Source: an uncultured Bacteroidota bacterium (GTDB lineage Bacteria > Bacteroidota > Bacteroidia > Chitinophagales > Chitinophagaceae). Taken from it: a stretch of 64,000 nt of DNA. The stretch is taken from positions 245 through 64,244 of the forward strand of contig CAIYTT010000014.1 in the NCBI GenBank assembly GCA_903929195.1. Reading direction: 5' to 3'. Below the pieces are notes generated by a model, which worked only from the letters and a program-made list of their open reading frames with translations, made no database searches and was not told the origin of the DNA. A program made the position numbers and the translations under genes. Below are positions 1 to 64,000 of this stretch, piece after piece; position 1 is the first letter of the stretch, and each line of letters begins with the position of its first letter.

Positions 1-257
1 AATATATACACCTATGTAAAATAGTAGAAGTATTACATTTGCAAAAATTGGCTTATACTTGGGCTTTTATGGGATATGAGGGAAACACAATTGTTAGTTT
101 TGAACTTATTGAGCAGGGTGAACATACTATATTGAAATTTTCTCATAGTGGTATTGAAACATTCCCGGAAAGTAATCCGGATTTTGCATTTGCAAATTTC
201 AGAACAGGTTGGGAACATATTCTAAATAATTCCTTAAAAAAGTATTTAGAAGAATAA
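1..257 (+). CDS. SRPBCC/AHSA1-like domain protein, 3' part (gene starts upstream of the window)
   Basis: The frame is open from base 3 with no stop, so the TTG at 39 in the ORF track is not the true start. The C-terminal sequence 'LAYTWAF..GNTIVSFELIEQGEHTILKFSHSG..FP' is typical of Aha1/SRPBCC-fold proteins. Confidence 0.55.
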   Translation, partial: YIHLCKIVEVLHLQKLAYTWAFMGYEGNTIVSFELIEQGEHTILKFSHSGIETFPESNPDFAFANFRTGWEHILNNSLKKYLEE

Positions 258-347
258 ATTATATAGATAAAACTATTTTAGAATTTATAAAATTGTTACC
301 TTAGCTAAAGATTTTACAGGACTTATAAATAATGATAATATATTTTT

Positions 348-974
348 ATGCATATGAAAAAAATAATACAGTTTGCGTTTTTTATTGCATTGGGTAGTTT
401 TTTAATATTTTTTAGTTGTAATAAGAAAAAAGATAATCCTACTGTAAATAACAATAATAACAACAACAACAATAATAATAATGGCAATAACAGTGCTGAT
501 AGTTTACTGGCAGATAGTTTAAAAAGAACCTGTATAAATGTTTTTGTTGGCGTTGGTGATTCTTCAAATATCTATTTACCCACAGCATTTACACCCAATG
601 CCGATGGAATTAACGATGTATATAGAGTTATTGGGAAAGATTTAAATTTTAAAACTTTCCTTATGACTATTTATGATACAACAGGAAAAATGGTTTTTCA
701 ATCTCATGATGCCAATTATAACTGGGTAGGTAAGGATACTACAAGCGGCAAATTGGCAACCCAATATAAATTCTATGTAGAAGTAAATTACACAACACTT
801 GGCAATAAATCAGCAGGAGCAGGCACCTACTTATACCTTTTTGCTACTGATACAGCTTTAGGGTGCGTAAAACTAATTAAAGCAGATACATTAAAATATG
901 AGTTTAGTAATCAGTTCAACATCTCTACAGGTTTTAATGCAACAAACCCTAATTATGAAATTTTTTGCAATTAA
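348..974 (+). CDS. small secreted/lipoprotein with a T9SS type B (gliding motility-associated) C-terminal domain
   Basis: Signal/lipobox-like N-terminus (..LIFFSC). A poly-Asn linker follows. 'IYLPTAFTPNADGINDVYRV' is the signature start of the type B CTD. An alternative start lies at 354. Confidence 0.65.
   Translation: MHMKKIIQFAFFIALGSFLIFFSCNKKKDNPTVNNNNNNNNNNNNGNNSADSLLADSLKRTCINVFVGVGDSSNIYLPTAFTPNADGINDVYRVIGKDLNFKTFLMTIYDTTGKMVFQSHDANYNWVGKDTTSGKLATQYKFYVEVNYTTLGNKSAGAGTYLYLFATDTALGCVKLIKADTLKYEFSNQFNISTGFNATNPNYEIFCN
447..491 (+). repeat. AAT/AAC codon microsatellite encoding N12-G-N2
   Basis: Direct reading: aat aac aat aat aac aac aac aac aat aat aat aat ggc aat aac, in frame within the 348..974 CDS. 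Confidence 0.9.
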
Positions 975-1106
975 TAGTCCAGTTGATACATGTATGAAAT
1001 GTTTATGCACTAATAGGTTCTGTTCTAAATTTTAACAAGCAAACGATTGCTGTGTTAAAATAATCAAAATTCCTATTTATTACATCTTATTAAGCACTGC
1101 TAACAG

Positions 1107-1114
1107 TAAATTTG
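1107..1114 (+). promoter_or_regulatory. candidate Bacteroidota -7 box (TAAATTTG)
   Basis: Matches the TAnnTTTG consensus, 13 nt upstream of the ATG at 1128. Confidence 0.3.
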
Positions 1115-1127
1115 TATTTTAAACCGT

Positions 1128-2138
1128 ATGTTACGATTCCAACACATAGATTATTTGTATTTTCTGGGCATATTGCCGGTGCTGGTATTTTTATTTATTG
1201 GCACTATTTATTGGCGTAAAAAAAAGCTCCAAGTTTTGGGTAATCCTTTTTTAATTACAGAACAATTAAGAGGATATATACCCGGTAGAATTACCTTTAA
1301 GTTTATATTAATGGCAATTGCACTTACTATTGCTATAATAGGGCTTGCTAATTTACAAACCGGAGACAAAGCAGAAAAAGTACAGCGTAAAGGGGTAGAT
1401 GTTATTATTGCTCTTGATGTAAGCAAAAGTATGCTGGCTCAAGACATACAGCCCGACAGGCTTACAAGAGCCAAACAACTGATACAAAGGGTAATAGACA
1501 AAATGTCGAACGACAGAGTTGGGTTGATAGTTTTTGCAGGAAGACCTTATTTACATGTACCGCTAACAGTAGATTACAGCACGGTAAAAATGATTTTACC
1601 AAGCATAACACCGGATATTGTGCCATCGCAAGGTACCGTTTTTAGTGATGCAATAGATATGGCTATAAAATCTTTTTCGCAGAATGAGCGAAAATATAAG
1701 TCATTAATTATTATCTCTGACGGTGAGGACCACGATGAAAAAGCAATAGAGAAAACGCGTGAAGCAGCAGATGCAGGTATCATGGTGCATACCGTGGGTA
1801 TTGGTTCTCCACAGGGTGCAACTCTTTTCGACCCCGAAACAAAATCTCTTAAATTAGATGAAAACGGTAATACTGTAGTAAGTAAATTAAACGAAGAAGA
1901 ATTAAAGTCTATTGCAGCAGCAGGCAGGGGAACTTACCAATTATTACAAAATACAGATGAGGTAGCCACCAGACTCAATACTTCGTTAGAAAGTATGGAA
2001 CAAAAATCTTTAGGGTCGTTTGTTTTTACTGAGTTTACAAGTTATTTCCAATATTTTTTATTGCTCGCATTTATAATCTTAATAATAGAATGGCTTTTGC
2101 CAAATGCTCAACAAAATTCTAAAACATCTTTAAAATGA
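1128..2138 (+). CDS. VWA domain protein, BatA/BatB-like
   Basis: N-terminal TM helices. MIDAS-type motif 'DVIIALDVSKSM'. 'IIISDGEDH', 'VHTVGIGS' and a C-terminal TM helix complete the classic aerotolerance-operon VWA architecture. Confidence 0.75.
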   Translation: MLRFQHIDYLYFLGILPVLVFLFIGTIYWRKKKLQVLGNPFLITEQLRGYIPGRITFKFILMAIALTIAIIGLANLQTGDKAEKVQRKGVDVIIALDVSKSMLAQDIQPDRLTRAKQLIQRVIDKMSNDRVGLIVFAGRPYLHVPLTVDYSTVKMILPSITPDIVPSQGTVFSDAIDMAIKSFSQNERKYKSLIIISDGEDHDEKAIEKTREAADAGIMVHTVGIGSPQGATLFDPETKSLKLDENGNTVVSKLNEEELKSIAAAGRGTYQLLQNTDEVATRLNTSLESMEQKSLGSFVFTEFTSYFQYFLLLAFIILIIEWLLPNAQQNSKTSLK

Positions 2139-2878
2139 TTATGGGCAGATTAAACATAATAAATCAGGTTGGTTTTTTGCTGTTAATTTTGTGTTTTTGC
2201 AGCACTACGTTTGCACAATCTAACCGATTGATTACAGAAGGTAATAAACTATACGAACAACAAAAATATAAAGAAGCTGCAATAGACTATCAAAAAGCAT
2301 TGGTAAAAGACCCAACTAATACTTCAGGATTATTTAATTTCGGCAATGCTTTATATCAGCAAAAAAGTTACGATTCGTCTCGCAAAGTAATGGAGGCTAC
2401 CGAAAAAGTACTTCCTAATAAAGTAGGTAAAGCAGCAGCCAATTACAATATAGGCAACTCTTATATGTCTCAGCAAAAATGGGAGGATGCTGTAAAATCT
2501 TATAAGCAAACATTAAGAAATAATCCTAATGATGTTGATGCAAAGTATAATTTGAGTTATGCAGAGCAAATGTTGAAAAAAGACCAGCAGCAAAAAAAGG
2601 ATCAACAACAACAGCAAAAAGAAGATAAAAAGAAGGAAGACCAACAAAAGAAAGACGATAAAAAGGACGAAAAGAAAGATGATAAAAACAAAAACCAAGA
2701 CAATAAACCCGATAATAAAGATGGCAAAAACCCACAACAATCGCAGGGAGAGCCTGATAAAATGTCTCAACAGCAAGCTGAACAATTATTAAATGCACTA
2801 CAACAAGAAGAGAAAAAACTGCAAGACAAACTTAAAAAAGAAAAAGGTATAAATACGCGTAATCCTAAAGATTGGTAG
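2135..2878 (+). CDS. TPR repeat protein, BatC-like, with a K/D/Q/E-rich tail
   Basis: Signal peptide and TPR-like repeats ('GNKLYEQQKYKEAAIDYQKAL', 'GNALYQQKSY', 'GNSYMSQQKWEDAVKSYKQTL'). The start overlaps the upstream stop (ATGA at 2135-2138). Confidence 0.65.
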   Translation: MIMGRLNIINQVGFLLLILCFCSTTFAQSNRLITEGNKLYEQQKYKEAAIDYQKALVKDPTNTSGLFNFGNALYQQKSYDSSRKVMEATEKVLPNKVGKAAANYNIGNSYMSQQKWEDAVKSYKQTLRNNPNDVDAKYNLSYAEQMLKKDQQQKKDQQQQQKEDKKKEDQQKKDDKKDEKKDDKNKNQDNKPDNKDGKNPQQSQGEPDKMSQQQAEQLLNALQQEEKKLQDKLKKEKGINTRNPKDW

Positions 2879-2910
2879 TAAAGATGAGTTTTTGTAGTTT
2901 TTTTTATGCC

Positions 2911-3810
2911 TTATTTACCCACTAAACGAATTTTTCTGTTTATAAAATAGACTGCCAATATGCCTAATACACCCCCAATTGCGGTGTTTAATAATAACTT
3001 TTCTCCTAAAAATAACCAAGAAGATATAGCTGCGGCAAAGGGTACTAAAAATAAAAAACTGCTTGCTTTTTCGGCACCTAATTTTGTGGTTGTGAAAAAA
3101 TAAACGGTAGTTGCCAATGTAGTTACAATTGCAGAACTGAAAAATAGATTTAGCCAAAATATTGTATCCTTAATTTTTACTACTTCTCCAAATTCTCTAA
3201 AATCTACCAATGGCAATAAGCATAGAAGTGTAACAAGGTATTGCCAAAAGCTAAAAACAAATGAAGACCCATATTTGCTGGCGCCTGATGTAAATTTACT
3301 CATTAATGCCCATGTAAATGAAGCAAAGAGGAAATAGATATTTCCACCATCTAATATAGAATACGACTTGCTGTTGCTATATAAAAGTATTACACCTGCT
3401 AATATTCCTAATAATAGACCTATTACTTCGTTTCGTAATGGTAATCTTTTACTTATAATAATACCGATTATATATGCCATAATTGGGTTCAATGTGGTAA
3501 CTAATACCCCACCGGCACCGGCAGCACCTTTCTTTAAGCCCATAAAGAACAAAAAACTATACACTGCTAACAATATACCGGATATAAGAATAGAAGGTGC
3601 AGCACCTTTTTTAATACTTATTCCTGTTTTCATAAATAACAATATGGGTAATAGGGTTGCAACAACAATTATATATCTGTACGCAGCAAAATTAATTGGC
3701 GAACAAAACTGTGTCAGTATTTTTCCGGACGGCCAGCTAAGCCCCCATAGAAACATGCTTATACACATACCTATAACTAATACATTGCCGGAAATTTGTT
3801 TTTGTTTCAT
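2911..3810 (-). CDS. EamA/DMT family transporter
   Basis: About 10 hydrophobic helices in a two-fold repeated arrangement, 299 aa, with the typical EamA layout. Confidence 0.7.
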   Translation of the reverse strand: MKQKQISGNVLVIGMCISMFLWGLSWPSGKILTQFCSPINFAAYRYIIVVATLLPILLFMKTGISIKKGAAPSILISGILLAVYSFLFFMGLKKGAAGAGGVLVTTLNPIMAYIIGIIISKRLPLRNEVIGLLLGILAGVILLYSNSKSYSILDGGNIYFLFASFTWALMSKFTSGASKYGSSFVFSFWQYLVTLLCLLPLVDFREFGEVVKIKDTIFWLNLFFSSAIVTTLATTVYFFTTTKLGAEKASSFLFLVPFAAAISSWLFLGEKLLLNTAIGGVLGILAVYFINRKIRLVGK

Positions 3811-4003
3811 TTATTCGTGTATTGGTCGCAAGGTAAAGATTCACTTTTTAAAATGCTATAAATTCTATCTACTACCTCTAAAAGCAAATTGAATGAAGGT
3901 AAAAATAGTATTTGGTGTAGTTAAATATTTAATGTATTTGCAATTGTAATATATAGAATTACTTTGTAAAAATAGTACCTTCGGGCTAAAATTAATAGAA
4001 TAT

Positions 4004-4588
4004 ATGAAAATAGATGCAATATTAGCAAAAAGAAGTGAAGGTAAGTGTGAAATATGTGAAGCAGAAACTACATTGAAATTGTATGAAGTAGGACCGCAGA
4101 CCTATTTTAATGAGGATAATACAATAATGATATGCGATAAATGTGCTATGCAAATAGATAAGAAAGAAGAGCTTGATGCGAAACATTGGGCATGCTTAAC
4201 GAAAAGCATGTGGAGTGAAATACCGGGTATACAGGTTGTTAGCTGGCGAATGCTCAATAGATTAAAAAACGAGAGTTGGGCAATGGAGAATTTAGATATG
4301 TTGTATCTTGATGATGAAAAATTGGAATGGGCTAAAGCAACCGGAGACCACGAAAACGATAGTGCGGTAGATTTGCACAAAGATTGCAATGGTGCTGTTT
4401 TGCAAACAGGCGATACAATTGTACTTACTAAGTCTTTGGACGTAAAAGGTTCTACCTTAAATGCTAAAATGGGTACTGTTGTTAAAAATATTAAACTAGT
4501 AGATGACAATACAGAACAAATTGAAGGTAAAATAGAAGGACAAATAATTGTTATTTTAACTAAATATGTAAGGAAGCAAGGTAGTTAG
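4004..4588 (+). CDS. phnA: PhnA-family zinc-ribbon protein
   Basis: N-terminal CxxC...CxxC ('CEICEA...ICDKC'). The C-terminal PhnA domain reads 'GDTIVLTKSLDVKGS...GTVVKNIKLV'. Confidence 0.75.
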   Translation: MKIDAILAKRSEGKCEICEAETTLKLYEVGPQTYFNEDNTIMICDKCAMQIDKKEELDAKHWACLTKSMWSEIPGIQVVSWRMLNRLKNESWAMENLDMLYLDDEKLEWAKATGDHENDSAVDLHKDCNGAVLQTGDTIVLTKSLDVKGSTLNAKMGTVVKNIKLVDDNTEQIEGKIEGQIIVILTKYVRKQGS

Positions 4589-4651
4589 TGGTTTTAGCAA
4601 TAGAGCGTGTAATACTATTTAGACATTAAATAGGGCATGTAATCTCTGATG

Positions 4652-4680
4652 GCTGACATAGGGCATCACCCTATGTCAGC
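4652..4680. terminator. bidirectional hairpin terminator between convergent phnA and the L,D-transpeptidase gene
   Basis: 12-bp perfect stem GCTGACATAGGG / CCCTATGTCAGC with a 5-nt loop. T-rich after the stem on the + strand. Confidence 0.65.
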
Positions 4681-4683
4681 TTA

Positions 4684-6432
4684 TTATTGGGCTTTTGCTA
4701 AGGTATCTGTTTTGCCGTTAAGCATAGAAATAAGTTGTTCGTCGTGATGATAAACATCGTTTAACAGTCTTATATGCGAACCTGTAGAATCTTCAAATGC
4801 CGTTAAATAGGTTATTGTTACGGGTATTTTAGTACTTAGACTTACAGATTCCGTTTTGTGCGTTTTTATTTTAGCACTCAGTTTTGTTTGGTCAAAGTTT
4901 TTTTTCTCAAGTACCGATAAAATGTAAATTGCCATTTCTTGTGGTTTTTGCACCCTTATGCAACCGGAGCTTAAAGCTCTGAACCATTTCACAAAATCAC
5001 CTCTGTGCGGTGTATCATGTAAATAAATATCCCATGGGTTTTTTAAATTAAACTTTACAACACCCAATGCATTACTAGTTCCGGGTTCTTGCCTGTAGGT
5101 ATATCTTCTGTAGTTTCGGGCTGTAATAGTTGTAGCATCAACTACTTTACCTTTTTTATCATACGCTTTTAGTCCTTTTTTTGCAAGATATTTTTTACCA
5201 CTTTTTTTTAATCCCGGTAATACATCATTTTTAAGAATAGTAGGCGGTACACCCCAAGGTGGGTTAATAACAATATTACTCATTGTGGCATTAATTGCCG
5301 GTGTGGGTCTATCCGGTTTGCCCACAACAACGCGCATGTGCAACGAGTCATTATTATTTATTCTTAAAAATAGTTCCATTAGCGGTATATCAACTAATAG
5401 ATATAAGTTTCCAAAATCTTTTTGCATCCAACGGATTCTTTCCATGTTAGCTGCTAAAATATCTAAAATTTCATCAGGTTGCAGCGATAAGGCATAAAGT
5501 GTGTTTTTATCAATAATTCCAGTTGGTTTTATGCCCATAAAATATTGATAGTTAGCAATTTGTTGTTCTTTTTCGCTAAAAACAGGTTGTTTTCCGGTAG
5601 TATCAAATACATGATTGTCTTCGGCACTGTACCAAGGTATTTCCACATCCATAATATTCAAAATGATACTTGCCAATTCGCTATCTATTATTATTTCGCC
5701 TTTTATGGAATCTAAATCAGGTATCCTTTTTATGTTATTATGTAAATCGGTATCACTTGTAAGAAAGGAAATTCGTTCGTATTCTTTTCTTAGTAATTGG
5801 TAGGTTGGTAAAGAGCTTCTAAAATTATTTATAGAAATAAATTCTGTATCCATTTTAGATAATAGTTCAGGTGCATTCCAAGTAGAATCATTTACAGTAA
5901 ACCAGATGTGGTCTGCCATTTTTGGTATAATTGTACCAATTAATAAATCGTGAGCCAATGCCAAATAACTTTTAGTAATTGCAGTATCAAACATTAAGCC
6001 GGCGGTTACATTAAAATGCCTGTTATTGCTATCTAATAAAGAATAGGTATCAAAGGTTTTTTTAAGCAATGAATAATTATATTTTTCAGGGTCTAAGCCG
6101 TCATATTCAGATTCTTTAAGTTCTATTAAGAATTTTTCAACAGATTTAGTAGGTTTATTTTCCTTATTTATCCAAAGGGGTTTGTAATTATGTTTACGAT
6201 ATACATACTGAATACTTTTATCTATAGGAAGTATTTTATCAGTAATTGTCGTATCTACCGGCAGATAGATTCCTTTTAGTTTTAATGCAAACTCTTTTTC
6301 AATAGGCTTTTCGTTATAAGATTTGCTTTTGTTTGGTGTTTCCGGGTCGCAAGCATGTAGGGTAAAAAGAACAACCAGCACCGATAAAATATAGGTGAAT
6401 TTATTTAATTTTTTCTTGTTTTCAGGGTGCAT
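4684..6432 (-). CDS. L,D-transpeptidase (YkuD/YcbB-like)
   Basis: Catalytic motif 'HDTPHRGDF...LSSGCIRV'. I place the start at M28 (ATG at 6432, 'MHPENKKKLNKFTYILSVLVVLFTLHAC'), which gives a signal/lipobox. The 5' extension to 6513 overlaps the upstream gene. Confidence 0.8.
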   Translation of the reverse strand: MHPENKKKLNKFTYILSVLVVLFTLHACDPETPNKSKSYNEKPIEKEFALKLKGIYLPVDTTITDKILPIDKSIQYVYRKHNYKPLWINKENKPTKSVEKFLIELKESEYDGLDPEKYNYSLLKKTFDTYSLLDSNNRHFNVTAGLMFDTAITKSYLALAHDLLIGTIIPKMADHIWFTVNDSTWNAPELLSKMDTEFISINNFRSSLPTYQLLRKEYERISFLTSDTDLHNNIKRIPDLDSIKGEIIIDSELASIILNIMDVEIPWYSAEDNHVFDTTGKQPVFSEKEQQIANYQYFMGIKPTGIIDKNTLYALSLQPDEILDILAANMERIRWMQKDFGNLYLLVDIPLMELFLRINNNDSLHMRVVVGKPDRPTPAINATMSNIVINPPWGVPPTILKNDVLPGLKKSGKKYLAKKGLKAYDKKGKVVDATTITARNYRRYTYRQEPGTSNALGVVKFNLKNPWDIYLHDTPHRGDFVKWFRALSSGCIRVQKPQEMAIYILSVLEKKNFDQTKLSAKIKTHKTESVSLSTKIPVTITYLTAFEDSTGSHIRLLNDVYHHDEQLISMLNGKTDTLAKAQ

Positions 6433-6488
6433 AATTGTTGTTTGTAAAAATGTAGTTGAGTAATTATTTTCAAAGTGTTTATAGGAAA

Positions 6489-6833
6489 TTATAATTCTAA
6501 AAGCGGATTCCAAAATAATTGAGAAAAATTTATAATTTTATCATTTTCTACCAATATGCCTTCTTTTTTTAATAATTCTTCCATTAATTCGGGTGGCGAA
6601 AAGTGGTGCTTGCCTGTAAGTGTGCCAGTTCTGTTTACAACTCTGTGTGCCGGTACTAAAGGTACAACATTATGACATAAGTTCATGGCATAACCTACAA
6701 CTCTTGCTCCCGACTTAGCACCTATAGCTGCTGCTATTGCACCATAGCTTGTTACACGACCGTAAGGTATGCAACGCACAATATCGTATATAGCATCATA
6801 AATACTTGCTTTATCTTTCATTGTCAGTATCAT
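6489..6833 (-). CDS. alkyltransferase-like (ATL) protein, MGMT family, lacking the acceptor cysteine
   Basis: 'IPYGRVTSYGAIAAAIG...ARVVGYAM' plus 'PAHRVVNRTG'. The PCHRV active-site Cys is replaced by Ala. An alternative start lies at 6821. Confidence 0.7.
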   Translation of the reverse strand: MILTMKDKASIYDAIYDIVRCIPYGRVTSYGAIAAAIGAKSGARVVGYAMNLCHNVVPLVPAHRVVNRTGTLTGKHHFSPPELMEELLKKEGILVENDKIINFSQLFWNPLLEL

Positions 6834-7005
6834 TTATGTTGCGTTTTGCCAGTAATATCCTTTTTTGAGGTTCGGGAACATTTATATAATTATATGGGCA
6901 ATTTAAACAGCCATTACCACAACAATACCCTCTATTTAATAAATAATGGGCAGTGAAAACCAATAAACCATTTGGTAAAATTGTATAATCTTTATTCTCC
7001 GTCAA
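6811..7005 (-). CDS. small cysteine-rich protein (DUF5522-like)
   Basis: 64 aa with 'RGYCCGNGCLNCPY'. It overlaps both neighbours, which suggests translational coupling. Confidence 0.5.
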   Translation of the reverse strand: MTENKDYTILPNGLLVFTAHYLLNRGYCCGNGCLNCPYNYINVPEPQKRILLAKRNINDTDNER

Positions 7006-7693
7006 GTAAATCTATTTTATCTGCAAATCTACCTGTCAAAGTTATAGTATTTGCAGGTAAAGAAAAAGATAAGAAATAAATAATGCGACCGTCCTCAAGA
7101 TGCATTTTTTCGTAAAATGTTTGTATTGCCAATGCACCTAATGCTTTATTTTGACCGTAAACATCTGCAATATTTTCATGTAGTATGCAGCCGGTTTCAG
7201 CAATTGTTTCTAAAGTAAATTCGTATAATTCTTTCGAGTCTGTTTTAAGGTTTATCAGCCCGTTTGCTTGCATAATTTGTTGATAGGCATTTAAATATCG
7301 AGGATGGGTAAGTCTGTTTTTTTCTTTTCCTTTTTTTAGAAACGGGTCCGGAAAAATTATCCAAATTTCTTTTACCTCATTAGGTTCAAAATAATTAGTA
7401 ATTTGGCTTATGTGAATTCGTAAGAAGGCAACATTTAATAAGTTTTCTTCAATAGCAGCTTTTGCACCTGTATAAATACGATTTCCTTTTATATCTACAC
7501 CTATATAATTGATTTCTTTATTTTGTCTGCCTAAATTTACACTATATTCTCCTTTGCCGCAAGCTAATTCTAAAGTTATAGGGTTTTTATTTTTAAAAAA
7601 AGTATTCCATTTGCCTTTTATGTCTTCCGGATATTGTAATACATTTTTATAAGTATCTATTGCTTGAAATTTTATTAGTTTTTTATGTCCCAT
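6992..7693 (-). CDS. trmB: tRNA (guanine-N7)-methyltransferase
   Basis: 'ELACGKGEYSV', 'GVDIKG', 'IWIIFPDPFLKK..NRL' are TrmB SAM-methyltransferase motifs. The start is taken at M18 (ATG at 7693). Confidence 0.85.
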   Translation of the reverse strand: MGHKKLIKFQAIDTYKNVLQYPEDIKGKWNTFFKNKNPITLELACGKGEYSVNLGRQNKEINYIGVDIKGNRIYTGAKAAIEENLLNVAFLRIHISQITNYFEPNEVKEIWIIFPDPFLKKGKEKNRLTHPRYLNAYQQIMQANGLINLKTDSKELYEFTLETIAETGCILHENIADVYGQNKALGALAIQTFYEKMHLEDGRIIYFLSFSLPANTITLTGRFADKIDLLDGE

Positions 7694-7856
7694 AATATTC
7701 TGCAAAGATATTAAGAAGTCTATAGTAATCAATGACTTATACAATAAATATGTTTTTTGTTTGCGTGTATATACATGTTAATTGAGGAAATGAAAACATA
7801 ACTTAATGATAATCAATACTTTTATTTACAATTATTGGAAATTTCTAAACTTTCTT

Positions 7857-7864
7857 TATCTTTG
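7857..7864 (+). promoter_or_regulatory. candidate -7 box (TATCTTTG) with TTG at 7834-7836
   Basis: Matches TAnnTTTG about 40 nt upstream of the ATG at 7904. An upstream TTG lies at -33-like spacing. Confidence 0.3.
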
Positions 7865-7903
7865 GGGCGACATAAAAAAAATTAAAACTAAAAAAATTAG
7901 AAA

Positions 7904-8824
7904 ATGAAAAAAAGAATTTTACTTTTCACTTTAGCTGCCGGTATGGGCGGTTTGGTATTAATGAGTAATTCACACGGACCTGCCGGTAATGGCTATAGCT
8001 GCACGGGTGCAGAAACAGATAATGGTAACCCTGCCGGTTGCAGTGCTACCGGTTCAAGTTGCCATGGTTCTGCTGCCACTACAGGCATTACAGTTGCAAT
8101 AGAATTAGACTCAGCCGGCGTACCTACAACACATTACAAAGGCGGTATGACCTATACCGTAAAATTAACCGGTACAAATACCACAAGTAATACCTTACCA
8201 AAATTCGGCTTTCAAATTGCATCTATGTTAGGTACTGCTGCTACAGCTACCCCAACTAACGAGGGTACTTGGTCAACCACATTACCTACAGGTACACACG
8301 AGGTTATGGCATCATCTTCAGGTGGTTCCTTTTTGTTAAATATTGTAGAACAAGCAAGCAGCCAGTTAGCAACTACACTTAGTGGTGCAACAGGTGCTAC
8401 TTATGTTGAATCATTTACTTGGACTGCCCCATCTACCGGTACCGGTACTATTTCTTTTTGGGCAGCGGTAAATGCTGTAAATGCAAATACGAATGCTGAC
8501 GCAGGTGATTTATGGAATACCAACCATGTTACCATTAATGAGTGGGTACATACTGCCAGTGTAAATGAAATAAATAATGAATTTACTATAAGTGCTTTCC
8601 CTAACCCTACAGTAAATACATTAAATATCAATGTAAATAATGTAGGTAATTACGCTGTTGAAGTTTATGACATTAATGGCAGAATTATAGCTACAGAAAA
8701 TATGGAAGTTAGCACCATCAATAGTGTTAAAACCTTAAATACATCAAACTGGATGCCCGGTATGTATCAAGTGGTTATAAGTAAAGATGGAGCATATAAA
8801 GTAGTTTCTGTTGCAAAACAATAA
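7904..8824 (+). CDS. secreted protein of unknown function with a T9SS type A C-terminal sorting domain (paralog 1)
   Basis: Signal peptide. Cys/His motif 'CTGAETDNGNPAGCSATGSSCHGS'. 'PKFGFQIAS' and 'ISFWAAVNAVN' follow. The CTD reads 'ISAFPNPTVNTLNI...GMYQVVISKDG'. Confidence 0.6.
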   Translation: MKKRILLFTLAAGMGGLVLMSNSHGPAGNGYSCTGAETDNGNPAGCSATGSSCHGSAATTGITVAIELDSAGVPTTHYKGGMTYTVKLTGTNTTSNTLPKFGFQIASMLGTAATATPTNEGTWSTTLPTGTHEVMASSSGGSFLLNIVEQASSQLATTLSGATGATYVESFTWTAPSTGTGTISFWAAVNAVNANTNADAGDLWNTNHVTINEWVHTASVNEINNEFTISAFPNPTVNTLNINVNNVGNYAVEVYDINGRIIATENMEVSTINSVKTLNTSNWMPGMYQVVISKDGAYKVVSVAKQ

Positions 8825-8850
8825 TTTATTAATAAATTAAATTAGCTAAT

Positions 8851-8883
8851 CAATAAGCCTCGAAATATTTTCGAGGCTTATTG
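8851..8883 (+). terminator. rho-independent terminator
   Basis: 15-bp perfect stem CAATAAGCCTCGAAA / TTTCGAGGCTTATTG with a 3-nt loop, 27 nt after the stop. Confidence 0.7.
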
Positions 8884-8938
8884 ATTATAAAAAACATACA
8901 AAATAATATTATTCAAATATTTATATCAATTTAACAAG

Positions 8939-9838
8939 ATGAATAAAAAAATAGTACTTTTTACAATTATTGCCGGTTTGGCATATATAACATTAAGCAG
9001 TTCTCATTCGGGTGGTGGTGCAGGTAGCGGTTACGATTGCACTGGTGCAGAAACAGGCTTAAGCAATGGTGCAGGTTGTAGTTGCCATGGTTCTTCTGCT
9101 ACAACCGGCATTTCGGTTGCATTAGAATTAGATTCTATGGGCATTGCTACAACACACTATAAAAGAGGTATGACCTATAAGGTTAAAATAACAGGTACAA
9201 ATAATACAACTACAAATTTACCCAAATTTGGTTTCCAAATTGCATCTATTGTGGGTACATCTACACTTGTAACACCTGTAAATGCAGGTACATGGTCCAC
9301 TACTTTACCTACAGGCACGCGCTATACACCGGCAACAGCAACCTATTTTGTAACCAATATGGTAGAACAAAGTATGGCACTTACCGCTACAACCGGTACG
9401 GGTGGAATAGGTACAACTTATATTGATTCTTTTTCTTGGACTGCACCGGCTGCAGGCACCGGTTCTATCTCTTTTTGGGGTGTAGTTAACGCTGTTAATG
9501 GTACAGGTAGTACAGGTGGAGATTCTTGGAATACTACACATATAAACATAGATGAGTGGTCTAGCGTTGGTGTTAAAAATGTAGAAAATAATATAAATGT
9601 AAATGTGTATCCGAATCCGGTAATAAATGTTCTAAATATAAATATGCAAGATGCTATTCCCGGTAATTATTCAGTAGATGTATATGATATGAATGGCAGG
9701 CTAATTGCTACTGATATTATGGAAAATAACAGTGCAAATACCTTGAAGTCTTTAAATACAACAAATTGGATACCTGGTTTATACCAAGTTCTTATAAGTA
9801 AAGACGGTATTTCTAAAGTAATTTCTGTAACCAAATAA
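8939..9838 (+). CDS. secreted protein of unknown function with a T9SS type A CTD (paralog 2)
   Basis: Collinear with the 7904..8824 product: 'CTGAETGLSNGAGCSCHGSS', 'PKFGFQIASI', 'ISFWGVVNAVN'. The CTD reads 'VYPNPVINVLNI...GLYQVLISKDG'. Confidence 0.6.
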   Translation: MNKKIVLFTIIAGLAYITLSSSHSGGGAGSGYDCTGAETGLSNGAGCSCHGSSATTGISVALELDSMGIATTHYKRGMTYKVKITGTNNTTTNLPKFGFQIASIVGTSTLVTPVNAGTWSTTLPTGTRYTPATATYFVTNMVEQSMALTATTGTGGIGTTYIDSFSWTAPAAGTGSISFWGVVNAVNGTGSTGGDSWNTTHINIDEWSSVGVKNVENNINVNVYPNPVINVLNINMQDAIPGNYSVDVYDMNGRLIATDIMENNSANTLKSLNTTNWIPGLYQVLISKDGISKVISVTK

Positions 9839-9938
9839 TTGTCTATCTAAAGTGATAATTTATCGGCTGAATGTAAATACTACTTTAGTACAGTAAATGG
9901 TTTATTATACTTAAAAATTGCCAATCAACAAGGAAAGT

Positions 9939-9993
9939 AGAAATAGAAATGGCTTTGTTTCTTTAAAAAAGATACAAAGCCATTTCTATTTCT
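9939..9993. terminator. bidirectional hairpin terminator
   Basis: 20-bp perfect stem AGAAATAGAAATGGCTTTGT / ACAAAGCCATTTCTATTTCT with a 15-nt loop. It sits between convergent genes that end at 9838 and 10017. Confidence 0.7.
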
Positions 9994-10016
9994 ATGTGTT
10001 TCTATTTTATTAATAA

Positions 10017-11543
10017 TCAATCAATTAAAACGCTCCCTGTCATATCGTTAGGTATTTCAATACCCATATATTTAAGTATGCTTGGTGCAATGTCTGCTAA
10101 CTTACCGGGTTTAAGGTTCCCTGTATAGTCGTTTGAAATTAAATATAAAGGTACCGGATTAAGAGAATGTTGGGTATTAGGTGTTCCATCTTCATTTATC
10201 ATAAAATCTGCATTACCGTGGTCTGCGGTTAAGAACACAGCATAACCATTTGCTAAAGCAACAGGTACAATACGGCTTACACAATTATTTACAGTTTCGG
10301 CAGCTTTAACAACTGCATTCCATACACCGGTATGTCCTACCATATCGGTATTAGCAAAATTTAAACAGATAAAATCTGCCCATTTGCTTTCTAATTCCGG
10401 TATTATTGCATCTGTAATTTCATTTGCACTCATTTCAGGCTGCATATCATAAGTGGGTACAGTTCTTACCGATGGTATAAGAATACGTTTTTCGCCTATG
10501 AACGGTTTTTCTCTGCCACCGGAAAAAAAGAAAGTAACATGTGGATATTTTTCTGTTTCTGCAATGCGTATTTGGTTTTTCCCATTATGTTCCAATACTT
10601 CCCCAATGGTATTGTTTAAATCTTTATTGGTAAATAGGACAGAAATATTTTTAAAGCTTTTATCATATTCCGTCATTGTAACATAATGTAAATTTAAGGG
10701 GTGCATTTCCAATTCAGGAAAAGCTTGTTGGGTAAGAGCTGTTGTTATTTCTCTACATCTGTCGGTACGGAAATTAAAACAAATTACAATATCACCTTCT
10801 TTTATTGTTGCTTTCGGTTTGCCGTCCATATCACAAACCACAATCGGTTTTATAAATTCGTCTGTTATATCGGTCTCGTAGCTATCTTCTATAGCAACAA
10901 TTGGGTCAAGAACCTGCTTGCCAATGCCATGTACAAGGGCATCGTAAGCAACTTTTACTCTTTCCCATCTTGTATCTCTATCCATAGCATAAAAGCGACC
11001 TGTAACAGTTGCCAAAGTTGCATTGGTATGTATTAAATGGTCATTTAATTCTTTAATAAAATCAAGACCACTCTTAGGGTCAGTATCTCTACCATCGGTA
11101 AAGGCATGAACGGCTATAGAAGGTACATTGCTCTTATGTGCCATTGTACATAATGCTTTAATATGTTTAATATGCGAATGCACACCGCCATCGCTTACCA
11201 AACCTAAAAAGTGCAATGTTTTTCCGTTTGCTTTTGATGCATCAAAAGCGGCAATTAATAACGGGTTATGTTCTAATTCCCCATTTTTTACGGCTACATT
11301 AATACGTTCCAGTTCTTGATATACAATTCTGCCGGCACCTAAATTTAAGTGTCCTACTTCCGAATTTCCCATTTGTCCTTCCGGTAAGCCAACGTCCTCG
11401 CCACAAGTTGCTAATTCTGTGTGTGGATATTTTTCGCTCAAAGATTTTATAAAGGGAATAGTTGCATGGGCTATTGCATCGGCATTGGGTACTCTGCCAT
11501 TACCCCAACCATCCATAATAAGAAGCATTGCTTTTTTATTCAT
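10017..11543 (-). CDS. gpmI: 2,3-bisphosphoglycerate-independent phosphoglycerate mutase
   Basis: 'LLIMDGWG', 'GNSEVGHLNLGAGR', 'SDGGVHSH', 'TADHGNAD' are canonical iPGM motifs. A TACTTTTG box at 11548-11555 lies very close, so M6 may be the true start. Confidence 0.9.
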   Translation of the reverse strand: MNKKAMLLIMDGWGNGRVPNADAIAHATIPFIKSLSEKYPHTELATCGEDVGLPEGQMGNSEVGHLNLGAGRIVYQELERINVAVKNGELEHNPLLIAAFDASKANGKTLHFLGLVSDGGVHSHIKHIKALCTMAHKSNVPSIAVHAFTDGRDTDPKSGLDFIKELNDHLIHTNATLATVTGRFYAMDRDTRWERVKVAYDALVHGIGKQVLDPIVAIEDSYETDITDEFIKPIVVCDMDGKPKATIKEGDIVICFNFRTDRCREITTALTQQAFPELEMHPLNLHYVTMTEYDKSFKNISVLFTNKDLNNTIGEVLEHNGKNQIRIAETEKYPHVTFFFSGGREKPFIGEKRILIPSVRTVPTYDMQPEMSANEITDAIIPELESKWADFICLNFANTDMVGHTGVWNAVVKAAETVNNCVSRIVPVALANGYAVFLTADHGNADFMINEDGTPNTQHSLNPVPLYLISNDYTGNLKPGKLADIAPSILKYMGIEIPNDMTGSVLID

Positions 11544-11637
11544 AGTGCAAAAGTAAGAAATAAACGCCTATGTTACAGATAAATGGGAATAGCATCTAAA
11601 TGATTACCACATTTGGTGGTATTCCCCAAAGAGGATT

Positions 11638-14600
11638 TTATAACAATGTTACATTTGCTGCTTTAATGTTGTTGTATTCATCTTCCAATTCCCTGCAAGC
11701 TTGCGAACAAACATCTTCAAGTTGTTGCACCATACCGGATATGCTATTAGCCTGCAACTGAATGTTATTTGCATCTTCCTGAACCCTTTTAGCAATATTC
11801 TCGAAATCTTTACTTATGCCCATTATAGAAAATGAAGGAGTCATTTTATGAACAGCCGTTTGTAGTGCTGTCCAGTTCTTGTCAATTAAACTTTGCTTCA
11901 TTAATTGAATGAGTGGCGGGGTTTGTGTCAAATAGATGGAAATCATTTCCATTATTAATTTGGGGTTCGATTTTGTACGATTATTTAAATATGTTAGATT
12001 CACATATTTTAAACTTTCATTCTGTTGTACTTCATTTTTTGCAGTTTCATAATATTCTATAGGTGTGGGTATTTTTACCAAAGAAACAATTTTGTTGTAT
12101 AGTTCTTTGTCATCAACAGGTTTAGACAGATAATCATTCATACCGAATGCTTTACACTTTGCAAAGTCAACTGTTGTAACATCTGCTGTAAGAGCTATTA
12201 TGGGTATTTTAGAATTCATGATATTACGAATATATTCGGTTGCTTCAAAACCATTCATTATCGGCATTTGCAAATCCATTAAAATAATATCAAATTTGTT
12301 CTTTTTTAATTGCTCAATACCTATTGCACCGTTTTCGGCAAAAACATATTCAAATCCAAAATCGGTTAAAAGCGTTTTAATAAGTAATTGGTTTAAAGCC
12401 ACATCTTCTATCACTAATACTTTTATACCTTTTACTTCCCTGTCAGCTTGTAGGGTGTCTATTTCTACTTCAGGTTCAATATCTGTTTTATCGAAACTTA
12501 AAGTAAAACTAAATGTAGAACCTTTACCTAATTCACTTTTTACACTAATAGTCCCTCCCTGCGGTTCCACCAATTGTTTCACAATAGCAAGCCCCAAGCC
12601 GGTGCCGCCATATAAACGGGATGTTCCGGATGATGCTTGTTGGAAGTCTTCAAAAATGTGTTCTATTTTATCTGCATGTATCCCTATTCCTGTATCTGCA
12701 ACTGTAAATTTAAGAGTTACAATCACATCATCTTCATAAATCAAATCAACACTTACCGTAATTTTCCCTTCTTGTGTAAACTTTACGGCATTACTGACCA
12801 AATTTAAGATGATTTGATGCAAGCGTACAGGGTCGCCCACCAAAACGCGAGGTATTTTTTTGTCATATTCTTTAACAAAAGCTACATTATTTTCCTGTAT
12901 TTTCAGTTCAAATAAATGAAGCATTGCTAAAATAGAGTATTCCATTTTAAAAGCCCTTTTTTCAAAAGTCATTTTACCGGACTGTACTTTAGCAAGGTCA
13001 AGAATATCGTTTACAAGCACTGTTAATGCATCGCTGCTTACTTTTATGGCTTTAAGGTATTCTTTTTGTTTATCATCAAGATTTGTTTTTAGTAGTACTT
13101 TTGTAAAACCAACAATTGCATTCATAGGTGTCCGTATCTCATGGCTCATGTTCGACAGAAACTGCTGTTTGGATTGAACTGCATCTTCGGCTATCTTAGT
13201 TTTTAATTCTGCTTCCTGTTTTGCTTCAATTAATTTCAGGTTAATTGCTTCAATTTCCTTCATCATTTTCTTCTCTACCTCCAGCTCTACTTCCAATACT
13301 TTTTTCTCTTTCAGTTGTAGCTCAATTGCCAACTTCTTAACTCTGGTAATATCCGAAATTGTCAATACAATTAATTCTTCATTTTTAGATTGCAGAAAAA
13401 TACGGTGGGCATTTAGCAGCATCGTTTTATTGCCGATAGAAGGAAAAACTAACTCCACTTCAAAATCTTGAAAATTTCCGTTTTTTGGCAATATATCTTC
13501 AAGCAATTCACGTAAATGGGGAATATTCCATTGGTTGTCTCCTAATTTATAGAGTGAAATGCCAATGCTTTCTTCTTCGCTTACACGAAATTTTTTGCAG
13601 AACGACATATTAGCAGATTTAACCCGCATGTCTTTATCAAGAATCAACATAGGTTCATGCACAGAAGAAAGGATACCGTCGTTATACGCCGACAAATCCT
13701 CGACCTGCTGTATGCGTGCCTGTAACTCTTGATTGGTTGTTATCAACTCTTCGTTGGTAGATTCAATTTCTTCTTTCGATGTTTCCAGTTCTTCATTTAA
13801 ACTCTGCAATTCCTCATTGCTGGATACTACTTCTTCGTTAGCACTCTGCAATTCTTCATTTGCCGCCTCTTGGTCGTGGGTTATAGAACCCATGTCGTAA
13901 CGGGCAGCAGCTAATTCTTCTTCTAATTTCTTTATTCTGCGGTCTTTGGCAATTGAATTGTTTTTTACTCCTAAAGCAGGAGGCTCTGCAAGCTCAATCT
14001 GCTGACCGGTAAAAACAACAACAAGCATCGGTTCTTCGCCCTCTATTTTTAGAGGTGCAACTTCCAAATTAACTATCTGCAAAGTATTTTTAGAAACATC
14101 CCGATTCATCTCAATGCCCATTTTACGAACTGTTTGCTTCGTTTTTATTGCATGGTGAATTGCGTTGCGGAGTTCAAAAGTAATCTCTGTATTTGCCATT
14201 TTCAGGATATTGAAACTGGCTTTACCCGGTGTATTCATTAAATACAAAGCTGTCTGCCCCCTGAATTGCAATATATCCATATCATAATTAATAATAACAC
14301 TTGCGGGTACATATTGTGCCAACAAAACAGAATCGAAAGCATTGCCGAGATTATTTGTGGCGGAATTAATTATTTTTTTTGGCAAGGGGATCATATTGTT
14401 ATTTTTTTCCACTATTACCGTATTCACTATATGCGGCATCAATTCGGGTATCCGTTTTGAGCTTGCATGGTTTTTACGGGTATATATTTTATAAGTTTTA
14501 TTTAAGGGCATAAACAATTGCGACATGGTGCCGATTGTTTCCGATTTGCCCAGCATCAGGCATCCACCTTCGTTTAGGGCATAATGAAATGTGGTAATGG

Positions 14601-15942
14601 CTTTTTTTTGTGCCGGTGTTTCCAAGTAAATAAGAAAATTGCGACATGAGATGAAATCCATCCGTGAAAAAGGAGGGTCGTTCAAAATATTGTGTTGTGC
14701 GAAAATGCACAGGTCTCGCAAGGACTGTGATATACGGTACTTGTTGTCCTTAACTTTGGTGAAAAAACGTTGCAAACGTTTGGGTGATACATTTTTAAGC
14801 TGTAATGCAGAGTATTCTCCGTTTCGTGCTTCCCGTATTGCATCACCGCTCAGGTCGGACGCAAATATCTGGAAAGGGATATTATTTGCCATGCTGTCCT
14901 GCAATTCTATTATAACCATTGCTATAGAATATACTTCTTCGCCTGTGGCACAGGCAGCCACCCATATTCGCAGCGTTTCACCCGGAGCTTTACTTTTTAA
15001 TATTTTAGAAAGCACCGTTTTTTTTAGAAGGATAAAAACATCGGTATCTCTAAAGAAATCAGTAACATTTATCAGCATATCTTCATACAATAAGTCTATT
15101 TCTTCGCTTTTTTGTTGAACAAATTCGGCATATTCTTTTATTGTTTTTATTTTATGAATCAGCATCCGGCGCAATATTCGCCGTTTAATGGTGTTCATTT
15201 TATAATAGCTGAAATCAACATTTTTCCTTTTATGTAGGAGTTGTAAAATGATTTTTAAATCCGGGTCATTGTTATCAATCTCATCTTCAGGTGCCAATTG
15301 TGCAGGAAGATGAGATGAAAAAGCATGTTTGCTTAAATTAGCGAGTTCTTCAGCGATTTCCTTAGGTGATAAAATAAAGTCAACCACGCCCTCTGCAATG
15401 GCAGAATGTGGCATACTGCCAAATTTTGCCGATTCATCTTGGGCAAAAGTGATACCCCCTGCAAGCTTTATTTCCTTTAAACCCCTTGTGCCATCATTAC
15501 CATTGCCTGACAACACGATACCAATCGTGTTTTCGTTATGTGTTGACGCCAATGAGGTAAATAGAACATCTATAGATAAATTTGTATGTTTGTTTTTAGG
15601 GCGTGGAGTCAATTTTATATGTCCGTCCGTTACTTCAATTTCTTTATCGTAAGGTATGATATATAAATTATCAGGCTCCATTTTTTCCATATCTTCCACA
15701 TCAGTAACCTTCATCTCTGTTTTCTTAGATAAAAGGGCGGTAAGCATACTTTTGTGGTCGGGGCTAATGTGTTGCACATAAATATAGGCCATACCGGTAT
15801 TTGCCGGTAGGTTTTGTAAAAGCAGGGTTATTGCCTCTAAACCACCTGCTGATGCACCTATGGCTACTATGGTAAAAGAACCGGTATTTTTTTGTGCTGT
15901 TTTCTTCTTTAAAACTGTACTTGCATTCATACAATGCTTCAA
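11638..15942 (-). CDS. CheB methylesterase - CheR methyltransferase - PAS - coiled coil - PAS - histidine kinase - receiver - Hpt fusion protein
   Basis: CheB: 'IVAIGASAGGLEA...GNGNDGTRGL'. CheR: 'LRIWVAACATGEEVYSIA'. Heptad segment: 'NEELQSANEEVVSSNEELQSLNEELETSKEEIESTNEEL'. HisKA: 'FLSNMSHEIRTPMNAI'. HATPase: 'DTGIGI...GGTGLGLAIV'. REC: 'VLVIEDV...ILMDLQMPIMNG'. Hpt: 'HKMTPSFSIMG'. Confidence 0.85.
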   Translation of the reverse strand: MKHCMNASTVLKKKTAQKNTGSFTIVAIGASAGGLEAITLLLQNLPANTGMAYIYVQHISPDHKSMLTALLSKKTEMKVTDVEDMEKMEPDNLYIIPYDKEIEVTDGHIKLTPRPKNKHTNLSIDVLFTSLASTHNENTIGIVLSGNGNDGTRGLKEIKLAGGITFAQDESAKFGSMPHSAIAEGVVDFILSPKEIAEELANLSKHAFSSHLPAQLAPEDEIDNNDPDLKIILQLLHKRKNVDFSYYKMNTIKRRILRRMLIHKIKTIKEYAEFVQQKSEEIDLLYEDMLINVTDFFRDTDVFILLKKTVLSKILKSKAPGETLRIWVAACATGEEVYSIAMVIIELQDSMANNIPFQIFASDLSGDAIREARNGEYSALQLKNVSPKRLQRFFTKVKDNKYRISQSLRDLCIFAQHNILNDPPFSRMDFISCRNFLIYLETPAQKKAITTFHYALNEGGCLMLGKSETIGTMSQLFMPLNKTYKIYTRKNHASSKRIPELMPHIVNTVIVEKNNNMIPLPKKIINSATNNLGNAFDSVLLAQYVPASVIINYDMDILQFRGQTALYLMNTPGKASFNILKMANTEITFELRNAIHHAIKTKQTVRKMGIEMNRDVSKNTLQIVNLEVAPLKIEGEEPMLVVVFTGQQIELAEPPALGVKNNSIAKDRRIKKLEEELAAARYDMGSITHDQEAANEELQSANEEVVSSNEELQSLNEELETSKEEIESTNEELITTNQELQARIQQVEDLSAYNDGILSSVHEPMLILDKDMRVKSANMSFCKKFRVSEEESIGISLYKLGDNQWNIPHLRELLEDILPKNGNFQDFEVELVFPSIGNKTMLLNAHRIFLQSKNEELIVLTISDITRVKKLAIELQLKEKKVLEVELEVEKKMMKEIEAINLKLIEAKQEAELKTKIAEDAVQSKQQFLSNMSHEIRTPMNAIVGFTKVLLKTNLDDKQKEYLKAIKVSSDALTVLVNDILDLAKVQSGKMTFEKRAFKMEYSILAMLHLFELKIQENNVAFVKEYDKKIPRVLVGDPVRLHQIILNLVSNAVKFTQEGKITVSVDLIYEDDVIVTLKFTVADTGIGIHADKIEHIFEDFQQASSGTSRLYGGTGLGLAIVKQLVEPQGGTISVKSELGKGSTFSFTLSFDKTDIEPEVEIDTLQADREVKGIKVLVIEDVALNQLLIKTLLTDFGFEYVFAENGAIGIEQLKKNKFDIILMDLQMPIMNGFEATEYIRNIMNSKIPIIALTADVTTVDFAKCKAFGMNDYLSKPVDDKELYNKIVSLVKIPTPIEYYETAKNEVQQNESLKYVNLTYLNNRTKSNPKLIMEMISIYLTQTPPLIQLMKQSLIDKNWTALQTAVHKMTPSFSIMGISKDFENIAKRVQEDANNIQLQANSISGMVQQLEDVCSQACRELEDEYNNIKAANVTLL

Positions 15943-16280
15943 GGCTTATTTTAAATGAATCTAACATTTAAACGCACAAATAAGCTAGCTGCTAAAAAAC
16001 CTTTAGTAAAGTTAGGTCAATATATTGGTTTGAAAACAATATTATTTGGTTAATTCGACTCTAAATTTATATTTTAAAAGGAAACTGCTTTTTTGAGGGA
16101 GATGTAAAATTATGATTAGTTCATTAGGAGAGAATCAATGCAAACCCATTCTTTCAAATGTGCTAATTGGCATTTAGAAATAAGTAATAATACCAATTTT
16201 TGAACATTTATTGGGAACTGAACTAAAATAAATAGCTACTCAATTGCCTGTCATCAATGTATTACAGAGGGAAGTCGAAA

Positions 16281-16320
16281 ATTAATAAGTTTTGTTATTA
16301 TTTCAACAAAACTTATTAAT
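16281..16320 (-). terminator. rho-independent terminator of the 1295-aa adhesin gene
   Basis: 16-bp perfect stem ATTAATAAGTTTTGTT / AACAAAACTTATTAAT with an 8-nt loop. TTTT follows on the minus strand, 25 nt after the stop. Confidence 0.7.
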
Positions 16321-16344
16321 AAACCCTGAATTCAAATTAACCCA

Positions 16345-19300
16345 CTATTCTTTAATCAATTTCTCCACTTTTATTAGCTGCTTATCTTCATTGTAAACGG
16401 ATATAATATAGAGACCTTTTGATAAGGAACTAATATTTATTTCATCAGCATCCGTATAGCTAATAACTGTTTTACCATCAATAGCAGTAATTACGGCATT
16501 ATATTTTACAGGGCAGCTAATATGTATTGTATTGGTAGCCGGATTAGGATAAATACTGATTTCCGAACTATTAATAGTATTACTTACAGATAGATTATAT
16601 AATAAATAGGCACTTGAATAAGCTTCGCAACCATTGGTATCAGTTACTTTTACACGGTAACTGCCATTAATACCGGGTACTACACTGTTAGTAGTTGCAC
16701 CCGGTATGCTTATTGCATTATTATACCATTGGTAGCTTACATAATCGTTTTCGGTACTAAATGTATGCCCGTTCCAATAAACCAATGGGTGTAATGGTGG
16801 ATATACAATAACATTCATAACAGGTGTTGTAGTTGTGCAGCTACCCGGAATACTAACAACGCAGGTAAAATTGCCACCCATACTTGTTACATAGGTACTG
16901 TTTGTTGCCCCAATAATAGCTACACCATTAAGTTTCCACTGGAAATTTAAACCGGTTGTAGAACCGCCAACATCCACTTTTAACAATAAAGAATAGCCCG
17001 AACATAATTTGGTATCACCAACAGCAACAATAATAGGAGAGGAAATAATTGTTACGTTTGTGGTTGCAGATGTTGCCGTGCAGCCACTACCGCTAAGCAC
17101 CGAAACATTATAAAGCCCACTTGCTATTGCTATATAAGAATTGGCAATAGCTCCTGTAATAACAGCACCGTTAAAGAACCATTGATAAGTAGTACCTGCA
17201 ACAGCAGGAACACTTAATGTTACAGTGCCACCCGGACAAAGTATGGTAGAACCCGATGCTGAAATTACTGTATTAGGTAAAGGATTAACTACAACAGAAG
17301 TGCTACTTGATGTATTACTGCAACCGAAACTATTCGTTTCCGTAACATTATAATTACCGGTAGTTACTGCACCGTAAGTACCATTTGTAGCACCTGCTAT
17401 TAAGGTAGTACCATTATACCATTGATAAGAACTTGCAGTGCTGGCAGTTAGGTTTACAAAGCCACCGGCACAAAATGTTAATGCACCGGAAGCCGTTACA
17501 GTAATGGTTGGTATCGGATTTACGGTTACCGTGATTCCGGTAGTGGTAGTAGAACTGCAACCTGCTATATTTATTATTCTAACTGTATAAGTACCGGGAA
17601 CAGTTGCCGTATAACTTGGGGCATTTGCACCCGGTATAGCAAAACCGGTATTATACCATTGATAAGTAAAACCTGCACCCGGAGTGCAGCTTAAAACGAC
17701 ACTCGACCCACTGCAAAAGGTTGTTGGTCCGGAGGCGGTGATAACAGATGACGGTATAGGTATTACAGTAACAGGCGTAGAAATAGATGTAGCTGTGCAA
17801 CCGAAGCTATTGCTTACTATAACATTATAATTACCATTTGTTGTGGCGGTGTAAGATATATTGGTAGCACCAATAATTAATGTTACTCCGTTATACCATT
17901 GGTAGGTATAGCCTGCACCGGCACTTGTAGTAAAAGTAACACTATTTCCTGCACAAAAAGTAGTTACTCCCGAGGCTGTAATTGTTGCAGTAGGTAATGG
18001 GTTTACTGTTACTACAGTAGCTAAAGAAGTATCGGTGCAACCACCTGTGCCTGTAATAACTACTACATAATTGCCTGTGGTTGTTGCTGTATATGCAGCA
18101 GATGCAGCACCTGTAATTAGAGTACCACTATTCAACCATACATACGAATAGCCTGCACCTGTTGTTGCATTAAGTACTACACTGCTACCTGTGCAAAATG
18201 TTGTTGCACCAGCCGGAGTTATAATAGCAGTGGGTACTGTATTTACAGTTACAGTAGTAATAGAAGAGGTAGCACTGCAACCAAAGGTATTGGTAACTGT
18301 AACTTTGTAATTTCCTGAAACCAATGCACTGTAAGAATTATTAGTTGCACCTGCAATAGCTGTTACCCCATTATACCACTCATACGAATAACCCAAACCA
18401 CCAATTGTTGTAAGAATCACACTGTCGCCCGAACAAAATGTAAGCGACCCGGAAGCCGTTACAATTGTAGATGGTAACGGATTTACAGTTACACTAATAC
18501 TCGTGGAAGTATCGGTGCAACCACTGGCGCTTGTTACTACAATAGTATAATTTCCGTTTGTAGTGGCAGTATAAGAAGATGAAACAGCACCGCTAATTGC
18601 AGTACCGCTATTAAACCATTGGTAAGTATAACCTGCACCGCTTACCGCATTTAATACTACACTGCTGCCAGCACAAAAAGTGGTAGGACCGGCTGCTGTA
18701 ATACTTGCGGTTGGCAATGCACTAACTGTAACGGTATAGGTAATAGAAGTAGCACTACAACCCGCACCCGATGTAACCGTAACCTTATAATTGCCGGTTG
18801 TTGTAGCTGTATAAGAGATAGTTGTAGCACCTGCTATTGCTGTAACACCACGATACCATTGATAGCTATAGCCTGCCCCGCTTGTAGCAGTAAGCGTAAC
18901 ACTACCGCCTGCACAAAATGTTAACGAACCGGATAAAGAGATGGTAGTTGTAGGTAATGGATTTACAGTAACAATAACGCCTATTGAAGTATCTATGCAA
19001 CCGCTACCATTTGTAATTACTACTTTATACGTGCCGCTTGTTGTTACTGTATGTGCTGCGGTAACTGCACCGGTAATGAGTGTACTGCCATTAAACCATT
19101 GATAGGTATAACCGGCTCCGGTAGTAGCGTTTAATACAACACTGCCTCCTGAACAAAAAGTAGTAGGCCCGGCAGGAGTTATGACTGCCGTAGGTAATGG
19201 ATTAACAGTTACTACGGTGGATGTTGATGTAGCACTGCAACCAAAACCACTTGTTACTAATACTGAATACGTTCCGTTTGCATTTGTAGTATAGGAAATG

Positions 19301-20232
19301 CTTGTAGCACCTGCAATTGCAGATGCACCATTATACCACTGATAACTATAACCACTGCCTGCTGTGGCTGTAAGGGTTACGCTATCGCCGGCACAAAAGG
19401 TTACAGGGCCGGAAGCTGTAACTGTTGTAAGTGGTAATGGATTTACGATTACAGAATCTATTGCCGTTGCAGAACAACCTAAAGTAGTAGTGCCGGTAAC
19501 AGTATATATTGTTGTACTGCCGGGTGTTGCTGTAACCGTTGCCCCCGTAGTAGCAGAAAGACCGGTTGAAGGCAACCAAGAATAAGTACCACCTGTGCCT
19601 GCACCTGTAGCTGTTAATGACACGCCACTGCCACCGCTGCAAAAGCTTGTAGGCGAAGGACTAACCGATATTGTGGGTGTAGTACAGGTAACATTAATGT
19701 AATATTCACATGCTTCGCCATAATTACCGGTACAAGGTTGCCCGCTGGATAACTCTGACAAAAAAACACGCATGTGTAAATTTACACCTGTTACAACACC
19801 GGTAGTAGGTATTGTAAAATTATAAGTTGTTGCTGTTACATGCGAGCCTAAAGTAATCATAGTACCTGCCAATTCTCCCGGAGAGTAAATACCGTCATTA
19901 TTCCAATCTACATATACGGTTAGGTATCCGGTATATGTACAATATACTCTATTGATACTCATGTTTACAGTTGTGCCTGCCGGTGCAGTAATGCCCTGTG
20001 TAGCAAAATAATTAAAATAAGAACCGGAACAAGACGAACCTGAGTAAGCTATTGTAGAACTTACTGAAGTACCTGATGCAGTTATTGATGTATAATACTC
20101 TGCACTACAGCCAGAAGAAAAAGTTGGGGATGCAGTTGTTGCACAGGTTGCAGTTGCTTTATTTATTGTAGCTAAGAAAAGAAAAGTTACAATTAGGGGT
20201 AAAAATTTTGTAGAAATAGAACTGTTTTTCAT
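16345..20232 (-). CDS. giant T9SS-secreted surface protein: GEVED-like N-terminal domain, about 13 Ig-like repeats, type A CTD
   Basis: Signal peptide. 'YVDWNNDGIYSPGE' is GEVED-like. The repeated ~78-aa unit reads '..TFC.G.SV.L.A..G.GY.YQW(Y/F)N....I.GA....Y.A...G.Y.V.V....GC...S..V.VNP.P'. The CTD reads 'ISIYPNPATNTIHIS...GLYIISV'. Confidence 0.8.
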   Translation of the reverse strand: MKNSSISTKFLPLIVTFLFLATINKATATCATTASPTFSSGCSAEYYTSITASGTSVSSTIAYSGSSCSGSYFNYFATQGITAPAGTTVNMSINRVYCTYTGYLTVYVDWNNDGIYSPGELAGTMITLGSHVTATTYNFTIPTTGVVTGVNLHMRVFLSELSSGQPCTGNYGEACEYYINVTCTTPTISVSPSPTSFCSGGSGVSLTATGAGTGGTYSWLPSTGLSATTGATVTATPGSTTIYTVTGTTTLGCSATAIDSVIVNPLPLTTVTASGPVTFCAGDSVTLTATAGSGYSYQWYNGASAIAGATSISYTTNANGTYSVLVTSGFGCSATSTSTVVTVNPLPTAVITPAGPTTFCSGGSVVLNATTGAGYTYQWFNGSTLITGAVTAAHTVTTSGTYKVVITNGSGCIDTSIGVIVTVNPLPTTTISLSGSLTFCAGGSVTLTATSGAGYSYQWYRGVTAIAGATTISYTATTTGNYKVTVTSGAGCSATSITYTVTVSALPTASITAAGPTTFCAGSSVVLNAVSGAGYTYQWFNSGTAISGAVSSSYTATTNGNYTIVVTSASGCTDTSTSISVTVNPLPSTIVTASGSLTFCSGDSVILTTIGGLGYSYEWYNGVTAIAGATNNSYSALVSGNYKVTVTNTFGCSATSSITTVTVNTVPTAIITPAGATTFCTGSSVVLNATTGAGYSYVWLNSGTLITGAASAAYTATTTGNYVVVITGTGGCTDTSLATVVTVNPLPTATITASGVTTFCAGNSVTFTTSAGAGYTYQWYNGVTLIIGATNISYTATTNGNYNVIVSNSFGCTATSISTPVTVIPIPSSVITASGPTTFCSGSSVVLSCTPGAGFTYQWYNTGFAIPGANAPSYTATVPGTYTVRIINIAGCSSTTTTGITVTVNPIPTITVTASGALTFCAGGFVNLTASTASSYQWYNGTTLIAGATNGTYGAVTTGNYNVTETNSFGCSNTSSSTSVVVNPLPNTVISASGSTILCPGGTVTLSVPAVAGTTYQWFFNGAVITGAIANSYIAIASGLYNVSVLSGSGCTATSATTNVTIISSPIIVAVGDTKLCSGYSLLLKVDVGGSTTGLNFQWKLNGVAIIGATNSTYVTSMGGNFTCVVSIPGSCTTTTPVMNVIVYPPLHPLVYWNGHTFSTENDYVSYQWYNNAISIPGATTNSVVPGINGSYRVKVTDTNGCEAYSSAYLLYNLSVSNTINSSEISIYPNPATNTIHISCPVKYNAVITAIDGKTVISYTDADEINISSLSKGLYIISVYNEDKQLIKVEKLIKE
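16815..19680 (-). repeat. coding tandem array of about 12-13 units of ~234 bp (Ig-like modules, alternating A/B subtypes)
   Basis: The 'Y.YQWYNG..AIAGAT' and 'Y.YQWFN.GT.I.GAV' motifs recur about every 78 aa. Confidence 0.75.
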
Positions 20233-20612
20233 TATACGAATAATATTAACTCAAATACTTATTAAAAAAATAATTGTTGTATTTTTTGTAAAAGTAGGGG
20301 TATAATGTTGCTACAAATAACTTTTTAGATTAAGTAATTATTATGTTATTGTTACTTTTTAATTGATATAATTTTATCTATAAAATGATTACGTTTTTAA
20401 CTGATTATAAAATTATGAAATAGTACATATGATGCCACCTATAAAAGCGAAGCCAAAACCTAAATTTACTTATTGCATATTCCTTTCAACATAAGGGAAA
20501 TAGAATATCCTTGTTTTCTGCCGGCATTTACTTAATCCTTAATCATGACAATATATTTTCTTACTTTTGCACATAATAGTATCTTTTATGATGACGAAGG
20601 AACAACGTATAA

Positions 20613-20804
20613 CATATTTACGCCTTTGTTGGTGTTTTCACCAACAAATAGTTTGCCCCCCCCGATGACGAGTACAATCCATACTAACTATGATATGTTG
20701 TTTGTTGATGAAAACACCAACAAAGGCAATGTAAGATAAAAAACATAACTATCTTGTGTTATGCTGTTGTTTGTTGGTGAAAACACCAACAAAGGCACAA
20801 ATGG
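20613..20804 (+). repeat. triple-palindrome element, copy A (MITE-like)
   Basis: Three copies of GCC+TTTGTTGGTGTTTTCACCAACAAA: 20622-20648 (+), 20701-20727 (inverted, one mismatch) and 20770-20796 (inverted). A conserved core GATGACGAGTACAATCC lies between the first two copies. A C8 tract sits at 20656-20663. Confidence 0.85.
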
Positions 20805-21287
20805 TTATTGTAGTTAGATATTCAATTTCTGTGCCACCTTATAAATTTCAATCAAATCTTCATACAATTGGTTCGACATTTCCCCGCTTGGGACTACTAA
20901 ACTTAACCGATGAAAAGAGTATTAGCTTGTGGGCTTTTTTGTTTTTTCAAAGTACCCCTTTTACGGGAGACCATTTTGAACTGGAACTATCCCGTTGCAA
21001 TTCTAATAATTTTCAAGTTTTCCTTGATGAGTTCTCTAAATTAAACCACGAAGAATTTAACCGGAGTAAAAACGGCAAGAAAAATAAGGTGGAAAATGAA
21101 ACGCGATTTTACCAATAACTACATAAATCTATTGATGAAGTAAGTGAATTTATTAAAAATCAAGTTCGTAAATTAACAAATAGAAATGTTGTAAATATAT
21201 GTGGATTTGAGTATATTATTTCAAGTATATTTTGGACTAATATGTATTAAGCATAAGTATAAATAATACTTTAAACCCTAACTCCGC

Positions 21288-22760
21288 TTAATTTAGGTAG
21301 TCTATTTTTAGTTTATTGAAGAGTGCCGTAGTTTTAAGTGACATTTCGGAAATAACCCATTTATCATTTATTTTGAGTTTAAATATGCTTTTAGACATTT
21401 CAACAATGTCCATTGGTGAGTATTTAGAAAGCAAATTGGCTTGTTTGAGCAAAATGAATAGCTTATAGTAGGCAATCATAGCGATAAAATTAGCCATTAG
21501 CCAACCTTCAAGTACATATCTGTCCTGCATATAGGTTTTGTCAGCCTTGAGAAAATTTTTATAGGCATCAAACATAATTTCAATTTCATTTCTTTGTTTG
21601 TAAATTTCGTAAAGTTCTTGAGGTGTTACCGCATTTGCTAAGTGACTTACCAATGTTAAAGTGCCAAACCGGTTGATTTTTTCGTAAAAATCAGTTTCAT
21701 TATATTTGTCAGGATGTGTTTTTATGCGTAAAATATAATCACTTTGTTCCTCGACCCCTAAACGTTCGTCAAGGTAAGTAACTATTTTTTTCCCTTCATT
21801 CTCATATTCATAGTACCAGATGATGCGTTTCTGATAAGAAAAATATTTTTTGATTTTTTGCTTAAAATTACCCTCCTGCATGGGCTTGTAGTCTATTAAT
21901 GTATTGTTTCGGTACAATGGGATGATATAATGTAGCTTATTGGCTTGTAAGTCGGCTGTGTTCTGTTTACTGTAAAAACCTTTGTCGGCAATAAAAACAA
22001 TATTGGGTGTACCAAGTTCCTCCACACATTTTTTCATTGATTTGCCATCGGTTATATTGCCATTAATGAGCCTGTAGTAAACCGGTTGTTTGAGTTGTGC
22101 GGAAAAAATATACATGAGCCGTATTTGCGGGTCGAATTGGTGTTGTGGATTATAACCCTTTGCATTGACATGGATATTTTCTGACAAGGTATGAATGTGT
22201 GTAGAATCAATCATTACAAAATTATCGGCAACGGATTGGGCTAGGCCAATCCTGCTTTTCATCCATTCCAACAGTTTGTTCCTGTTTTCCCCCGCAAACT
22301 TAAGTGTAGCACTTATTTTCTTATCGTCCATCCCTGATTTTGCCCATTGCTCAGAGCTGTAATCATGCGCATGGAGGTAAGGTATCCTTTTGAGTGGGCA
22401 TTGGTATCCAAAACGCATCATGGATACACATAAGAGTGTCTCAATAACATCGGTATCAAATAAGCTAAGCAGACTCTTCAAATCCTCCGCCAACAGCAAA
22501 CTAAACAGCCGGTAAAGACCATAGGTTTTAATATCCACCTTGGGTAGCTGATCCGCTTTGCTCTTCAAAGCCAACTTGTCTGAGACAATGAAACCATCAT
22601 CTTCTGTAATACGACCCAACAATTGCTTCGTTATCTTGTCAGTTCGCTTTTTCTCAGGGTTGTATTTATATTCAACCGCATATTTATAGTATCCTCCTGA
22701 TACTAATTTGATTTCTGTTTTTCGCTCTTTATAGGGAAGAACCCATTGTGGTAAACTCAT
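21288..22760 (-). CDS. DDE transposase (IS4 superfamily, IS1634-like)
   Basis: 490 aa with 'VMIDSTHI' (D), 'FIADKGFYS' (D) and 'YKQRNEIEIMFDAYKN' (E with the YREK-like signature). Confidence 0.8.
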   Translation of the reverse strand: MSLPQWVLPYKERKTEIKLVSGGYYKYAVEYKYNPEKKRTDKITKQLLGRITEDDGFIVSDKLALKSKADQLPKVDIKTYGLYRLFSLLLAEDLKSLLSLFDTDVIETLLCVSMMRFGYQCPLKRIPYLHAHDYSSEQWAKSGMDDKKISATLKFAGENRNKLLEWMKSRIGLAQSVADNFVMIDSTHIHTLSENIHVNAKGYNPQHQFDPQIRLMYIFSAQLKQPVYYRLINGNITDGKSMKKCVEELGTPNIVFIADKGFYSKQNTADLQANKLHYIIPLYRNNTLIDYKPMQEGNFKQKIKKYFSYQKRIIWYYEYENEGKKIVTYLDERLGVEEQSDYILRIKTHPDKYNETDFYEKINRFGTLTLVSHLANAVTPQELYEIYKQRNEIEIMFDAYKNFLKADKTYMQDRYVLEGWLMANFIAMIAYYKLFILLKQANLLSKYSPMDIVEMSKSIFKLKINDKWVISEMSLKTTALFNKLKIDYLN

Positions 22761-22763
22761 AGA

Positions 22764-22779
22764 CTACCTAATTAGGTAG
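22764..22779 (-). promoter_or_regulatory. 16-bp perfect palindrome immediately upstream of the transposase start codon
   Basis: CTACCTAATTAGGTAG is its own reverse complement and ends 3 nt before the ATG at 22760. Its position suits a translation-occluding hairpin or a transposase/operator site. Confidence 0.35.
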
Positions 22780-22926
22780 CTCAAAAATACAAAAAAATTG
22801 GAGCAAACAAATGCTGCTCCTCATTTTTTTTATTTAGACGGGGTAAATTTTGCGGAGTTAGGGTTTAAAGGTAAAAACAAACGCACTGTAAGGTAATAAA
22901 GAAATTGATTATGGTACAATAATTAT

Positions 22927-22971
22927 ACTGCCCATGTAACCCTTATTACCAATTAGGATGCCATGGGCAGT
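22927..22971 (-). terminator. possible terminator of rny (long-loop hairpin)
   Basis: 10-bp stem ACTGCCCATG / CATGGGCAGT with a 25-nt loop, about 20 nt after the rny stop. The large loop lowers confidence. Confidence 0.35.
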
Positions 22972-22991
22972 TTAATATATTATTAAATTAT

Positions 22992-24560
22992 TTATCTTGC
23001 AATGCTCACTGCTCTCAATTCTCTAATAACCGTAATTTTTATTTGACCCGGATATTGCATTTCTTTTTGTATTTTATCAGCTATTTCGAAAGATAAACGT
23101 TGGCTGTCGGCATCTGTTATTTTTTCTGCTTCTACAATAACTCTTAATTCCCTACCTGCTTGTATCGCATACGCTTTTTCTACTCCTGTGTAGGCTAATG
23201 CAAGGTTTTCCAAGTCTTTAATACGTTGCAGATAGCTTTGCATCATTTCCCTTCTTGCACCCGGTCTCGCACCACTAATGGCATCGCAAGCCTGCACTAT
23301 TGGCGAAATAATATACAACATTTCCATTTCATCATGGTGGGCACCAATGGCATTAACAATAGAAGGATGTTCACCACATCTTTCTGCAATTTTAGCACCA
23401 AGCAATGCATGGCTCAACTCTGTTTCTTCGTCAGGTACTTTACCAATATCATGAAGTAAACCGGCTCTTTTTGCAAGTTTCACCACTTTTTGCCCTAAAC
23501 CAAGTTCGGCAGCCATAATACCACAGAGGTTAGCTGTTTCTTTAGAGTGCATTAATAGATTCTGTCCATAAGAAGACCGGAAACGCATTTTACCAACTAA
23601 ACGTACCAAATCTTTATGTAAACCATGCACGCCCAATTCAATAATAGTGCGTTCGCCAATTTCCATTATTTGTTCTTCCAGTTGTTTCTTTGTTTTTTCC
23701 ACAACCTCTTCAATACGAGCAGGGTGTATTCTGCCATCTTGTACCAATCGTTGTAAAGAAAGCCGTGCTATTTCTCTGCGTAGTGGATCGAAACAGCTGA
23801 GTACAATTGCTTCAGGGGTGTCGTCAATTATTAAATCTACACCGGTAGCCGCTTCAATAGCACGAATATTTCTACCTTCCCTACCTATTATTTGTCCTTT
23901 TATTTCGTCGCTTTCCAGATTAAATACGGTTATAGCATTTTCAATAGTCTGTTCTGCTGCAACCCTCTGTATAGATTGAATAATAATCTTTTTCGCTTCT
24001 TTATTGGCATTTACCTTAGCCTCTTCCATTATGTCTTTTACATAAGCCATAGCGCGGGTTCGTGCTTCTTCTTTTACCAATTCCATCAATTCAAGTTTGG
24101 CTTGTTCGGCAGACAAACCAGCTACTTTTTCTAATCTTTTAACATGCTCCTCGTGATGGCGTTCTAATTCTATTTTCTTTATATTAAAAGATTCCGTTTG
24201 TCTTTCCAGATTTTCTTTTAATGTTTCATTCTCTTGAATTTGTTTTTGTAAAGCGGCTGTTTTATCACTTATAGATTGTTGCTGTTGTTTTATTTTATTT
24301 TCAGCTTCGGCTAATTTTTGATTTCTAACGGTAACCTCTTTGTCATGCGTGCTTTTAAGTTGTAAAAATTGTTCTTTTGCTTCAAGTATTTTCTTCTCTT
24401 TTAAAGTTTCTGCCATGATTGTGGCATCTTCTATTGTTTTTTTTGCTAATGCGTCAGCATCTTCTATTTCCTTTTTTGTATTTTTAGCAAAAATTAATTT
24501 ACCCAGAAATATGCCAATAGGTACTCCTGCTATCGCAATGATAGCTAATATTATTTCCAT
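22992..24560 (-). CDS. rny: ribonuclease Y
   Basis: N-terminal TM helix, a long coiled coil, a KH domain ('[13 protein letters not shown]') and an HD domain ('LLHDIGK', 'AHHD'). Confidence 0.9.
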
Positions 24561-24755
24561 TTTGTTTTGTAGCTTTTAAGTGAAAAATGTTCATTACCAA
24601 TAAAAATAAGCAATAAAAAATAATACATATATATGCTTACTATTTAAGCGTGCTAAGTTAAGAAAAGATTTTTGGAAAAATTTACTTCACATTATACATA
24701 TATTACCATAATGTTAAAAACTTCTCTTTTAGTTACTGATAGATAAATTATCTTT

Positions 24756-25559
24756 ATGGCATTTATTATACCAATGATGATTTTAGCCTATTCTTTTTGC
24801 AATGTTACCTTAATGCCTATCAGAAGCGAACCCTCGCATAAAGCTGAACAAATTAGCCAATTATTATATGGAGAAAGAGCTGAAATACAACATGTAAACA
24901 GTAATGAATGGGCTAAAATAAAATGTGCAAACGATGGTTATGAGGGTTGGTGTAAAGTTGCCCAATTAACCATAATAACTTACAAAGAATACAAAAAAAC
25001 AATTAAATATATTTCAAATTCTAATTTTAATTCATTATTGTTAAATAATTACAAACTTTACTTGCCTTTAGGTTGTGAGCTTACCTATTTAAAAAAATTG
25101 AATGCTGAATTTAAAATAATTAAATTTAAAGGCAAAAAGACAGATATAACAAAAACAATATTTAAAATTGAGGATGTTATAAATGCTGCATCTAATTACA
25201 TGAATGCACCTTATCAATGGGGCGGCAAAAGTGTTGTGGGTATCGATTGTTCGGGATTAACACAAATGGCTTATAAATTATGTAATTATTTATTGCCACG
25301 AGATGCAAGCCAGCAAGCTAATGTTGGTATTTTAGTAGATTTTCTGCAAAATAGCACTTGTGGTGATTTAGCTTTTTTTGATGATAAAGACGGCAAAATT
25401 ATTCATGTTGGCATACTTATAGATAACCAAACAATTTTACATGCAAGCGATACCGCAGGCAAAGTAACAATAGATAAAATAGACCAAGGTGGCATTATTA
25501 GCACAAAACAAAAAAAGAGAACACATAAGTTAAGATTCGTAAAAAGAATATTTAATTGA
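24756..25559 (+). CDS. C40 (NlpC/P60) peptidase with an N-terminal SH3b-like domain
   Basis: 'CNVTLMPIRSEPSHKAEQISQLLYGE' is SH3b-like. 'GIDCSGLTQMAYK' holds the catalytic Cys and 'HVGILID' the His. A TATCTTTA box at 24747-24754 suggests the true start may be the ATG at 24774. Confidence 0.8.
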   Translation: MAFIIPMMILAYSFCNVTLMPIRSEPSHKAEQISQLLYGERAEIQHVNSNEWAKIKCANDGYEGWCKVAQLTIITYKEYKKTIKYISNSNFNSLLLNNYKLYLPLGCELTYLKKLNAEFKIIKFKGKKTDITKTIFKIEDVINAASNYMNAPYQWGGKSVVGIDCSGLTQMAYKLCNYLLPRDASQQANVGILVDFLQNSTCGDLAFFDDKDGKIIHVGILIDNQTILHASDTAGKVTIDKIDQGGIISTKQKKRTHKLRFVKRIFN

Positions 25560-25564
25560 ATCTA

Positions 25565-25623
25565 TTCTTACTTACCAATTCCCAGTAGGAAAAGCAGGAA
25601 GAACTTGCTATTGCAAAATTCTA
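25565..25623 (+). repeat. 97-bp repeat family, degenerate partial copy (DR0)
   Basis: 'attcttacttaccaattcccagtaggaaaagcaggaagaac...aattcta' aligns with the 3' half of DR1 and DR2. Confidence 0.5.
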
Positions 25624-26112
25624 CAAACCCCGATGATGTTTTGTAATTTGCCAAGGCATTATAAAATAATATCACCCGTATTGAAACAACCCACTGTTAC
25701 TAAAAATTTATTTGGGCAGTTTATTTTTTGTAGTTTATTGATAATGAGGTACTTGTAAAAATAAAACTGCTCATTAATTGCCCGTTTGTGTTTCATAGTG
25801 AGTTATTTTTTTTTGTTGCGTTATTGGGTTTGGGTGTAAGGTATTTTATTTTGGAGTAGCGTTTTAAAGTTTAATTGTACCTATTTAAGGTTGGTTATGG
25901 GGTATTTGTGTTGTTGGGCATAGGTTTGAGGGTGAGTGTTTTTGTGTGATTTTAGTTTAACTCCAATTCCTTTTAATCAATTACAACGCCCAACTTTAGC
26001 GAAATATGGGGTTAAACGGCAGCGGATGCTACAAGATTTTAGGTCGAAGATAGAACCTTTGACCAATTTGGTCTCCTAAACCATCCGGAACTAAAAGAGG
26101 GTTGTAACCTTT

Positions 26113-26185
26113 GCTGGTAAACATTCTTCTGGATTTTCCTCCGGGAATCCGGAAGTGAGAATGAACTCCTCCGAACGTATTTACC
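26113..26185 (-). repeat. 97-bp repeat family, inverted diverged copy (DRinv)
   Basis: Its reverse complement aligns with DR1/DR2 ('aatacgttc', 'cttcc.gattccc.g.ggaaaatc.agaagaa'). The hairpin at 26126-26155 is CTTCTGGATT / AATCCGGAAG. Confidence 0.6.
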
Positions 26186-26227
26186 TTAACAAAGCTTAAT
26201 GCAAGTAATGAAATTCTTAGCTATATA

Positions 26228-26324
26228 CCTTTTCATTTAACATCGGTTCTTTGAATACGTTCATAGAACGGCTTTATTTATTCTTCCTGATTCCCTGCGG
26301 AAAATCAGGAAGAACGGGAATTCT
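26228..26324 (+). repeat. 97-bp repeat family, copy DR1
   Basis: About 94% identical (6 differences by eye) to 27402-27498. It contains the hairpin CGTTCATAGAACG and a 10-bp stem, CTTCCTGATT (26283-26292) / AATCAGGAAG (26303-26312). It abuts the stop codon of the 26325..26981 gene. Confidence 0.85.
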
Positions 26325-26981
26325 CTACTTTACAATGTAATAACTTTGTAATTCCCAAACTCTACGCTTTATTGAGTCTAAAGGTTTATTTAGTATCATT
26401 TTTATAAATCCCACATCTGCATTAAAATAAAATGTATCTATATAAGGTGTTACATAAAAATATTTTCTTTCTACATGGCTTATTTCAGCAACATTCGTAT
26501 AATCATGTCCATTTTGCGTATATGTACCTATTATATTTAGTACAAACCCGGAATCGTGTATTGATTCAATTGGATTTATATTACCAATATTAAAAGGATA
26601 ATAAGAAAATATTTCATCTTTATTTATAACGCTAATATAGATTTCGTTACTAAAAAAAATCAGACTCCAATCTACAGAATCTAAATGATTTGCTTTAGAA
26701 CTATAATTTTTAATTCCCATTTCAATTTGTTCATAATTGTTAGAAGTAGAACCGTGTCCTGTTGATGCTGTTCCCATTGCATCATGATTATTGCTATTAT
26801 AAACATAAAAAGTATCAATTTTTCCACTTAAATCATCTCTCATAATCCAATAAGTACCATCTTTCCAATAAAATGCTGCTTTTAATGCTGCATTTACAGG
26901 TGTAAAAGTACTTTTTTGTTGTTGGCATTTTGTTAACAATAATATAACAAACGCACTTAATAAAAGTATTGTGTATTTCAT
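26325..26981 (-). CDS. hypothetical secreted/lipoprotein
   Basis: Signal peptide with a lipobox-like 'LLLTKC'. Coding-like composition over 218 aa. I recognise no family. Confidence 0.5.
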   Translation of the reverse strand: MKYTILLLSAFVILLLTKCQQQKSTFTPVNAALKAAFYWKDGTYWIMRDDLSGKIDTFYVYNSNNHDAMGTASTGHGSTSNNYEQIEMGIKNYSSKANHLDSVDWSLIFFSNEIYISVINKDEIFSYYPFNIGNINPIESIHDSGFVLNIIGTYTQNGHDYTNVAEISHVERKYFYVTPYIDTFYFNADVGFIKMILNKPLDSIKRRVWELQSYYIVK

Positions 26982-27085
26982 AAACTTTTTATTTTTGGGT
27001 TAATTTATCTAACATTGCACTCAATTTATCATTTTGCTTTTGTTGTTGTATAGCGTAAAAAGGAAGCTCTTCAATTTTTTGCAGC

Positions 27086-27276
27086 AGTTTTGTGCCTTTG
27101 TTGGTGTTTTCACCGACAAACAACATCATAATCCAAAATAGCTAAGTTTTTTATCTTTACATTCTCTTTGTTGGTGTTTTCATAAACAAAAACTTATTAT
27201 AATTAAAATGGATTATACTCGTCATCGGAAGAACAAACTATTTGTTGGTGAAAACACCAACAAAGGCGTAATAGTA
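27086..27276 (-). repeat. triple-palindrome element, copy B (inverted relative to copy A)
   Basis: Palindromes at 27094-27120, 27164-27190 (degenerate) and 27241-27267. The reverse complement of copy A aligns along the whole length at roughly 85% by eye, including the core GGATT(A/G)TACTCGTCATCGG. Confidence 0.85.
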
Positions 27277-27401
27277 GTTAAAGAGCTAAGTATAATTAAG
27301 TAAAAAAAGAGTTTTTTCATTATTTAATAATTCTTAAATAAAATTAACGAATTATTTTTAAAAAAATAGAGTGTTATTAAAAATTTAATATTGGGGGTCT
27401 A

Positions 27402-27498
27402 TCTTTTCATTTAGCCTAAGTTCTTTGAATACGTTCATAGAACGGCTTTATTTATACTTCCTGATTCCCTGCGGAAAATCAGGAAGAACGGGAATTCT
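27402..27498 (+). repeat. 97-bp repeat family, copy DR2
   Basis: Direct repeat of 26228-26324. Hairpin arms lie at 27457-27466 and 27477-27486. Confidence 0.85.
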
Positions 27499-27627
27499 AA
27501 ATCCAAACAGATTTCTCCATTTCATTTCGTCCCGATAAAAAAATCGGGGAGTCTATTATCGGTGGGCTTTGTTCGTGGTTTGTATTAGGTGTTGCAAACC
27601 TTGGAGGTGTGCCACACCTAAACAATA

Positions 27628-27680
27628 AAAAATAATTTCGCCGTAGGGATTTATCTATCCACTACGGCGAAATTATTTTT
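27628..27680 (-). terminator. rho-independent (bidirectional) terminator of the 1635-aa adhesin gene
   Basis: 19-bp stem AAAAATAATTTCGCCGTAG / CTACGGCGAAATTATTTTT with a 15-nt loop. T-runs lie on both strands. It sits 58 nt after the stop at 27738. Confidence 0.75.
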
Positions 27681-27737
27681 CTTTATGACAGCTAGAGAAT
27701 GTACTTGCTGCCTATGCATTAAGAAAACTTCACTACC

Positions 27738-30700
27738 CTACCTATTTATACTAAAACTGATTACATCATTTTCGTTTGCAGATTTAATATGTAATAGATA
27801 AATGCCGTTTGCCAAATTACTGTTTAGGTAAATTTTCTTTTTCAATTCACCGTCTGTAATCAGAGCGGCATCACTATACACTACCTGCCCTACTACATCT
27901 GTAATTTGTAATTCCACCTCTTTATCTCCACTTATTATGTTACCTGTAATTACAAATGTTCCTTTATTAGGATTAGGTATTAATTGAATATCGCTTTTAC
28001 CGTTATTTACCTGATTAACACCCAGTTTACCAACTTCCATAATAATCCAATTGAAAGAAGCAACTCCTTCGCAAGCATTACCATGTGTTGTAACGATGCA
28101 GCTTACAGAATCAAAATTAGTAATGTAAGGTGTTGCAAAACGGGTAGATGTTGCACCCCAAATTGGAGTACTGTTTATTAACCATTGGTAGGTAGGTGCC
28201 GGACCTGCATTGGTAGTAACAACATAAAAAGTATCTATCTGATTCTGCATTATTAAGGCTCTTCCGTCAACCATAACATGTAATACCGGTACAAGATGCA
28301 ATTTAATACCTTGTTTTGCAGTATCAGACGGTATAGGACAATGATAACTACTTACCATTACACAACTCATAGAATCACCCTCAGCAGGTTGGTAGGTATA
28401 AGAAGTACCGAAACCTGCAAGAGAACCGTTTTTATACCAATAGAAACTTGGAGTATAACCCGGATAAGTAGGATTAACAGTTAATGTTATCGGGCTGCCT
28501 TCACAAACGGAATCACCCGGATTTAAATTTAGATTTACCAAAGGTGTTTCAAATGGTTTTACCGTCATTACCATTGTTTTTACTGCCGTATCCGGGAAAA
28601 CGCAACCCGAACTGCTTGTAAGTTTACAGGTTACAATATCACCGTTAGCGGGTGTATAACTAAATGTACTACCTGTACCTACTAAAGTCCAGTTTACACT
28701 CCATTGTATAAGTGGTGTAGAACCACCATGTGTAACGGAAGCGTTAAAGGTATTATTTACCCCTAAACAGGTAGTATCGCCACCGCTTGATACGAAATCA
28801 ACAGTAGGAACTGCCGGAGGAGAAACCGAAACAGTAACAGAGTTGCTTGCGGTATCCGGCAATGCACAAGTTGCATTGCTAATAATTGCACATCTTACAA
28901 TATCTCCATTACCCGGATAATTAGAAAAAGTATCGTTTGTACTTACAACCGTGCCGTTTACAGTCCATTGATAAGTAGTTGCAGAGCCACCACTAGTAGT
29001 AACAGCGGTATAGACCGCTCTTACTCCCGGACATAAAAACAAATTGGGATATACAGCAATAGAAACCGTAGGTATTACTGTTGAATTTACTGTAATTGTT
29101 GTGTTTGCAACCGTAGTACCACAACTATTGGTAACGGAATACGAAATAGTATCTATACCTGCTACAAAGCCGGTTACTAAGCAAGAACCCGAAATAGAAG
29201 CACAGATATTACTTCTTGTCCAGGTACCACCTGTTACTGTACTTGCCAATGCAATAGAATAACCCGAACAAACCGTATTTGAACCTGTAATAGTACCGGC
29301 AGATGGCGGAGCTAAAACAAATACCGGTTTGGTAGCAAAAGTAGTTCCGCAGATATTAGTTACAGTATATGTAATTATATCCATGCCGGTAGCAACACCG
29401 GTTACTATACCTGCACCGGAAACCGTTGCATAAGCATTGCTACAACTCCATGTACCACCTGTAGTACTGTCAGTAAGTACTATTGACGAACCGGTACAAA
29501 CAGTATCTAAACCATTTACCGGTGCGGCAGGGCGGCTCACATTTATAGTAATTGATGCCGTTGATGAACCACATGCATTGGTAACAGAATAAGCTATTGC
29601 AGTAGTACCTTGCGAAACACCGGTAACAAGACCGCTGGTAGCTATTACACTTGCTATTGTCGGATTAACACTTGTCCAGCTACCACCGCTCACTGAATCT
29701 GTAAGTGTTTCTGTAGCACCCACACATAAGTTGGAAGTACCACTTATAGATGCCGCAAGAGTGCTAACGGTAACATTTACGGTTTGGCTTGTTGTGCCGC
29801 AAACATTGGTTACTGTATAAGTAATTGTAGCTACACCTCTTGAAATACCGGTAACTACTCCACCTGCTACAGTAGCAACTGTAGTACTACTACTGCTCCA
29901 AGCACCACCTGTTGTACTGTCTGTTAATGTAGTTGTAGAACCAACACAAACAGAATCGGTACCTAATATTACTGCTGCCGGTCTGTTTACGGTTACGGTA
30001 GTTGTAGAACTGGTAGTACCGCAACTATTGGTTACCGTATAATTAATGGTTGTAGTACCCTGACTTATAGCTGTAACAATACCACTTGTAGCCCCAATGC
30101 TTGCTATTAAAGGGTTAGAACTTGTCCAAGTGCCACCTGTAGCCGGATTGCTTAATGTACTTGTACTGCCTACGCATAATGTTGTAGTACCTGCAATGGC
30201 ACCTGCTGCTGTATTTACGGTAACTGTAACTGTATGGCTTGATGTACCGCAAGCATTAGTAACCGTATAAGTTATGGTTGCCGTGCCGTTTGCAACACCG
30301 GTAACAACACCACCAACTACACTTGCAACACCAGGGTTACTGCTGCTCCATGTACCACCTGTTGTGCTGTCTGTTAAGGTTGTTGTTGCTCCTACACATA
30401 CGGAGTCTGTACCTAATATAATTGCCGCTGTACGGTTTACAGTTACGGTTGTTGTAGATGTAGTAGTACCGCAACTATTGGTAAGAGAATAAATAATGGT
30501 AGTCGTTCCCTGTGCAACACCGGTTACAATACCGGTTGTAGAACCTATTGTAGCAATTAGGGGGTTAGAACTTGTCCATGTGCCACCTGTAGCCGGATTG
30601 GATAAGGTACTTGTACTACCTACGCATAATGTTGTAGTACCTGCAATGGCACCGGCTGCCGTATTTACAGTAACAGTAACTGTTTGGCTCGATGTACCGC

Positions 30701-32645
30701 AAGCATTCGTAACCGTATATGTTATAGTAGCGGTTCCTGTTGCAACACCTGTAACCACACCGCCTGCCACACTTGCCACACCCGGGTTACTACTGCTCCA
30801 TGTACCGCCTGTAGTACTGTCTGTTAAGGTTGTTGTTGCTCCTACACATACGGAGTCGGTACCTAATATAATTGCCGCTGTACGGTTTACAGTTACGGTT
30901 GTTGTAGATGTTGTTGTACCGCAACTATTAGTAAGAGAATAAATAATGGTTGCTGTACCTTGAGAAATACCGGTTACAATACCTGTTGTAGAAGCAATGG
31001 TAGCAATTAATGGATTGGAACTTGTCCAAGTACCACCTGTAGTTGTTGTAGATAAAGTACTTGTAGCACCCACACACAAAGTTGTTGTTCCGAGTACTGC
31101 TGCGGCTATTGGGTCAACTGTTACTGTTGTAGTTGCAGCAGTAGTACCACAAGCATTGGTTATTGTATAAGAAATAACCGAAGTACCGGCAGCAACTCCC
31201 GTAACCACTCCGGTTGTATTTACAGTAGCAACACCTGTGCTTACACTACTCCATGTGCCACCTGCGGTAGCATCGGTTAATGCCGTTGTGCTACCCGCAC
31301 ATACTACAGTAGTGCCTGTAATAGCGGCAACCGTAGGTACTGTTATTACTGTTAACAATGCAGGTGTAGAAGTAGCAGTGCCATAAGCATTTGTTGCTAT
31401 CATTTGGTAAGCATAACCGTTCTCGGCAGTAGTAGCACCTGTTATAGTAAGCGTATTGGTAGTAAAGGAAGCACCATAAATACCACCGTCCATACCGGTT
31501 GTTATATTAAACCATGGTCCACCGGTACCGGTAGTACTTCTTTGCCATTGGTAGGTAGGTGTTGGCGCCCCGGTTGCGGTTGCCGTAAATGTGGTTGAAG
31601 TACCCGAACAAATAGTTTGATTGGTAGGACTTGATGTAATTGAAGGTGGTGTTGTAGGTGATGCAATGGTTTGTGTATTTGAAGCTGTTGCAGAACCTGA
31701 CAAGGTTAAACAAGTAGTACTAAAAGTGAAATTAGATGCTACAGACGGTATGGAAGCTAAAGAAATAGTATGCCCCGAAGTTGCACCGGCAGCTACATCG
31801 GCAGTAATATAAATATAGCTTGCACCAACCGGTAAAGTCTGTGCTAAGCCAGTAAATGAATTACTACTACCCGTAACACCAGGTGTAATTGTACTTAATA
31901 AAGTTGCAGAACCCGTACTGAAAGTGGAAGACGTAGAGTACCAGCATTTTAAATTGGTTATATCGGTTGTGGGTATGTAAGTTCCCAAGGTATTTACGGT
32001 TACATCTGTTAATGTTGTTGCCGAAGTACCCACCGTCATATTAAAGGTTTGTAATAAATTATTTGTGGAACTGGGTGCAATTGTACCTGCTGCGGGGCTG
32101 GTACTGCTTATACTTACAGTAGAAATTCCCGAGGGTGTACCTGCAAAACCACCATCGCTAACAATACGATTGGTACCTGTACCCGCACAAGAATAAGGAA
32201 TAATTTTTACAAGAAAAGTAGCTAAATTATTACAAGATGTGGGAAAAGTAGCAGTAATAGTAGTAATAGTGCAACAACCGGTACAAGGTGTAAGGGCGTA
32301 GCTACCATAATATATATAAGATGTACCGCCATTGATACTATAATAGATATCGCCACCGGTAGGACCGGTGTTTGATGATGTATTATTTGCTGCCATAGTA
32401 ATATTACTATACCCGCATGTGCTTAATGTATATAACCAATAGGCAGATGAACCGTCCCAGCCGGTACTATAATACCCCGAAACACAGGTACCTGTGGCTG
32501 TAGGGCTTATGGTTGACCAACTTAATGTACTTGCTATTGCTGTTGCAGATGCTTTCTCGCTAAAAAATTGAATACTAAAAAACAAACTTAAAAAAGCTAT
32601 CGTTTTGATAGATTTAAAGAACTTTTTATTAAATAAATATCTCAT
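27738..32645 (-). CDS. giant T9SS-secreted surface protein with a BIG2-like Ig repeat array and a type A CTD
   Basis: Signal peptide. At least 12 modules match '..C.G.T..L......GG.W.SSN...A.V...G.VTG...G...I.Y.V.N.CGT......V.V' (bacterial Ig-like group 2 pattern). Four '..Y.W..NG....G..F.Y.P..GD.V.C...S...C' modules follow. The CTD reads 'IQLIPNPNKGTFVI...GIYLLHIKS'. Confidence 0.8.
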   Translation of the reverse strand: MRYLFNKKFFKSIKTIAFLSLFFSIQFFSEKASATAIASTLSWSTISPTATGTCVSGYYSTGWDGSSAYWLYTLSTCGYSNITMAANNTSSNTGPTGGDIYYSINGGTSYIYYGSYALTPCTGCCTITTITATFPTSCNNLATFLVKIIPYSCAGTGTNRIVSDGGFAGTPSGISTVSISSTSPAAGTIAPSSTNNLLQTFNMTVGTSATTLTDVTVNTLGTYIPTTDITNLKCWYSTSSTFSTGSATLLSTITPGVTGSSNSFTGLAQTLPVGASYIYITADVAAGATSGHTISLASIPSVASNFTFSTTCLTLSGSATASNTQTIASPTTPPSITSSPTNQTICSGTSTTFTATATGAPTPTYQWQRSTTGTGGPWFNITTGMDGGIYGASFTTNTLTITGATTAENGYAYQMIATNAYGTATSTPALLTVITVPTVAAITGTTVVCAGSTTALTDATAGGTWSSVSTGVATVNTTGVVTGVAAGTSVISYTITNACGTTAATTTVTVDPIAAAVLGTTTLCVGATSTLSTTTTGGTWTSSNPLIATIASTTGIVTGISQGTATIIYSLTNSCGTTTSTTTVTVNRTAAIILGTDSVCVGATTTLTDSTTGGTWSSSNPGVASVAGGVVTGVATGTATITYTVTNACGTSSQTVTVTVNTAAGAIAGTTTLCVGSTSTLSNPATGGTWTSSNPLIATIGSTTGIVTGVAQGTTTIIYSLTNSCGTTTSTTTVTVNRTAAIILGTDSVCVGATTTLTDSTTGGTWSSSNPGVASVVGGVVTGVANGTATITYTVTNACGTSSHTVTVTVNTAAGAIAGTTTLCVGSTSTLSNPATGGTWTSSNPLIASIGATSGIVTAISQGTTTINYTVTNSCGTTSSTTTVTVNRPAAVILGTDSVCVGSTTTLTDSTTGGAWSSSSTTVATVAGGVVTGISRGVATITYTVTNVCGTTSQTVNVTVSTLAASISGTSNLCVGATETLTDSVSGGSWTSVNPTIASVIATSGLVTGVSQGTTAIAYSVTNACGSSTASITINVSRPAAPVNGLDTVCTGSSIVLTDSTTGGTWSCSNAYATVSGAGIVTGVATGMDIITYTVTNICGTTFATKPVFVLAPPSAGTITGSNTVCSGYSIALASTVTGGTWTRSNICASISGSCLVTGFVAGIDTISYSVTNSCGTTVANTTITVNSTVIPTVSIAVYPNLFLCPGVRAVYTAVTTSGGSATTYQWTVNGTVVSTNDTFSNYPGNGDIVRCAIISNATCALPDTASNSVTVSVSPPAVPTVDFVSSGGDTTCLGVNNTFNASVTHGGSTPLIQWSVNWTLVGTGSTFSYTPANGDIVTCKLTSSSGCVFPDTAVKTMVMTVKPFETPLVNLNLNPGDSVCEGSPITLTVNPTYPGYTPSFYWYKNGSLAGFGTSYTYQPAEGDSMSCVMVSSYHCPIPSDTAKQGIKLHLVPVLHVMVDGRALIMQNQIDTFYVVTTNAGPAPTYQWLINSTPIWGATSTRFATPYITNFDSVSCIVTTHGNACEGVASFNWIIMEVGKLGVNQVNNGKSDIQLIPNPNKGTFVITGNIISGDKEVELQITDVVGQVVYSDAALITDGELKKKIYLNSNLANGIYLLHIKSANENDVISFSINR
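29090..31350 (-). repeat. coding tandem array of BIG2-like modules, including a 450-bp super-repeat with near-identical copies
   Basis: 30001-, 30451- and 30901- align at a 450-bp offset. 30371-30492 versus 30821-30942 is almost identical. The antisense ORFs 30274..30492 and 30496..30942 end in the same ~66 aa. Confidence 0.85.
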
Positions 32646-32662
32646 ATTACTATATTTGGCTT

Positions 32663-32670
32663 CAAAAGTA
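32663..32670 (-). promoter_or_regulatory. candidate -7 box (TACTTTTG on the minus strand) for the 1635-aa adhesin gene
   Basis: Matches TAnnTTTG 17 nt upstream of the ATG at 32645. Confidence 0.3.
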
Positions 32671-33181
32671 CCCCAATAAACTTAGCTTGTACTATTTGCA
32701 AGGTTATCAAAATATGAAATAATTATTAAGTCCTTTGCTCTTTAAATAATTTAGAGTATAAAATTGCTATTGATTCATTTCTTTCATCTTTTATATATAA
32801 AATAGAGATAATAACAATTATGTTTTTGATTAATTAAAATATACATTAATAAATTGAATGCATTAAATTCTATATTTGGGAGTAAAAAATACATCATTTT
32901 TTTATCATGTAGTGGGAAAGGAAGGGTTGTTATTTTATGGTAAATAACTGTTTTAAAAACATTCGAAAATTTCTAAATACAATATTTAAAGTAAAAAAAT
33001 GTATAAACTCATTTTTATATTATAACAAGATATTTTTAAAAAATTATTGGATTAGTTAATTGTTTCCAAAAAGCCAAAAGGAGATATACAAATGATTAAA
33101 TCAAAATGAAATCAAAAATATTATATGTATTTTATAGCATTAACACATCTATGCGAATGGTATAATTACTATTTTAAACCT

Positions 33182-33189
33182 TAACTTTG
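33182..33189 (+). promoter_or_regulatory. candidate -7 box (TAACTTTG) for ychF
   Basis: Matches TAnnTTTG 20 nt upstream of the ATG at 33210. Confidence 0.3.
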
Positions 33190-33209
33190 CTCAAATTTAA
33201 AAAAATAGC

Positions 33210-34310
33210 ATGGCTTTACAAGCAGGCATAGTAGGATTGCCAAACGTAGGAAAATCTACCTTATTTAACGCAGTAAGCAATAGTGCAAAAGCACAAGCGT
33301 CCAATTACCGTTTTTGTACCATAGAACCTAATGTGGGGCAGGTAGATGTACCTGATTACAGAATGGGAAAACTTGCAGAAATAGTAATGCCTAATCGCAC
33401 ACTACCTGCTACAATAGAATTTGTAGATATTGCCGGCCTTGTAAAGGGTGCCAGCAAGGGGGAAGGATTAGGAAATAAGTTTTTGGCTAATATACGGGAG
33501 GTAGATGCAATAGTGCATGTAATACGCTGTTTTGACGATGATAATATATTACGTGAGGAGGGTGAAATAAACCCGATTGGTGATAAAGAAATTATAGATA
33601 CAGAATTACAGTTAAAAGATTTGGATAGCGTTGAGAAAAAAATTCAACGTGTAGAAAAAATGGCGAAAACCGGCGACCCCAAATTTAAACGTCAGTTTGA
33701 GGTTTTGCAATCTTGTAGAAACCATTTGTTTGAAGGAAAAAACATTCGTGCTTTGCAAATAGAAGGGGAAGACCGTGAAGCAATTGCTGATTTATTTTTA
33801 CTTACCGAAAAACCGGTTCTTTATGTTGCTAATGTGGATGAGGCTGCCATACTTACAGGTAATAAATACTCTGATGTATTAGTAAAAGCAGCACACGAAG
33901 AAGGTGCACAGGTAATTGTAATGAATAATAATATTGAGGCTCAGATTTCTGAATTAGAAACATTAGAAGATAAAGAATTATTTTTTGCGGAATATGGCTT
34001 AACAGAACCAGGCTTAAACAGATTAATAAGAAGCACTTATACTTTATTAAATCTAATTACCTATTTTACTGCCGGTGTACAAGAAGTTAGAGCATGGACA
34101 ATACATAAAGGTTGGAAAGCACCCCAAGCTGCAAGTGTTATACATACAGATTTTGAGAAGGGATTTATTAAAGCAGAGGTAATTGCTTATAATGATTATG
34201 TACAATACAAATCGGAGGCGGCATGTAGAGAAAATGGCAAATTACGAATTGAAGGGAAAGAATATGTTGTGAATGATGGTGATGTAATGCACTTTAGATT
34301 TAATGTATAA
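33210..34310 (+). CDS. ychF: redox-regulated ribosome-binding ATPase YchF
   Basis: 'GIVGLPNVGKSTLFNA', 'FVDIAGLVKGASKGEGLGN' and the C-terminal TGS-like 'VHTDFEKGFIKAEV'. Confidence 0.9.
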   Translation: MALQAGIVGLPNVGKSTLFNAVSNSAKAQASNYRFCTIEPNVGQVDVPDYRMGKLAEIVMPNRTLPATIEFVDIAGLVKGASKGEGLGNKFLANIREVDAIVHVIRCFDDDNILREEGEINPIGDKEIIDTELQLKDLDSVEKKIQRVEKMAKTGDPKFKRQFEVLQSCRNHLFEGKNIRALQIEGEDREAIADLFLLTEKPVLYVANVDEAAILTGNKYSDVLVKAAHEEGAQVIVMNNNIEAQISELETLEDKELFFAEYGLTEPGLNRLIRSTYTLLNLITYFTAGVQEVRAWTIHKGWKAPQAASVIHTDFEKGFIKAEVIAYNDYVQYKSEAACRENGKLRIEGKEYVVNDGDVMHFRFNV

Positions 34311-34325
34311 GCTAACGATATTACC

Positions 34326-35042
34326 GTGAAGTATAGAAATAAGATAACTATATCTTCAATTGTTGCAATTGTTTGTGCTTTATTTGGTTTTTACCATTTT
34401 TGGCAGTTGAGAATGGATTTAATTAATACGGACCCGAAAAATACGGTAACATCTATTTTTGCAGATAAATATAAGAATACGAATCTAAAAACAGAAACAG
34501 ACAGTAGCCACTATTTGGTGGATACTGCTGTTTCTTTATTAAAATCGGGCTATATTGTATTGCGTATGGGGCGTGGTGTAGATAGTTATATATTATCGCA
34601 AATGAATGAAAAAGATAAATCTTACTCGCATTGTGGAATTGTTTTTATAGAAAACGGCTATCCTTTTGTATATCATTGTATTGGTGGCGAGAATAACCCG
34701 GATGAACGAATGCGTAGAGATTCGGCAATTTCTTTTTTTTCTCCTGAAATTAATGAAGGTATTGCCATTATAAAATATGATTTCAAAGAATCTCAAATAA
34801 AAAATTTACATCTAAAAGTAAATGAGTTATATAAAAGCAAACCTAAATTTGATTTAAAATTTGATTTAAATACAAATAATGAATTGTATTGTAGCGAAAT
34901 GGTATATAAGGCAGTAAATAGTGCTATGAATGACAGCAATTATATTACAACTACTCTAAAATATGGCAAAACTTATGTTGGTATAGATAATCTATTTATG
35001 AACAAACATGCAAAGAGGGTTTGGCAAGTAAATTTTAAATAA
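34326..35042 (+). CDS. YiiX/DUF830-like permuted papain-fold hydrolase (putative)
   Basis: N-terminal TM helix. 'YSHCGIVF' then 'LYCSEMVYKA' gives the His-before-Cys order of the permuted NlpC/P60 fold. GTG start. Confidence 0.5.
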   Translation: MKYRNKITISSIVAIVCALFGFYHFWQLRMDLINTDPKNTVTSIFADKYKNTNLKTETDSSHYLVDTAVSLLKSGYIVLRMGRGVDSYILSQMNEKDKSYSHCGIVFIENGYPFVYHCIGGENNPDERMRRDSAISFFSPEINEGIAIIKYDFKESQIKNLHLKVNELYKSKPKFDLKFDLNTNNELYCSEMVYKAVNSAMNDSNYITTTLKYGKTYVGIDNLFMNKHAKRVWQVNFK

Positions 35043-35050
35043 TAACTTTG
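35043..35050 (+). promoter_or_regulatory. candidate -7 box (TAACTTTG)
   Basis: Matches TAnnTTTG. It lies only 3 nt before the ATG at 35054, which argues for the ATG at 35063 as the real start. Confidence 0.25.
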
Positions 35051-35062
35051 TAAATGAATATT

Positions 35063-35488
35063 ATGAAACAATTTATTATATTTTTTATCACTGCATTTAC
35101 TTGTGTATTCTTATTTTCTGCTTGCAACAATAGTAGTACACCTAAAGATACCGCACTAACTTGGCTGAATGGTTTTAATCATCAAAATTTTAATGATGCT
35201 ATTAAAGTATCTACAAAAGACACCAAAAATGTATTATTAATGTTCGAAAAATTTACCGATGTTGTAAATGACTCTATAAGAAAAGCATCTCAAAATATAA
35301 AAGTAACTATTAAAGATGTTAAAGAAAACGGGGATAAAGCAGATGTAACATATACCGTATCTACAAAGCCAGAACGAGAAGAGGTATTACATCTTATAAA
35401 AAAAGACGGCAAATGGCTAGTACAGTTTTTTAAGTTAGATTTAATAAATGTTATTAAAAATACAGATAAAACACAGGATACCAAATAA
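35063..35488 (+). CDS. hypothetical lipoprotein (DUF4878-like)
   Basis: 'MKQFIIFFITAFTCVFLFSAC' is a lipoprotein signal. Small alpha+beta-looking domain. The start is chosen downstream of the -7 box. Confidence 0.4.
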   Translation: MKQFIIFFITAFTCVFLFSACNNSSTPKDTALTWLNGFNHQNFNDAIKVSTKDTKNVLLMFEKFTDVVNDSIRKASQNIKVTIKDVKENGDKADVTYTVSTKPEREEVLHLIKKDGKWLVQFFKLDLINVIKNTDKTQDTK

Positions 35489-35560
35489 ACTGAATTAATA
35501 AAATAAGGGCTTACTTATTACAAACAGCAAATTTTAATGAATATGTAATTTTCAGCATAA

Positions 35561-36820
35561 ATGGCATTAAACTATATTTGGGTTGGTTTTATAATTATAG
35601 GTATTGTTGTAGGCATACTAAAAGTAGTATTTTTAGGACAATCCGGCTTGCTGTCCGAAATGCTTACAGCTCTTTTTGATGCAGCAAAAAACGGTTTTGA
35701 AATATCTATTGGGCTTACCGGTATCTTGTCTTTATGGTTAGGTATAATGAAAATTGGCGAGCGTGCGGGAGTAATTACTTTATTTTCGAGAGCTGTAGCA
35801 CCCTTATTTAGTATTTTATTTAAAGGATTACCCAAAAACAGCCCTGCTTATGGTAATGTAATGATGAATTTATCTGCCAATATGTTGGGTTTAGATAATG
35901 CAGCTACACCATTGGGACTAAAAGCAATGAATGATTTGCAGGAAATAAATCCTAATAAAGATACTGCATCGGATGCACAAATAATGTTTCTGGTGCTTAA
36001 TACTGCCGGCATTACACTTATACCTACATCTGTAATAGCTATAAGGCAAACAATAGCTTTAGAACAACATATCCCTAATTTTAATGCTGCCGATATTTTT
36101 CTTCCTACTCTTATAGCTACTTTTATTGCATTTATTTCGGGTATTCTTATTGTTTCTATTTACCAACGTATAAATATTTTTAAACTACCTGTTTTAGTTT
36201 TTATTGGTGGTTTTTGTTGCCTAATAGGCTTATTGCAATATTATATAATGCGGTTACCTGCCGACCAAATTAATAAAACAATTGGTGCAATAGGTAGTGG
36301 TGTCATACTATCTATTATACTTTTATTTATTATAGCAGGCTTAATTAAAAAACACAATGTATATGATCATTTTATAGAGGGTGCAAAAGAGGGCTTTACG
36401 GTAGCTACTAAAATAATACCTTATTTAGTGGCTATGTTATTAGCAATAAGTATATTCAGGTCATCGGGTTGTTTAGAATATGTTTTGGTTGCAATAGCTA
36501 AAGTTGTTGCTTTTTGCGGCTTAAATACAGATTTTGTACCTGCATTACCAGTGGCTTTAATGAAACCACTTAGTGGCAGTGGTGCAAGAGGACTAATGGT
36601 AGATATTATGAGAAATCCTCAATATGGAGTAGCTTCTTTTCAAGGTAAATTGGCTGCTATAATACAAGGTTCTACTGAAACAACTTTTTATGTTTTAGCC
36701 GTGTATTTTGGTAGTGTACAAATTAAAAATACGCGCCATGCTTTAGTTTGCGGACTTATTGCCGATTTTATGGGTTTACTCGGGGCAATTGTAGTTGGCT
36801 ATTTGTTTTTTCATAAATAG
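35561..36820 (+). CDS. nucleoside-recognition (Gate) domain membrane protein, fused SpmA/SpmB-like
   Basis: Polytopic membrane protein. 'GLTGILSLWLGIMKIGE', 'MNLSANMLGLDNAATPLGLKAM' and a second Gate-like half 'MKPLSGSGARG'. Confidence 0.65.
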   Translation: MALNYIWVGFIIIGIVVGILKVVFLGQSGLLSEMLTALFDAAKNGFEISIGLTGILSLWLGIMKIGERAGVITLFSRAVAPLFSILFKGLPKNSPAYGNVMMNLSANMLGLDNAATPLGLKAMNDLQEINPNKDTASDAQIMFLVLNTAGITLIPTSVIAIRQTIALEQHIPNFNAADIFLPTLIATFIAFISGILIVSIYQRINIFKLPVLVFIGGFCCLIGLLQYYIMRLPADQINKTIGAIGSGVILSIILLFIIAGLIKKHNVYDHFIEGAKEGFTVATKIIPYLVAMLLAISIFRSSGCLEYVLVAIAKVVAFCGLNTDFVPALPVALMKPLSGSGARGLMVDIMRNPQYGVASFQGKLAAIIQGSTETTFYVLAVYFGSVQIKNTRHALVCGLIADFMGLLGAIVVGYLFFHK

Positions 36821-36925
36821 ATAGTTGAATGGAATATATAATAATTCGTATGTCATTCAAATAAGAAGTTATCCTTTCTATTATATATAGAAAATATAAA
36901 ATGTATTTAATGTTTTATAAAAAAT

Positions 36926-36963
36926 CAACTATGGTATTGCCTATATATGCAATACCATAGTTG
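36926..36963. terminator. bidirectional hairpin overlapping the last codons of mgtE
   Basis: 15-bp perfect stem CAACTATGGTATTGC / GCAATACCATAGTTG with an 8-nt loop. The mgtE stop codon (36941-36943) lies in the loop. Confidence 0.55.
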
Positions 36964-38317
36964 CTACGCTAAAATAGATTACCAAACCGGTTACGTCTAC
37001 CAATGTTGCTACAAATGGTGCAGAGGCGGCAGCAGGGTCTAATTTAAGTCGTTTTAATATAATAGGTATCATAGAGCCGGTAAGTGTACCCCACAAAACA
37101 ATACCTATGAGCGATAAGGATACGGTAAGGGCAACAAGCGGCCATGGGTGGTCGTGATGTTTATCATAATCGAACCAGCCTACTTTTTGCCAAATAGCAA
37201 TACGAATAAACCCTATTGCTCCTAAAATTAAGCCAAGAGTAAGTCCCGAAAATATTTCCCTTCGCATTACATACCACCAGTCTTTTGGCGACAATTCTTT
37301 AAGTGCCATAGCCCTAATAATTAAGGTTGCTGCCTGCGACCCACTATTACCACCACTTGACATAATAAGCGGTATAAACATGGTTAATACCACTAAACTC
37401 TCTAATTTGCCTTCATATACTTGCATAGCGGTGGCTGTAAGCATTTCACTTAAAAATAGTATGATAAGCCAGCCTGCGCGTTTTTGTATCATCGTAAAGA
37501 AACGCGTTTTTACGTAGGGTAAATCTAAAGATTCCAAGCCCCCGAACTGTTGCATTTCTTTTGTATCTTTCTCTTCAGCTTCATCAATTACATCATCTAT
37601 GGTTACAACACCCAATAAAATATTGTTACTGTTTGTTACCGGTAATGCAACTCTGTCATATTCTTTAAATTTCTGTATTGCACTGTCTATACCGTCTTGT
37701 ATGTCTAATTTCACATAAAATCCATCCATTATATCATGTATGGTTTTAGATTGTTCGTTCAGTACAAGTCTTCTAATAGGTATATCATCTATTAATTTGC
37801 CATTGTTATCTACAACAAAAATAACATTGGCGGCTGGGGTATCGGTATAAAAACGGCGCAGGTGTTCTATAGCTTGTGCAATAGTCCATTCTTTGCGTAC
37901 GGTTGTAAAATTAGTATTAATAAGCCTTGCAACACTTTGTTCGGGATAGCCAAGTAAATCATACGTTGCTAATCTGTTTTTATCATTTAACAGGTTCAAG
38001 TATTCTGTTATTTCAAGACCATCTATGGTATCAAAAAAAGCTATTCTGTCATTAGATTCAAGTGCATTTAATATATTTGATACCTGAGGTTTTGGAATCT
38101 CCTCTAATACACCTTTTTGCATTTCATGGTCTAAAAAAGGGAATATTTTTATTTGAATACTTTCGGGCAAAGCAAGAAAAGCATGTAAAGCGTATTCTTT
38201 AGGCAGTGATTCCAATAATTTAGATACCTCTGCCGGATAGTCTTCATCCTTGCTGTGGTGCAATAGTTCGCTGAGGTCTCCCTCCAGAATTTTTTCTCTT
38301 ATGTTCTGAACCAGCAT
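36941..38317 (-). CDS. mgtE: magnesium transporter MgtE
   Basis: N-terminal MgtE_N, tandem CBS and a 5-TM C-terminus with 'SSGGNSGSQAATL' and 'DPAAASAPFVATLVDVTG'. Confidence 0.9.
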   Translation of the reverse strand: MLVQNIREKILEGDLSELLHHSKDEDYPAEVSKLLESLPKEYALHAFLALPESIQIKIFPFLDHEMQKGVLEEIPKPQVSNILNALESNDRIAFFDTIDGLEITEYLNLLNDKNRLATYDLLGYPEQSVARLINTNFTTVRKEWTIAQAIEHLRRFYTDTPAANVIFVVDNNGKLIDDIPIRRLVLNEQSKTIHDIMDGFYVKLDIQDGIDSAIQKFKEYDRVALPVTNSNNILLGVVTIDDVIDEAEEKDTKEMQQFGGLESLDLPYVKTRFFTMIQKRAGWLIILFLSEMLTATAMQVYEGKLESLVVLTMFIPLIMSSGGNSGSQAATLIIRAMALKELSPKDWWYVMRREIFSGLTLGLILGAIGFIRIAIWQKVGWFDYDKHHDHPWPLVALTVSLSLIGIVLWGTLTGSMIPIILKRLKLDPAAASAPFVATLVDVTGLVIYFSVATMVLHI

Positions 38318-38726
38318 CTCCCATAACTTGTTTTATTGAATTAAAAAATGATAAGAACAGAATATAAATATCTATTCTTAAAATGAACCTGTTTTCTTAA
38401 AAACAAGCAAATTTACCTTTATTTCTTTTCTTTTTGCATTAAAAATTTAATAAAGTTATCTTTTATTTATTACTATCTTTAAGTTTCTTAATTTGGAAAA
38501 AAATATCTGAAATTCCCTAAATAATTAGCACCATAGTTTTTATTATAAAGCACTATAATAATAGAAAGTTGGCAGAGACATACATTAACAACAAAATGAA
38601 TATTAAGACAAAAACATAAAAAAACATAGCAATTTTTGCTTTGAATAAATTATATTGACTAATTTGCATTACTAAATTAAAAATTATCACAGTTTTTATT
38701 ACTTTTACTCCGAAGAAATTTTTTTT

Positions 38727-39179
38727 ATGATAAAAACTATGCTCAGAACTATTCTTCTGGTATGCTTATTCGCAATGCCTTTTAGTGTTAACGCACAAAG
38801 CTCTAATATTAATAGGGCCGATCTACTTGATAAAAAGTGGTATTTTATAGCAATGAAATGCCCTGATAATCTTAACAACGGTACCGATGGTGAGTTTATT
38901 CACTATTATTCTTCTTTACAACTTACTGCGTCAAACGGTAATAATGTAAATTACGGTACTTATGTAAGGGTTTATAAAGATATGCGTGATAACCCAAGAG
39001 AAACAGGAACCTATTCCATTACTACCGATGAAGTAGGAAATTTATTACTTACCCTTAAGAGAGCTAAAACAAACGTTATAGTACAGTATTTGGTGCCTAT
39101 GGTTGAAACAAATCACCTTACATTAATAAGGACAGATGAAAGTGAAAAATGTAAAGTAATTTACGCAATTTCGCTTTAG
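38727..39179 (+). CDS. hypothetical secreted protein
   Basis: The signal peptide ends '..SVNAQ'. 150 aa. A strong terminator follows. I recognise no family. Confidence 0.45.
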   Translation: MIKTMLRTILLVCLFAMPFSVNAQSSNINRADLLDKKWYFIAMKCPDNLNNGTDGEFIHYYSSLQLTASNGNNVNYGTYVRVYKDMRDNPRETGTYSITTDEVGNLLLTLKRAKTNVIVQYLVPMVETNHLTLIRTDESEKCKVIYAISL

Positions 39180-39206
39180 TAAATCATTGCAAATAGAAAG
39201 TGCTAC

Positions 39207-39255
39207 ATAAAAATCATAAGGAACATATAATATTTATGTTCCTTATGATTTTTAT
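39207..39255 (+). terminator. rho-independent terminator
   Basis: 21-bp perfect stem ATAAAAATCATAAGGAACATA / TATGTTCCTTATGATTTTTAT with a 7-nt loop. Confidence 0.7.
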
Positions 39256-39573
39256 ATTATACCCACGATTATAAAAAAGATACCAAATTAGCCCAAGAGC
39301 AATACCAATCAAACATTAAAAAATTAGGATGAAATATTATATCTACTAATCTTAATGGGGCTTTATTTTATAGTATTGGGAAGCCTCCATTTTTATATAA
39401 ATTTTCTATCTGTTGCTATACATTGGGCATCACCCAAATATCATTTCCTTTGGTATTGCTTGTAGATTTGCTTTTTCGTTTATTGAAAAATGAATATACA
39501 ACTTTTTTTGCTAATTTACAAATATTATATACAATTCAATTGTGTACTTTAGCAATAATGAACATGCTATTTT

Positions 39574-40950
39574 CTATATTAGCTTTCTACCTCTTTTTGC
39601 AAATGCAATATATCCACCCATATAAATATTTAACCCATGGGCACTCATTCCGGCTAATCCAAGGCAATCATCACTACCTACATATAGGTTTTTAATCCGT
39701 AATCCTATACCAACTTTTACATCATTTGCAAGCATACTGTATGTAATGGGTAGCCCTATACAAAAATTGGGTCTATCAACTCTGGGTGTTATTGTTAATT
39801 GGCTGAAATAAGAATTCCCAAAATTCTGCACATTTGCCATATTAGCAAGGAAAGTTGTGTTTATTAAAAAACTTTTAATAATTCTAAAATCACCACTTAA
39901 AATTAAAGCTGTAGGTAAATAAACAGAAGTAGCACCCGACGACGTATCTACAGTAAAACCTCTTGTTAATACATAATTTTTAAAACTGGTATAATTATTG
40001 GCATTGGCACTAAGCCCGGAACCTGTAACTGTGCCACTACCCGATACACTTACTTTAGAATTGGTACCTGCCGGATAGGTAATAGCACCAATATCAGTAA
40101 CAGATGCCGATAATTTATACTTATATTTATTATTTGAACCTAAGTGGTCCCATCTATAATCATAATTTTCGCCTCTGTACATATAGACAATGCCAAAATC
40201 AGCACCAAATCCCGAGCCCATATTAGCACCAAATAAATCGCCAAATACATTAGAACCTGTAGAACCAACTGCATTAGATGCTGCAATAATATTGCTTGCA
40301 TATTCTACATCAGTATTTGTAGCAGAAAATGAATCAGAACCATTATAAAATGTAGCGTTAATATTATTCCCTTTAAGACTAAAATACACTGCCCCACCTA
40401 AATATTTTAAAGTTACACCTGCTTTCAATTCGCTTTTTATGTTATCGTACAAAACTGTTGCATAAGATATTCCCATCTCTTCCCATACATGTGTTGTGGT
40501 ATTGAAATTTTGTGCTGCAACAAAAGGATTTCCTGATAAAGCATAACTGGAATTAGAAGATGCGTCATAAAGATTGGCATTAAAATTTTTAAACTCTATC
40601 ATAGCACGTAGGCGAGCAGAAAATGCGATACTATGTTTATCGCCTATGCTCACCATAAAACTTAAAGGCATGTGTAGGTCGTAGGCAATAATTGTATTTA
40701 AAGCGTTTGCTCCGGAATAATTAAACGACCCGCCACCACTTAAATTAAAAGTACCTATGTTATTATCAAAGCCCAAATTAGCACTGCCTAAGTCCATTGC
40801 AAATTTGTAAGGACAATCGGCAATATTGGCTGGGTTCAAAAACAAGCCGTTAAGTCCGCACCAATTACTTGTAGAAACCCCAAAATCATGCTGTGCAAAT
40901 AAATTGCTTTGTATAAATAATAGTATAACTAAAGCGAAAATTTTTTTCAT
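39574..40950 (-). CDS. putative outer-membrane beta-barrel protein (DUF5723-like)
   Basis: Signal peptide 'LFIQSNLFAQ'. Gly/Ser/Asn/Tyr-rich alternating amphipathic strands throughout. The family name is a recollection, not a search result. Confidence 0.5.
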   Translation of the reverse strand: MKKIFALVILLFIQSNLFAQHDFGVSTSNWCGLNGLFLNPANIADCPYKFAMDLGSANLGFDNNIGTFNLSGGGSFNYSGANALNTIIAYDLHMPLSFMVSIGDKHSIAFSARLRAMIEFKNFNANLYDASSNSSYALSGNPFVAAQNFNTTTHVWEEMGISYATVLYDNIKSELKAGVTLKYLGGAVYFSLKGNNINATFYNGSDSFSATNTDVEYASNIIAASNAVGSTGSNVFGDLFGANMGSGFGADFGIVYMYRGENYDYRWDHLGSNNKYKYKLSASVTDIGAITYPAGTNSKVSVSGSGTVTGSGLSANANNYTSFKNYVLTRGFTVDTSSGATSVYLPTALILSGDFRIIKSFLINTTFLANMANVQNFGNSYFSQLTITPRVDRPNFCIGLPITYSMLANDVKVGIGLRIKNLYVGSDDCLGLAGMSAHGLNIYMGGYIAFAKRGRKLI

Positions 40951-41109
40951 AAATAGCCCAATTGGTATATTACTTGCAATGATAATAATTTTTAACGGTA
41001 TTACTTTATATGAAATACTACTTTTTTAAAATTGGTATTTTTTTTTGATTTTTATCAAATAAAAAAAATATTATTTATTTATTTAGAGTTAATAAATTTA
41101 TGCTTGAAA

Positions 41110-41841
41110 TTATTTATAGTAAGAATTCAGTTCTCTTTTATATAATTGTACTGCATTTTCTAGCCCGAAGTATAGTGCATCGCAAATTAAAGCATGACCA
41201 ATAGATACCTCTAATAAATAAGGTATAGATTGATGAAAATATCTTAGATTTTCTAAATCAAGGTCGTGTCCGGCATTTATTCCCAAACCCTTAGCCTCTG
41301 CTATTCTTGCTGTTTTTATATAGTCTGCTATTGCTTTTTCTCTATTTTTAATATAGGTTTTGGCATAGTATTCCGTATATAGTTCTATTCTATCTGTACC
41401 GGTATCTGCCGCTGCTGCTGCCATTTCTTCTACCGGGTCTATAAAAATGGAAACCCGAATACCCGCATTTTTAAATAGTTCAATCGTTTTTTTTAAATAG
41501 TCTTTTTCTTTTATTGTATTCCATCCGTGGTTAGATGTTAGCTGCCCTATGGCATCGGGTACAAGTGTAACCTGTGCAGGCATTACTTCTAATACCAACG
41601 CTACAAATTTTTCTTCTGTTGGGTTACCTTCAATATTAAATTCGGTAGTAATTATTTTGCTTATTTCGCGTACATCGTTATAGGTAATATGTCTTTCGTC
41701 TGGTCTTGGGTGTACAGTAATGCCATCTGCACCAAATTTTTGGCAATCTATTGCCGCTTTTATTACATCAGGATTGTTGCCGCCTCTGCTGTTTCTAAGC
41801 GTAGCTATTTTATTTATATTTACAGAAAGTTTTGTACCCAT
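41110..41841 (-). CDS. pdxJ: pyridoxine 5'-phosphate synthase
   Basis: 'LSVNINKIATLRNSRGG', 'ITVHPRPDERHI', 'NIEGNP' and 'GINAGHDL' are PdxJ motifs. Confidence 0.9.
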   Translation of the reverse strand: MGTKLSVNINKIATLRNSRGGNNPDVIKAAIDCQKFGADGITVHPRPDERHITYNDVREISKIITTEFNIEGNPTEEKFVALVLEVMPAQVTLVPDAIGQLTSNHGWNTIKEKDYLKKTIELFKNAGIRVSIFIDPVEEMAAAAADTGTDRIELYTEYYAKTYIKNREKAIADYIKTARIAEAKGLGINAGHDLDLENLRYFHQSIPYLLEVSIGHALICDALYFGLENAVQLYKRELNSYYK

Positions 41842-42045
41842 ATATAAATTTAGCTCAAAAGTAGTTCAATATATTTAATATCTATACTTATATAGGTTAC
41901 TATAATATAAATAAATAGACCCTTCCAAAAATGCATTATATTAATTTTATGTGTATTATTTTTGTTCTATTAAAAATTAGTTACCATTAATTACTTTTTT
42001 GTATCTACAAAATATATCTTGCAATTTAATGCAACGTAATAAGCC

Positions 42046-42053
42046 TATCTTTG
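42046..42053 (+). promoter_or_regulatory. candidate -7 box (TATCTTTG)
   Basis: Matches TAnnTTTG 17 nt upstream of the ATG at 42070. Confidence 0.3.
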
Positions 42054-42069
42054 TTGTAACAGATATCAC

Positions 42070-43140
42070 ATGATAATAGCAAACCCTATATCCGACCTTG
42101 TTTTTAAGTGGTTGATGAGTAATGACCGTATAGCCCGCTTTTTTTTGGAAACCCTTTTGGAACAAGAAATTGTAGATGTGCAGTTAAAGCCGCAAGAACT
42201 ATCTTATTTTAATAAAGAAGACGACGTAAGTCTTTCGGCTGCATTAACCGTAATGCGTCTTGATTTTGTAGCAACAATAAAAACAGCAAGCGGAGAACAT
42301 AAAAAAGTATTAATAGAAATACAAAAAGCAAGAAACACGGTAGATATAATGCGTTTCCGCAAATATTTGGCAGAGCATTATAAACAAGAAGATGTAATTG
42401 AAACCGATAAAGGCAAACAAAATGTTGCATTGCCCATTATTACCATTTATTTACTTGGTTTTAAACTACAAAATGTAGATACCCCGGCATTAAAAGTAGC
42501 ACTTAAATATATTAATCAGGTAACCCATGAAGTAATGGATATAAAAAGTGACTTGATAGAAAAGCTGACTCATGAAAGTTATATTGTACAGATACCGCGA
42601 ATAGAATCCAAATTAAACAGTAGGCTGGAACAATTACTTAGTTTTTTTGAACAGAATCATTTTACAGATTCTTCCGGCTTAGTAAAAGAGTACCCTTACC
42701 CATTAGAAACGGATTTAATGAAACTGATAGCAGATGAGTTACATTATTTAGGAACCGACCCCAAGAAACAACAATATCTTGAAACAGAAAGGGAAGCTAT
42801 GCGTGTATATAAGCACGAATTATTTGAAATAGAATTGGAAGTAGAGGAAAACAAAAAAGCAATAGAAGAAAACAAAAAAGTATTAGAAGAAAACAAAAAA
42901 GTATTAGAAGAAAACAAGAAAGCAATAGAAGAAAAAGAAAGAATATTAGAAGAAAATAAGAAAGTATTAGAAGAAAATAAAAAGGTAATAGATGAAATGG
43001 ATAAAGAATTAGAAGAAAAGGATAAAGTATTAGATGAAAACAAGAAGGTAATAGATGAAATGGACAAAGAATTAGAAGAAAAGAATACAGCTTTACAAGA
43101 AGCATTATATATGATAGAATTATTACAGAAAAAGCAATAA
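42070..43140 (+). CDS. PD-(D/E)XK nuclease family (Rpn/transposase-like) protein with a heptad-repeat coiled-coil tail
   Basis: The N-terminus 'NPISDLVFKWLMSN..IARFFLETLL' and 'RLDFVATIKT..GEHKKVLIEIQKA' (D...ExQ/K) are typical of Bacteroidota PD-(D/E)XK_2 proteins. The C-terminus is 12 ENKKVLE-type heptads. Confidence 0.6.
   Translation: MIIANPISDLVFKWLMSNDRIARFFLETLLEQEIVDVQLKPQELSYFNKEDDVSLSAALTVMRLDFVATIKTASGEHKKVLIEIQKARNTVDIMRFRKYLAEHYKQEDVIETDKGKQNVALPIITIYLLGFKLQNVDTPALKVALKYINQVTHEVMDIKSDLIEKLTHESYIVQIPRIESKLNSRLEQLLSFFEQNHFTDSSGLVKEYPYPLETDLMKLIADELHYLGTDPKKQQYLETEREAMRVYKHELFEIELEVEENKKAIEENKKVLEENKKVLEENKKAIEEKERILEENKKVLEENKKVIDEMDKELEEKDKVLDENKKVIDEMDKELEEKNTALQEALYMIELLQKKQ
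42847..43098 (+). repeat. 12 tandem 21-bp units (gaaaacaaaaaagtattagaa consensus) encoding heptads
   Basis: Direct reading. Units start at 42847, 42868, 42889 and so on to 43078. Units 2 and 3 are identical. Confidence 0.9.
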
Positions 43141-43257
43141 GCTATTAATTAATTATTCTTTTTTCTAAAAACTACCTAATATTTGAAAAAAAAGTTGCTC
43201 AATAATTCGTAATATTGTAAAGACTAAAAGTGATTTGATTTTTTAAAAAATAGATGT

Positions 43258-44619
43258 ATGACAAATAGATTATTTACGAAATCTTTTTTTGTATTGTTTT
43301 TTATCATTTTCAGTACTTTACTTTGTAATGCACAAAGCATTATTACTACCATAGCAGGTAATGGTATTACACAGTATATAGGAGATGGCTATCCGGCTAC
43401 AAATTTTTCGTTAGCGCAGCCTTATGGTCTATGCGAAGATAAAAGCGGGAATATTTTTGTAGCAGATTTTGCAGACCACAGAATACGTAGAATTAATAAC
43501 CAAGATACATTATTTACTTTTTGTGGCATAGGTACATCCGGTTATTCTGGCGACGGTGGTTTAATTGATACTGCAACAATTCGAAACCCGTCGGGTGTCT
43601 GTATAGATACTGCCGGCAATCTTTATATTACAGAATGGTATAATAATGTGTTAAGAAAAGTAGATAAAACAACACATATTGTTACAACAGTTTGCGGTAC
43701 AAGTGCCTATGGTTTTTCGGGCGATAATGGCCCTGCTACCAATGCTCATTTGGCTAATCCGTATGCATCTTGTATTGATAATGAAGGAAATATCTATATT
43801 CCGGATGCCGGTAATAACAGAATACGTAAAGTTAATATGCTTACCGGCACCATAACAACAGTAGCAGGAACAGGTGTTATGGGTTATTCGGGAGATAATA
43901 TTCAAGCTACAAATGCAAAATTAGCGAACCCTATGGGTGTTTGTTTAGATAGTTTAGGTAATATATACATAGCTGATAATGGCAATCACCGCATACGTAA
44001 AGTTGATGCACTTACCGGCATTATTACTACCATTGCCGGTAATGGGGTGCAAGGTTATTTTGGTGATGGTGGTTTGGCTATCAATTCCCAAATAGCACAA
44101 CCGAATGCAATAGCTGCCGACAGATTCGGGAATATTTATTTCTCTGACTTCGGGAATAATGTAATTAGAACAATTTATACTAATGGGGCAATAAAAACAA
44201 TTGCCGGAAATGGTCATTTTGGTTTTAGTGGTGATAATGGCCCTGCCACAAATGCTACTTTTAATGGAGCAACAGGTATTTTTGTAAACGATTCAGGTTT
44301 TATTTATATTGCTGATGGGGGTAATTCTGCTATTAGGAAAGTAACACCCTTAAATTTAGGTATTAAGGTAGAAAATACCAACGAAAACAGTATTCAAATT
44401 TATCCTAATCCTACACATGGCACAATTACATTCAACATAAGTAATATGTCTGAATTGCAATTTTGTGATGTAGTAAATCCTATTGGGCAAATCATTTATT
44501 CTGCAAAAATTGCTACAGGTAATATTGTAATTAATTTATCTGCTTACAGTTCCGGCATCTACTTTATTCATTTATATGGGCAAAAGGAATACATGCATAA
44601 AATAGTATTATTAAAATAG
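43258..44619 (+). CDS. NHL/SBBP-type beta-propeller repeat protein with a T9SS type A CTD
   Basis: About 6 repeats of 'G..G.sGDgG.A..A.l..P.gv..D..GNiYIAD.gNhrIRKV'. The CTD reads 'IQIYPNPTHGTITF...GIYFIHL'. Confidence 0.7.
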   Translation: MTNRLFTKSFFVLFFIIFSTLLCNAQSIITTIAGNGITQYIGDGYPATNFSLAQPYGLCEDKSGNIFVADFADHRIRRINNQDTLFTFCGIGTSGYSGDGGLIDTATIRNPSGVCIDTAGNLYITEWYNNVLRKVDKTTHIVTTVCGTSAYGFSGDNGPATNAHLANPYASCIDNEGNIYIPDAGNNRIRKVNMLTGTITTVAGTGVMGYSGDNIQATNAKLANPMGVCLDSLGNIYIADNGNHRIRKVDALTGIITTIAGNGVQGYFGDGGLAINSQIAQPNAIAADRFGNIYFSDFGNNVIRTIYTNGAIKTIAGNGHFGFSGDNGPATNATFNGATGIFVNDSGFIYIADGGNSAIRKVTPLNLGIKVENTNENSIQIYPNPTHGTITFNISNMSELQFCDVVNPIGQIIYSAKIATGNIVINLSAYSSGIYFIHLYGQKEYMHKIVLLK

Positions 44620-44752
44620 TAGATTGAGTAAATTACAACATTATTTTTCTGATAACTTTTTCTATTTTAAGCACTTTTACTTCATGTGCCTTTTTTAGGT
44701 ACTCATCTTATCAGGATATTTACTTACTTTTACTTTACAAAAATTACCGGAA

Positions 44753-46228
44753 ATGCTACATAAAACAAAAATTATTGCAACTGTTGGGCCTGCTTGCAAT
44801 ACGTACGACAAACTTTTAGCTTTAGTAAATGAGGGGGTTAATGTTTTTAGACTTAATTTTTCGCATGGTACACATGAACAACATTTACAAGTTATACAAC
44901 ACATAAAGAAAATAAATACAACTCACAATTCCAATATTGCAATACTCACTGATTTACAAGGTCCTAAATTGAGAGTAGGTGAAATAAAAAACGGGGCATT
45001 AGATTTAAATAAAGGGGATGAGTTTTTCTTTACGAATATAAAATGCGAAGGCACATTAGAAAACATATACATCTCCTACCCCAATTTTCATAACGATGTA
45101 AGGGTAGGCGAAAAGATATTGCTTGATGACGGAAAAATTGAAGTGTTGGTAAAGCAAATAGAACCCGACAATAGGGTTAAAGTTGAAGTATTGACAACCG
45201 GTACTTTGCTATCAAAGAAAGGTGTTAATTTGCCGGATACTGCTATTTCATTACCATCATTATCAGAAAAAGACTTAAACGACCTTGATTTTATTATTAG
45301 TCAGGATATTGATTGGGTTGCATTATCGTTTGTTCGTACCCCAAAAGATGTTACTGATTTACGTGAAATATTGAAAAGGAAACACAGCCGTGCTAAAATT
45401 GTTTCAAAAATTGAAAAACCGGAAGCCTTAAAACATTTACGTGAAATTATATTGGCTTCGGATGCCGTAATGGTTGCCCGTGGCGATTTGGGTGTAGAAT
45501 TACCTTTAGAACAAGTACCTATGATACAACGCACTATTGTTAGTAAATGTATTCATAGAGCCAAGCCTGTTATTATAGCTACCCAAATGATGGAGAGTAT
45601 GATAGACAGAACAAGACCTAACAGGAGTGAAATTACAGACGTTGCAAATGCAGTATTAGAAGGTGCTGATGCAGTTATGCTTAGTGGTGAAACCGCTATG
45701 GGGCAATACCCCGAACTTGTTGTACGCACAATGGTAAGCATTATTAATGAAGTAGAAAAAGAGGAAATTGTTTATAATAGAAATTTAGTACCTCAACCAC
45801 ATTCACCTTCTTTTTTAAGTGATGCCTTATGTTATAATGCTTGCGAAATAGCAAAAAATGTGAAAGCAAATGCTTTAATAGGTATGACACAATCCGGCTA
45901 TACCGGTTTTATGTTGTCCAGTTTCAGACCTCAATCACCGTTATTCGTTTTTACTAAAACACAGACTTTAGTAAACCAGTTGAGTTTAAGCTGGGGTGTA
46001 AAAGCATTTTATTATGATAAGGAAGAAAGTATGGATGCTATTATAGCCGACCAAATTGAATTTCTTACAGAAAAAGGCTATTTAAAAGATGGAGATGTAG
46101 TTGTAAATACCGGCAGCACACCCGTAAAACAACATTTACCTACCAATATGATAAAAATATCTAAAGTGGGTAAACTACAACACGATGCAGATTTAGTTAA
46201 AAAATGGATGGGAGATGATTTTATTTGA
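44753..46228 (+). CDS. pyk: pyruvate kinase
   Basis: 'KTKIIATVGPA', 'NFSHG', 'DLQGPKLR', 'MVARGDLGVE' and 'TQMMESM' are canonical. Confidence 0.9.
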   Translation: MLHKTKIIATVGPACNTYDKLLALVNEGVNVFRLNFSHGTHEQHLQVIQHIKKINTTHNSNIAILTDLQGPKLRVGEIKNGALDLNKGDEFFFTNIKCEGTLENIYISYPNFHNDVRVGEKILLDDGKIEVLVKQIEPDNRVKVEVLTTGTLLSKKGVNLPDTAISLPSLSEKDLNDLDFIISQDIDWVALSFVRTPKDVTDLREILKRKHSRAKIVSKIEKPEALKHLREIILASDAVMVARGDLGVELPLEQVPMIQRTIVSKCIHRAKPVIIATQMMESMIDRTRPNRSEITDVANAVLEGADAVMLSGETAMGQYPELVVRTMVSIINEVEKEEIVYNRNLVPQPHSPSFLSDALCYNACEIAKNVKANALIGMTQSGYTGFMLSSFRPQSPLFVFTKTQTLVNQLSLSWGVKAFYYDKEESMDAIIADQIEFLTEKGYLKDGDVVVNTGSTPVKQHLPTNMIKISKVGKLQHDADLVKKWMGDDFI

Positions 46229-46267
46229 TGTGAAAAGAAAAATCAGTATTTTTATATAAACGATTTT

Positions 46268-46485
46268 ATGCAGACACAAAATAAATATGTGGTTATTGAC
46301 TAGGAAATTGCAGCCGGAATACCCGTTTTTAAGGGTACACGAGTAGCGGTTTATACACTACTTGATTATCTTGAAGACAGTTCTTTGGAAGATTTTTATT
46401 TGGTTTTCCCTCTGTAAGTAGGGAACAGGCAGAAGGCGTAATTGAAGAGGCTGCTTTCAAATTTTTAAAAGAAATCACAGCATGA
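46268..46485 (+). pseudogene. DUF433-type antitoxin remnant (in-frame TAG plus a frameshift)
   Basis: The translation 'MQTQNKYVVID*EIAAGIPVFKGTRVAVYTLLDYLEDSSLEDFYLVFP' continues in another frame as 'SVSREQAEGVIEEAAFKFLKEITA*'. 'G.P.FKGTR..V..L' is the DUF433 signature. Confidence 0.6.
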
Positions 46486-46640
46486 AAATTTTGCTTGATG
46501 AAAATATAGATATTAATTTAAAACCTATTTTCCTGTTGATAAATACGAAGTATATACCATACGTGATATGCATTGGATGAGTATTAATAATGGTGCATTA
46601 CTAAAATTATTAAAAATAGCTTAAATTTGTGGTTATGTAA
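46482..46640 (+). pseudogene. DUF5615 (PIN-like) toxin remnant, frameshifted and truncated
   Basis: ATGA overlap with the upstream remnant. 'MKILLDENIDINLKPIF' is followed, after a shift, by 'PVDKYEVYTIRDMHWMSINNGALLKLLKIA*', which matches the usual DUF5615 N-terminal half. Further decayed sequence runs to about 46790. Confidence 0.55.
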
Positions 46641-46926
46641 AAGATAAAAAGAATAAAGGTTTAAACTGATACAGAATTGATTGCTAAGTATGGGAATGAG
46701 AATCAGGAAAAACCATTTAATGAAATAATAAATATACTTTTGTTTGTTTGGAATATTAAAGTTCCAATAAGGAATAAAAGGCACTTATCTTTAAATGAGT
46801 AACTATTTAAAGAAAGTCTAAATAGCTATCATATTTATTGTTTTGTTTGTACATTCTACTATATCGTTACCCAAATATACTAGTTGGTGGTTCTTGTAAA
46901 ATTTAAATTTTAAAATCAAAACCGGT

Positions 46927-48894
46927 ATGAAAAAAATCGTTTTAGTTTTGTTTTTTTCTTTATTTTGTAGTTCGTCTTATTCGCAAACTTTTGATTTGCG
47001 TTTTAAGCTTTATTACACATGTAAAGTATGGGGTTTTGCAAAATACTATCATTCTAACGTAAATAACTGTAGTGTAAACTGGGATAGTGTTTTAGTTTCC
47101 GTTCTACCGGCAATAAGAGCTGCGTCTACAGATAGTGTATTTAATGATGTACTGGATACCATGCTTGCCGCAGCAGGACCAATGTCATTATCTACAACTT
47201 ATTTCCCTGACACACTACCCACAAACCTTAAATTCAACCGTGATTTTAGCTGGATGAGTGCTTCAATTTTCAGAAGCGATGTCTTGAATACTTTGGATAC
47301 TATAAAAAACAACTTCCGCCCCCATTCCGGCTGTTATGCAGAATACAATACATATACAACACCCTATCTGGGCTACTTGGTTTTGCCACATGATAGTATT
47401 GAAGTAGATATAAATACATATGTTTCATTTCCGGACGAAGACCATAGGCTATTAATGTTGTTTAAATATTGGAATGTGGTTCGCTTTTTTTACCCATATA
47501 CCTATTTAACAGACATACCTTGGGATACTACATTAAGCAATTATGTAACGAAAATTGATTCGGTAGGCGATTCTTATTCACTTTATTTACTTTATCTGAA
47601 AATCGCTACTAACTTGAATGATGCACATGTTTTTTTGGAGACTTTTAGTACTGAATATGAAATGCTTCCCGGCTACGAACAACCACCAATCCGTTTAAAA
47701 TATGTAGAAAATAAATATATAGTAGTTGAGTCACTCGTGCCGGGCATCATTCCCGGTGATGTGCTCATATCTATTGATGGTCGCACTGTTGCTCAATGGG
47801 AAGACAGCCTAATTCAGTATTATTCTGCAAGTAATATGACAAATTTCAGGCGAATAATGTGTCAAAATATGCTTGGTAGAATTTATAACGGCATGACAGA
47901 GGGCATTATAACACAAGACAGTACAGGCATCAATCATACTTTTTTCCCGACTTGCATTGCCCCCTCCTCCAATAGTGCTTTTTATTATAATTTCCATTAT
48001 CCATGCGACTCGCTTGACAGCATTAAATGGACTACATTGCCTTGCGACATTGGTTATGTGAATATGGGTAATTTACAAACATCTGACGAAAATGTGATGT
48101 ACAATGATTTGCAAAATAAAACTGCAATTATTTTCGATCTTCGAAACTATCCAAACCAAACAGCTTGGGGTATTGCAAATCTAATGTACCCAAATGAAAT
48201 AACAAATGTCAAATTTAGCATTCCAGATATTACTTATCCAGGTACTTTTTATTCTATATATCAATATTCTGGGTACAATGGCAACCCAACTCCTTACACA
48301 GGAAAGGTGATAATACTTATGGATGAAGTAACCCAAAGTCAGGCAGAATTTTCTTGCATGATATTAGGTGCCATGCCGGGTTCAATAAAGGTAGGCAGTC
48401 AAACTGCAGGTGCAGATGGCAACATTAGTTATTGGGGAATAAGTCAGGACTTACGTGCAGGCTTTACTACACTTGGAACCTTTTATCCAAATGGTGATAG
48501 TACGCAACGCATTGGTATTGTACCGGATTCAGTAGTTAAACCCACAATTTCTTCAATACGCAATAAAAAAGATTTAGTTTTAGAAAAAGCACTTTCTATT
48601 GCAGGGTGTAATCTTAACGTGCCAAAACTGAATACCTACATAAAAACTGAATTGAATATTTATCCAAATCCTGCATACAATGAGTTGAATATTGGCACAT
48701 CAAACTTTATCGGTGATAAGATTATTTTTCAGCTTTCAGATATTACTGGCAGGATATTATCTGAAAAAACACTTGATAATTGCTTAGGAAAAATAGACAC
48801 TAAGTTTGATATTACTAATTTTAGCAGCGGAATTTATTTTGTAAATGTAATTTCTGATAATCAAAAAATAACTTCAAAATTCGTAAAACAATAG
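46927..48894 (+). CDS. S41 family peptidase with a T9SS type A CTD
   Basis: Signal peptide. 'ILMDEVTQSQAEFSCMILGAMPGSIKVGSQTAGADGN' resembles the S41 Ser-containing block. The CTD reads 'LNIYPNPAYNELNI...GIYFVNV'. Confidence 0.65.
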   Translation: MKKIVLVLFFSLFCSSSYSQTFDLRFKLYYTCKVWGFAKYYHSNVNNCSVNWDSVLVSVLPAIRAASTDSVFNDVLDTMLAAAGPMSLSTTYFPDTLPTNLKFNRDFSWMSASIFRSDVLNTLDTIKNNFRPHSGCYAEYNTYTTPYLGYLVLPHDSIEVDINTYVSFPDEDHRLLMLFKYWNVVRFFYPYTYLTDIPWDTTLSNYVTKIDSVGDSYSLYLLYLKIATNLNDAHVFLETFSTEYEMLPGYEQPPIRLKYVENKYIVVESLVPGIIPGDVLISIDGRTVAQWEDSLIQYYSASNMTNFRRIMCQNMLGRIYNGMTEGIITQDSTGINHTFFPTCIAPSSNSAFYYNFHYPCDSLDSIKWTTLPCDIGYVNMGNLQTSDENVMYNDLQNKTAIIFDLRNYPNQTAWGIANLMYPNEITNVKFSIPDITYPGTFYSIYQYSGYNGNPTPYTGKVIILMDEVTQSQAEFSCMILGAMPGSIKVGSQTAGADGNISYWGISQDLRAGFTTLGTFYPNGDSTQRIGIVPDSVVKPTISSIRNKKDLVLEKALSIAGCNLNVPKLNTYIKTELNIYPNPAYNELNIGTSNFIGDKIIFQLSDITGRILSEKTLDNCLGKIDTKFDITNFSSGIYFVNVISDNQKITSKFVKQ

Positions 48895-48906
48895 AAATTA
48901 CTTTTT

Positions 48907-50502
48907 ATGAAAAAAATATATCGATTATATTTAGCTATACATCCGTTTTTTGTTTTATCTATACTATGGGTTATTCCTTCAGTTTCGATAGCTCAAATCG
49001 CACCAGCTATACAATGGCAGAAATGTTATGGTGGTTCAAGAGAAGATGCAGGTACATGTATATGCAAAACAACTGACGGAGGCTTCATTTTTGGAGGATT
49101 ATCCAGTTCAACAGACGGTCAGGTTTCAGGTAACCATGGAGGAGATGATTGTTGGGTTGTAAAAACGGACGCTGTCGGCACTATATTATGGGAAAAGAGC
49201 TATGGTGGTTCCGGCGATGAACAAGTATCGCACATTGCTGTCGATATAAATGGTGGATATATAATATCTGCATTTACTTCTTCCAATAATGGCGATATTA
49301 GTAGCAATCATGGAGCATTTGATGGATGGCTCATTAAGATAGACGATACTGGTCGAATTGTATGGCAAAAAGTGATGGGTAGTACAGGATATGATTATTT
49401 TAATTTTGTCTTAAATACCCCTGATAGCGGTTATTTAGCAGTTGGTGTTGCAGGAGCGAATGATGGTGACATTGGTGGATTAAATGGCGCCTCAGATTTT
49501 TGGGTAGTTAAATTTACAAAATCGGGTGCTATTAGTTGGAATAAAGTGTATGGTGGGCCAGGTAATGAATGGGGTAATTCTGCAATTAATACAATTGATA
49601 ATGGATTTCTAATAGATGGAAGTACACAAGGTGGAGGGGTTGTTTCCAATTACTTTGGAGGTTATGAGGATGCGTGGTTATTAAAATTGAACGATACAGG
49701 TGGTATAATGTGGAATAAATCTTACGGTGGCACCAATGATGATCAGGCAATTTCTGTTATACAAAAAAATGATGGTAACTATATTATCGGTTCTGAATCA
49801 AATTCTACTAATGGGCAAGTAAGTGGCAACCATGGGGACTATGACTTTTGGGTCTATTCAGTTAATGATACAGGTAAATTACTTTGGGGGAAATGTTTCG
49901 GTAGCACCGGTTGGGATTTTTTTGGAAGTTTATTGATAGCTTATGATAGCAATTTTATTTTAACAGGTACTGTTTCTTCATTAACTGGAAATGTAACTTC
50001 GAACAATACTTCTGTAGGCATATCCGATTTTTGGGTTGTGAAAATTAATGATACCGGTTCAATTCTCTGGGAAAATGCTTTCGGCGGTAGTAATGGAGAT
50101 TCTGCATGGGCAATAATTCAAACAGCTGATAGTGGCTATGCCATTTTGGGTACATCAAGTTCAAACAATTGGGATGTCAGTGGTAATCATGGCGGTTCAG
50201 ATGCTTGGTTAATGAAATTACATAAAGATCCGCCCGCAGGTGTTACTACTATAATTGGCAACTCAGAAATAAAAGTATTCCCAACCTTAACCAATGGATT
50301 GGTTCATATAGAAATGCCATTGGGTTATGAAAATGCCGAAGTTAGATTGAAAGATATAATGGGAAAACAAATTAGAACAGAAAATATAAATTCAGGTTGC
50401 TATCGTACATTGCAAATAAATAATCTTCCTGCGAACATTTATCTTCTTGAAATTATTAATAATAGTGAAAAAAACACCTATAAACTGGTTATTTATCATT
50501 AG
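48907..50502 (+). CDS. seven-repeat (beta-propeller-like) protein with a T9SS type A CTD
   Basis: Seven units of ~58 aa match 'YGG.g.d......t.DGGyi..G.t.S.dGdvSGNHGg.D.WvvK.ddtG.i.W.K'. The CTD reads 'IKVFPTLTNGLVHI...NIYLLEI'. Confidence 0.6.
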   Translation: MKKIYRLYLAIHPFFVLSILWVIPSVSIAQIAPAIQWQKCYGGSREDAGTCICKTTDGGFIFGGLSSSTDGQVSGNHGGDDCWVVKTDAVGTILWEKSYGGSGDEQVSHIAVDINGGYIISAFTSSNNGDISSNHGAFDGWLIKIDDTGRIVWQKVMGSTGYDYFNFVLNTPDSGYLAVGVAGANDGDIGGLNGASDFWVVKFTKSGAISWNKVYGGPGNEWGNSAINTIDNGFLIDGSTQGGGVVSNYFGGYEDAWLLKLNDTGGIMWNKSYGGTNDDQAISVIQKNDGNYIIGSESNSTNGQVSGNHGDYDFWVYSVNDTGKLLWGKCFGSTGWDFFGSLLIAYDSNFILTGTVSSLTGNVTSNNTSVGISDFWVVKINDTGSILWENAFGGSNGDSAWAIIQTADSGYAILGTSSSNNWDVSGNHGGSDAWLMKLHKDPPAGVTTIIGNSEIKVFPTLTNGLVHIEMPLGYENAEVRLKDIMGKQIRTENINSGCYRTLQINNLPANIYLLEIINNSEKNTYKLVIYH

Positions 50503-50533
50503 GATTTTTTTTATTGTTTATTCTATAATACCA

Positions 50534-50570
50534 CCAATAATCAAAAAGAGTTCCTCCTTTTGATTGTTGG
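50534..50570 (+). terminator. possible terminator (imperfect hairpin)
   Basis: CCAATAATCAAAAAG / CCTTTTGATTGTTGG forms a 15-bp stem with 2 mismatches and a 7-nt loop, about 30 nt after the stop at 50502. Confidence 0.35.
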
Positions 50571-50804
50571 ATAGTAGTAGATAAAAACTTACCTTATCAA
50601 CAAAATTTAAATACTTTACCCTGTGCTATTATCATTCTTGATGTATTGCGGAATACCTTAAAGTATATTTCGCCATTAATTCCAAAAATAGTTGCGTGTT
50701 TAAAATGCATTACTGAAAAGAACGTGATTGTAATTACTCCTGATGTCGTTTTAAAAGACATGAAGTAAAAAATAATTCTTAATTTTACGTTTTTTATAAA
50801 TATT

Positions 50805-51212
50805 ATGCATTTTTCTACAGATAAAGCACCTAAGCCGGTTGGCTTATATCCACATGCCAAGCGTGTGGGTAATCTTTTATTTCTTTCGGGGGTTGGACCT
50901 CGTAAAGCCGGTACCGATGAAATACCGGGATTAAAGACCGATAAACATGGTAATTATACAGAATTTGATTTTGAAGCACAATGTAGAAGTGTATTTGATA
51001 ACGTACGTACTATCTTAGAAGAAAGTGGCAGTAGTTGGAATAAACTAATTGATGTTACCGTGTTTTTAGTAAATATGAAAAGAGATTTTCATACCTATAA
51101 TAAGGTATATGCAGAGTATTTTAAAGATAATCAGCCCTGTCGCACTACTATAGGTATTGAATCTTTACCCACAGCAATAGCAATAGAATTAAAATGTATT
51201 GCTGAAATATAA
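50805..51212 (+). CDS. RidA family protein (YjgF/L-PSP)
   Basis: 'APKPVGLYPHAKRVGNLLFLSG', '..DVTVFLVNM.DF..YN.VY.EYF....P.RTTIG...LP....IELKCIA'. Confidence 0.8.
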   Translation: MHFSTDKAPKPVGLYPHAKRVGNLLFLSGVGPRKAGTDEIPGLKTDKHGNYTEFDFEAQCRSVFDNVRTILEESGSSWNKLIDVTVFLVNMKRDFHTYNKVYAEYFKDNQPCRTTIGIESLPTAIAIELKCIAEI

Positions 51213-51278
51213 TTATAACAATATTATATTTTTTATCTGTGTGTTTCTGATTAATTAAAATTTGACCCAATTATATTA

Positions 51279-52358
51279 ATGGAAAATATCTATACCTACC
51301 ATCGTTTGTTTATATTTGTGAATGCTGTTTTTTCTTCAATGGGTTGCAGCACAAAAGATGCAGAAATAGCTACAAAAGTGTTGTTATCTGCTGATTTAAG
51401 AGGTATTGACAGTCATGGTATTGCAAGGCTTAATGGATATTTACGATTGTGGGAAGCAAAGAGAGTGAATGCAAAGCCTGAAATTAAAATAATACACGAA
51501 ACACCATCCACAGCAGTAGTTGACGGAGATGCAGGATTGGGGCTTGTAGTAGCACCTTATGCTATGAAAATTGCTATTGAGAAGGCTGAGCAAGTAGGTA
51601 CCGGTTGGGTAAGCGTAAATAACAGTAATCATTTTGGTATTGCCGGTACACATGCTATGATGGCATTAGAGAAAAATATGATAGGCATTGCCATGACCAA
51701 TGCCAGTGCATTAGTGGCTCCTACTTTTTCAATAGAACGGATGCTGGGCACTAATCCGATTGCTGTAGCAATACCTGCCGGAAAAGAGCCTCCCTTTGTT
51801 GCCGATTTTGCTACAACAACCGCTGCAAACGGCAAATTAGAACTTCTGCAAAGAGAAGGTAAAGAAGCTCCAATTGGTTGGGTGCAAGACGAATATGGAA
51901 ATAATGTAAGTGATGCTTCTATATTAAAAAATAATGGCTCATTATTACCACTTGGTAGCGATAGGCAGCATGGCAGCCATAAAGGATATGCTTTAGGCAG
52001 TATTGTAGATATTTTTTCGGCAGTATTAAGTGGGGCAAGTTATGGACCTTGGGCACCACCGTTTCCTGCTTATGTACCCATGCCTGTGGATATGCCCGGC
52101 AAAGGTTTGGGGCATTTTTTCGGGGCTATGAGAATAGATGCTTTTAGACCGGCAGAAGATTTTAAAAATAATATGGATAATTGGATTGGGCGTTTCAGGA
52201 ATGCCAAACCAATTGCAGGGCAAGAAAAAGTTTTAATACCCGGAGACCCTGAAAGAGAAATTGAAAAAATAAGAATGGAAGAGGGCATTCCTATCCCACA
52301 AAGTTTAGTAATAGAATTGAATACTGTAGCTGAAAAGATGGGTATTGAGGTGTTATAG
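51279..52358 (+). CDS. Ldh_2 family (malate/L-lactate/sulfolactate-type) oxidoreductase
   Basis: 'DLRGIDSHGIARL', 'NSNHFGIAG', 'MTNAS..VAP', 'GTNPIAVAIP' and 'HKGYALG' are Ldh_2 family motifs. Confidence 0.8.
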   Translation: MENIYTYHRLFIFVNAVFSSMGCSTKDAEIATKVLLSADLRGIDSHGIARLNGYLRLWEAKRVNAKPEIKIIHETPSTAVVDGDAGLGLVVAPYAMKIAIEKAEQVGTGWVSVNNSNHFGIAGTHAMMALEKNMIGIAMTNASALVAPTFSIERMLGTNPIAVAIPAGKEPPFVADFATTTAANGKLELLQREGKEAPIGWVQDEYGNNVSDASILKNNGSLLPLGSDRQHGSHKGYALGSIVDIFSAVLSGASYGPWAPPFPAYVPMPVDMPGKGLGHFFGAMRIDAFRPAEDFKNNMDNWIGRFRNAKPIAGQEKVLIPGDPEREIEKIRMEEGIPIPQSLVIELNTVAEKMGIEVL

Positions 52359-52549
52359 TAGCTCGCAAAGTGTTGCTAATTAATAAAGGATAAGATTATT
52401 TTCTTATTCTAAAATATAAACTGTTAAACAATAAAAAAGTATTATTTTTGACCCAACGAAAAGATAGTTTCTAATTGTCTTGTATTTAAAGAGATTTTGC
52501 CTTAATTTGCTGTCTCAATTTTTAAATTTCTTTTATTAAAGAAAATAAG

Positions 52550-53593
52550 ATGAAAAAAAATGTATTTGGAGTACTTATTGCAATAATGTTGAGTGGGTCG
52601 TTGATGGCACAGGATGTACATTTTACACAATATTTCACCTCACCTCTTACTCTTAATCCTGCATTAACAGGGTTAGTACCCGATGATTTACGCTGGGCTG
52701 CAAACTACCGTACACAATGGTCTGCGGTTTCCAGTACTCCTTATGTTACAGGTACTTTATCTTACGATATGGCTATGCTTAAAGGTAAATTACCTGAAGG
52801 AGATGCATTGGGTATTGGAATATTGGGTCTATACGACAAATCGGGTACGGGTGCATTAACCAATACAACAGTAGGGTTATCAATGGCTTACCACAAAGGT
52901 ATCGGTAGAGATAAAAATCAACATATTTCAATTGGCATTCAAGGTTTTTTAGTGCAAAAACATATTGATTTCCAAAAACTAACTTTTGAAGACCAATTTG
53001 ATAATTCTACCGGTGGCACACCTTACCCAACAAATGAACATTTTACAAATGCAGACCTTACCTATCCCGATTTTAATGTAGGTGCAATGTATTCGGGCAA
53101 AGTATCTGACCATGCTTTATTGTATGTTGGTTACTCCTATTATCACATGACACAACCAGTTGAAACATTTCTGAATGATAATAGCCATCAAATACATACC
53201 CGTTCTACAGGTTACATAGGAGGTTCGTTCGATATGAATGAATATACCGTATTATATGCAAGTGCTTTATATCAAAGTCAGGCATCAGCATCCGAAATAT
53301 TATTAGGTACAGCAATAGGGTTCATTCTAAATCCGGGTCATGATGAAGATTTCCAGAAAAACACAGTTCTTTATTTAGGTGGCTGGTATCGCTACGAAGA
53401 TGCATTAGCACCGTATGTAGCTATCGAATGGTCTCACATGCGTATCGGTTTAAGTTACGATGTAAACGTATCTAGCTTTATGCCTGCTACACACGGTAAT
53501 GGTGCTATGGAAATATCCTTGTTGTATTTCGGTAGAATAAATAAGCATGACAAAAACCCTGTTTATAATTGGAATTGCCCTAAATTATATTAA
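52550..53593 (+). CDS. PorP/SprF family T9SS outer-membrane protein
   Basis: Signal peptide then 'AQDVHFTQYFTSPLTLNPALTG', the hallmark PorP/SprF N-terminus. The beta-barrel-like remainder ends in 'MEISL.Y'. Confidence 0.75.
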   Translation: MKKNVFGVLIAIMLSGSLMAQDVHFTQYFTSPLTLNPALTGLVPDDLRWAANYRTQWSAVSSTPYVTGTLSYDMAMLKGKLPEGDALGIGILGLYDKSGTGALTNTTVGLSMAYHKGIGRDKNQHISIGIQGFLVQKHIDFQKLTFEDQFDNSTGGTPYPTNEHFTNADLTYPDFNVGAMYSGKVSDHALLYVGYSYYHMTQPVETFLNDNSHQIHTRSTGYIGGSFDMNEYTVLYASALYQSQASASEILLGTAIGFILNPGHDEDFQKNTVLYLGGWYRYEDALAPYVAIEWSHMRIGLSYDVNVSSFMPATHGNGAMEISLLYFGRINKHDKNPVYNWNCPKLY

Positions 53594-53616
53594 TACTCCT
53601 AAAAATATTTTAAAAT

Positions 53617-53653
53617 AATGAACCCTCAAATACTTGCAATTTGAGGGTTCATT
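53617..53653 (+). terminator. rho-independent terminator
   Basis: 15-bp perfect stem AATGAACCCTCAAAT / ATTTGAGGGTTCATT with a 7-nt loop, followed by T8. Confidence 0.8.
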
Positions 53654-54067
53654 TTTTTTTGTAAAAGACAGAAGTGGCGATATCTGCATTATACAAAGTA
53701 TCACGGTATATCTGTACAAAAAATCTTCTTATCAAATTTGGAATCTTTTATTCTTGCGTTTTGTAAGGAAATCAGTTCAAACTATTTTATACTTATGAAT
53801 GGTATTACATAAGTATAAAACAAAAATTTAGTAAGCATATTTATAGATAAGCCGTATTTTCCATTGTTCTACAAGAAACACCTATACCATTAAAATGGTA
53901 ATTGATAAATTTTATGTTGACGAAATGAAGCAATTTGGCAATAATGCATATAATGTTGAATTATGTAAATGAGAACTCGCTTTAATTTGAAAATGTTACA
54001 CTTTTCACTTACACCCTACTCTCTACCGCAAAAAAACACTTATATTTATCGCTTTATTTCTTGGCTT

Positions 54068-57000
54068 ATGCAATTACGCTTTTTTGGTACTCTTATTGGT
54101 GTTGTTTTAGTATTCAGCACTTTTGCCCGCCTACACGACAATGCCTACCGTAGTGTAGATAACCCATACTATTGGCAAAACCGTATGCCCGATAATGCTT
54201 ACTGGCAACAAGATGTAGCCTATAAAATACTTGCCATAATAGACGAAGACTCTAACATGATTCATGGTGCTGAAGTGCTAACTTATTGGAACAATTCGCC
54301 TGACACATTAAATGAAGTGTATTTTCATCTTTTTCAGAACGCATTTATAAAAGGCTCGCATTTGCACGATTTAGAATTGGCAAATAATGTAAAACCACAT
54401 TTGGGCAAAATGGAAGAAGCCGGTTTAGGAATAATACCCGAAAACATTGAGGTAAACGGCAATACTGTTAAAACCATATTAGATAATACCATAATGAAGG
54501 TTTTGTTGCCTGCACCCCTATACCCGGGTGGCAAAATACAAATAAAAATGACTTTCAGAACATATTACGACAATGGTGCTACCCGCCGCAGAATGCAAAT
54601 GTATAATGCATGGGGTTTTATGCACTATAACGGCACACAATGGTTTCCAAAAATTTGTGTTTACGACCGTATACACGGTTGGGATACTTACCAGCATTTA
54701 AATAAAGAGTTTTATGGCGATTTCGGTTTGTATGATGTTACTCTTGATTTTCCGGCGAATTATATTGTTGAAGCAAGCGGCGAATTACAAAATCGTAAAG
54801 ATGTGCTGCCGGACACACTAAGACAAAAATTAGACATTAAGAATTTTACAACTAAAAAGTGGAACGAACCACCCTCTATTATTACACCCTACATTAAAGG
54901 GCAACGCAAAGAATGGCATTTTGTTGCTAATAATGTACACGATTTTGCATTTACAGCCGACCCTTCGTTCCGTATTGGTACTACTTATTGGAATAATATT
55001 GAGTGCGTTGCACTTGTGCAAGAGCCACATGCCGCCTATTGGCAAAATGCACCCGATTATGTAAGTAAAATCATTAAAACGTTTTCGGAAGGTATTGGCA
55101 TGTATTGCTACCCAAAAATTGTTGCTGCAGATGCACAAGATGGTATGGAATACCCAATGCTTACCTTAGATGGTGGCTACGAACCTAATTATAGAGGCTT
55201 ATTTGTACACGAAATAGGGCATAACTGGTTTTATGGGCAGGTAGGCAGCAACGAAACGTATCGTGCTGCAATGGATGAGGGATTTACACAATACCTTACC
55301 GCTTATGGTTTACGCCATATTGATGGTGAAAACATGGTAATAACACCATCTGCCAACCGTTACAGAAACTTTTTTGCCGAACCGCAAAACGTATTAGATA
55401 GGAATGTTTTAAACAGCTATACTTTAGATGCCTTAAATCAAAATGAAACTCCAATTAATACTCACTCCGATGATTTTAGCAGTGCATTAAACCATGGTGG
55501 TAATTATAGAGAAGTTTATTACAAAACAGCTTCCATGCTATATAATCTGGAATATGTATTAGGCGATTCCTTATTTGCTAGTGCTATGCATCATTATTTT
55601 GAACAATGGAAATTTGCTCATCCTTACTTTGAAGACTTTAGAGCCTCGGTTATTCAATATACACATGTTGATTTATCATGGTTTTTTGATGAGTGGTTCG
55701 AAACTACTAAAACCATAGATTATGCTATTGGTAACATTCATAAAATAAAAGGAACAGATAGTATTTCAATAAAATTTACTCGCAAAGGCGAAATGCAAAT
55801 GCCCATAGACTTTACAGTAACAGCCAATAACGGAAAAAAATATAATTTCCATATACCTAATACTTGGTTTCAAAAACAAACAGATGCAACTATATTACCT
55901 AAATGGTATGGTTGGGGTAAGCTTAATAAAAATTATACAGCACATCTGCAAATTCCATCAGGTATTAAAAGTGTACAAACAGATACCACTTACCGATTAG
56001 CCGATAAAAATTATATAGACAATTACAAGGGAGGCACAGAGGGTGTAAAACTAATGTTTGAAAGTGGCTTAAATACTCCAATTGACCGGAGGCACTTCAG
56101 GTGGTATATGCGTCCTGATATTTGGTGGAATGCAGTTGATGGACTGAAAATAGGTTATAAATCGAGCGAAGGATACTTAAATACATTACAAAACAAAGAT
56201 TATACGATTTGGTGGAATACTCGCATATTATTCGAAAATGACTATAGGTCAATAGATGGCAAGAGCAGATATTCCACTTACTCACCGGTTAGTTTTACTT
56301 ATAATTATTTATCTGCTATAAATGCGAATACACCTAAAACACAATTACAATATAATATTAGATATTTAGATGGCCTATGGTTTCTTAAAGGCGGATTCAA
56401 TAGGTTAATAAGTGAAAATAATACAATCAGTTTTTTTGCACAAACGATGTGGCGTAATACAGATGCAGGTGGGCTAAATTACCTAACAGACCCGGCAGAA
56501 TGGAGCAGTGTTAATGGCAAACCAAATTCATCGGCCAATGTGGTATTTAATCATCGGTATAATTATTTTAATGGCATAGGTAAATTTACATTCACCACCC
56601 GTACACCATTGCTAACAAATAACTTTGATTATTCGTATATACAAATGGAAAACATAAACAATCATAATTTAGGAAAATTAAATATTCGTACCCGTGTTTT
56701 CGGTAGGTATGGTATGGGTAATAACATACCTTATGAAAGTGCTTTGTTTATGGCAGGTGCTAATCCTGAAGAACAAATGGATAATAAATATAGCCGTAGT
56801 GTTGGTTTTATACCTATGGAATGGCAAGGTGAATCCAGGTATAATGTAAACCATTATCAAATGGGCGGTGGGTTAAACCTTAGGGGTTATGCCGGTTATT
56901 TTGCCCCCGATACCCGTGGTGGTACACAAATGGAAGCTTACAAAGGACGCAGTGGTGCTGCGGCAAACTTAGAAATAGGGTTTGACAACTTAATAAAATT

Positions 57001-57310
57001 GAAACCAAGAATAACACGCAATTGGTTAAAATGCAATTTGTATCTTTTCGGTGATGCCGGATTTATGGAAATGAGTAATTATTCGTTGCCAAACTTCACT
57101 ATTAATGAACCTAATTCTATTTATTGGAGCAGTTTACATGCTGATGCCGGGGCAGGTATTGCATTTACAATAAGAAATTGGGGTATTTTTGAGAAGGCAA
57201 AACCATTAACTCTGCGTCTTGATTTACCTGTATTCTTAAACCGCCCACCCTATAGTAATACCGACTATGCTACTTTAAGATATGTTGTTGGGATTGGTAG
57301 GGCGTTTTAG
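54068..57310 (+). CDS. M1-family zinc metallopeptidase fused to a C-terminal Omp85-like beta-barrel
   Basis: Gluzincin site 'GMEYP...HEIGHNWFYGQVGSNE'. The C-terminal ~400 aa carry 'GGGLNLRGY', 'LYLFGDAGF' and 'DAGAGIAFTIR...LRLDLP', the Omp85/D15-type barrel signature. The start is set at the ATG at 54068 ('MQLRFFGTLIGVVLVFSTFA'). Confidence 0.7.
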   Translation: MQLRFFGTLIGVVLVFSTFARLHDNAYRSVDNPYYWQNRMPDNAYWQQDVAYKILAIIDEDSNMIHGAEVLTYWNNSPDTLNEVYFHLFQNAFIKGSHLHDLELANNVKPHLGKMEEAGLGIIPENIEVNGNTVKTILDNTIMKVLLPAPLYPGGKIQIKMTFRTYYDNGATRRRMQMYNAWGFMHYNGTQWFPKICVYDRIHGWDTYQHLNKEFYGDFGLYDVTLDFPANYIVEASGELQNRKDVLPDTLRQKLDIKNFTTKKWNEPPSIITPYIKGQRKEWHFVANNVHDFAFTADPSFRIGTTYWNNIECVALVQEPHAAYWQNAPDYVSKIIKTFSEGIGMYCYPKIVAADAQDGMEYPMLTLDGGYEPNYRGLFVHEIGHNWFYGQVGSNETYRAAMDEGFTQYLTAYGLRHIDGENMVITPSANRYRNFFAEPQNVLDRNVLNSYTLDALNQNETPINTHSDDFSSALNHGGNYREVYYKTASMLYNLEYVLGDSLFASAMHHYFEQWKFAHPYFEDFRASVIQYTHVDLSWFFDEWFETTKTIDYAIGNIHKIKGTDSISIKFTRKGEMQMPIDFTVTANNGKKYNFHIPNTWFQKQTDATILPKWYGWGKLNKNYTAHLQIPSGIKSVQTDTTYRLADKNYIDNYKGGTEGVKLMFESGLNTPIDRRHFRWYMRPDIWWNAVDGLKIGYKSSEGYLNTLQNKDYTIWWNTRILFENDYRSIDGKSRYSTYSPVSFTYNYLSAINANTPKTQLQYNIRYLDGLWFLKGGFNRLISENNTISFFAQTMWRNTDAGGLNYLTDPAEWSSVNGKPNSSANVVFNHRYNYFNGIGKFTFTTRTPLLTNNFDYSYIQMENINNHNLGKLNIRTRVFGRYGMGNNIPYESALFMAGANPEEQMDNKYSRSVGFIPMEWQGESRYNVNHYQMGGGLNLRGYAGYFAPDTRGGTQMEAYKGRSGAAANLEIGFDNLIKLKPRITRNWLKCNLYLFGDAGFMEMSNYSLPNFTINEPNSIYWSSLHADAGAGIAFTIRNWGIFEKAKPLTLRLDLPVFLNRPPYSNTDYATLRYVVGIGRAF

Positions 57311-57453
57311 CAGGTTGGATAAATTAAATTCAATACAATGTAAAATAATTGGAAAGACAGGGGGACTTCCTCTATTTTATTATAAATGTTATTGTTTTTT
57401 TTATTGGCGTTAAAAATCGTATCTTGTCCTTGATTTACCAATTTTTAGCTTAG

Positions 57454-58665
57454 ATGACTAAGAAACCATACATATCTCCATCTTTTTCTTATGTGCCATT
57501 AGAAGAAACGTTACAAGTAGAACAAAAGAGAAAACAGCTTTTTATTGGTATTCCCAAAGAAACTTCGTTTCAGGAAAATAGAATTGCTCTAACTCCCGAG
57601 GCGGTTTCTGTTTTAGTAAATAATGGACATCAAGTTGCAGTAGAACATTGTGCAGGTGAAGGGTCTTTTTATTTTGATTCTGATTATAACGAAGCAGGAG
57701 CAAAAATAGTATATGATAAGGCAGACGTGTATAAAGCTACTACAATAATTAAATCTGCTCCCATTTCAGACGAAGAAGCATTGCTATTACAGCCCAATCA
57801 GGTAGTCTTTTCACCTATTCATTTACCAATGCTAAAAGCAGAAATCTTAGAACTATTATTAGCAAAAAGAATTATAGCGATAGCATTCGAATCTATTAGA
57901 GATGATGTTGGTACATTACCTATTGTACGCTCTATGAGCGAAATAGCAGGCAATTACAGCATACTTATTGCTGCAAGGTATTTAGGTAATACCGACAATG
58001 GCAAAGGTGTATTATTGGGTGGTATATCGGGTGTGCCACCTACAAGAGTTTTAATATTAGGGGCAGGTGTTGTTGGCGAATCTGCTGCAAGAGCCGCATT
58101 CGGTTTAGGTGCTTCTGTTAAGGTTTTCGACAATTCTATTTATAGACTTATGCGATTGCAAAATAATATAGGCAGGCGTTGCTTTACCTCTGTGTTAGAA
58201 CCGGTAACACTTGCCGAAGAATTACAAAATTGCGATGTTGCAGTTGGTGCATTAAAACCTATTAACGGCATTACACCCATGGTTGTAACCCAGCAAATGG
58301 TAAGTAACATGAAGGCAGGTTCTGTAATTATTGATGTAAGCATAGATAGAGGCGGCTGTTTTGAAACATCACGTATCACATCGCATGAGAAACCAATTTA
58401 TAAAGTTTATGATGTAATTCATTATTGTGTACCCAACATTGCATCTGCTGTTTCCAGAACTGCTTCTAGAGCAATAAGTAATGTTTTAATGCCACTATTG
58501 CAACAATGTACCGAAATGGGTGGTGTAGAAGAAATTATTACTGAAAAAAGCGGCATTAGAAAAGGTGTTTATGTATATAAAGGACGCATAACGAGTGCAC
58601 CAATTGCTAAAAGATTTAATTTAAAATATACAGATTTAGACCTTCTTTTAGCTACACATAGTTAG
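57454..58665 (+). CDS. alanine dehydrogenase / AlaDH-PNT family NAD-dependent dehydrogenase
   Basis: 'IGIPKE...ENRIALTPEAV..L...GHQVAVE..AGEGS.F.D..Y..AGAKI' and the Rossmann motif 'ILGAGVVGESAA'. Confidence 0.65.
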   Translation: MTKKPYISPSFSYVPLEETLQVEQKRKQLFIGIPKETSFQENRIALTPEAVSVLVNNGHQVAVEHCAGEGSFYFDSDYNEAGAKIVYDKADVYKATTIIKSAPISDEEALLLQPNQVVFSPIHLPMLKAEILELLLAKRIIAIAFESIRDDVGTLPIVRSMSEIAGNYSILIAARYLGNTDNGKGVLLGGISGVPPTRVLILGAGVVGESAARAAFGLGASVKVFDNSIYRLMRLQNNIGRRCFTSVLEPVTLAEELQNCDVAVGALKPINGITPMVVTQQMVSNMKAGSVIIDVSIDRGGCFETSRITSHEKPIYKVYDVIHYCVPNIASAVSRTASRAISNVLMPLLQQCTEMGGVEEIITEKSGIRKGVYVYKGRITSAPIAKRFNLKYTDLDLLLATHS

Positions 58666-58727
58666 TTTGTGTTTTATTTCTATTACAAAAAATTATTACT
58701 ACATACCGCCGAGAAATAAAAATTACT

Positions 58728-59087
58728 ATGCCTAATAACAGGATGAACAAATCGATAGCCGGCTACCATTTATTAATGATACTATCGGTAATTGATTTTG
58801 AAACTAGTGCCCGCGAAGATGAAATAATACAAGAATATATAAGTTATGAATTCCCTTTTTTTGTAAACTTAGACAAAGAAATGGAAAAAATAAGCAATTT
58901 GAAATCCGATGAATGGGAGAAACATTTTATAAAAGTCATGAATGATTATTATGACGATGCCACAGAAGCAGAACGTAATAACATTATACGTATTGCTATA
59001 AAATTAGCGATTGCAGATGGTATTATTTCAAAAGAAGAAAATTATTTCCTTAATTTATTAATTGAATGTATGGAACGTAAACGATAA
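58728..59087 (+). CDS. hypothetical protein, TerB-like fold suspected
   Basis: 119 aa, helical. 'RIAIKLAIADGIISKEENYFLNLL' resembles TerB/DjlA N-terminal-type repeats. The call is weak. Confidence 0.35.
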   Translation: MPNNRMNKSIAGYHLLMILSVIDFETSAREDEIIQEYISYEFPFFVNLDKEMEKISNLKSDEWEKHFIKVMNDYYDDATEAERNNIIRIAIKLAIADGIISKEENYFLNLLIECMERKR

Positions 59088-59771
59088 AATTTACTATACG
59101 TTTATTTTTCATTTATCATTCACCCCTTTTACTGCTTAAGGTTAACTACATAAAGTTTTAGCACCAATATTTTGTTTGCATAATAGAGACTCTTAATTCG
59201 ATTAGATGTTCAGCTATTATAGAAAAGTTATAAAAATTCATGCGCTTGTCTTTTTACCATTAAGTCCACTAGATTCTCAAAGTTCATTTTGTACTAATTT
59301 AGGATTTAATATTGTGTGTCCTAAGATGAATATTGTTGCCGAAGCTGAAAAAGTTCTTGTATTTTAGGTACAAACCACATATTGATAAAATATTTTATGA
59401 ATGCACAAAAAATCACTAAGATTTTTCACCTTTAGTTTTCAAAAAAAGAGAAAGCCGGCACTGCTTAGGTGCAACATACAAGCAATATAATTTGTAAAAT
59501 GGGATAAATTGTCTCTCCTAAAGGGAATAATATGAATCCGGAGTTATGATATTATTTTAACAAAATAGAATACAAAATCTTTCAAACCTAGAATAGGTGA
59601 AATAATTTACATATACTTAATAAAGCAATATTACCCTTTTAGATTCTATATTCATGACAAAATTGGGTGTTTTCTACAAAAAGAATGGTATAATATCAGG
59701 ATTTTGAATTGTAAAATAAATTTTCTCTTTTTGCATAACTAAATAATCATAATACCTATTTCTTATTGGTT

Positions 59772-60143
59772 CTATTTTTTCTTATTGATTCTATTTTTGT
59801 TATCTTCAACTCTATATTTCACTATTTCAGTAATTAATTCTAAAGGCATAGGTGCAGATAGCGGAAATTGAATAGCACCTTTACTAAACCTGTAACTTTT
59901 TAATTTATCATTGAATTTTTCTATTGCAATAGCTCTTGGATAGAAGCCTATGTGTTTGGCATGTGCTGCAAACCAAACGAGTATTCCATTGCATCTAAAA
60001 GCAGGCATACTATAGCTTATAATTTCCGTTGCATCAGGTGCTGCTGCTTTAATGGTTGTTCTTACTTCTTCTAAAACAAGTTGTATTTCTACCGGAAAAT
60101 TGGCAATATATTCGTCTATATTAGCTGGTTTTTTACTTACCAT
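59772..60143 (-). CDS. DUF1801 (YdhG-like) domain protein
   Basis: 'IDEYIANFP.EIQ..LEEVR..IK.AAPDA.E.ISY.MPAF' is the typical DUF1801 pattern. Confidence 0.6.
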   Translation of the reverse strand: MVSKKPANIDEYIANFPVEIQLVLEEVRTTIKAAAPDATEIISYSMPAFRCNGILVWFAAHAKHIGFYPRAIAIEKFNDKLKSYRFSKGAIQFPLSAPMPLELITEIVKYRVEDNKNRINKKK

Positions 60144-60176
60144 AAAAAGTATTTGTAATAATGTATAAAATATATT

Positions 60177-61814
60177 TTATTTTGGCAAGTTGTCTATTCT
60201 TTTACCTTTAGGATACTTAACCGTAAATCCGAAATTTAGATTTTTACTTTCATTTGCTTTTAAATTCAGAGTCCATTTTAATAAGCCTGTTGTTTCATCG
60301 TATTCAGCATCACCGGTGTTTTTCTCTTCCATTTCTATGTCTTTATCGTTACTTACAGGCAATTGGTCTTGAATAATTAAATTGATATTATCTTTTCTGG
60401 TATTGCGTGTTAGTATGCTGTACTCAAACGTTTCGCGAATATTTGTGCCAACTGTTTTTACACTTCTAAGTTTTTTATTTCTCTCTCTTTTTATTACCAC
60501 TTTTTTATCTCTGCCCAAAGAGATAGTCATTGTATCTACTGTGTTTTTTATATCAATAGTACCTTGCCCCACATACGTACCCTCATAAAAAATATTACTT
60601 GTTCCGGGCAATAGATTTAAGTCTTCCCAGTTAGTAATTTGTGCTTGCAAAAATACATCTTTATCTATTTTAGGTACTGCAAAATAACGATAAGTTGCCG
60701 GCACATCGTATTTTTTTATGGCTACTAAATGTTTTTGTCCGTCACTGGGTATGGTATAGGGTAAGTCAATATCAAAATTCGTATTTATGCCGGAGTTATC
60801 AACGTTTACATAATTGTTTATTGAAGATTCATCTAATGCTACTTCTTTCATATTCTGTCCTGCATTCGCAGATTTCAGGTGTTTTTCTGCTCTTGGTTTT
60901 GCAAAAGCTTGGCTTGGTATGTTGTTGTTATAATAAGGTTGTTGTGCAACATAAAAAGACAGATACCAGGGGCTTATAATCGGTGCTTGTGCCCCTTCGT
61001 TAGGATTGCCTGATGATAAGGATAGTCGTACATTATCCCATTTTATACCGCTGTTTTGATATACATTGGCTTTGTAGTATAATTTTACAGGTTGATTTAT
61101 GGCATCTACTCTAACATCATAAATAGGTGTCCAGCCGGCATTTGTTACATTGTAGCTAATAGTAATAGCCGATTTTGTTGCTGTTTCTGCATAGAATTTT
61201 ATTACTAATTGTCCGCCCGGTGGCACATCTTTTTTTCGTTCTTCATCAAGCTGTTTATTAAGTTTAACTATTGTTTCATCCATTTTTTTTTGTAGATTTT
61301 CTTCTCTATTTTTCTCATTAAGAATCAACTCCATTTTGCTGTTTATCAAATCTAATAATTTGCCCAACTCTGTTACAGACAACCCTGAAGCATTGCCCGA
61401 TACTTTTCTGTTTTCTTGCAACACGCTAATTTGCTCTGCAAGCACACTTATTTTTGTAGCTACTTGTTGTTTTTGCAACACAACCGTTTCTATACTGTCT
61501 TTTAATCCTTTTGCTTTATGCGATAAATTATCATTTAATAGATAATTATTCTGAAACGTAGCAGACTCTACAATAACGCCATCAGAAGCATTTACAGACA
61601 GGCTTTGATTATTTATGTTACCTGCAACGTTTGTAAACGTAATTTCATTCTCGCCTTTCGTTATGCCCACTTTTGCCGTACTTACAATTTGTGCCCCGCT
61701 AAGAAACACCGTGGCTTCTTCTACATTTAGTTTTTGTGTGTTTTGGGCAATACTACTATTAATGCAAAATAACAGTAGCAGGATACTTAATTGGGCTGTT
61801 TTTAAATAGTTCAT
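60177..61814 (-). CDS. DUF4139/DUF4140 (MuiA-like, TIGR02231-type) protein
   Basis: Signal peptide, 'ATVFLSGAQI', a central coiled coil, 'GWTPIYDVRV' and 'DVFLQAQITN..D..LLPG..NIF.EGTYVG' match the family layout. Confidence 0.65.
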   Translation of the reverse strand: MNYLKTAQLSILLLLFCINSSIAQNTQKLNVEEATVFLSGAQIVSTAKVGITKGENEITFTNVAGNINNQSLSVNASDGVIVESATFQNNYLLNDNLSHKAKGLKDSIETVVLQKQQVATKISVLAEQISVLQENRKVSGNASGLSVTELGKLLDLINSKMELILNEKNREENLQKKMDETIVKLNKQLDEERKKDVPPGGQLVIKFYAETATKSAITISYNVTNAGWTPIYDVRVDAINQPVKLYYKANVYQNSGIKWDNVRLSLSSGNPNEGAQAPIISPWYLSFYVAQQPYYNNNIPSQAFAKPRAEKHLKSANAGQNMKEVALDESSINNYVNVDNSGINTNFDIDLPYTIPSDGQKHLVAIKKYDVPATYRYFAVPKIDKDVFLQAQITNWEDLNLLPGTSNIFYEGTYVGQGTIDIKNTVDTMTISLGRDKKVVIKRERNKKLRSVKTVGTNIRETFEYSILTRNTRKDNINLIIQDQLPVSNDKDIEMEEKNTGDAEYDETTGLLKWTLNLKANESKNLNFGFTVKYPKGKRIDNLPK

Positions 61815-62079
61815 TTTATGTATATTTTATATTTATTTTAAAGATGAATGTTTTAATATTTGAATTGGGATATTGTATTTTTCATTTTAATATTATCATA
61901 TTCCGTGCCAAAAAAGAAGGAATTCTTTAATTTTTATATAAAACTACTATTTATCTTATAATGTATATTATTTGTACCTTTTGGAATTTAGAAGAAATTT
62001 AAAAGAATGACGATAAACATTTCAAATTGACATTGTAACTGTAAACTATTTTCTTAATTTTACCCACAAATTTTATACA

Positions 62080-62460
62080 ATGGAATACCCAAGCAATTTA
62101 CGTTACACCAAAGACCACGAATGGATTAAAACAGAAGGCAATATAGCTACTGTAGGTATTACTGATTTCGCACAACACGAATTAGGGGATATCGTATTTG
62201 TTGACATAGACACTAAAGGCAAGCCACTAAGTGCTAATGATATTTTTGGTACAGTTGAGGCTGTTAAAACAGTATCAGACCTTTATTTGCCTGTTAGCGG
62301 CACTATTATTGAAGTGAATGCCCTACTTGAAGGCAGCCCTGAAAGCGTAAATCAGGATCCTTATGGTAATGGCTGGATGATAAAAATGGAAATAGACAAT
62401 CCGGCTGAATTGGATAGTCTTTTAGATGCGGCAGCATACACACAACTTATTGGTGCATAA
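62080..62460 (+). CDS. gcvH: glycine cleavage system protein H
   Basis: '[10 protein letters not shown]', '[16 protein letters not shown]' and the lipoyl-lysine block '[15 protein letters not shown]'. Confidence 0.9.
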
Positions 62461-62464
62461 ATTA

Positions 62465-62860
62465 ATGTTACGGATATTTACTCCGGATTCACCATACAAA
62501 AAACAAGCAAGGTTCGTAGCCATACTATGGACCTTGTTTATATTAATAGGTTGTTTTGCACCTGCAAAGTCTATACCGGATGTTAAATTGCCACTAATTG
62601 ACAAATGGGTACATTTGGTACTCTTTGGCGGTTTTACTTTTCTATGGCTTACTGCTCGCCCCATAAGGAGTGCAATATGGCTTGTTACTCTTTTTTTTAT
62701 TGCAGTTGCATTAGGTGCAACAATAGAAATTTTGCAAGGTATCCTCACTTTTCTGCATAGAAGTATGGAATTTATGGATGCAGTAGCCGATAGTATAGGC
62801 GGGCTATTAGGCATTTTCGTGTTCAGCATATTTGCCTACTTTGCTGAGAAAAGAAAGTAG
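62465..62860 (+). CDS. VanZ family membrane protein
   Basis: Four TM helices with 'DKWVHLVLFGGFTFLW'. The start is taken at the ATG at 62465, 5 nt after the gcvH stop. The 62426 start would overlap gcvH by 35 nt. Confidence 0.6.
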   Translation: MLRIFTPDSPYKKQARFVAILWTLFILIGCFAPAKSIPDVKLPLIDKWVHLVLFGGFTFLWLTARPIRSAIWLVTLFFIAVALGATIEILQGILTFLHRSMEFMDAVADSIGGLLGIFVFSIFAYFAEKRK

Positions 62861-62869
62861 ATGTATATA

Positions 62870-64000
62870 CTATTTTACATACTTCCCAATAAAAGGCATT
62901 TTACTTAATTCTTTCTTTTCTACAAGTAATACCAACCTAATAAACAAATACATTAACACGGAGGCAGAAACAAGACGAACAAATACTTTGTCGGTTAAAT
63001 GCATTACTAATTTCTGCATAAAAAACAGTAGAAACATAACAAAAAGATAGGCGAGTAATTTTTTTGTGGAATAGGGTATTTTATAATATTTCTGTCCCAC
63101 TTTATAAGATACAATCATCATGCAAGTGTATGCAAAAAAGGTAGCCCAAGCACACGCATACATTCCGAATATAGGTATAAGTAGAAAATTTATTAATAAT
63201 GTTATAGTTGCTCCCATTAGCGTAATGTAAATTCCCATATACATCTTATCTGTTATTTTATACCATACCGAAAGATTATAGTAAATACCTAAAGATACAT
63301 TAGCAGCCAGCAGAATAGGTACAACACCTAAGCCACCCCAATAAACTCTATCAACAAAATATTTTATTATGTCTATATAGAGTGTAGTAAATAAAAAAGC
63401 TAAGCATAAGGTAATTACAAACCATTTCATAACCCTAGCGTATGTTTTGGGTGCGTTCTTGTCTTCTGCCTGACTAAAAAAGAAGGGCTCGGCAGACATT
63501 TTAAATGCTTGAATAAAAAGAGTAATAAATATTGCAATTTTATAATTGGCAGCATAATAAGCTACTTCCATTTTCGCATGTAGTGTGTCTAAAGGAATCA
63601 GTTTGCGTAACATGGGTCTGTCAAGTGTTTCATTTACCATGCCCCCTAAGCCTACAATTATCATAGGGTAACAATAAGCAATGAGCCTTTTCCATAAATT
63701 CGTATCAAATTTAAATCTCCATTCTTTCCACTCACCAATTAAGAGTAAGAAAGTAAAAAGAGATTGTGCAAGATTTGCAAGTATCAGAAAACCTACATTG
63801 GTATTTTGCAAGTACCATTTAGAAAAAGCGGAATTCGGGTTATTGTCCACTTTTTCCGGACAGTAAGCTATTAAATAGATTACTAAAAACAAATTTACAA
63901 AAATACCGGCAACACGAATAAAGGCATATTTGCGGGGTTTACCATCTTGCCTTAATTTGGCAAAAGGAATAGCCGCCATTGTATCGGCAGCAATAATTAA
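62870..64000 (-). CDS. MOP-superfamily polysaccharide/oligosaccharide flippase (Wzx-like), 3' part; the gene continues beyond the window
   Basis: Polytopic membrane protein. The frame stays open upstream of the listed Met at 63979 through base 64000 ('LIIAADTMAAIPFAKLR'). Confidence 0.65.
   Translation of the reverse strand, partial: LIIAADTMAAIPFAKLRQDGKPRKYAFIRVAGIFVNLFLVIYLIAYCPEKVDNNPNSAFSKWYLQNTNVGFLILANLAQSLFTFLLLIGEWKEWRFKFDTNLWKRLIAYCYPMIIVGLGGMVNETLDRPMLRKLIPLDTLHAKMEVAYYAANYKIAIFITLFIQAFKMSAEPFFFSQAEDKNAPKTYARVMKWFVITLCLAFLFTTLYIDIIKYFVDRVYWGGLGVVPILLAANVSLGIYYNLSVWYKITDKMYMGIYITLMGATITLLINFLLIPIFGMYACAWATFFAYTCMMIVSYKVGQKYYKIPYSTKKLLAYLFVMFLLFFMQKLVMHLTDKVFVRLVSASVLMYLFIRLVLLVEKKELSKMPFIGKYVK

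Follow-up and report, generated by a model that had tools for sequence, protein, structure and literature searches.

Inverted repeats flanking an RNase Y block in a Chitinophagaceae genome are probably composite REP clusters

Two copies of a composite repeat, A and B, lie in inverted orientation 6.3 kb apart in the window analysed here, a 64-kb stretch of DNA (64,000 nt) from an uncultured member of the Chitinophagaceae. We conclude that A and B are very probably lineage-specific composite REP clusters, similar to BIMEs and REPINs, and not the arms of a programmed switch. The unit REP (repetitive extragenic palindrome) consists of 5'-GCC followed by TTTGTTGGTG, a 4-nt T-rich loop and CACCAACAAA, and this class of REP is served by a Bacteroidota clade of REP-associated tyrosine transposases (RAYTs), TnpA-REP subclass 2.6. 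The two copies would thus belong to an already described type of selfish bacterial repeat, with the 186-nt composite and its own linkers being specific to the lineage.

Anatomy of the two copies

Copy A (20617-20802, plus strand, 186 nt) and the reverse complement of copy B (27088-27272, minus strand) are 87.6% identical in a pairwise alignment (162 of 185 columns, 3 gap columns), with perfect runs of up to 38 and 26 nt, so that divergence since copying is about 12%. The initial annotation had estimated this reverse complementarity at roughly 85% by eye and had placed both the core and the spacer between the second and third palindromes within it; both indeed fall inside the alignment, which takes in the linker CCGATGACGAGTA(C/T)AATCC and the second spacer. 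Beyond the alignment edges identity in the flanks is only 31-38%, so the edges are abrupt, and the description of a discrete repeated element rather than a general duplication holds.

Each copy contains three palindromes of the form TTTGTTGGTG-N4-CACCAACAAA, amounting to 6 matches in the window at ≤3 mismatches where 100 shuffles gave an expectation of 0.00. These six are the REP copies counted in the 64 kb of the source genome covered here. Copy A runs in the order REP, linker, iREP, linker, iREP. Its first palindrome, P1 (20622-20648, plus strand), is an exact match with a GCC foot and a hairpin of 10-bp stem and TTTT loop; it is a REP in the 5'-GCC orientation, and its foot and loop asymmetry agree with the 196-site logo described below. 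Linker 1 (20649-20700, 52 nt, core CCGATGACGAGTACAATCC) is shared by A and B alone, and we found it beside no REP elsewhere, either among the other loci listed or in the metagenome scan. P2 (20701-20727, minus strand) is an inverted REP, with the hairpin and GGC on the plus strand, and forms an inverted, REPIN-like doublet with P1. P3 (20770-20796, minus strand) is a second inverted REP oriented as P2, whose unit it repeats in tandem over 33 nt at 97% identity. In copy B, P3' (27094-27120, plus strand) has GCC and a hairpin with one stem mismatch, P2' (27164-27190, plus strand) is decayed, with a foot that now reads CTC and two stem mismatches, and P1' (27241-27267, minus strand) is a perfect hairpin with GGC on the plus strand.

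As single-stranded DNA, copy A folds at -42.1 kcal/mol (z -7.5) and copy B at -34.9 kcal/mol (z -6.4). The minimum free energy fold of copy A joins P1 and P2 in one long hairpin, and in the strong folds of the two copies P1 is partnered by either P2 or P3. Such stable folding, together with the terminal inverted repeats that P1 and P3 of copy A form (33 nt, 94% identity), is what one might expect of a MITE derived from the IS in the intervening block, or of a structured small-RNA gene, but we put the probability of either origin close to nil. The IS (21269-22870, minus strand) encodes a 490-aa DDE_Tnp_1 transposase and is bounded by 36-nt terminal inverted repeats (21269-21304 and 22835-22870) whose sequence, CTTTAAACCCTAACTCCGC, bears no relation to the REP palindrome, and we rejected it as the palindrome source. 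Pairwise alignment revealed no matching bases flanking A and B that could represent a target-site duplication. Searches of Rfam returned 0 matches at the gathering threshold, and E-value mode gave only sub-threshold eukaryotic miRNA-precursor hairpins. The linkers also argue against a MITE or small RNA, as none of the other genomes among the loci listed shares them.

A REP class across Bacteroidota and its RAYT partner

An exact-match scan of 596 Gb found the 24-mer palindrome at >113 loci, compared to a chance expectation that we ourselves estimate at ~0.1. On the matter of copy number and context, which the initial annotation had raised, the palindrome is thus not locus-specific. Nearly all of the matches listed are titled Bacteroidota, with two Ignavibacteria in addition, and the families comprise Chitinophagaceae, Mucilaginibacter/Pedobacter, many Cytophagales, Saprospiraceae, one Flavobacteriaceae and one Bacteroidales; several genomes give 3-5 separate REP-bearing contigs among the matches listed. 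An oriented logo of the 196 sites listed has the loop A[A/T]AA and a 3' tail of G (.82), G (.75) and C (.59), which corresponds to the 5' GCC foot on the opposite strand, and both foot and loop are strand-asymmetric. REP sites are almost always extragenic, with 10 of the 195 listed falling within long ORFs compared to a background ORF coverage of 70%. The arrangements among the matches listed include 94 singles, 14 inverted RF doublets, 11 FF pairs and 4 RFF triplets, and the triplets (L023, L055, L071 and L107) share the polarity of copies A and B. Between genomes, at the loci listed, the REPs are conserved and the linkers are not.

A protein of ~172 aa represents the sole gene family that recurs near REP sites (13 loci among the matches listed), and most of its members lie 0-325 nt from a REP. 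These proteins contain the motifs NHIHLIWQ and YIHxNP...YxYSS and match the NCBIfam model NF047646 (REP-associated tyrosine transposase) over the full length with E-values of 1e-20 to 9e-20, although their scores of 71-74 bits are below the equivalog cutoff of 80 and Pfam Y1_Tnp is also below gathering. A profile of the family had a single PDB match, E. coli TnpA-REP (4ER8, E 6e-6), in which the HUH and Tyr motifs align in register. Quentin et al. (2018; PMC6006769) describe TnpA-REP subclass 2.6 as mostly Bacteroidetes proteins of ~179 aa with NH[LIV]H, WQ, YIH[QN]NP and an SS tail. The ~172-aa protein fits this signature, and the likeness to subclass 2.6 (Bertels group 5) extends to all four motifs and to a length of ~172-181 aa. 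At L007, L057, L073 and L107 the RAYT gene is bracketed as GCC-REP...gene...REP-GGC, a polarity identical to that of P1...P2. We found no RAYT gene in the 64-kb window; we infer that RAYT-mediated mobility probably operated in the source genome.

These distributions bear on a regulatory reading of the palindromes, in which they would be operators of a dimeric transcription factor, arranged in triple arrays and shared by two secreted-protein genes. We consider this highly improbable. A perfect 10+10 palindrome with a 4-bp centre would suit such an operator, and A and B are each upstream of a minus-strand gene coding for an exported protein: the adhesin gene starts at 20232, 385 nt away from copy A, and 107 nt separate copy B from position 26981, the start of the gene for a 218-aa protein (26325-26981, minus strand) with a signal-peptide-like N-terminus ending at Cys19, in line with the distances initially given. 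However, the neighbours at the 113 other loci listed have no gene family in common except the RAYT, a strand-asymmetric foot and loop would be needless for a symmetric dimer operator, and the two copies are oppositely oriented at unequal distances from their genes. T9SS sorting domains occur in at least 8 genes of the window, and with T9SS cargo genes this common, adjacency of A and B to secreted-protein genes is expected by chance. Since the RAYT is the only recurrent neighbour and the palindrome occurs at >113 unrelated extragenic loci, the palindromes are not specific to these two genes. The proposal of regulatory modules shared by and tied to the two genes therefore finds no support, with orientation and distance also differing from one gene to the other.

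Inversion of the intervening block

The block between the copies contains the genes initially listed for it, namely the IS, rny (RNase Y, 22992-24560, minus strand), an NlpC/P60 gene (24756-25559, plus strand) and the gene for the 218-aa protein. What would speak for a programmed invertible switch, in which a site-specific invertase flips the block and thereby alters expression of the adhesin and the lipoprotein gene, is its geometry: as in the invertible DNA segments of promoter and shufflon switches, inverted repeats surround a segment beside surface-protein genes. Bacteroidota use invertible promoters. We nevertheless regard a switch of this kind as extremely improbable. Among the large ORFs scanned with Pfam, which span most of the 64 kb up to its final ~2 kb, none encodes a serine or tyrosine recombinase, and the DDE transposase of the IS was the only match of a transposase or recombinase type. 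Unlike known invertible segments, the block thus lacks an invertase gene in the scanned ORFs, is bounded by long repeats of a dispersed REP family present at >113 unrelated loci, and at 6.3 kb carries housekeeping genes, including that for RNase Y, as well as an IS. Furthermore, the 385 nt upstream of the adhesin and the 107 nt upstream of the 218-aa gene would stay with their genes in either orientation, so an A x B inversion would entail little promoter swapping, contrary to the claim that it exchanges the sequences upstream of the two genes.

The block might also have undergone occasional RecA-dependent homologous inversion, or be the relic of such an event, in which case it would be a structural polymorphism rather than a regulated switch. 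We consider this unlikely. The inverted repeats, 186 nt long and 87.6% identical with uninterrupted matches of 38 and 26 nt, would provide homology, and REPs are recombination hot spots, but recombination is inefficient between sequences that differ by 12% and match perfectly only over short stretches. The P60/rny pair of the nearest relatives, in which rny is 97-98% identical and the DNA ~90%, lies in the opposite orientation relative to DUF5723-pdxJ. This divergent pair (22941-25557, minus strand), whose DNA is 90.7% identical to L114/L115, is the sole part of the block common to relatives. However, homology with the relatives stops at 22941 and 25557, which is 2.1 kb inward of A and 1.5 kb inward of B, and none of the REPs, the IS, the 218-aa gene or the two adhesins is present at this locus in the relatives. 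The pair is also separated from DUF5723 by 14 kb here compared to 0.8 kb in the relatives, and its flanks are different in every relative examined, so that its orientation relative to a single flank is not very informative. Synteny in relatives therefore reveals an opposite rny-P60 orientation with breakpoints away from A and B, and does not demonstrate an A x B inversion. The population is represented by one other contig, L133, which is 100% identical, spans only 26213-27065 and crosses no A/B junction; exact look-up identified no further contigs with rny, P60 or either adhesin. Of the initial proposal that the pair is a substrate for inversion, what stands is that recombination between the copies is possible in principle, whereas we saw no sign that they act as a switch.

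Origin, known counterparts and possible host effect

For REP clusters such as A and B, a route of formation can be outlined by analogy with E. coli TnpA-REP. An HUH/Tyr enzyme would bind the hairpin and 5' foot on single-stranded DNA, cut near the REP and then join strands. Such cutting and joining would generate more REPs, inverted doublets (P1 and P2) and tandem units (P3 from P2), and occasionally a whole cluster with its linkers would be copied into a new extragenic site. Copy B would represent a second insertion of the cluster, its inverted placement 6.3 kb from A being incidental. The perfect stem and GCC foot differ from what the E. coli enzyme requires, so for the subclass 2.6 RAYT clade these steps are an extrapolation. 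The linkers shared by A and B could instead stem from segmental duplication, not RAYT-mediated copying.

Among described REPs, that of Runella slithyformis AEI49282.1, GCC-GTTGTTGGTG-TTAT-CACCAACAAC (Quentin et al. 2018, Table S1; PMC6006769), likewise has a 10-bp stem, a 4-nt T-rich loop and a 5' GCC foot. The stem-closing base is its sole difference from the A/B REP, and its G variant is present among the loci listed. In contrast to the Runella case, the REP clusters here are known from a 64-kb window without a RAYT. Subclass 2.6 REPs have been called atypical and weakly structured (PMC6006769), whereas the A/B class has a strong perfect stem.

The clusters resemble E. coli BIMEs and the REPtron (Ton-Hoang et al. 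2012; PMC3333891) in the alternation of REP and iREP, linkers conserved between copies, tandem unit addition, a transposase gene between inverted REPs and extragenic placement. In classical REPs the foot is GTAG and the stem carries a mismatch, as E. coli TnpA-REP requires (PMC3333891); the clusters described here have instead a GCC foot and a perfect stem without mismatch, show no sequence similarity to BIMEs, and are associated with RAYT clade 2.6, compared to 2.2 in E. coli. Like Pseudomonas REPINs (Bertels and Rainey 2011; PMC3116915), the P1 and P2 doublet is able to form a single long hairpin and was apparently copied as one unit with its spacer, but the element is a 186-nt triplet and not a doublet, with two copies known so far.

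If the elements affect the host at all, they most likely do so as REPs do in general, for example through a hairpin that forms a barrier to transcription or mRNA decay. One candidate for such a barrier is P1' in copy B, which lies upstream of the 218-aa gene and has a terminator-like hairpin score on the minus strand.

Anatomy of copies A and B

Pairwise alignment of copy A (20617-20802) with the reverse complement of copy B (27088-27272) yielded 162 identical columns of 185 (87.6%) with 3 gap columns, the longest perfect runs being 38 and 26 nt. Identity falls to 31-38% in the flanks, so the ends are abrupt, and each copy contains three instances (P1-P3 in A, P1'-P3' in B) of a 24-nt palindrome, TTTGTTGGTG-N4-CACCAACAAA. 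The discrete inverted repeat pair described in the initial annotation, with three palindromes per copy, was thus borne out as written. Allowing up to 3 mismatches, the window held 6 palindrome matches versus 0 in 100 shuffles, and no seventh copy was found outside A and B in the 64 kb. The linker CCGATGACGAGTA(C/T)AATCC and the second spacer are also common to both copies.

P1 consists of GCC, stem, TTTT and stem, while P2 and P3 consist of stem, AAAA, stem and GGC, that is, a P1-type unit on the opposite strand. This strand difference gives the polarity REP (repetitive extragenic palindrome), linker, iREP (inverted REP), linker, iREP, and P3 and the short sequences flanking it duplicate P2 in tandem (33 nt, 97% identical). 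Folded as single-stranded DNA, A reached -42.1 kcal/mol (z -7.5 versus shuffled controls) and B -34.9 kcal/mol (z -6.4). P1 is predicted to pair with P2 in the minimum free energy structure and with P3 in the centroid, or each palindrome may fold on itself. Rfam searches at the gathering threshold and in E-value mode returned nothing meaningful, leaving a structured RNA unsupported. A sigma-70 promoter scan had matches inside A and B, but its matches were no more numerous than in shuffles, and Bacteroidota use a promoter consensus other than that of sigma-70.

A palindrome shared across Bacteroidota and its partner gene family

An exact-match scan for TTTGTTGGTGWWWWCACCAACAAA over one genome per species returned at least 113 loci, nearly all in records titled Bacteroidota and one in a record titled only "bacterium"; by our own arithmetic, chance would give ~0.1 matches to this query in 596 Gb. 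Among the matches listed were Chitinophagaceae (including Taibaiella, Niabella, Chitinophaga and Parafilimonas), Mucilaginibacter, Pedobacter, many Cytophagales, Saprospiraceae, one Flavobacteriaceae MAG, one Bacteroidales MAG and two Ignavibacteria MAGs. Orienting 196 sites among these matches by their loop produced the logo TTTGTTGGTG-A[A/T]AA-CACCAACAAA-GGC followed by purines, with the opposite side unconserved. The hairpin thus bears its foot on one strand only, as REP sequences do, and its sites are extragenic: among the matches listed, 10 of 195 lay inside long ORFs against a background ORF coverage of 70%.

These results bear on the proposal that A and B are regulatory modules shared by the two secreted-protein genes beside them. 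The palindrome occurs at more than 100 loci with unrelated neighbors, and because T9SS sorting domains occur in at least 8 genes of the window, a secreted-protein neighbor is expected by chance; the proposal is not supported. A transcription-factor operator array was rejected on the same unrelated neighbors at more than 100 loci and on the strand asymmetry of the foot. A literature search with the palindrome sequence retrieved only unrelated primer and oligonucleotide matches.

All ORFs lying no more than 2.5 kb from a palindrome site were compared with one another. Among the matches listed, a single gene family recurred; it was present at 13 loci, and for most of its members the distance to a palindrome was 0-325 nt. 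These ~172-aa proteins carry NHIHLIWQ and YIHxNPV...YxYSS motifs and match NCBIfam NF047646, "REP-associated tyrosine transposase" (RAYT), over their full length at E 1e-20 and 71-74 bits, against an equivalog cutoff of 80; their match to Pfam Y1_Tnp is weak. A seven-member profile had a single PDB match, 4ER8 (E. coli TnpA-REP, E 6e-6), in which the HUH and tyrosine motifs line up. Four RAYT-like genes are flanked in the arrangement GCC-REP ... gene ... REP-GGC regardless of gene strand, and P1 and P2 have the polarity of these flanking REPs. The RAYTs adjoining the palindrome are ~52-57% identical to each other between orders, and tblastn found no RAYT gene in the 64-kb window.

TnpA-Y1 subclass 2.6 (Bertels group 5) is described by the motifs NH[LIV]H, WQ, YIH[QN]NP and an SS tail, a median length of 179 aa and a mainly Bacteroidetes distribution, with atypical secondary structures alongside its genes and more copies elsewhere in the genome (Quentin et al. 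2018, PMC6006769). A supplementary table of that study gives the REP of Runella slithyformis AEI49282.1 as GCC-GTTGTTGGTG-TTAT-CACCAACAAC, which is the window palindrome with the stem-closing T changed to G, a variant also present among our collected loci; REPs of the other subclass 2.6 entries in the table are unrelated and differ by species (PMC6006769). In E. coli, REP and inverted REP form BIMEs with conserved linkers and undergo tandem amplification, the transposase gene flanked by REPs is termed a "REPtron", and cleavage and strand transfer in vitro need the hairpin and the 5' foot (Ton-Hoang et al. 2012, PMC3333891). The window element and these BIMEs are built alike, but the foot of the window element is GCC rather than GTAG and its stem is perfect.

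Clusters among the matches listed comprised 94 singles, 14 inverted doublets, 11 direct doublets and larger groups, including four triplets with the polarity of the window element (loci L023, L055, L071 and L107). When these triplets were aligned with A and B, the palindromes alone were conserved between genomes and the linkers were not. BLAST of the A and B linkers and flanks against all collected loci was negative. Scanning metagenomes for the linker core CCGATGACGAGTAYAATCC gave 13 matches, none near a REP and most GC-rich, which we therefore treated as chance; the scan revealed no copy of the 186-nt composite elsewhere.

Together our results make it very probable that a lineage-specific REP/BIME-like cluster of the Bacteroidota subclass 2.6 RAYT system is present here twice, as A and B. 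While the original observation stands, its interpretation as a switch or regulatory module is largely replaced. The cluster consists of a REP doublet in inverted arrangement and a third unit added in tandem, and it would have been copied whole, linkers included, into another extragenic site, where it lies inverted; A and B have since diverged by ~12%, and P2' of B has decayed. By analogy with the E. coli enzyme, a RAYT would have carried out the single-strand cleavage and joining. It is also conceivable that the replicating unit in the source lineage is a REP triplet with its own linkers rather than a doublet.

The 24-nt hairpin with its GCC foot is nearly unchanged across Chitinophagales, Sphingobacteriales, many Cytophagales, Saprospiraceae, Ignavibacteria and the single Flavobacteriaceae and Bacteroidales MAGs. 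The usual description of REPIN-RAYT systems, REPINs like BIMEs being REP clusters, is of lineage-specific elements that are passed on vertically. Published REP-RAYT pairs differ by species, whereas this hairpin is common to several orders despite RAYT identities of only ~52-57%. One hairpin spanning several orders while RAYTs have diverged to ~55% is of modest interest for REPIN-RAYT co-evolution and opens no long-standing question; with the triplet unit it is a side result that, if true, would interest specialists in REPIN-RAYT evolution.

Gene order around rny and the question of inversion

Gene content was derived from ORFs and Pfam, with Pfam scans covering large ORFs over most of the window. 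An iPGM gene (minus strand) is followed by a 1434-aa hybrid protein gene (11638-15942, minus; CheB methylesterase, CheR methyltransferase, PAS, HisKA/HATPase and receiver), which lies directly downstream of a gene for a 1295-aa T9SS adhesin (16345-20232, minus). Beyond copy A are an insertion sequence (IS; 21269-22870, minus) that encodes a 490-aa DDE_Tnp_1 transposase and ends in imperfect inverted repeats of 36 nt, the RNase Y gene rny (22992-24560, minus), an NlpC/P60 peptidase gene (P60; 24756-25559, plus) and a gene for a 218-aa protein (26325-26981, minus) with no Pfam match and a signal-peptide-like N-terminus, MKYTILLLSAFVILLLTKC. Copy B and a 1635-aa T9SS Ig-repeat protein gene (27738-32645, minus) follow. 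The terminal repeats of the IS are unrelated to the palindrome, excluding A and B as MITEs of this element.

The source organism is a relative of Taibaiella and Flavipsychrobacter, and its closest relatives were two contigs (L114 and L115) with rny 97-98% identical and DNA ~90%. Both have the order panC(+), P60(-), rny(+), 0.8 kb, DUF5723(-), pdxJ(-). DUF5723-pdxJ in the window (39570-41912) has the same orientation, and the rny-P60 segment (22941-25557) is inverted relative to these contigs and lies 14 kb from DUF5723-pdxJ. This orientation is compatible with a past inversion. Occasional homologous inversion between A and B is conceivable, but the homology breakpoints do not coincide with A and B and fall inward of them, by 2.1 kb and 1.5 kb, respectively. 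On gene order, synteny does not demonstrate an inversion between A and B, because the relatives have no REPs, IS, 218-aa gene or adhesin genes at this locus. Three more distant relatives keep the divergent P60(-)/rny(+) pair with different flanks in every genome and no REPs at the locus, and no contig from the same population spans a junction. The synteny comparison suggested in the initial annotation thus showed the opposite orientation of rny-P60, but the flanks that change from genome to genome keep it from being decisive on inversion.

A programmed switch, in which a recombinase would flip the block and exchange the sequences upstream of the adhesin and 218-aa genes, is very unlikely. Pfam scans of large ORFs over most of the window detected no serine or tyrosine recombinase, and after an exchange between A and B the adhesin gene would retain 385 nt of its own upstream sequence and the 218-aa gene 107 nt, with little swapping of promoters. 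Exact-protein look-ups for strain variants in the other orientation found rny, P60 and both adhesins not on record, and the 218-aa protein on a single 871-nt metagenome contig (L133) reaching no junction. This contig is 100% identical to window 26213-27065; its positions 1-18 are left over from an Illumina adapter (CGTGTGCTCTTCCGATCT), so the public record contains an assembly artefact. We consider it improbable that the REP class is unusually ancient or mobile, that the 186-nt triplet is the replicating unit here and that A and B mediated inversion and relocation of rny-P60, all together.

For genome annotation, what looked like an inversion switch enclosing an essential gene becomes an ordinary REP cluster pair, and GCC-TTTGTTGGTG-N4-CACCAACAAA is a simple marker by which REPs of this class can be recognized in genomes and MAGs of Bacteroidota. 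Short-read assemblies are probably also broken at such repeats.

Other features of the locus

In the closest relatives, the gene-less 0.8-kb stretch between rny and DUF5723 (L114 11785-12367, L115 3087-3670) is 75% similar to window 15943-16521, comprising the 3' end of the 1295-aa adhesin gene and DNA downstream. From this similarity the stretch looks like an adhesin gene relic, which points to large T9SS genes having been gained or lost at the locus. The IS is inserted ~70 nt past the end of rny homology with these relatives and 466 nt from copy A, outside it, with no obvious target-site duplication at the ends read.

The window has a G+C content of ~33% and no tRNA genes. Two adjoining paralogous small T9SS-CTD genes (7904-8824 and 8939-9838) share a 256-nt repeat (74% identical), and long internal Ig-domain repeats occur in the 1295-aa gene (17036-19452, 240-nt period) and the 1635-aa gene (29078-31325, 225/450-nt periods). 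A PorP/SprF gene lies at 52550-53593. ORF 42070-43140 encodes a 356-aa protein with no Pfam match, and at 42779-43156 contains at least 13 tandem 21-nt repeats coding for a Lys/Glu-rich, heptad-like repeat (...KKVLEEN...). Finally, a 99-nt direct repeat (26226-26324 and 27400-27498; 94% identical, abrupt ends) contains a hairpin with a 10-bp stem (CTTCCTGATT...AATCAGGAAG) and a second small hairpin, and is absent from all other loci compared. One copy directly follows the stop codon of the 218-aa gene and the other is located downstream of the 1635-aa gene at a distance of 240 nt, so that the pair flanks the 218-aa gene and copy B; the repeat may be a shared terminator module or the trace of a 1.2-kb duplication or insertion.

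Follow-up and report, generated by a model that had tools for sequence, protein, structure and literature searches.

Inverted hairpin arms dispersed in a Chitinophagaceae genome are probably REP/REPIN-like elements of a subclass 2.6 RAYT

The hairpin repeats found in a 64,000-nt stretch of DNA (the window) from a Chitinophagaceae MAG are REP/REPIN-type selfish DNA and not a new RNA gene; very probably, they are the arms of a REP/REPIN-like family of non-autonomous DNA elements belonging to a REP-associated tyrosine transposase (RAYT) of subclass 2.6 (group 5). The family belongs with the atypical REP-like structures known from RAYTs of Bacteroidota, a kind of element that has been poorly described. 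The repeats had originally been predicted to be a local family; however, iterated nhmmer searches of the 4.19-Mb assembly have detected 173 arms of ~100 nt at 121 loci throughout the genome, with 95% of the arms being extragenic when compared with the ORFs. Forty-three pairs of arms are arranged as inverted (-,+) doublets with a modal length of ~200 or 257 nt and a hairpin at each outer end, and 27 of the 28 pairs that were typed consist of one A arm and one B arm. From the outer end inward, the arm comprises the conserved foot CCCGTTC and a 10-bp hairpin whose loop, TTCCGCAGGG, is conserved; a short stretch rich in A and T then leads to a second hairpin of ~5 bp, followed by ~40 nt of conserved inner sequence. 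The conserved unit is therefore longer than the hairpin, since it covers the ~100-nt arm with the second small hairpin included. Within the foot, read as GAACGGG, the A is conserved in 147 of 147 cases, the G in 130 and the C in 118, and conservation drops sharply beyond this motif. The commonest 16-mer of the genome (ATTCCCTGCGGAAAAT, 44 copies) corresponds to the hairpin loop and is present on both sides of the RAYT gene described below. Among 133 arms, 116 distinct hairpins have been counted, a diversity that would be less expected of an active population than of one that is old or decaying. Finally, 24 of the 121 loci lie at 400 nt or less from a contig end, and such a position of dispersed repeats explains the fragmented state of this assembly.

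The link between the family and a transposase is found on contig C224. In this contig, two inverted arms, located at 1597-1691 (minus strand, 88.4 bits) and 2256-2356 (plus strand, 89.5 bits), bracket a Y1 HUH transposase gene, the Pfam Y1_Tnp match (1919-2179, minus strand) lying between both arms. The region 1679-2206 (minus strand) reaches 107.9 bits on the NCBIfam model NF047646 REP_Tyr_transpos (cut-off 80). A search among the sequences of solved structures retrieved weak matches only, to E. coli TnpA-REP (4ER8, E 0.023) and to IS200-type transposases, and this low similarity to TnpA-REP counts against the preferred reading. The RAYT gene is a single frame of 176 codons interrupted by one in-frame TAG (1889-1891), and its product carries the motifs SNHLHLI, FWQAGNH, and DYLHQNPV (i.e., NHLH, WQ, and YLHQNP). 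This cognate gene is single-copy in the genome; a B arm is placed 5' of it and an A arm 3', in mutually inverted orientation. The scattered doublets align with both ends of this unit, and the ~200-nt doublets are, judged by their sequence, the RAYT unit minus its gene. In the 257-nt doublets, the central 62 nt have no match inside the C224 gene unit.

In the window, the four copies of the original prediction have all proved to be real. The first of them, DR1, is a B-type arm (26216-26318, plus strand) that gives the top match of the genome (97.2 bits, model positions 1-103) and is 90% identical to the B arm adjoining the RAYT gene. Its main stem is formed by CTTCCTGATT (26283-26292) and AATCAGGAAG (26303-26312), its second hairpin is CGTTC-ATA-GAACG, and the conserved foot GAACGGG occupies 26312-26318. 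DR2 is a lone B-type arm (27394-27492, plus strand, 91.6 bits), with the main stem halves at 27457-27466 and 27477-27486 and the same foot GAACGGG. Both are direct repeats of each other, as had been proposed (26226-26324 against 27400-27498, 94% identity over 99 nt), and their hairpins fold well as single strands in both orientations (z -3.9 and -4.6 for DR1, -3.3 and -4.0 for DR2). The inverted copy is an A-type arm of the family (26122-26207, minus strand, 63.5 bits, model positions 13-101), which aligns with the RAYT unit of C224 at its A-arm end and constitutes the left half of a ~200-nt inverted doublet, DR1 being the right half. Its outer end, ...CATTC, is a degenerate CCCGTTC; its stem halves, CTTCTGGATT (26126-26135) and AATCCGGAAG (26146-26155), had been read correctly, as had those of DR1. 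The partial copy is a solitary, decayed piece of the hairpin module (25558-25604, plus strand) that matches model positions 55-100 with 20.0 bits (E 2.4e-5 in a contig search) and lies immediately after the stop of an NlpC/P60 gene (24756-25559). The hairpin had been claimed to persist in all copies; however, stem pairing is lost in this fragment (fold z -0.98 and -0.31 for 25558-25612), and the inverted copy folds weakly (z ~-2). A look-up of the exact NlpC/P60 protein, intended to find other assemblies of the locus, returned no record.

The proposal that the hairpin structure itself is selected has been borne out by the whole family. In 126 distinct arms, 85.7% of the stem cells are Watson-Crick pairs, compared with 75.3 ± 0.65% when partners are shuffled (maximum 77.3% in 1000 shuffles) and 17-40% when they are slid. 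At four of the ten pairs of the stem, between two and four types of Watson-Crick pair are found, and further compensatory changes are present in the RAYT-flanking hairpins of other genera. On the other hand, the suggestion of an RNA read from a particular strand has not survived. It is very improbable that these repeats give rise to small structured RNAs or work in cis as RNA elements of 3' UTRs, with the hairpin selected as RNA on one strand, although several observations would suit such a role. The hairpin covaries; 27 of 93 loci are located between convergent genes, compared with 16% of all intergenic regions; and the REPs of enterobacteria have been reported to influence mRNA stability (PMC3733652, in the text available). 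In addition, 6 nt separate the end of DR1 from the TAG stop (26325-26327) that closes a 218-aa ORF (26325-26981, minus strand); this ORF lies outside the element, has no Pfam match, and shows a lipoprotein-like N-terminus. Co-transcription is probable given this short distance, and DR1 would fall in the 3' UTR of the ORF if transcription continues past the stop. Against an RNA function, covariance models of Rfam gave no match at the gathering score in the whole window, only sub-threshold noise at E values up to 10, and the hairpin, which folds equally well on either strand, is not followed by a U-tract. Furthermore, mismatches of the G·T/T·G and A·C/C·A types are about equally frequent in the stems (41 vs. 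33), so that neither strand is preferred and the single wobble pair of the window is uninformative on this point, and single arms beside genes show no bias in orientation (32:32 downstream and 22:19 upstream). A DNA-level explanation exists for the inverted doublets and the RAYT link: inverted doublets, together with a RAYT gene flanked by arms, indicate a recognition hairpin in single-stranded DNA. The candidate "new RNA family" is thus removed.

If the RAYT works like its homologues, E. coli TnpA-REP and IS608 TnpA, it would bind the arm hairpin in single-stranded DNA (e.g., at the replication fork) and cut at or beside the foot; the element would then be copied or moved, and no target-site duplication would result. 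Recognition of the folded hairpin by the enzyme would account for stems that stay paired through compensatory changes while loop and foot remain constant. The lone arms and fragments are decay products.

The history of the family has been approached by comparison with other genomes. The family has been shown to be restricted to the genus, and a high copy number is found only in this genome and in one sister species, whose assembly (G002) contains at least 36 arms and a RAYT gene reduced to a remnant of 33 codons. Among 34 homologous RAYT loci of other genera, 22 have the gene set between inverted hairpin arms; the flanking stems of the closer clade follow the pattern GTTC-NNN-GATG...CATC-NNN-GAAC with compensated middles. 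Intact RAYTs of 176 aa that are 71-74% identical have been found in metagenome contigs, with flanking arms that match the family model at 41-52 bits. No intact cognate enzyme occurs among the assemblies of this genome and of the sister species, though both are fragmented (244 and ~490 contigs, respectively). A second RAYT, located on contig C74, is intact. When the flanks of 20 element-bearing regions of the sister genome were mapped here in search of empty sites, the two flanks never fell on the same contig, and detailed comparison of the two genomes revealed filled sites in common and synteny breaks at element edges, with no clean filled/empty pair that would attest mobility directly. The current activity of the family is doubtful, given that the reading frame of the cognate RAYT is broken by a TAG and that, in the sister species, a remnant is all that survives of the gene.

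A related explanation, equally hard to credit as an RNA role, is that of an immobile fossil kept for the use of the host, in which the repeats would serve as protectors of mRNA 3' ends, protein-binding sites, or recombination sites, and selection on the stem would be driven by the host. It would agree with the presence of dozens of arms in two species with a broken or vestigial RAYT, with the existence of loci that are orthologous in both (L104 with C21, and L109 with C50), and with the several loci at which interspecies homology stops exactly at the element edge. However, numerous arms are solitary or decayed pieces in which the stem is broken, as expected in the absence of host selection; the arms follow no rule of orientation or position with respect to genes; and covariation could derive from a small number of master copies, making upkeep in place unnecessary. 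Finally, a classical MITE (an internally deleted IS with terminal inverted repeats that is mobilised by a DDE transposase) is extremely unlikely, for although the doublets, 200-257 nt in length, end in long terminal inverted repeats and cannot code for a protein, and although many copies are found at contig ends, where dispersed repeats are expected, flanking direct repeats of 2-8 nt were at chance level in 31 doublets, the sole gene found between arms is a Y1 HUH transposase, and the termini are hairpins with a conserved foot, like those of Y1 systems.

Within the preferred reading of a REP/REPIN-like family, it is conceivable, and is put forward tentatively, that the elements embody a distinct and hitherto undescribed architecture for Bacteroidota subclass 2.6 RAYTs. 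Such an architecture may consist of ~100-nt arms in which two hairpins are formed and GTTC takes the place of GTAG at the foot. The enzyme may read the base of the stem (GTTC/GAAC), its top (GATG/CATC or GATT/AATC), and the loop, leaving the middle base pairs free to drift. The multiplying unit may be a gene unit that has lost its middle (A plus B arm) and not a dimer of like REPs, and populations may outlast their transposase, which is broken here and a remnant in the sister species. As part of this tentative reading, the elements may also drive rearrangements, as is suggested by their presence exactly at the borders of regions in which the two species differ. This pair of species could be a natural case of REPIN-like decay after enzyme loss. 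To our knowledge, the biology of REPs and RAYTs has come almost wholly from Proteobacteria. The present locus and its relatives in other genera provide a concrete definition in sequence and structure (foot, two hairpins, and loop) that makes the binding and cleavage specificity of subclass 2.6 RAYTs directly testable and helps annotators to spot these repeats.

Several known systems resemble the family. By analogy, it would share with IS200/IS605 elements (IS608, ISDra2) the Y1 HUH chemistry, the subterminal hairpins recognised in single-stranded DNA, and the absence of terminal target duplication. However, the ends described here are inverted repeats of each other, which those of IS200/IS605 are not, and a gene-less derivative has multiplied instead of the gene. 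Membership of IS200/IS605 was rejected, as the C224 protein scores 32 bits on the IS200 model NF033573, below the cut-off of 55, and the cognate gene is not multi-copy. TIRtrons (TIRYT) are another such system; according to the text available of their description, they contain a RAYT-like gene between long TIRs, which are in some cases self-complementary, and give rise to moderately abundant families of repeats that occur as singles, dimers, and groups (Di Nocera et al., 2013, PMC3733652). Inverted arms of ~100 nt likewise flank the gene here, with 173 arms genome-wide, although the GGGGWSAS motif that several TIRtrons possess is absent from the arm ends; no TIRtron is assigned to Bacteroidetes in the same portion of that work. 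With the proteobacterial REP/REPIN-RAYT systems or REPtrons (Nunvar, 2010; Bertels and Rainey, 2011, PMC3116915; Ton-Hoang, 2012), the family has in common the high-copy extragenic hairpins, the inverted doublets, a Y1 HUH gene between inverted repeats, gene-flanking 16-mers that are the most abundant of the genome, a lineage-restricted distribution, and the absence of target duplications. On the other hand, the 5' GT[AG]G of REPs is replaced by the foot (CCC)GTTC, the conserved arm has ~100 nt and two hairpins whereas REPs have 20-40 nt, the doublets, unlike REPINs, nearly always join a 5'-side and a 3'-side arm and so resemble a middle-deleted gene unit, and the reading frame of the cognate RAYT contains a stop codon. 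A further comparison is with the RAYTs of subclass 2.6, which is group 5 of Bertels et al. (2017). In the available text of the 2018 survey, this subclass is characterised by the motifs NH[LIV]H, WQ, and YIH[QN]NP, a length of ~179 aa, and a distribution mostly in Bacteroidetes, and its genes are flanked by structures that lack GT[AG]G and recur in other parts of the genome (Quentin et al., 2018, PMC6006769). The C224 gene agrees in its motifs (NHLH, WQ, YLHQNP), its 176 codons, its Bacteroidota host, and its atypical flanking hairpins with copies elsewhere, differing from the consensus in the L, instead of I, at position 2 of the Tyr motif. As far as that text of the survey goes, the structures of the Bacteroidota class were found by manual inspection and are given only as "atypical secondary structures," with no anatomy described (PMC6006769). 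To that account, the present analysis adds the anatomy of the arm, the copy number, the doublet architecture, the covariation of the stem, and the recurrent GTTC foot.

The four repeat copies predicted in the window exist, and they belong to a family already known in kind, of the REP/REPIN-RAYT type (RAYT, REP-associated tyrosine transposase), and not to an RNA. DR1 (window 26226-26324) and DR2 (window 27400-27498, a lone copy) align with 94% identity across 99 nt and share the hairpin CTTCCTGATT-N10-AATCAGGAAG. The other two were recovered by a profile seeded with DR1 and DR2 and iterated across the whole assembly (4.19 Mb, 244 contigs, 32.6% G+C, with the window at C14:245-64244): the inverted copy (window 26122-26207, minus strand) at 63.5 bits, and a fragment (window 25558-25604) at a looser threshold (20 bits, E 2.4e-5). 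In single-strand folding against shuffles, the DR1 and DR2 hairpins reach z values of -3.3 to -4.6 on both strands. Contrary to what had been claimed, not every copy retains the hairpin: the fragment has lost it (z -0.98 and -0.31), and the inverted copy folds with only borderline stability (z about -2). Together with DR1, from which it is separated by 8 nt, the inverted copy forms a doublet (an inverted pair of repeat units, or arms) at about 26119-26318.

The family had been taken as local to the window; in fact, this profile recovers 173 arms, each of about 100 nt, which are spread over 121 loci throughout the genome. When scored against ORFs of at least 90 aa, 95% of the arms show less than 10% overlap, in a genome with a crude coding fraction of 84%. 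Contig ends are found no more than 400 nt from 24 of the loci, an indication that the arm repeats break the assembly. Among neighbouring arms there are 43 inverted (-,+) pairs, and the total lengths of the doublets fall into two clusters of about 200 and 257 nt, the second of which includes an additional 62-nt centre. Doublets carry a hairpin at each outer end, their termini being CCCGTTCTTCCGGATTTTCCGCAGGGAATCCGGAAG... and its reverse complement. Conservation of the arms ends sharply on the outer side, right after GAACGGG, and no target motif was found beyond it.

Other repeats have been observed in the same region. One of them, likewise dispersed, measures about 265 nt (window 25677-25966; 18 genome copies with sharp boundaries) and has the strongly conserved core TTGATAATGAGGTACTTGTAAAAATAAAA ... 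GGGTGTAAGGTATT ... TTTTGTGTGATTTTAGTTT and no match in Rfam; for 7 of the 18 copies, an arm is present no more than 160 nt away. A triple-palindrome element made of TTTGTTGGTGAAAACACCAACAAAGGC occurs at window 27094-27267 and 20613-20804, and its 16-mers, at 32 copies, rank second in abundance among those of the genome, making it a further genome-wide hairpin repeat family. Finally, a perfect 19-bp inverted repeat, AAAAATAATTTCGCCGTAG / CTACGGCGAAATTATTTTT, with A/T runs on either side (window 27628-27680), lies downstream of the gene for a 1635-aa T9SS Ig-repeat protein and, from its sequence, resembles a bidirectional terminator.

The original prediction of a selected hairpin is borne out. 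In 126 distinct arms, 85.7% of the cells of the 10-bp stem are Watson-Crick, against 75.3 ± 0.65% (maximum 77.3%, 1000 shuffles) when the 3' partners are shuffled and 17-40% when the partner is slid by 1-3 columns. Counted over all 133 arms, four stem pairs show more than one Watson-Crick form: 18/37 (GC 45, TA 36, AT 8), 17/38 (CG 85, TA 16, GC 5, AT 3), 22/33 (TA 87, GC 26), and 13/42 (CG 112, GC 8). Pairing above that of the shuffles, together with these several forms, means that the hairpin structure is maintained, at least among the copies that multiplied. A wobble pair had also been read as the mark of an RNA transcribed from one particular strand. This argument fails, because G·T/T·G mismatches (41) are about as frequent as A·C/C·A ones (33), the hairpin folds equally well on either strand, and lone arms beside genes are oriented 32:32 downstream and 22:19 upstream. 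The repeats match no Rfam family, and a known RNA is rejected. With neither strand favoured, no Rfam match, and a link to a RAYT gene, the RNA reading is abandoned.

The REP/REPIN-RAYT reading rests on contig C224. The Pfam model Y1_Tnp matches the genome twice, and one of the matches, C224:1919-2179(-), sits between an A-type arm (C224:1597-1691, minus strand) and a B-type arm (C224:2256-2356, plus strand), on the 3' and 5' sides of the gene, respectively. This gene is one frame of 176 codons with a single in-frame TAG (C224:1889-1891); read through it, the protein scores 107.9 bits against NCBIfam NF047646, REP-associated tyrosine transposase (cut-off 80), and contains the motifs NHLH, WQ, and YLHQNP. 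The arm repeats are tied to the gene in three ways. With 44 copies, ATTCCCTGCGGAAAAT is the commonest 16-mer of the genome; it is the loop of the hairpin and is present on both flanks of the gene, the most abundant 16-mers flanking the gene being the criterion of Bertels and colleagues for RAYT-associated repeats. The doublets align with both ends of the C224 unit, and 27 of 28 typed doublets consist of an A arm and a B arm; doublets therefore resemble the gene unit minus its middle. Two other mobile elements have been considered and rejected: an IS200/IS605 copy, as the read-through protein scores 32 bits against NF033573 (IS200; cut-off 55), and a DDE-type MITE, as 2-8-nt direct repeats around doublets are not above chance (n = 31 doublets).

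Evidence from other genomes also bears on the association between RAYT and arms. Abundance of the arm repeat is confined to this genome and a sister species (G002), where the doublet architecture is the same; a third species of the genus has two weak matches, while the fourth species and 27 further genera of the order have none. RAYT homologues of at most 62% identity are widespread, occurring in 23 of 31 related genomes; among 201 genomes of the family, 40 have one at E ≤ 1e-45. A database search with the C224 RAYT gave 2,518 proteins at E ≤ 1e-20 (the best 74% identical); the best matches are mostly of 175-176 aa, and some of the proteins are labelled "REP element-mobilizing transposase RayT". 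Inverted repeats bracket the gene in 22 of 34 homologous loci of other genera, nearly all including a hairpin of 10-14 bp, in many cases with another one after it. Within the closer clade, the first of the hairpins reads GTTC-NNN-GATG, a loop like TTCCGCAGGG, then CATC-NNN-GAAC, and the stem middles vary between lineages and are always compensated (for example, CCG/CGG, CCT/AGG, CAG/CTG, CCA/TGG, and GAC/GTC). Around intact RAYTs of 71-74% identity on independent metagenome contigs, the flanking arms match the model of this family (41-52 bits); gene and hairpin thus move and change jointly. One of these contigs (L124, 71% identity) has an NHL-repeat gene (L124:8495-9802; Pfam NHL/TEN_NHL and Por_Secre_tail matches) adjoining the RAYT gene, as does C224, whose ORF at 115-1449 is a putative NHL-repeat protein judging by sequence alone. 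This common neighbour hints at a conserved chromosomal position.

The population appears to be old. G002 has no RAYT of the C224 type except for a 33-codon C-terminal remnant joined to an arm, the 133 arms contain 116 distinct hairpins, and lone decayed arms are numerous. Some G002 loci are shared with this genome (L104 with C21:13694, and L109 with C50:46765), so part of the population is older than the split of the two species. Together with the broken C224 gene, these data suggest an old arm population, possibly inactive today. No clean filled-versus-empty site was found between the two genomes. At five G002 loci (L104, L105, L107, L109, and L113), homology of 88-98% at the nucleotide level breaks off precisely at the outer boundary of the element (CCCGTTC or CTCGTTC), which pins down the terminus and places elements at borders of variable or rearranged DNA. 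Assembly fragmentation, or action in trans of a second RAYT, could alter this picture of inactivity. This second gene, outside the window (C74:2720-3274), is intact (184 aa; NF047646 85.4 bits), 47% identical to that of C224, and has inverted hairpins of its own on its flanks, GGCGTTTTTAACGCC and TCGTTTGCAACGAGGA, with 16-35 exact or one-pattern matches to these motifs, both strands counted. A third, more distant Y1-like ORF (207 aa; motifs HFHLL and YYIHANP) lies about 1.5 kb past the window end, at C14:65748-66360, surrounded by repeated GATATGACATATC palindromes.

Regarding mechanism, that of E. coli TnpA-REP and IS608 TnpA is an established hairpin mechanism, as outlined in summary passages of PMC6006769 and PMC3733652. 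By homology, the RAYT would recognise the folded hairpin and its foot (CCCGTTC / GAACGGG) in single-stranded DNA; the catalytic tyrosine would then likely cleave and join the DNA, a reaction expected to leave no target duplication. In its motifs, length, and host (an uncultured Chitinophagaceae bacterium near Flavipsychrobacter), the C224 RAYT agrees with subclass 2.6 as characterised in passages of Quentin et al. (2018; PMC6006769), which corresponds to group 5 of Bertels et al. (2017). Like REP/REPIN-RAYT systems, the arm family has the functional hallmarks of a RAYT gene, inverted repeats on its flanks, abundant 16-mers, extragenic palindromes, and doublets, but it lacks two formal traits of REPs, the GT[AG]G motif and a unit of 20-40 nt. 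It fits two looser categories, as worded in the relevant passages: the "subclass 2.6 atypical structures" of PMC6006769 and the "TIRtron" of PMC3733652.
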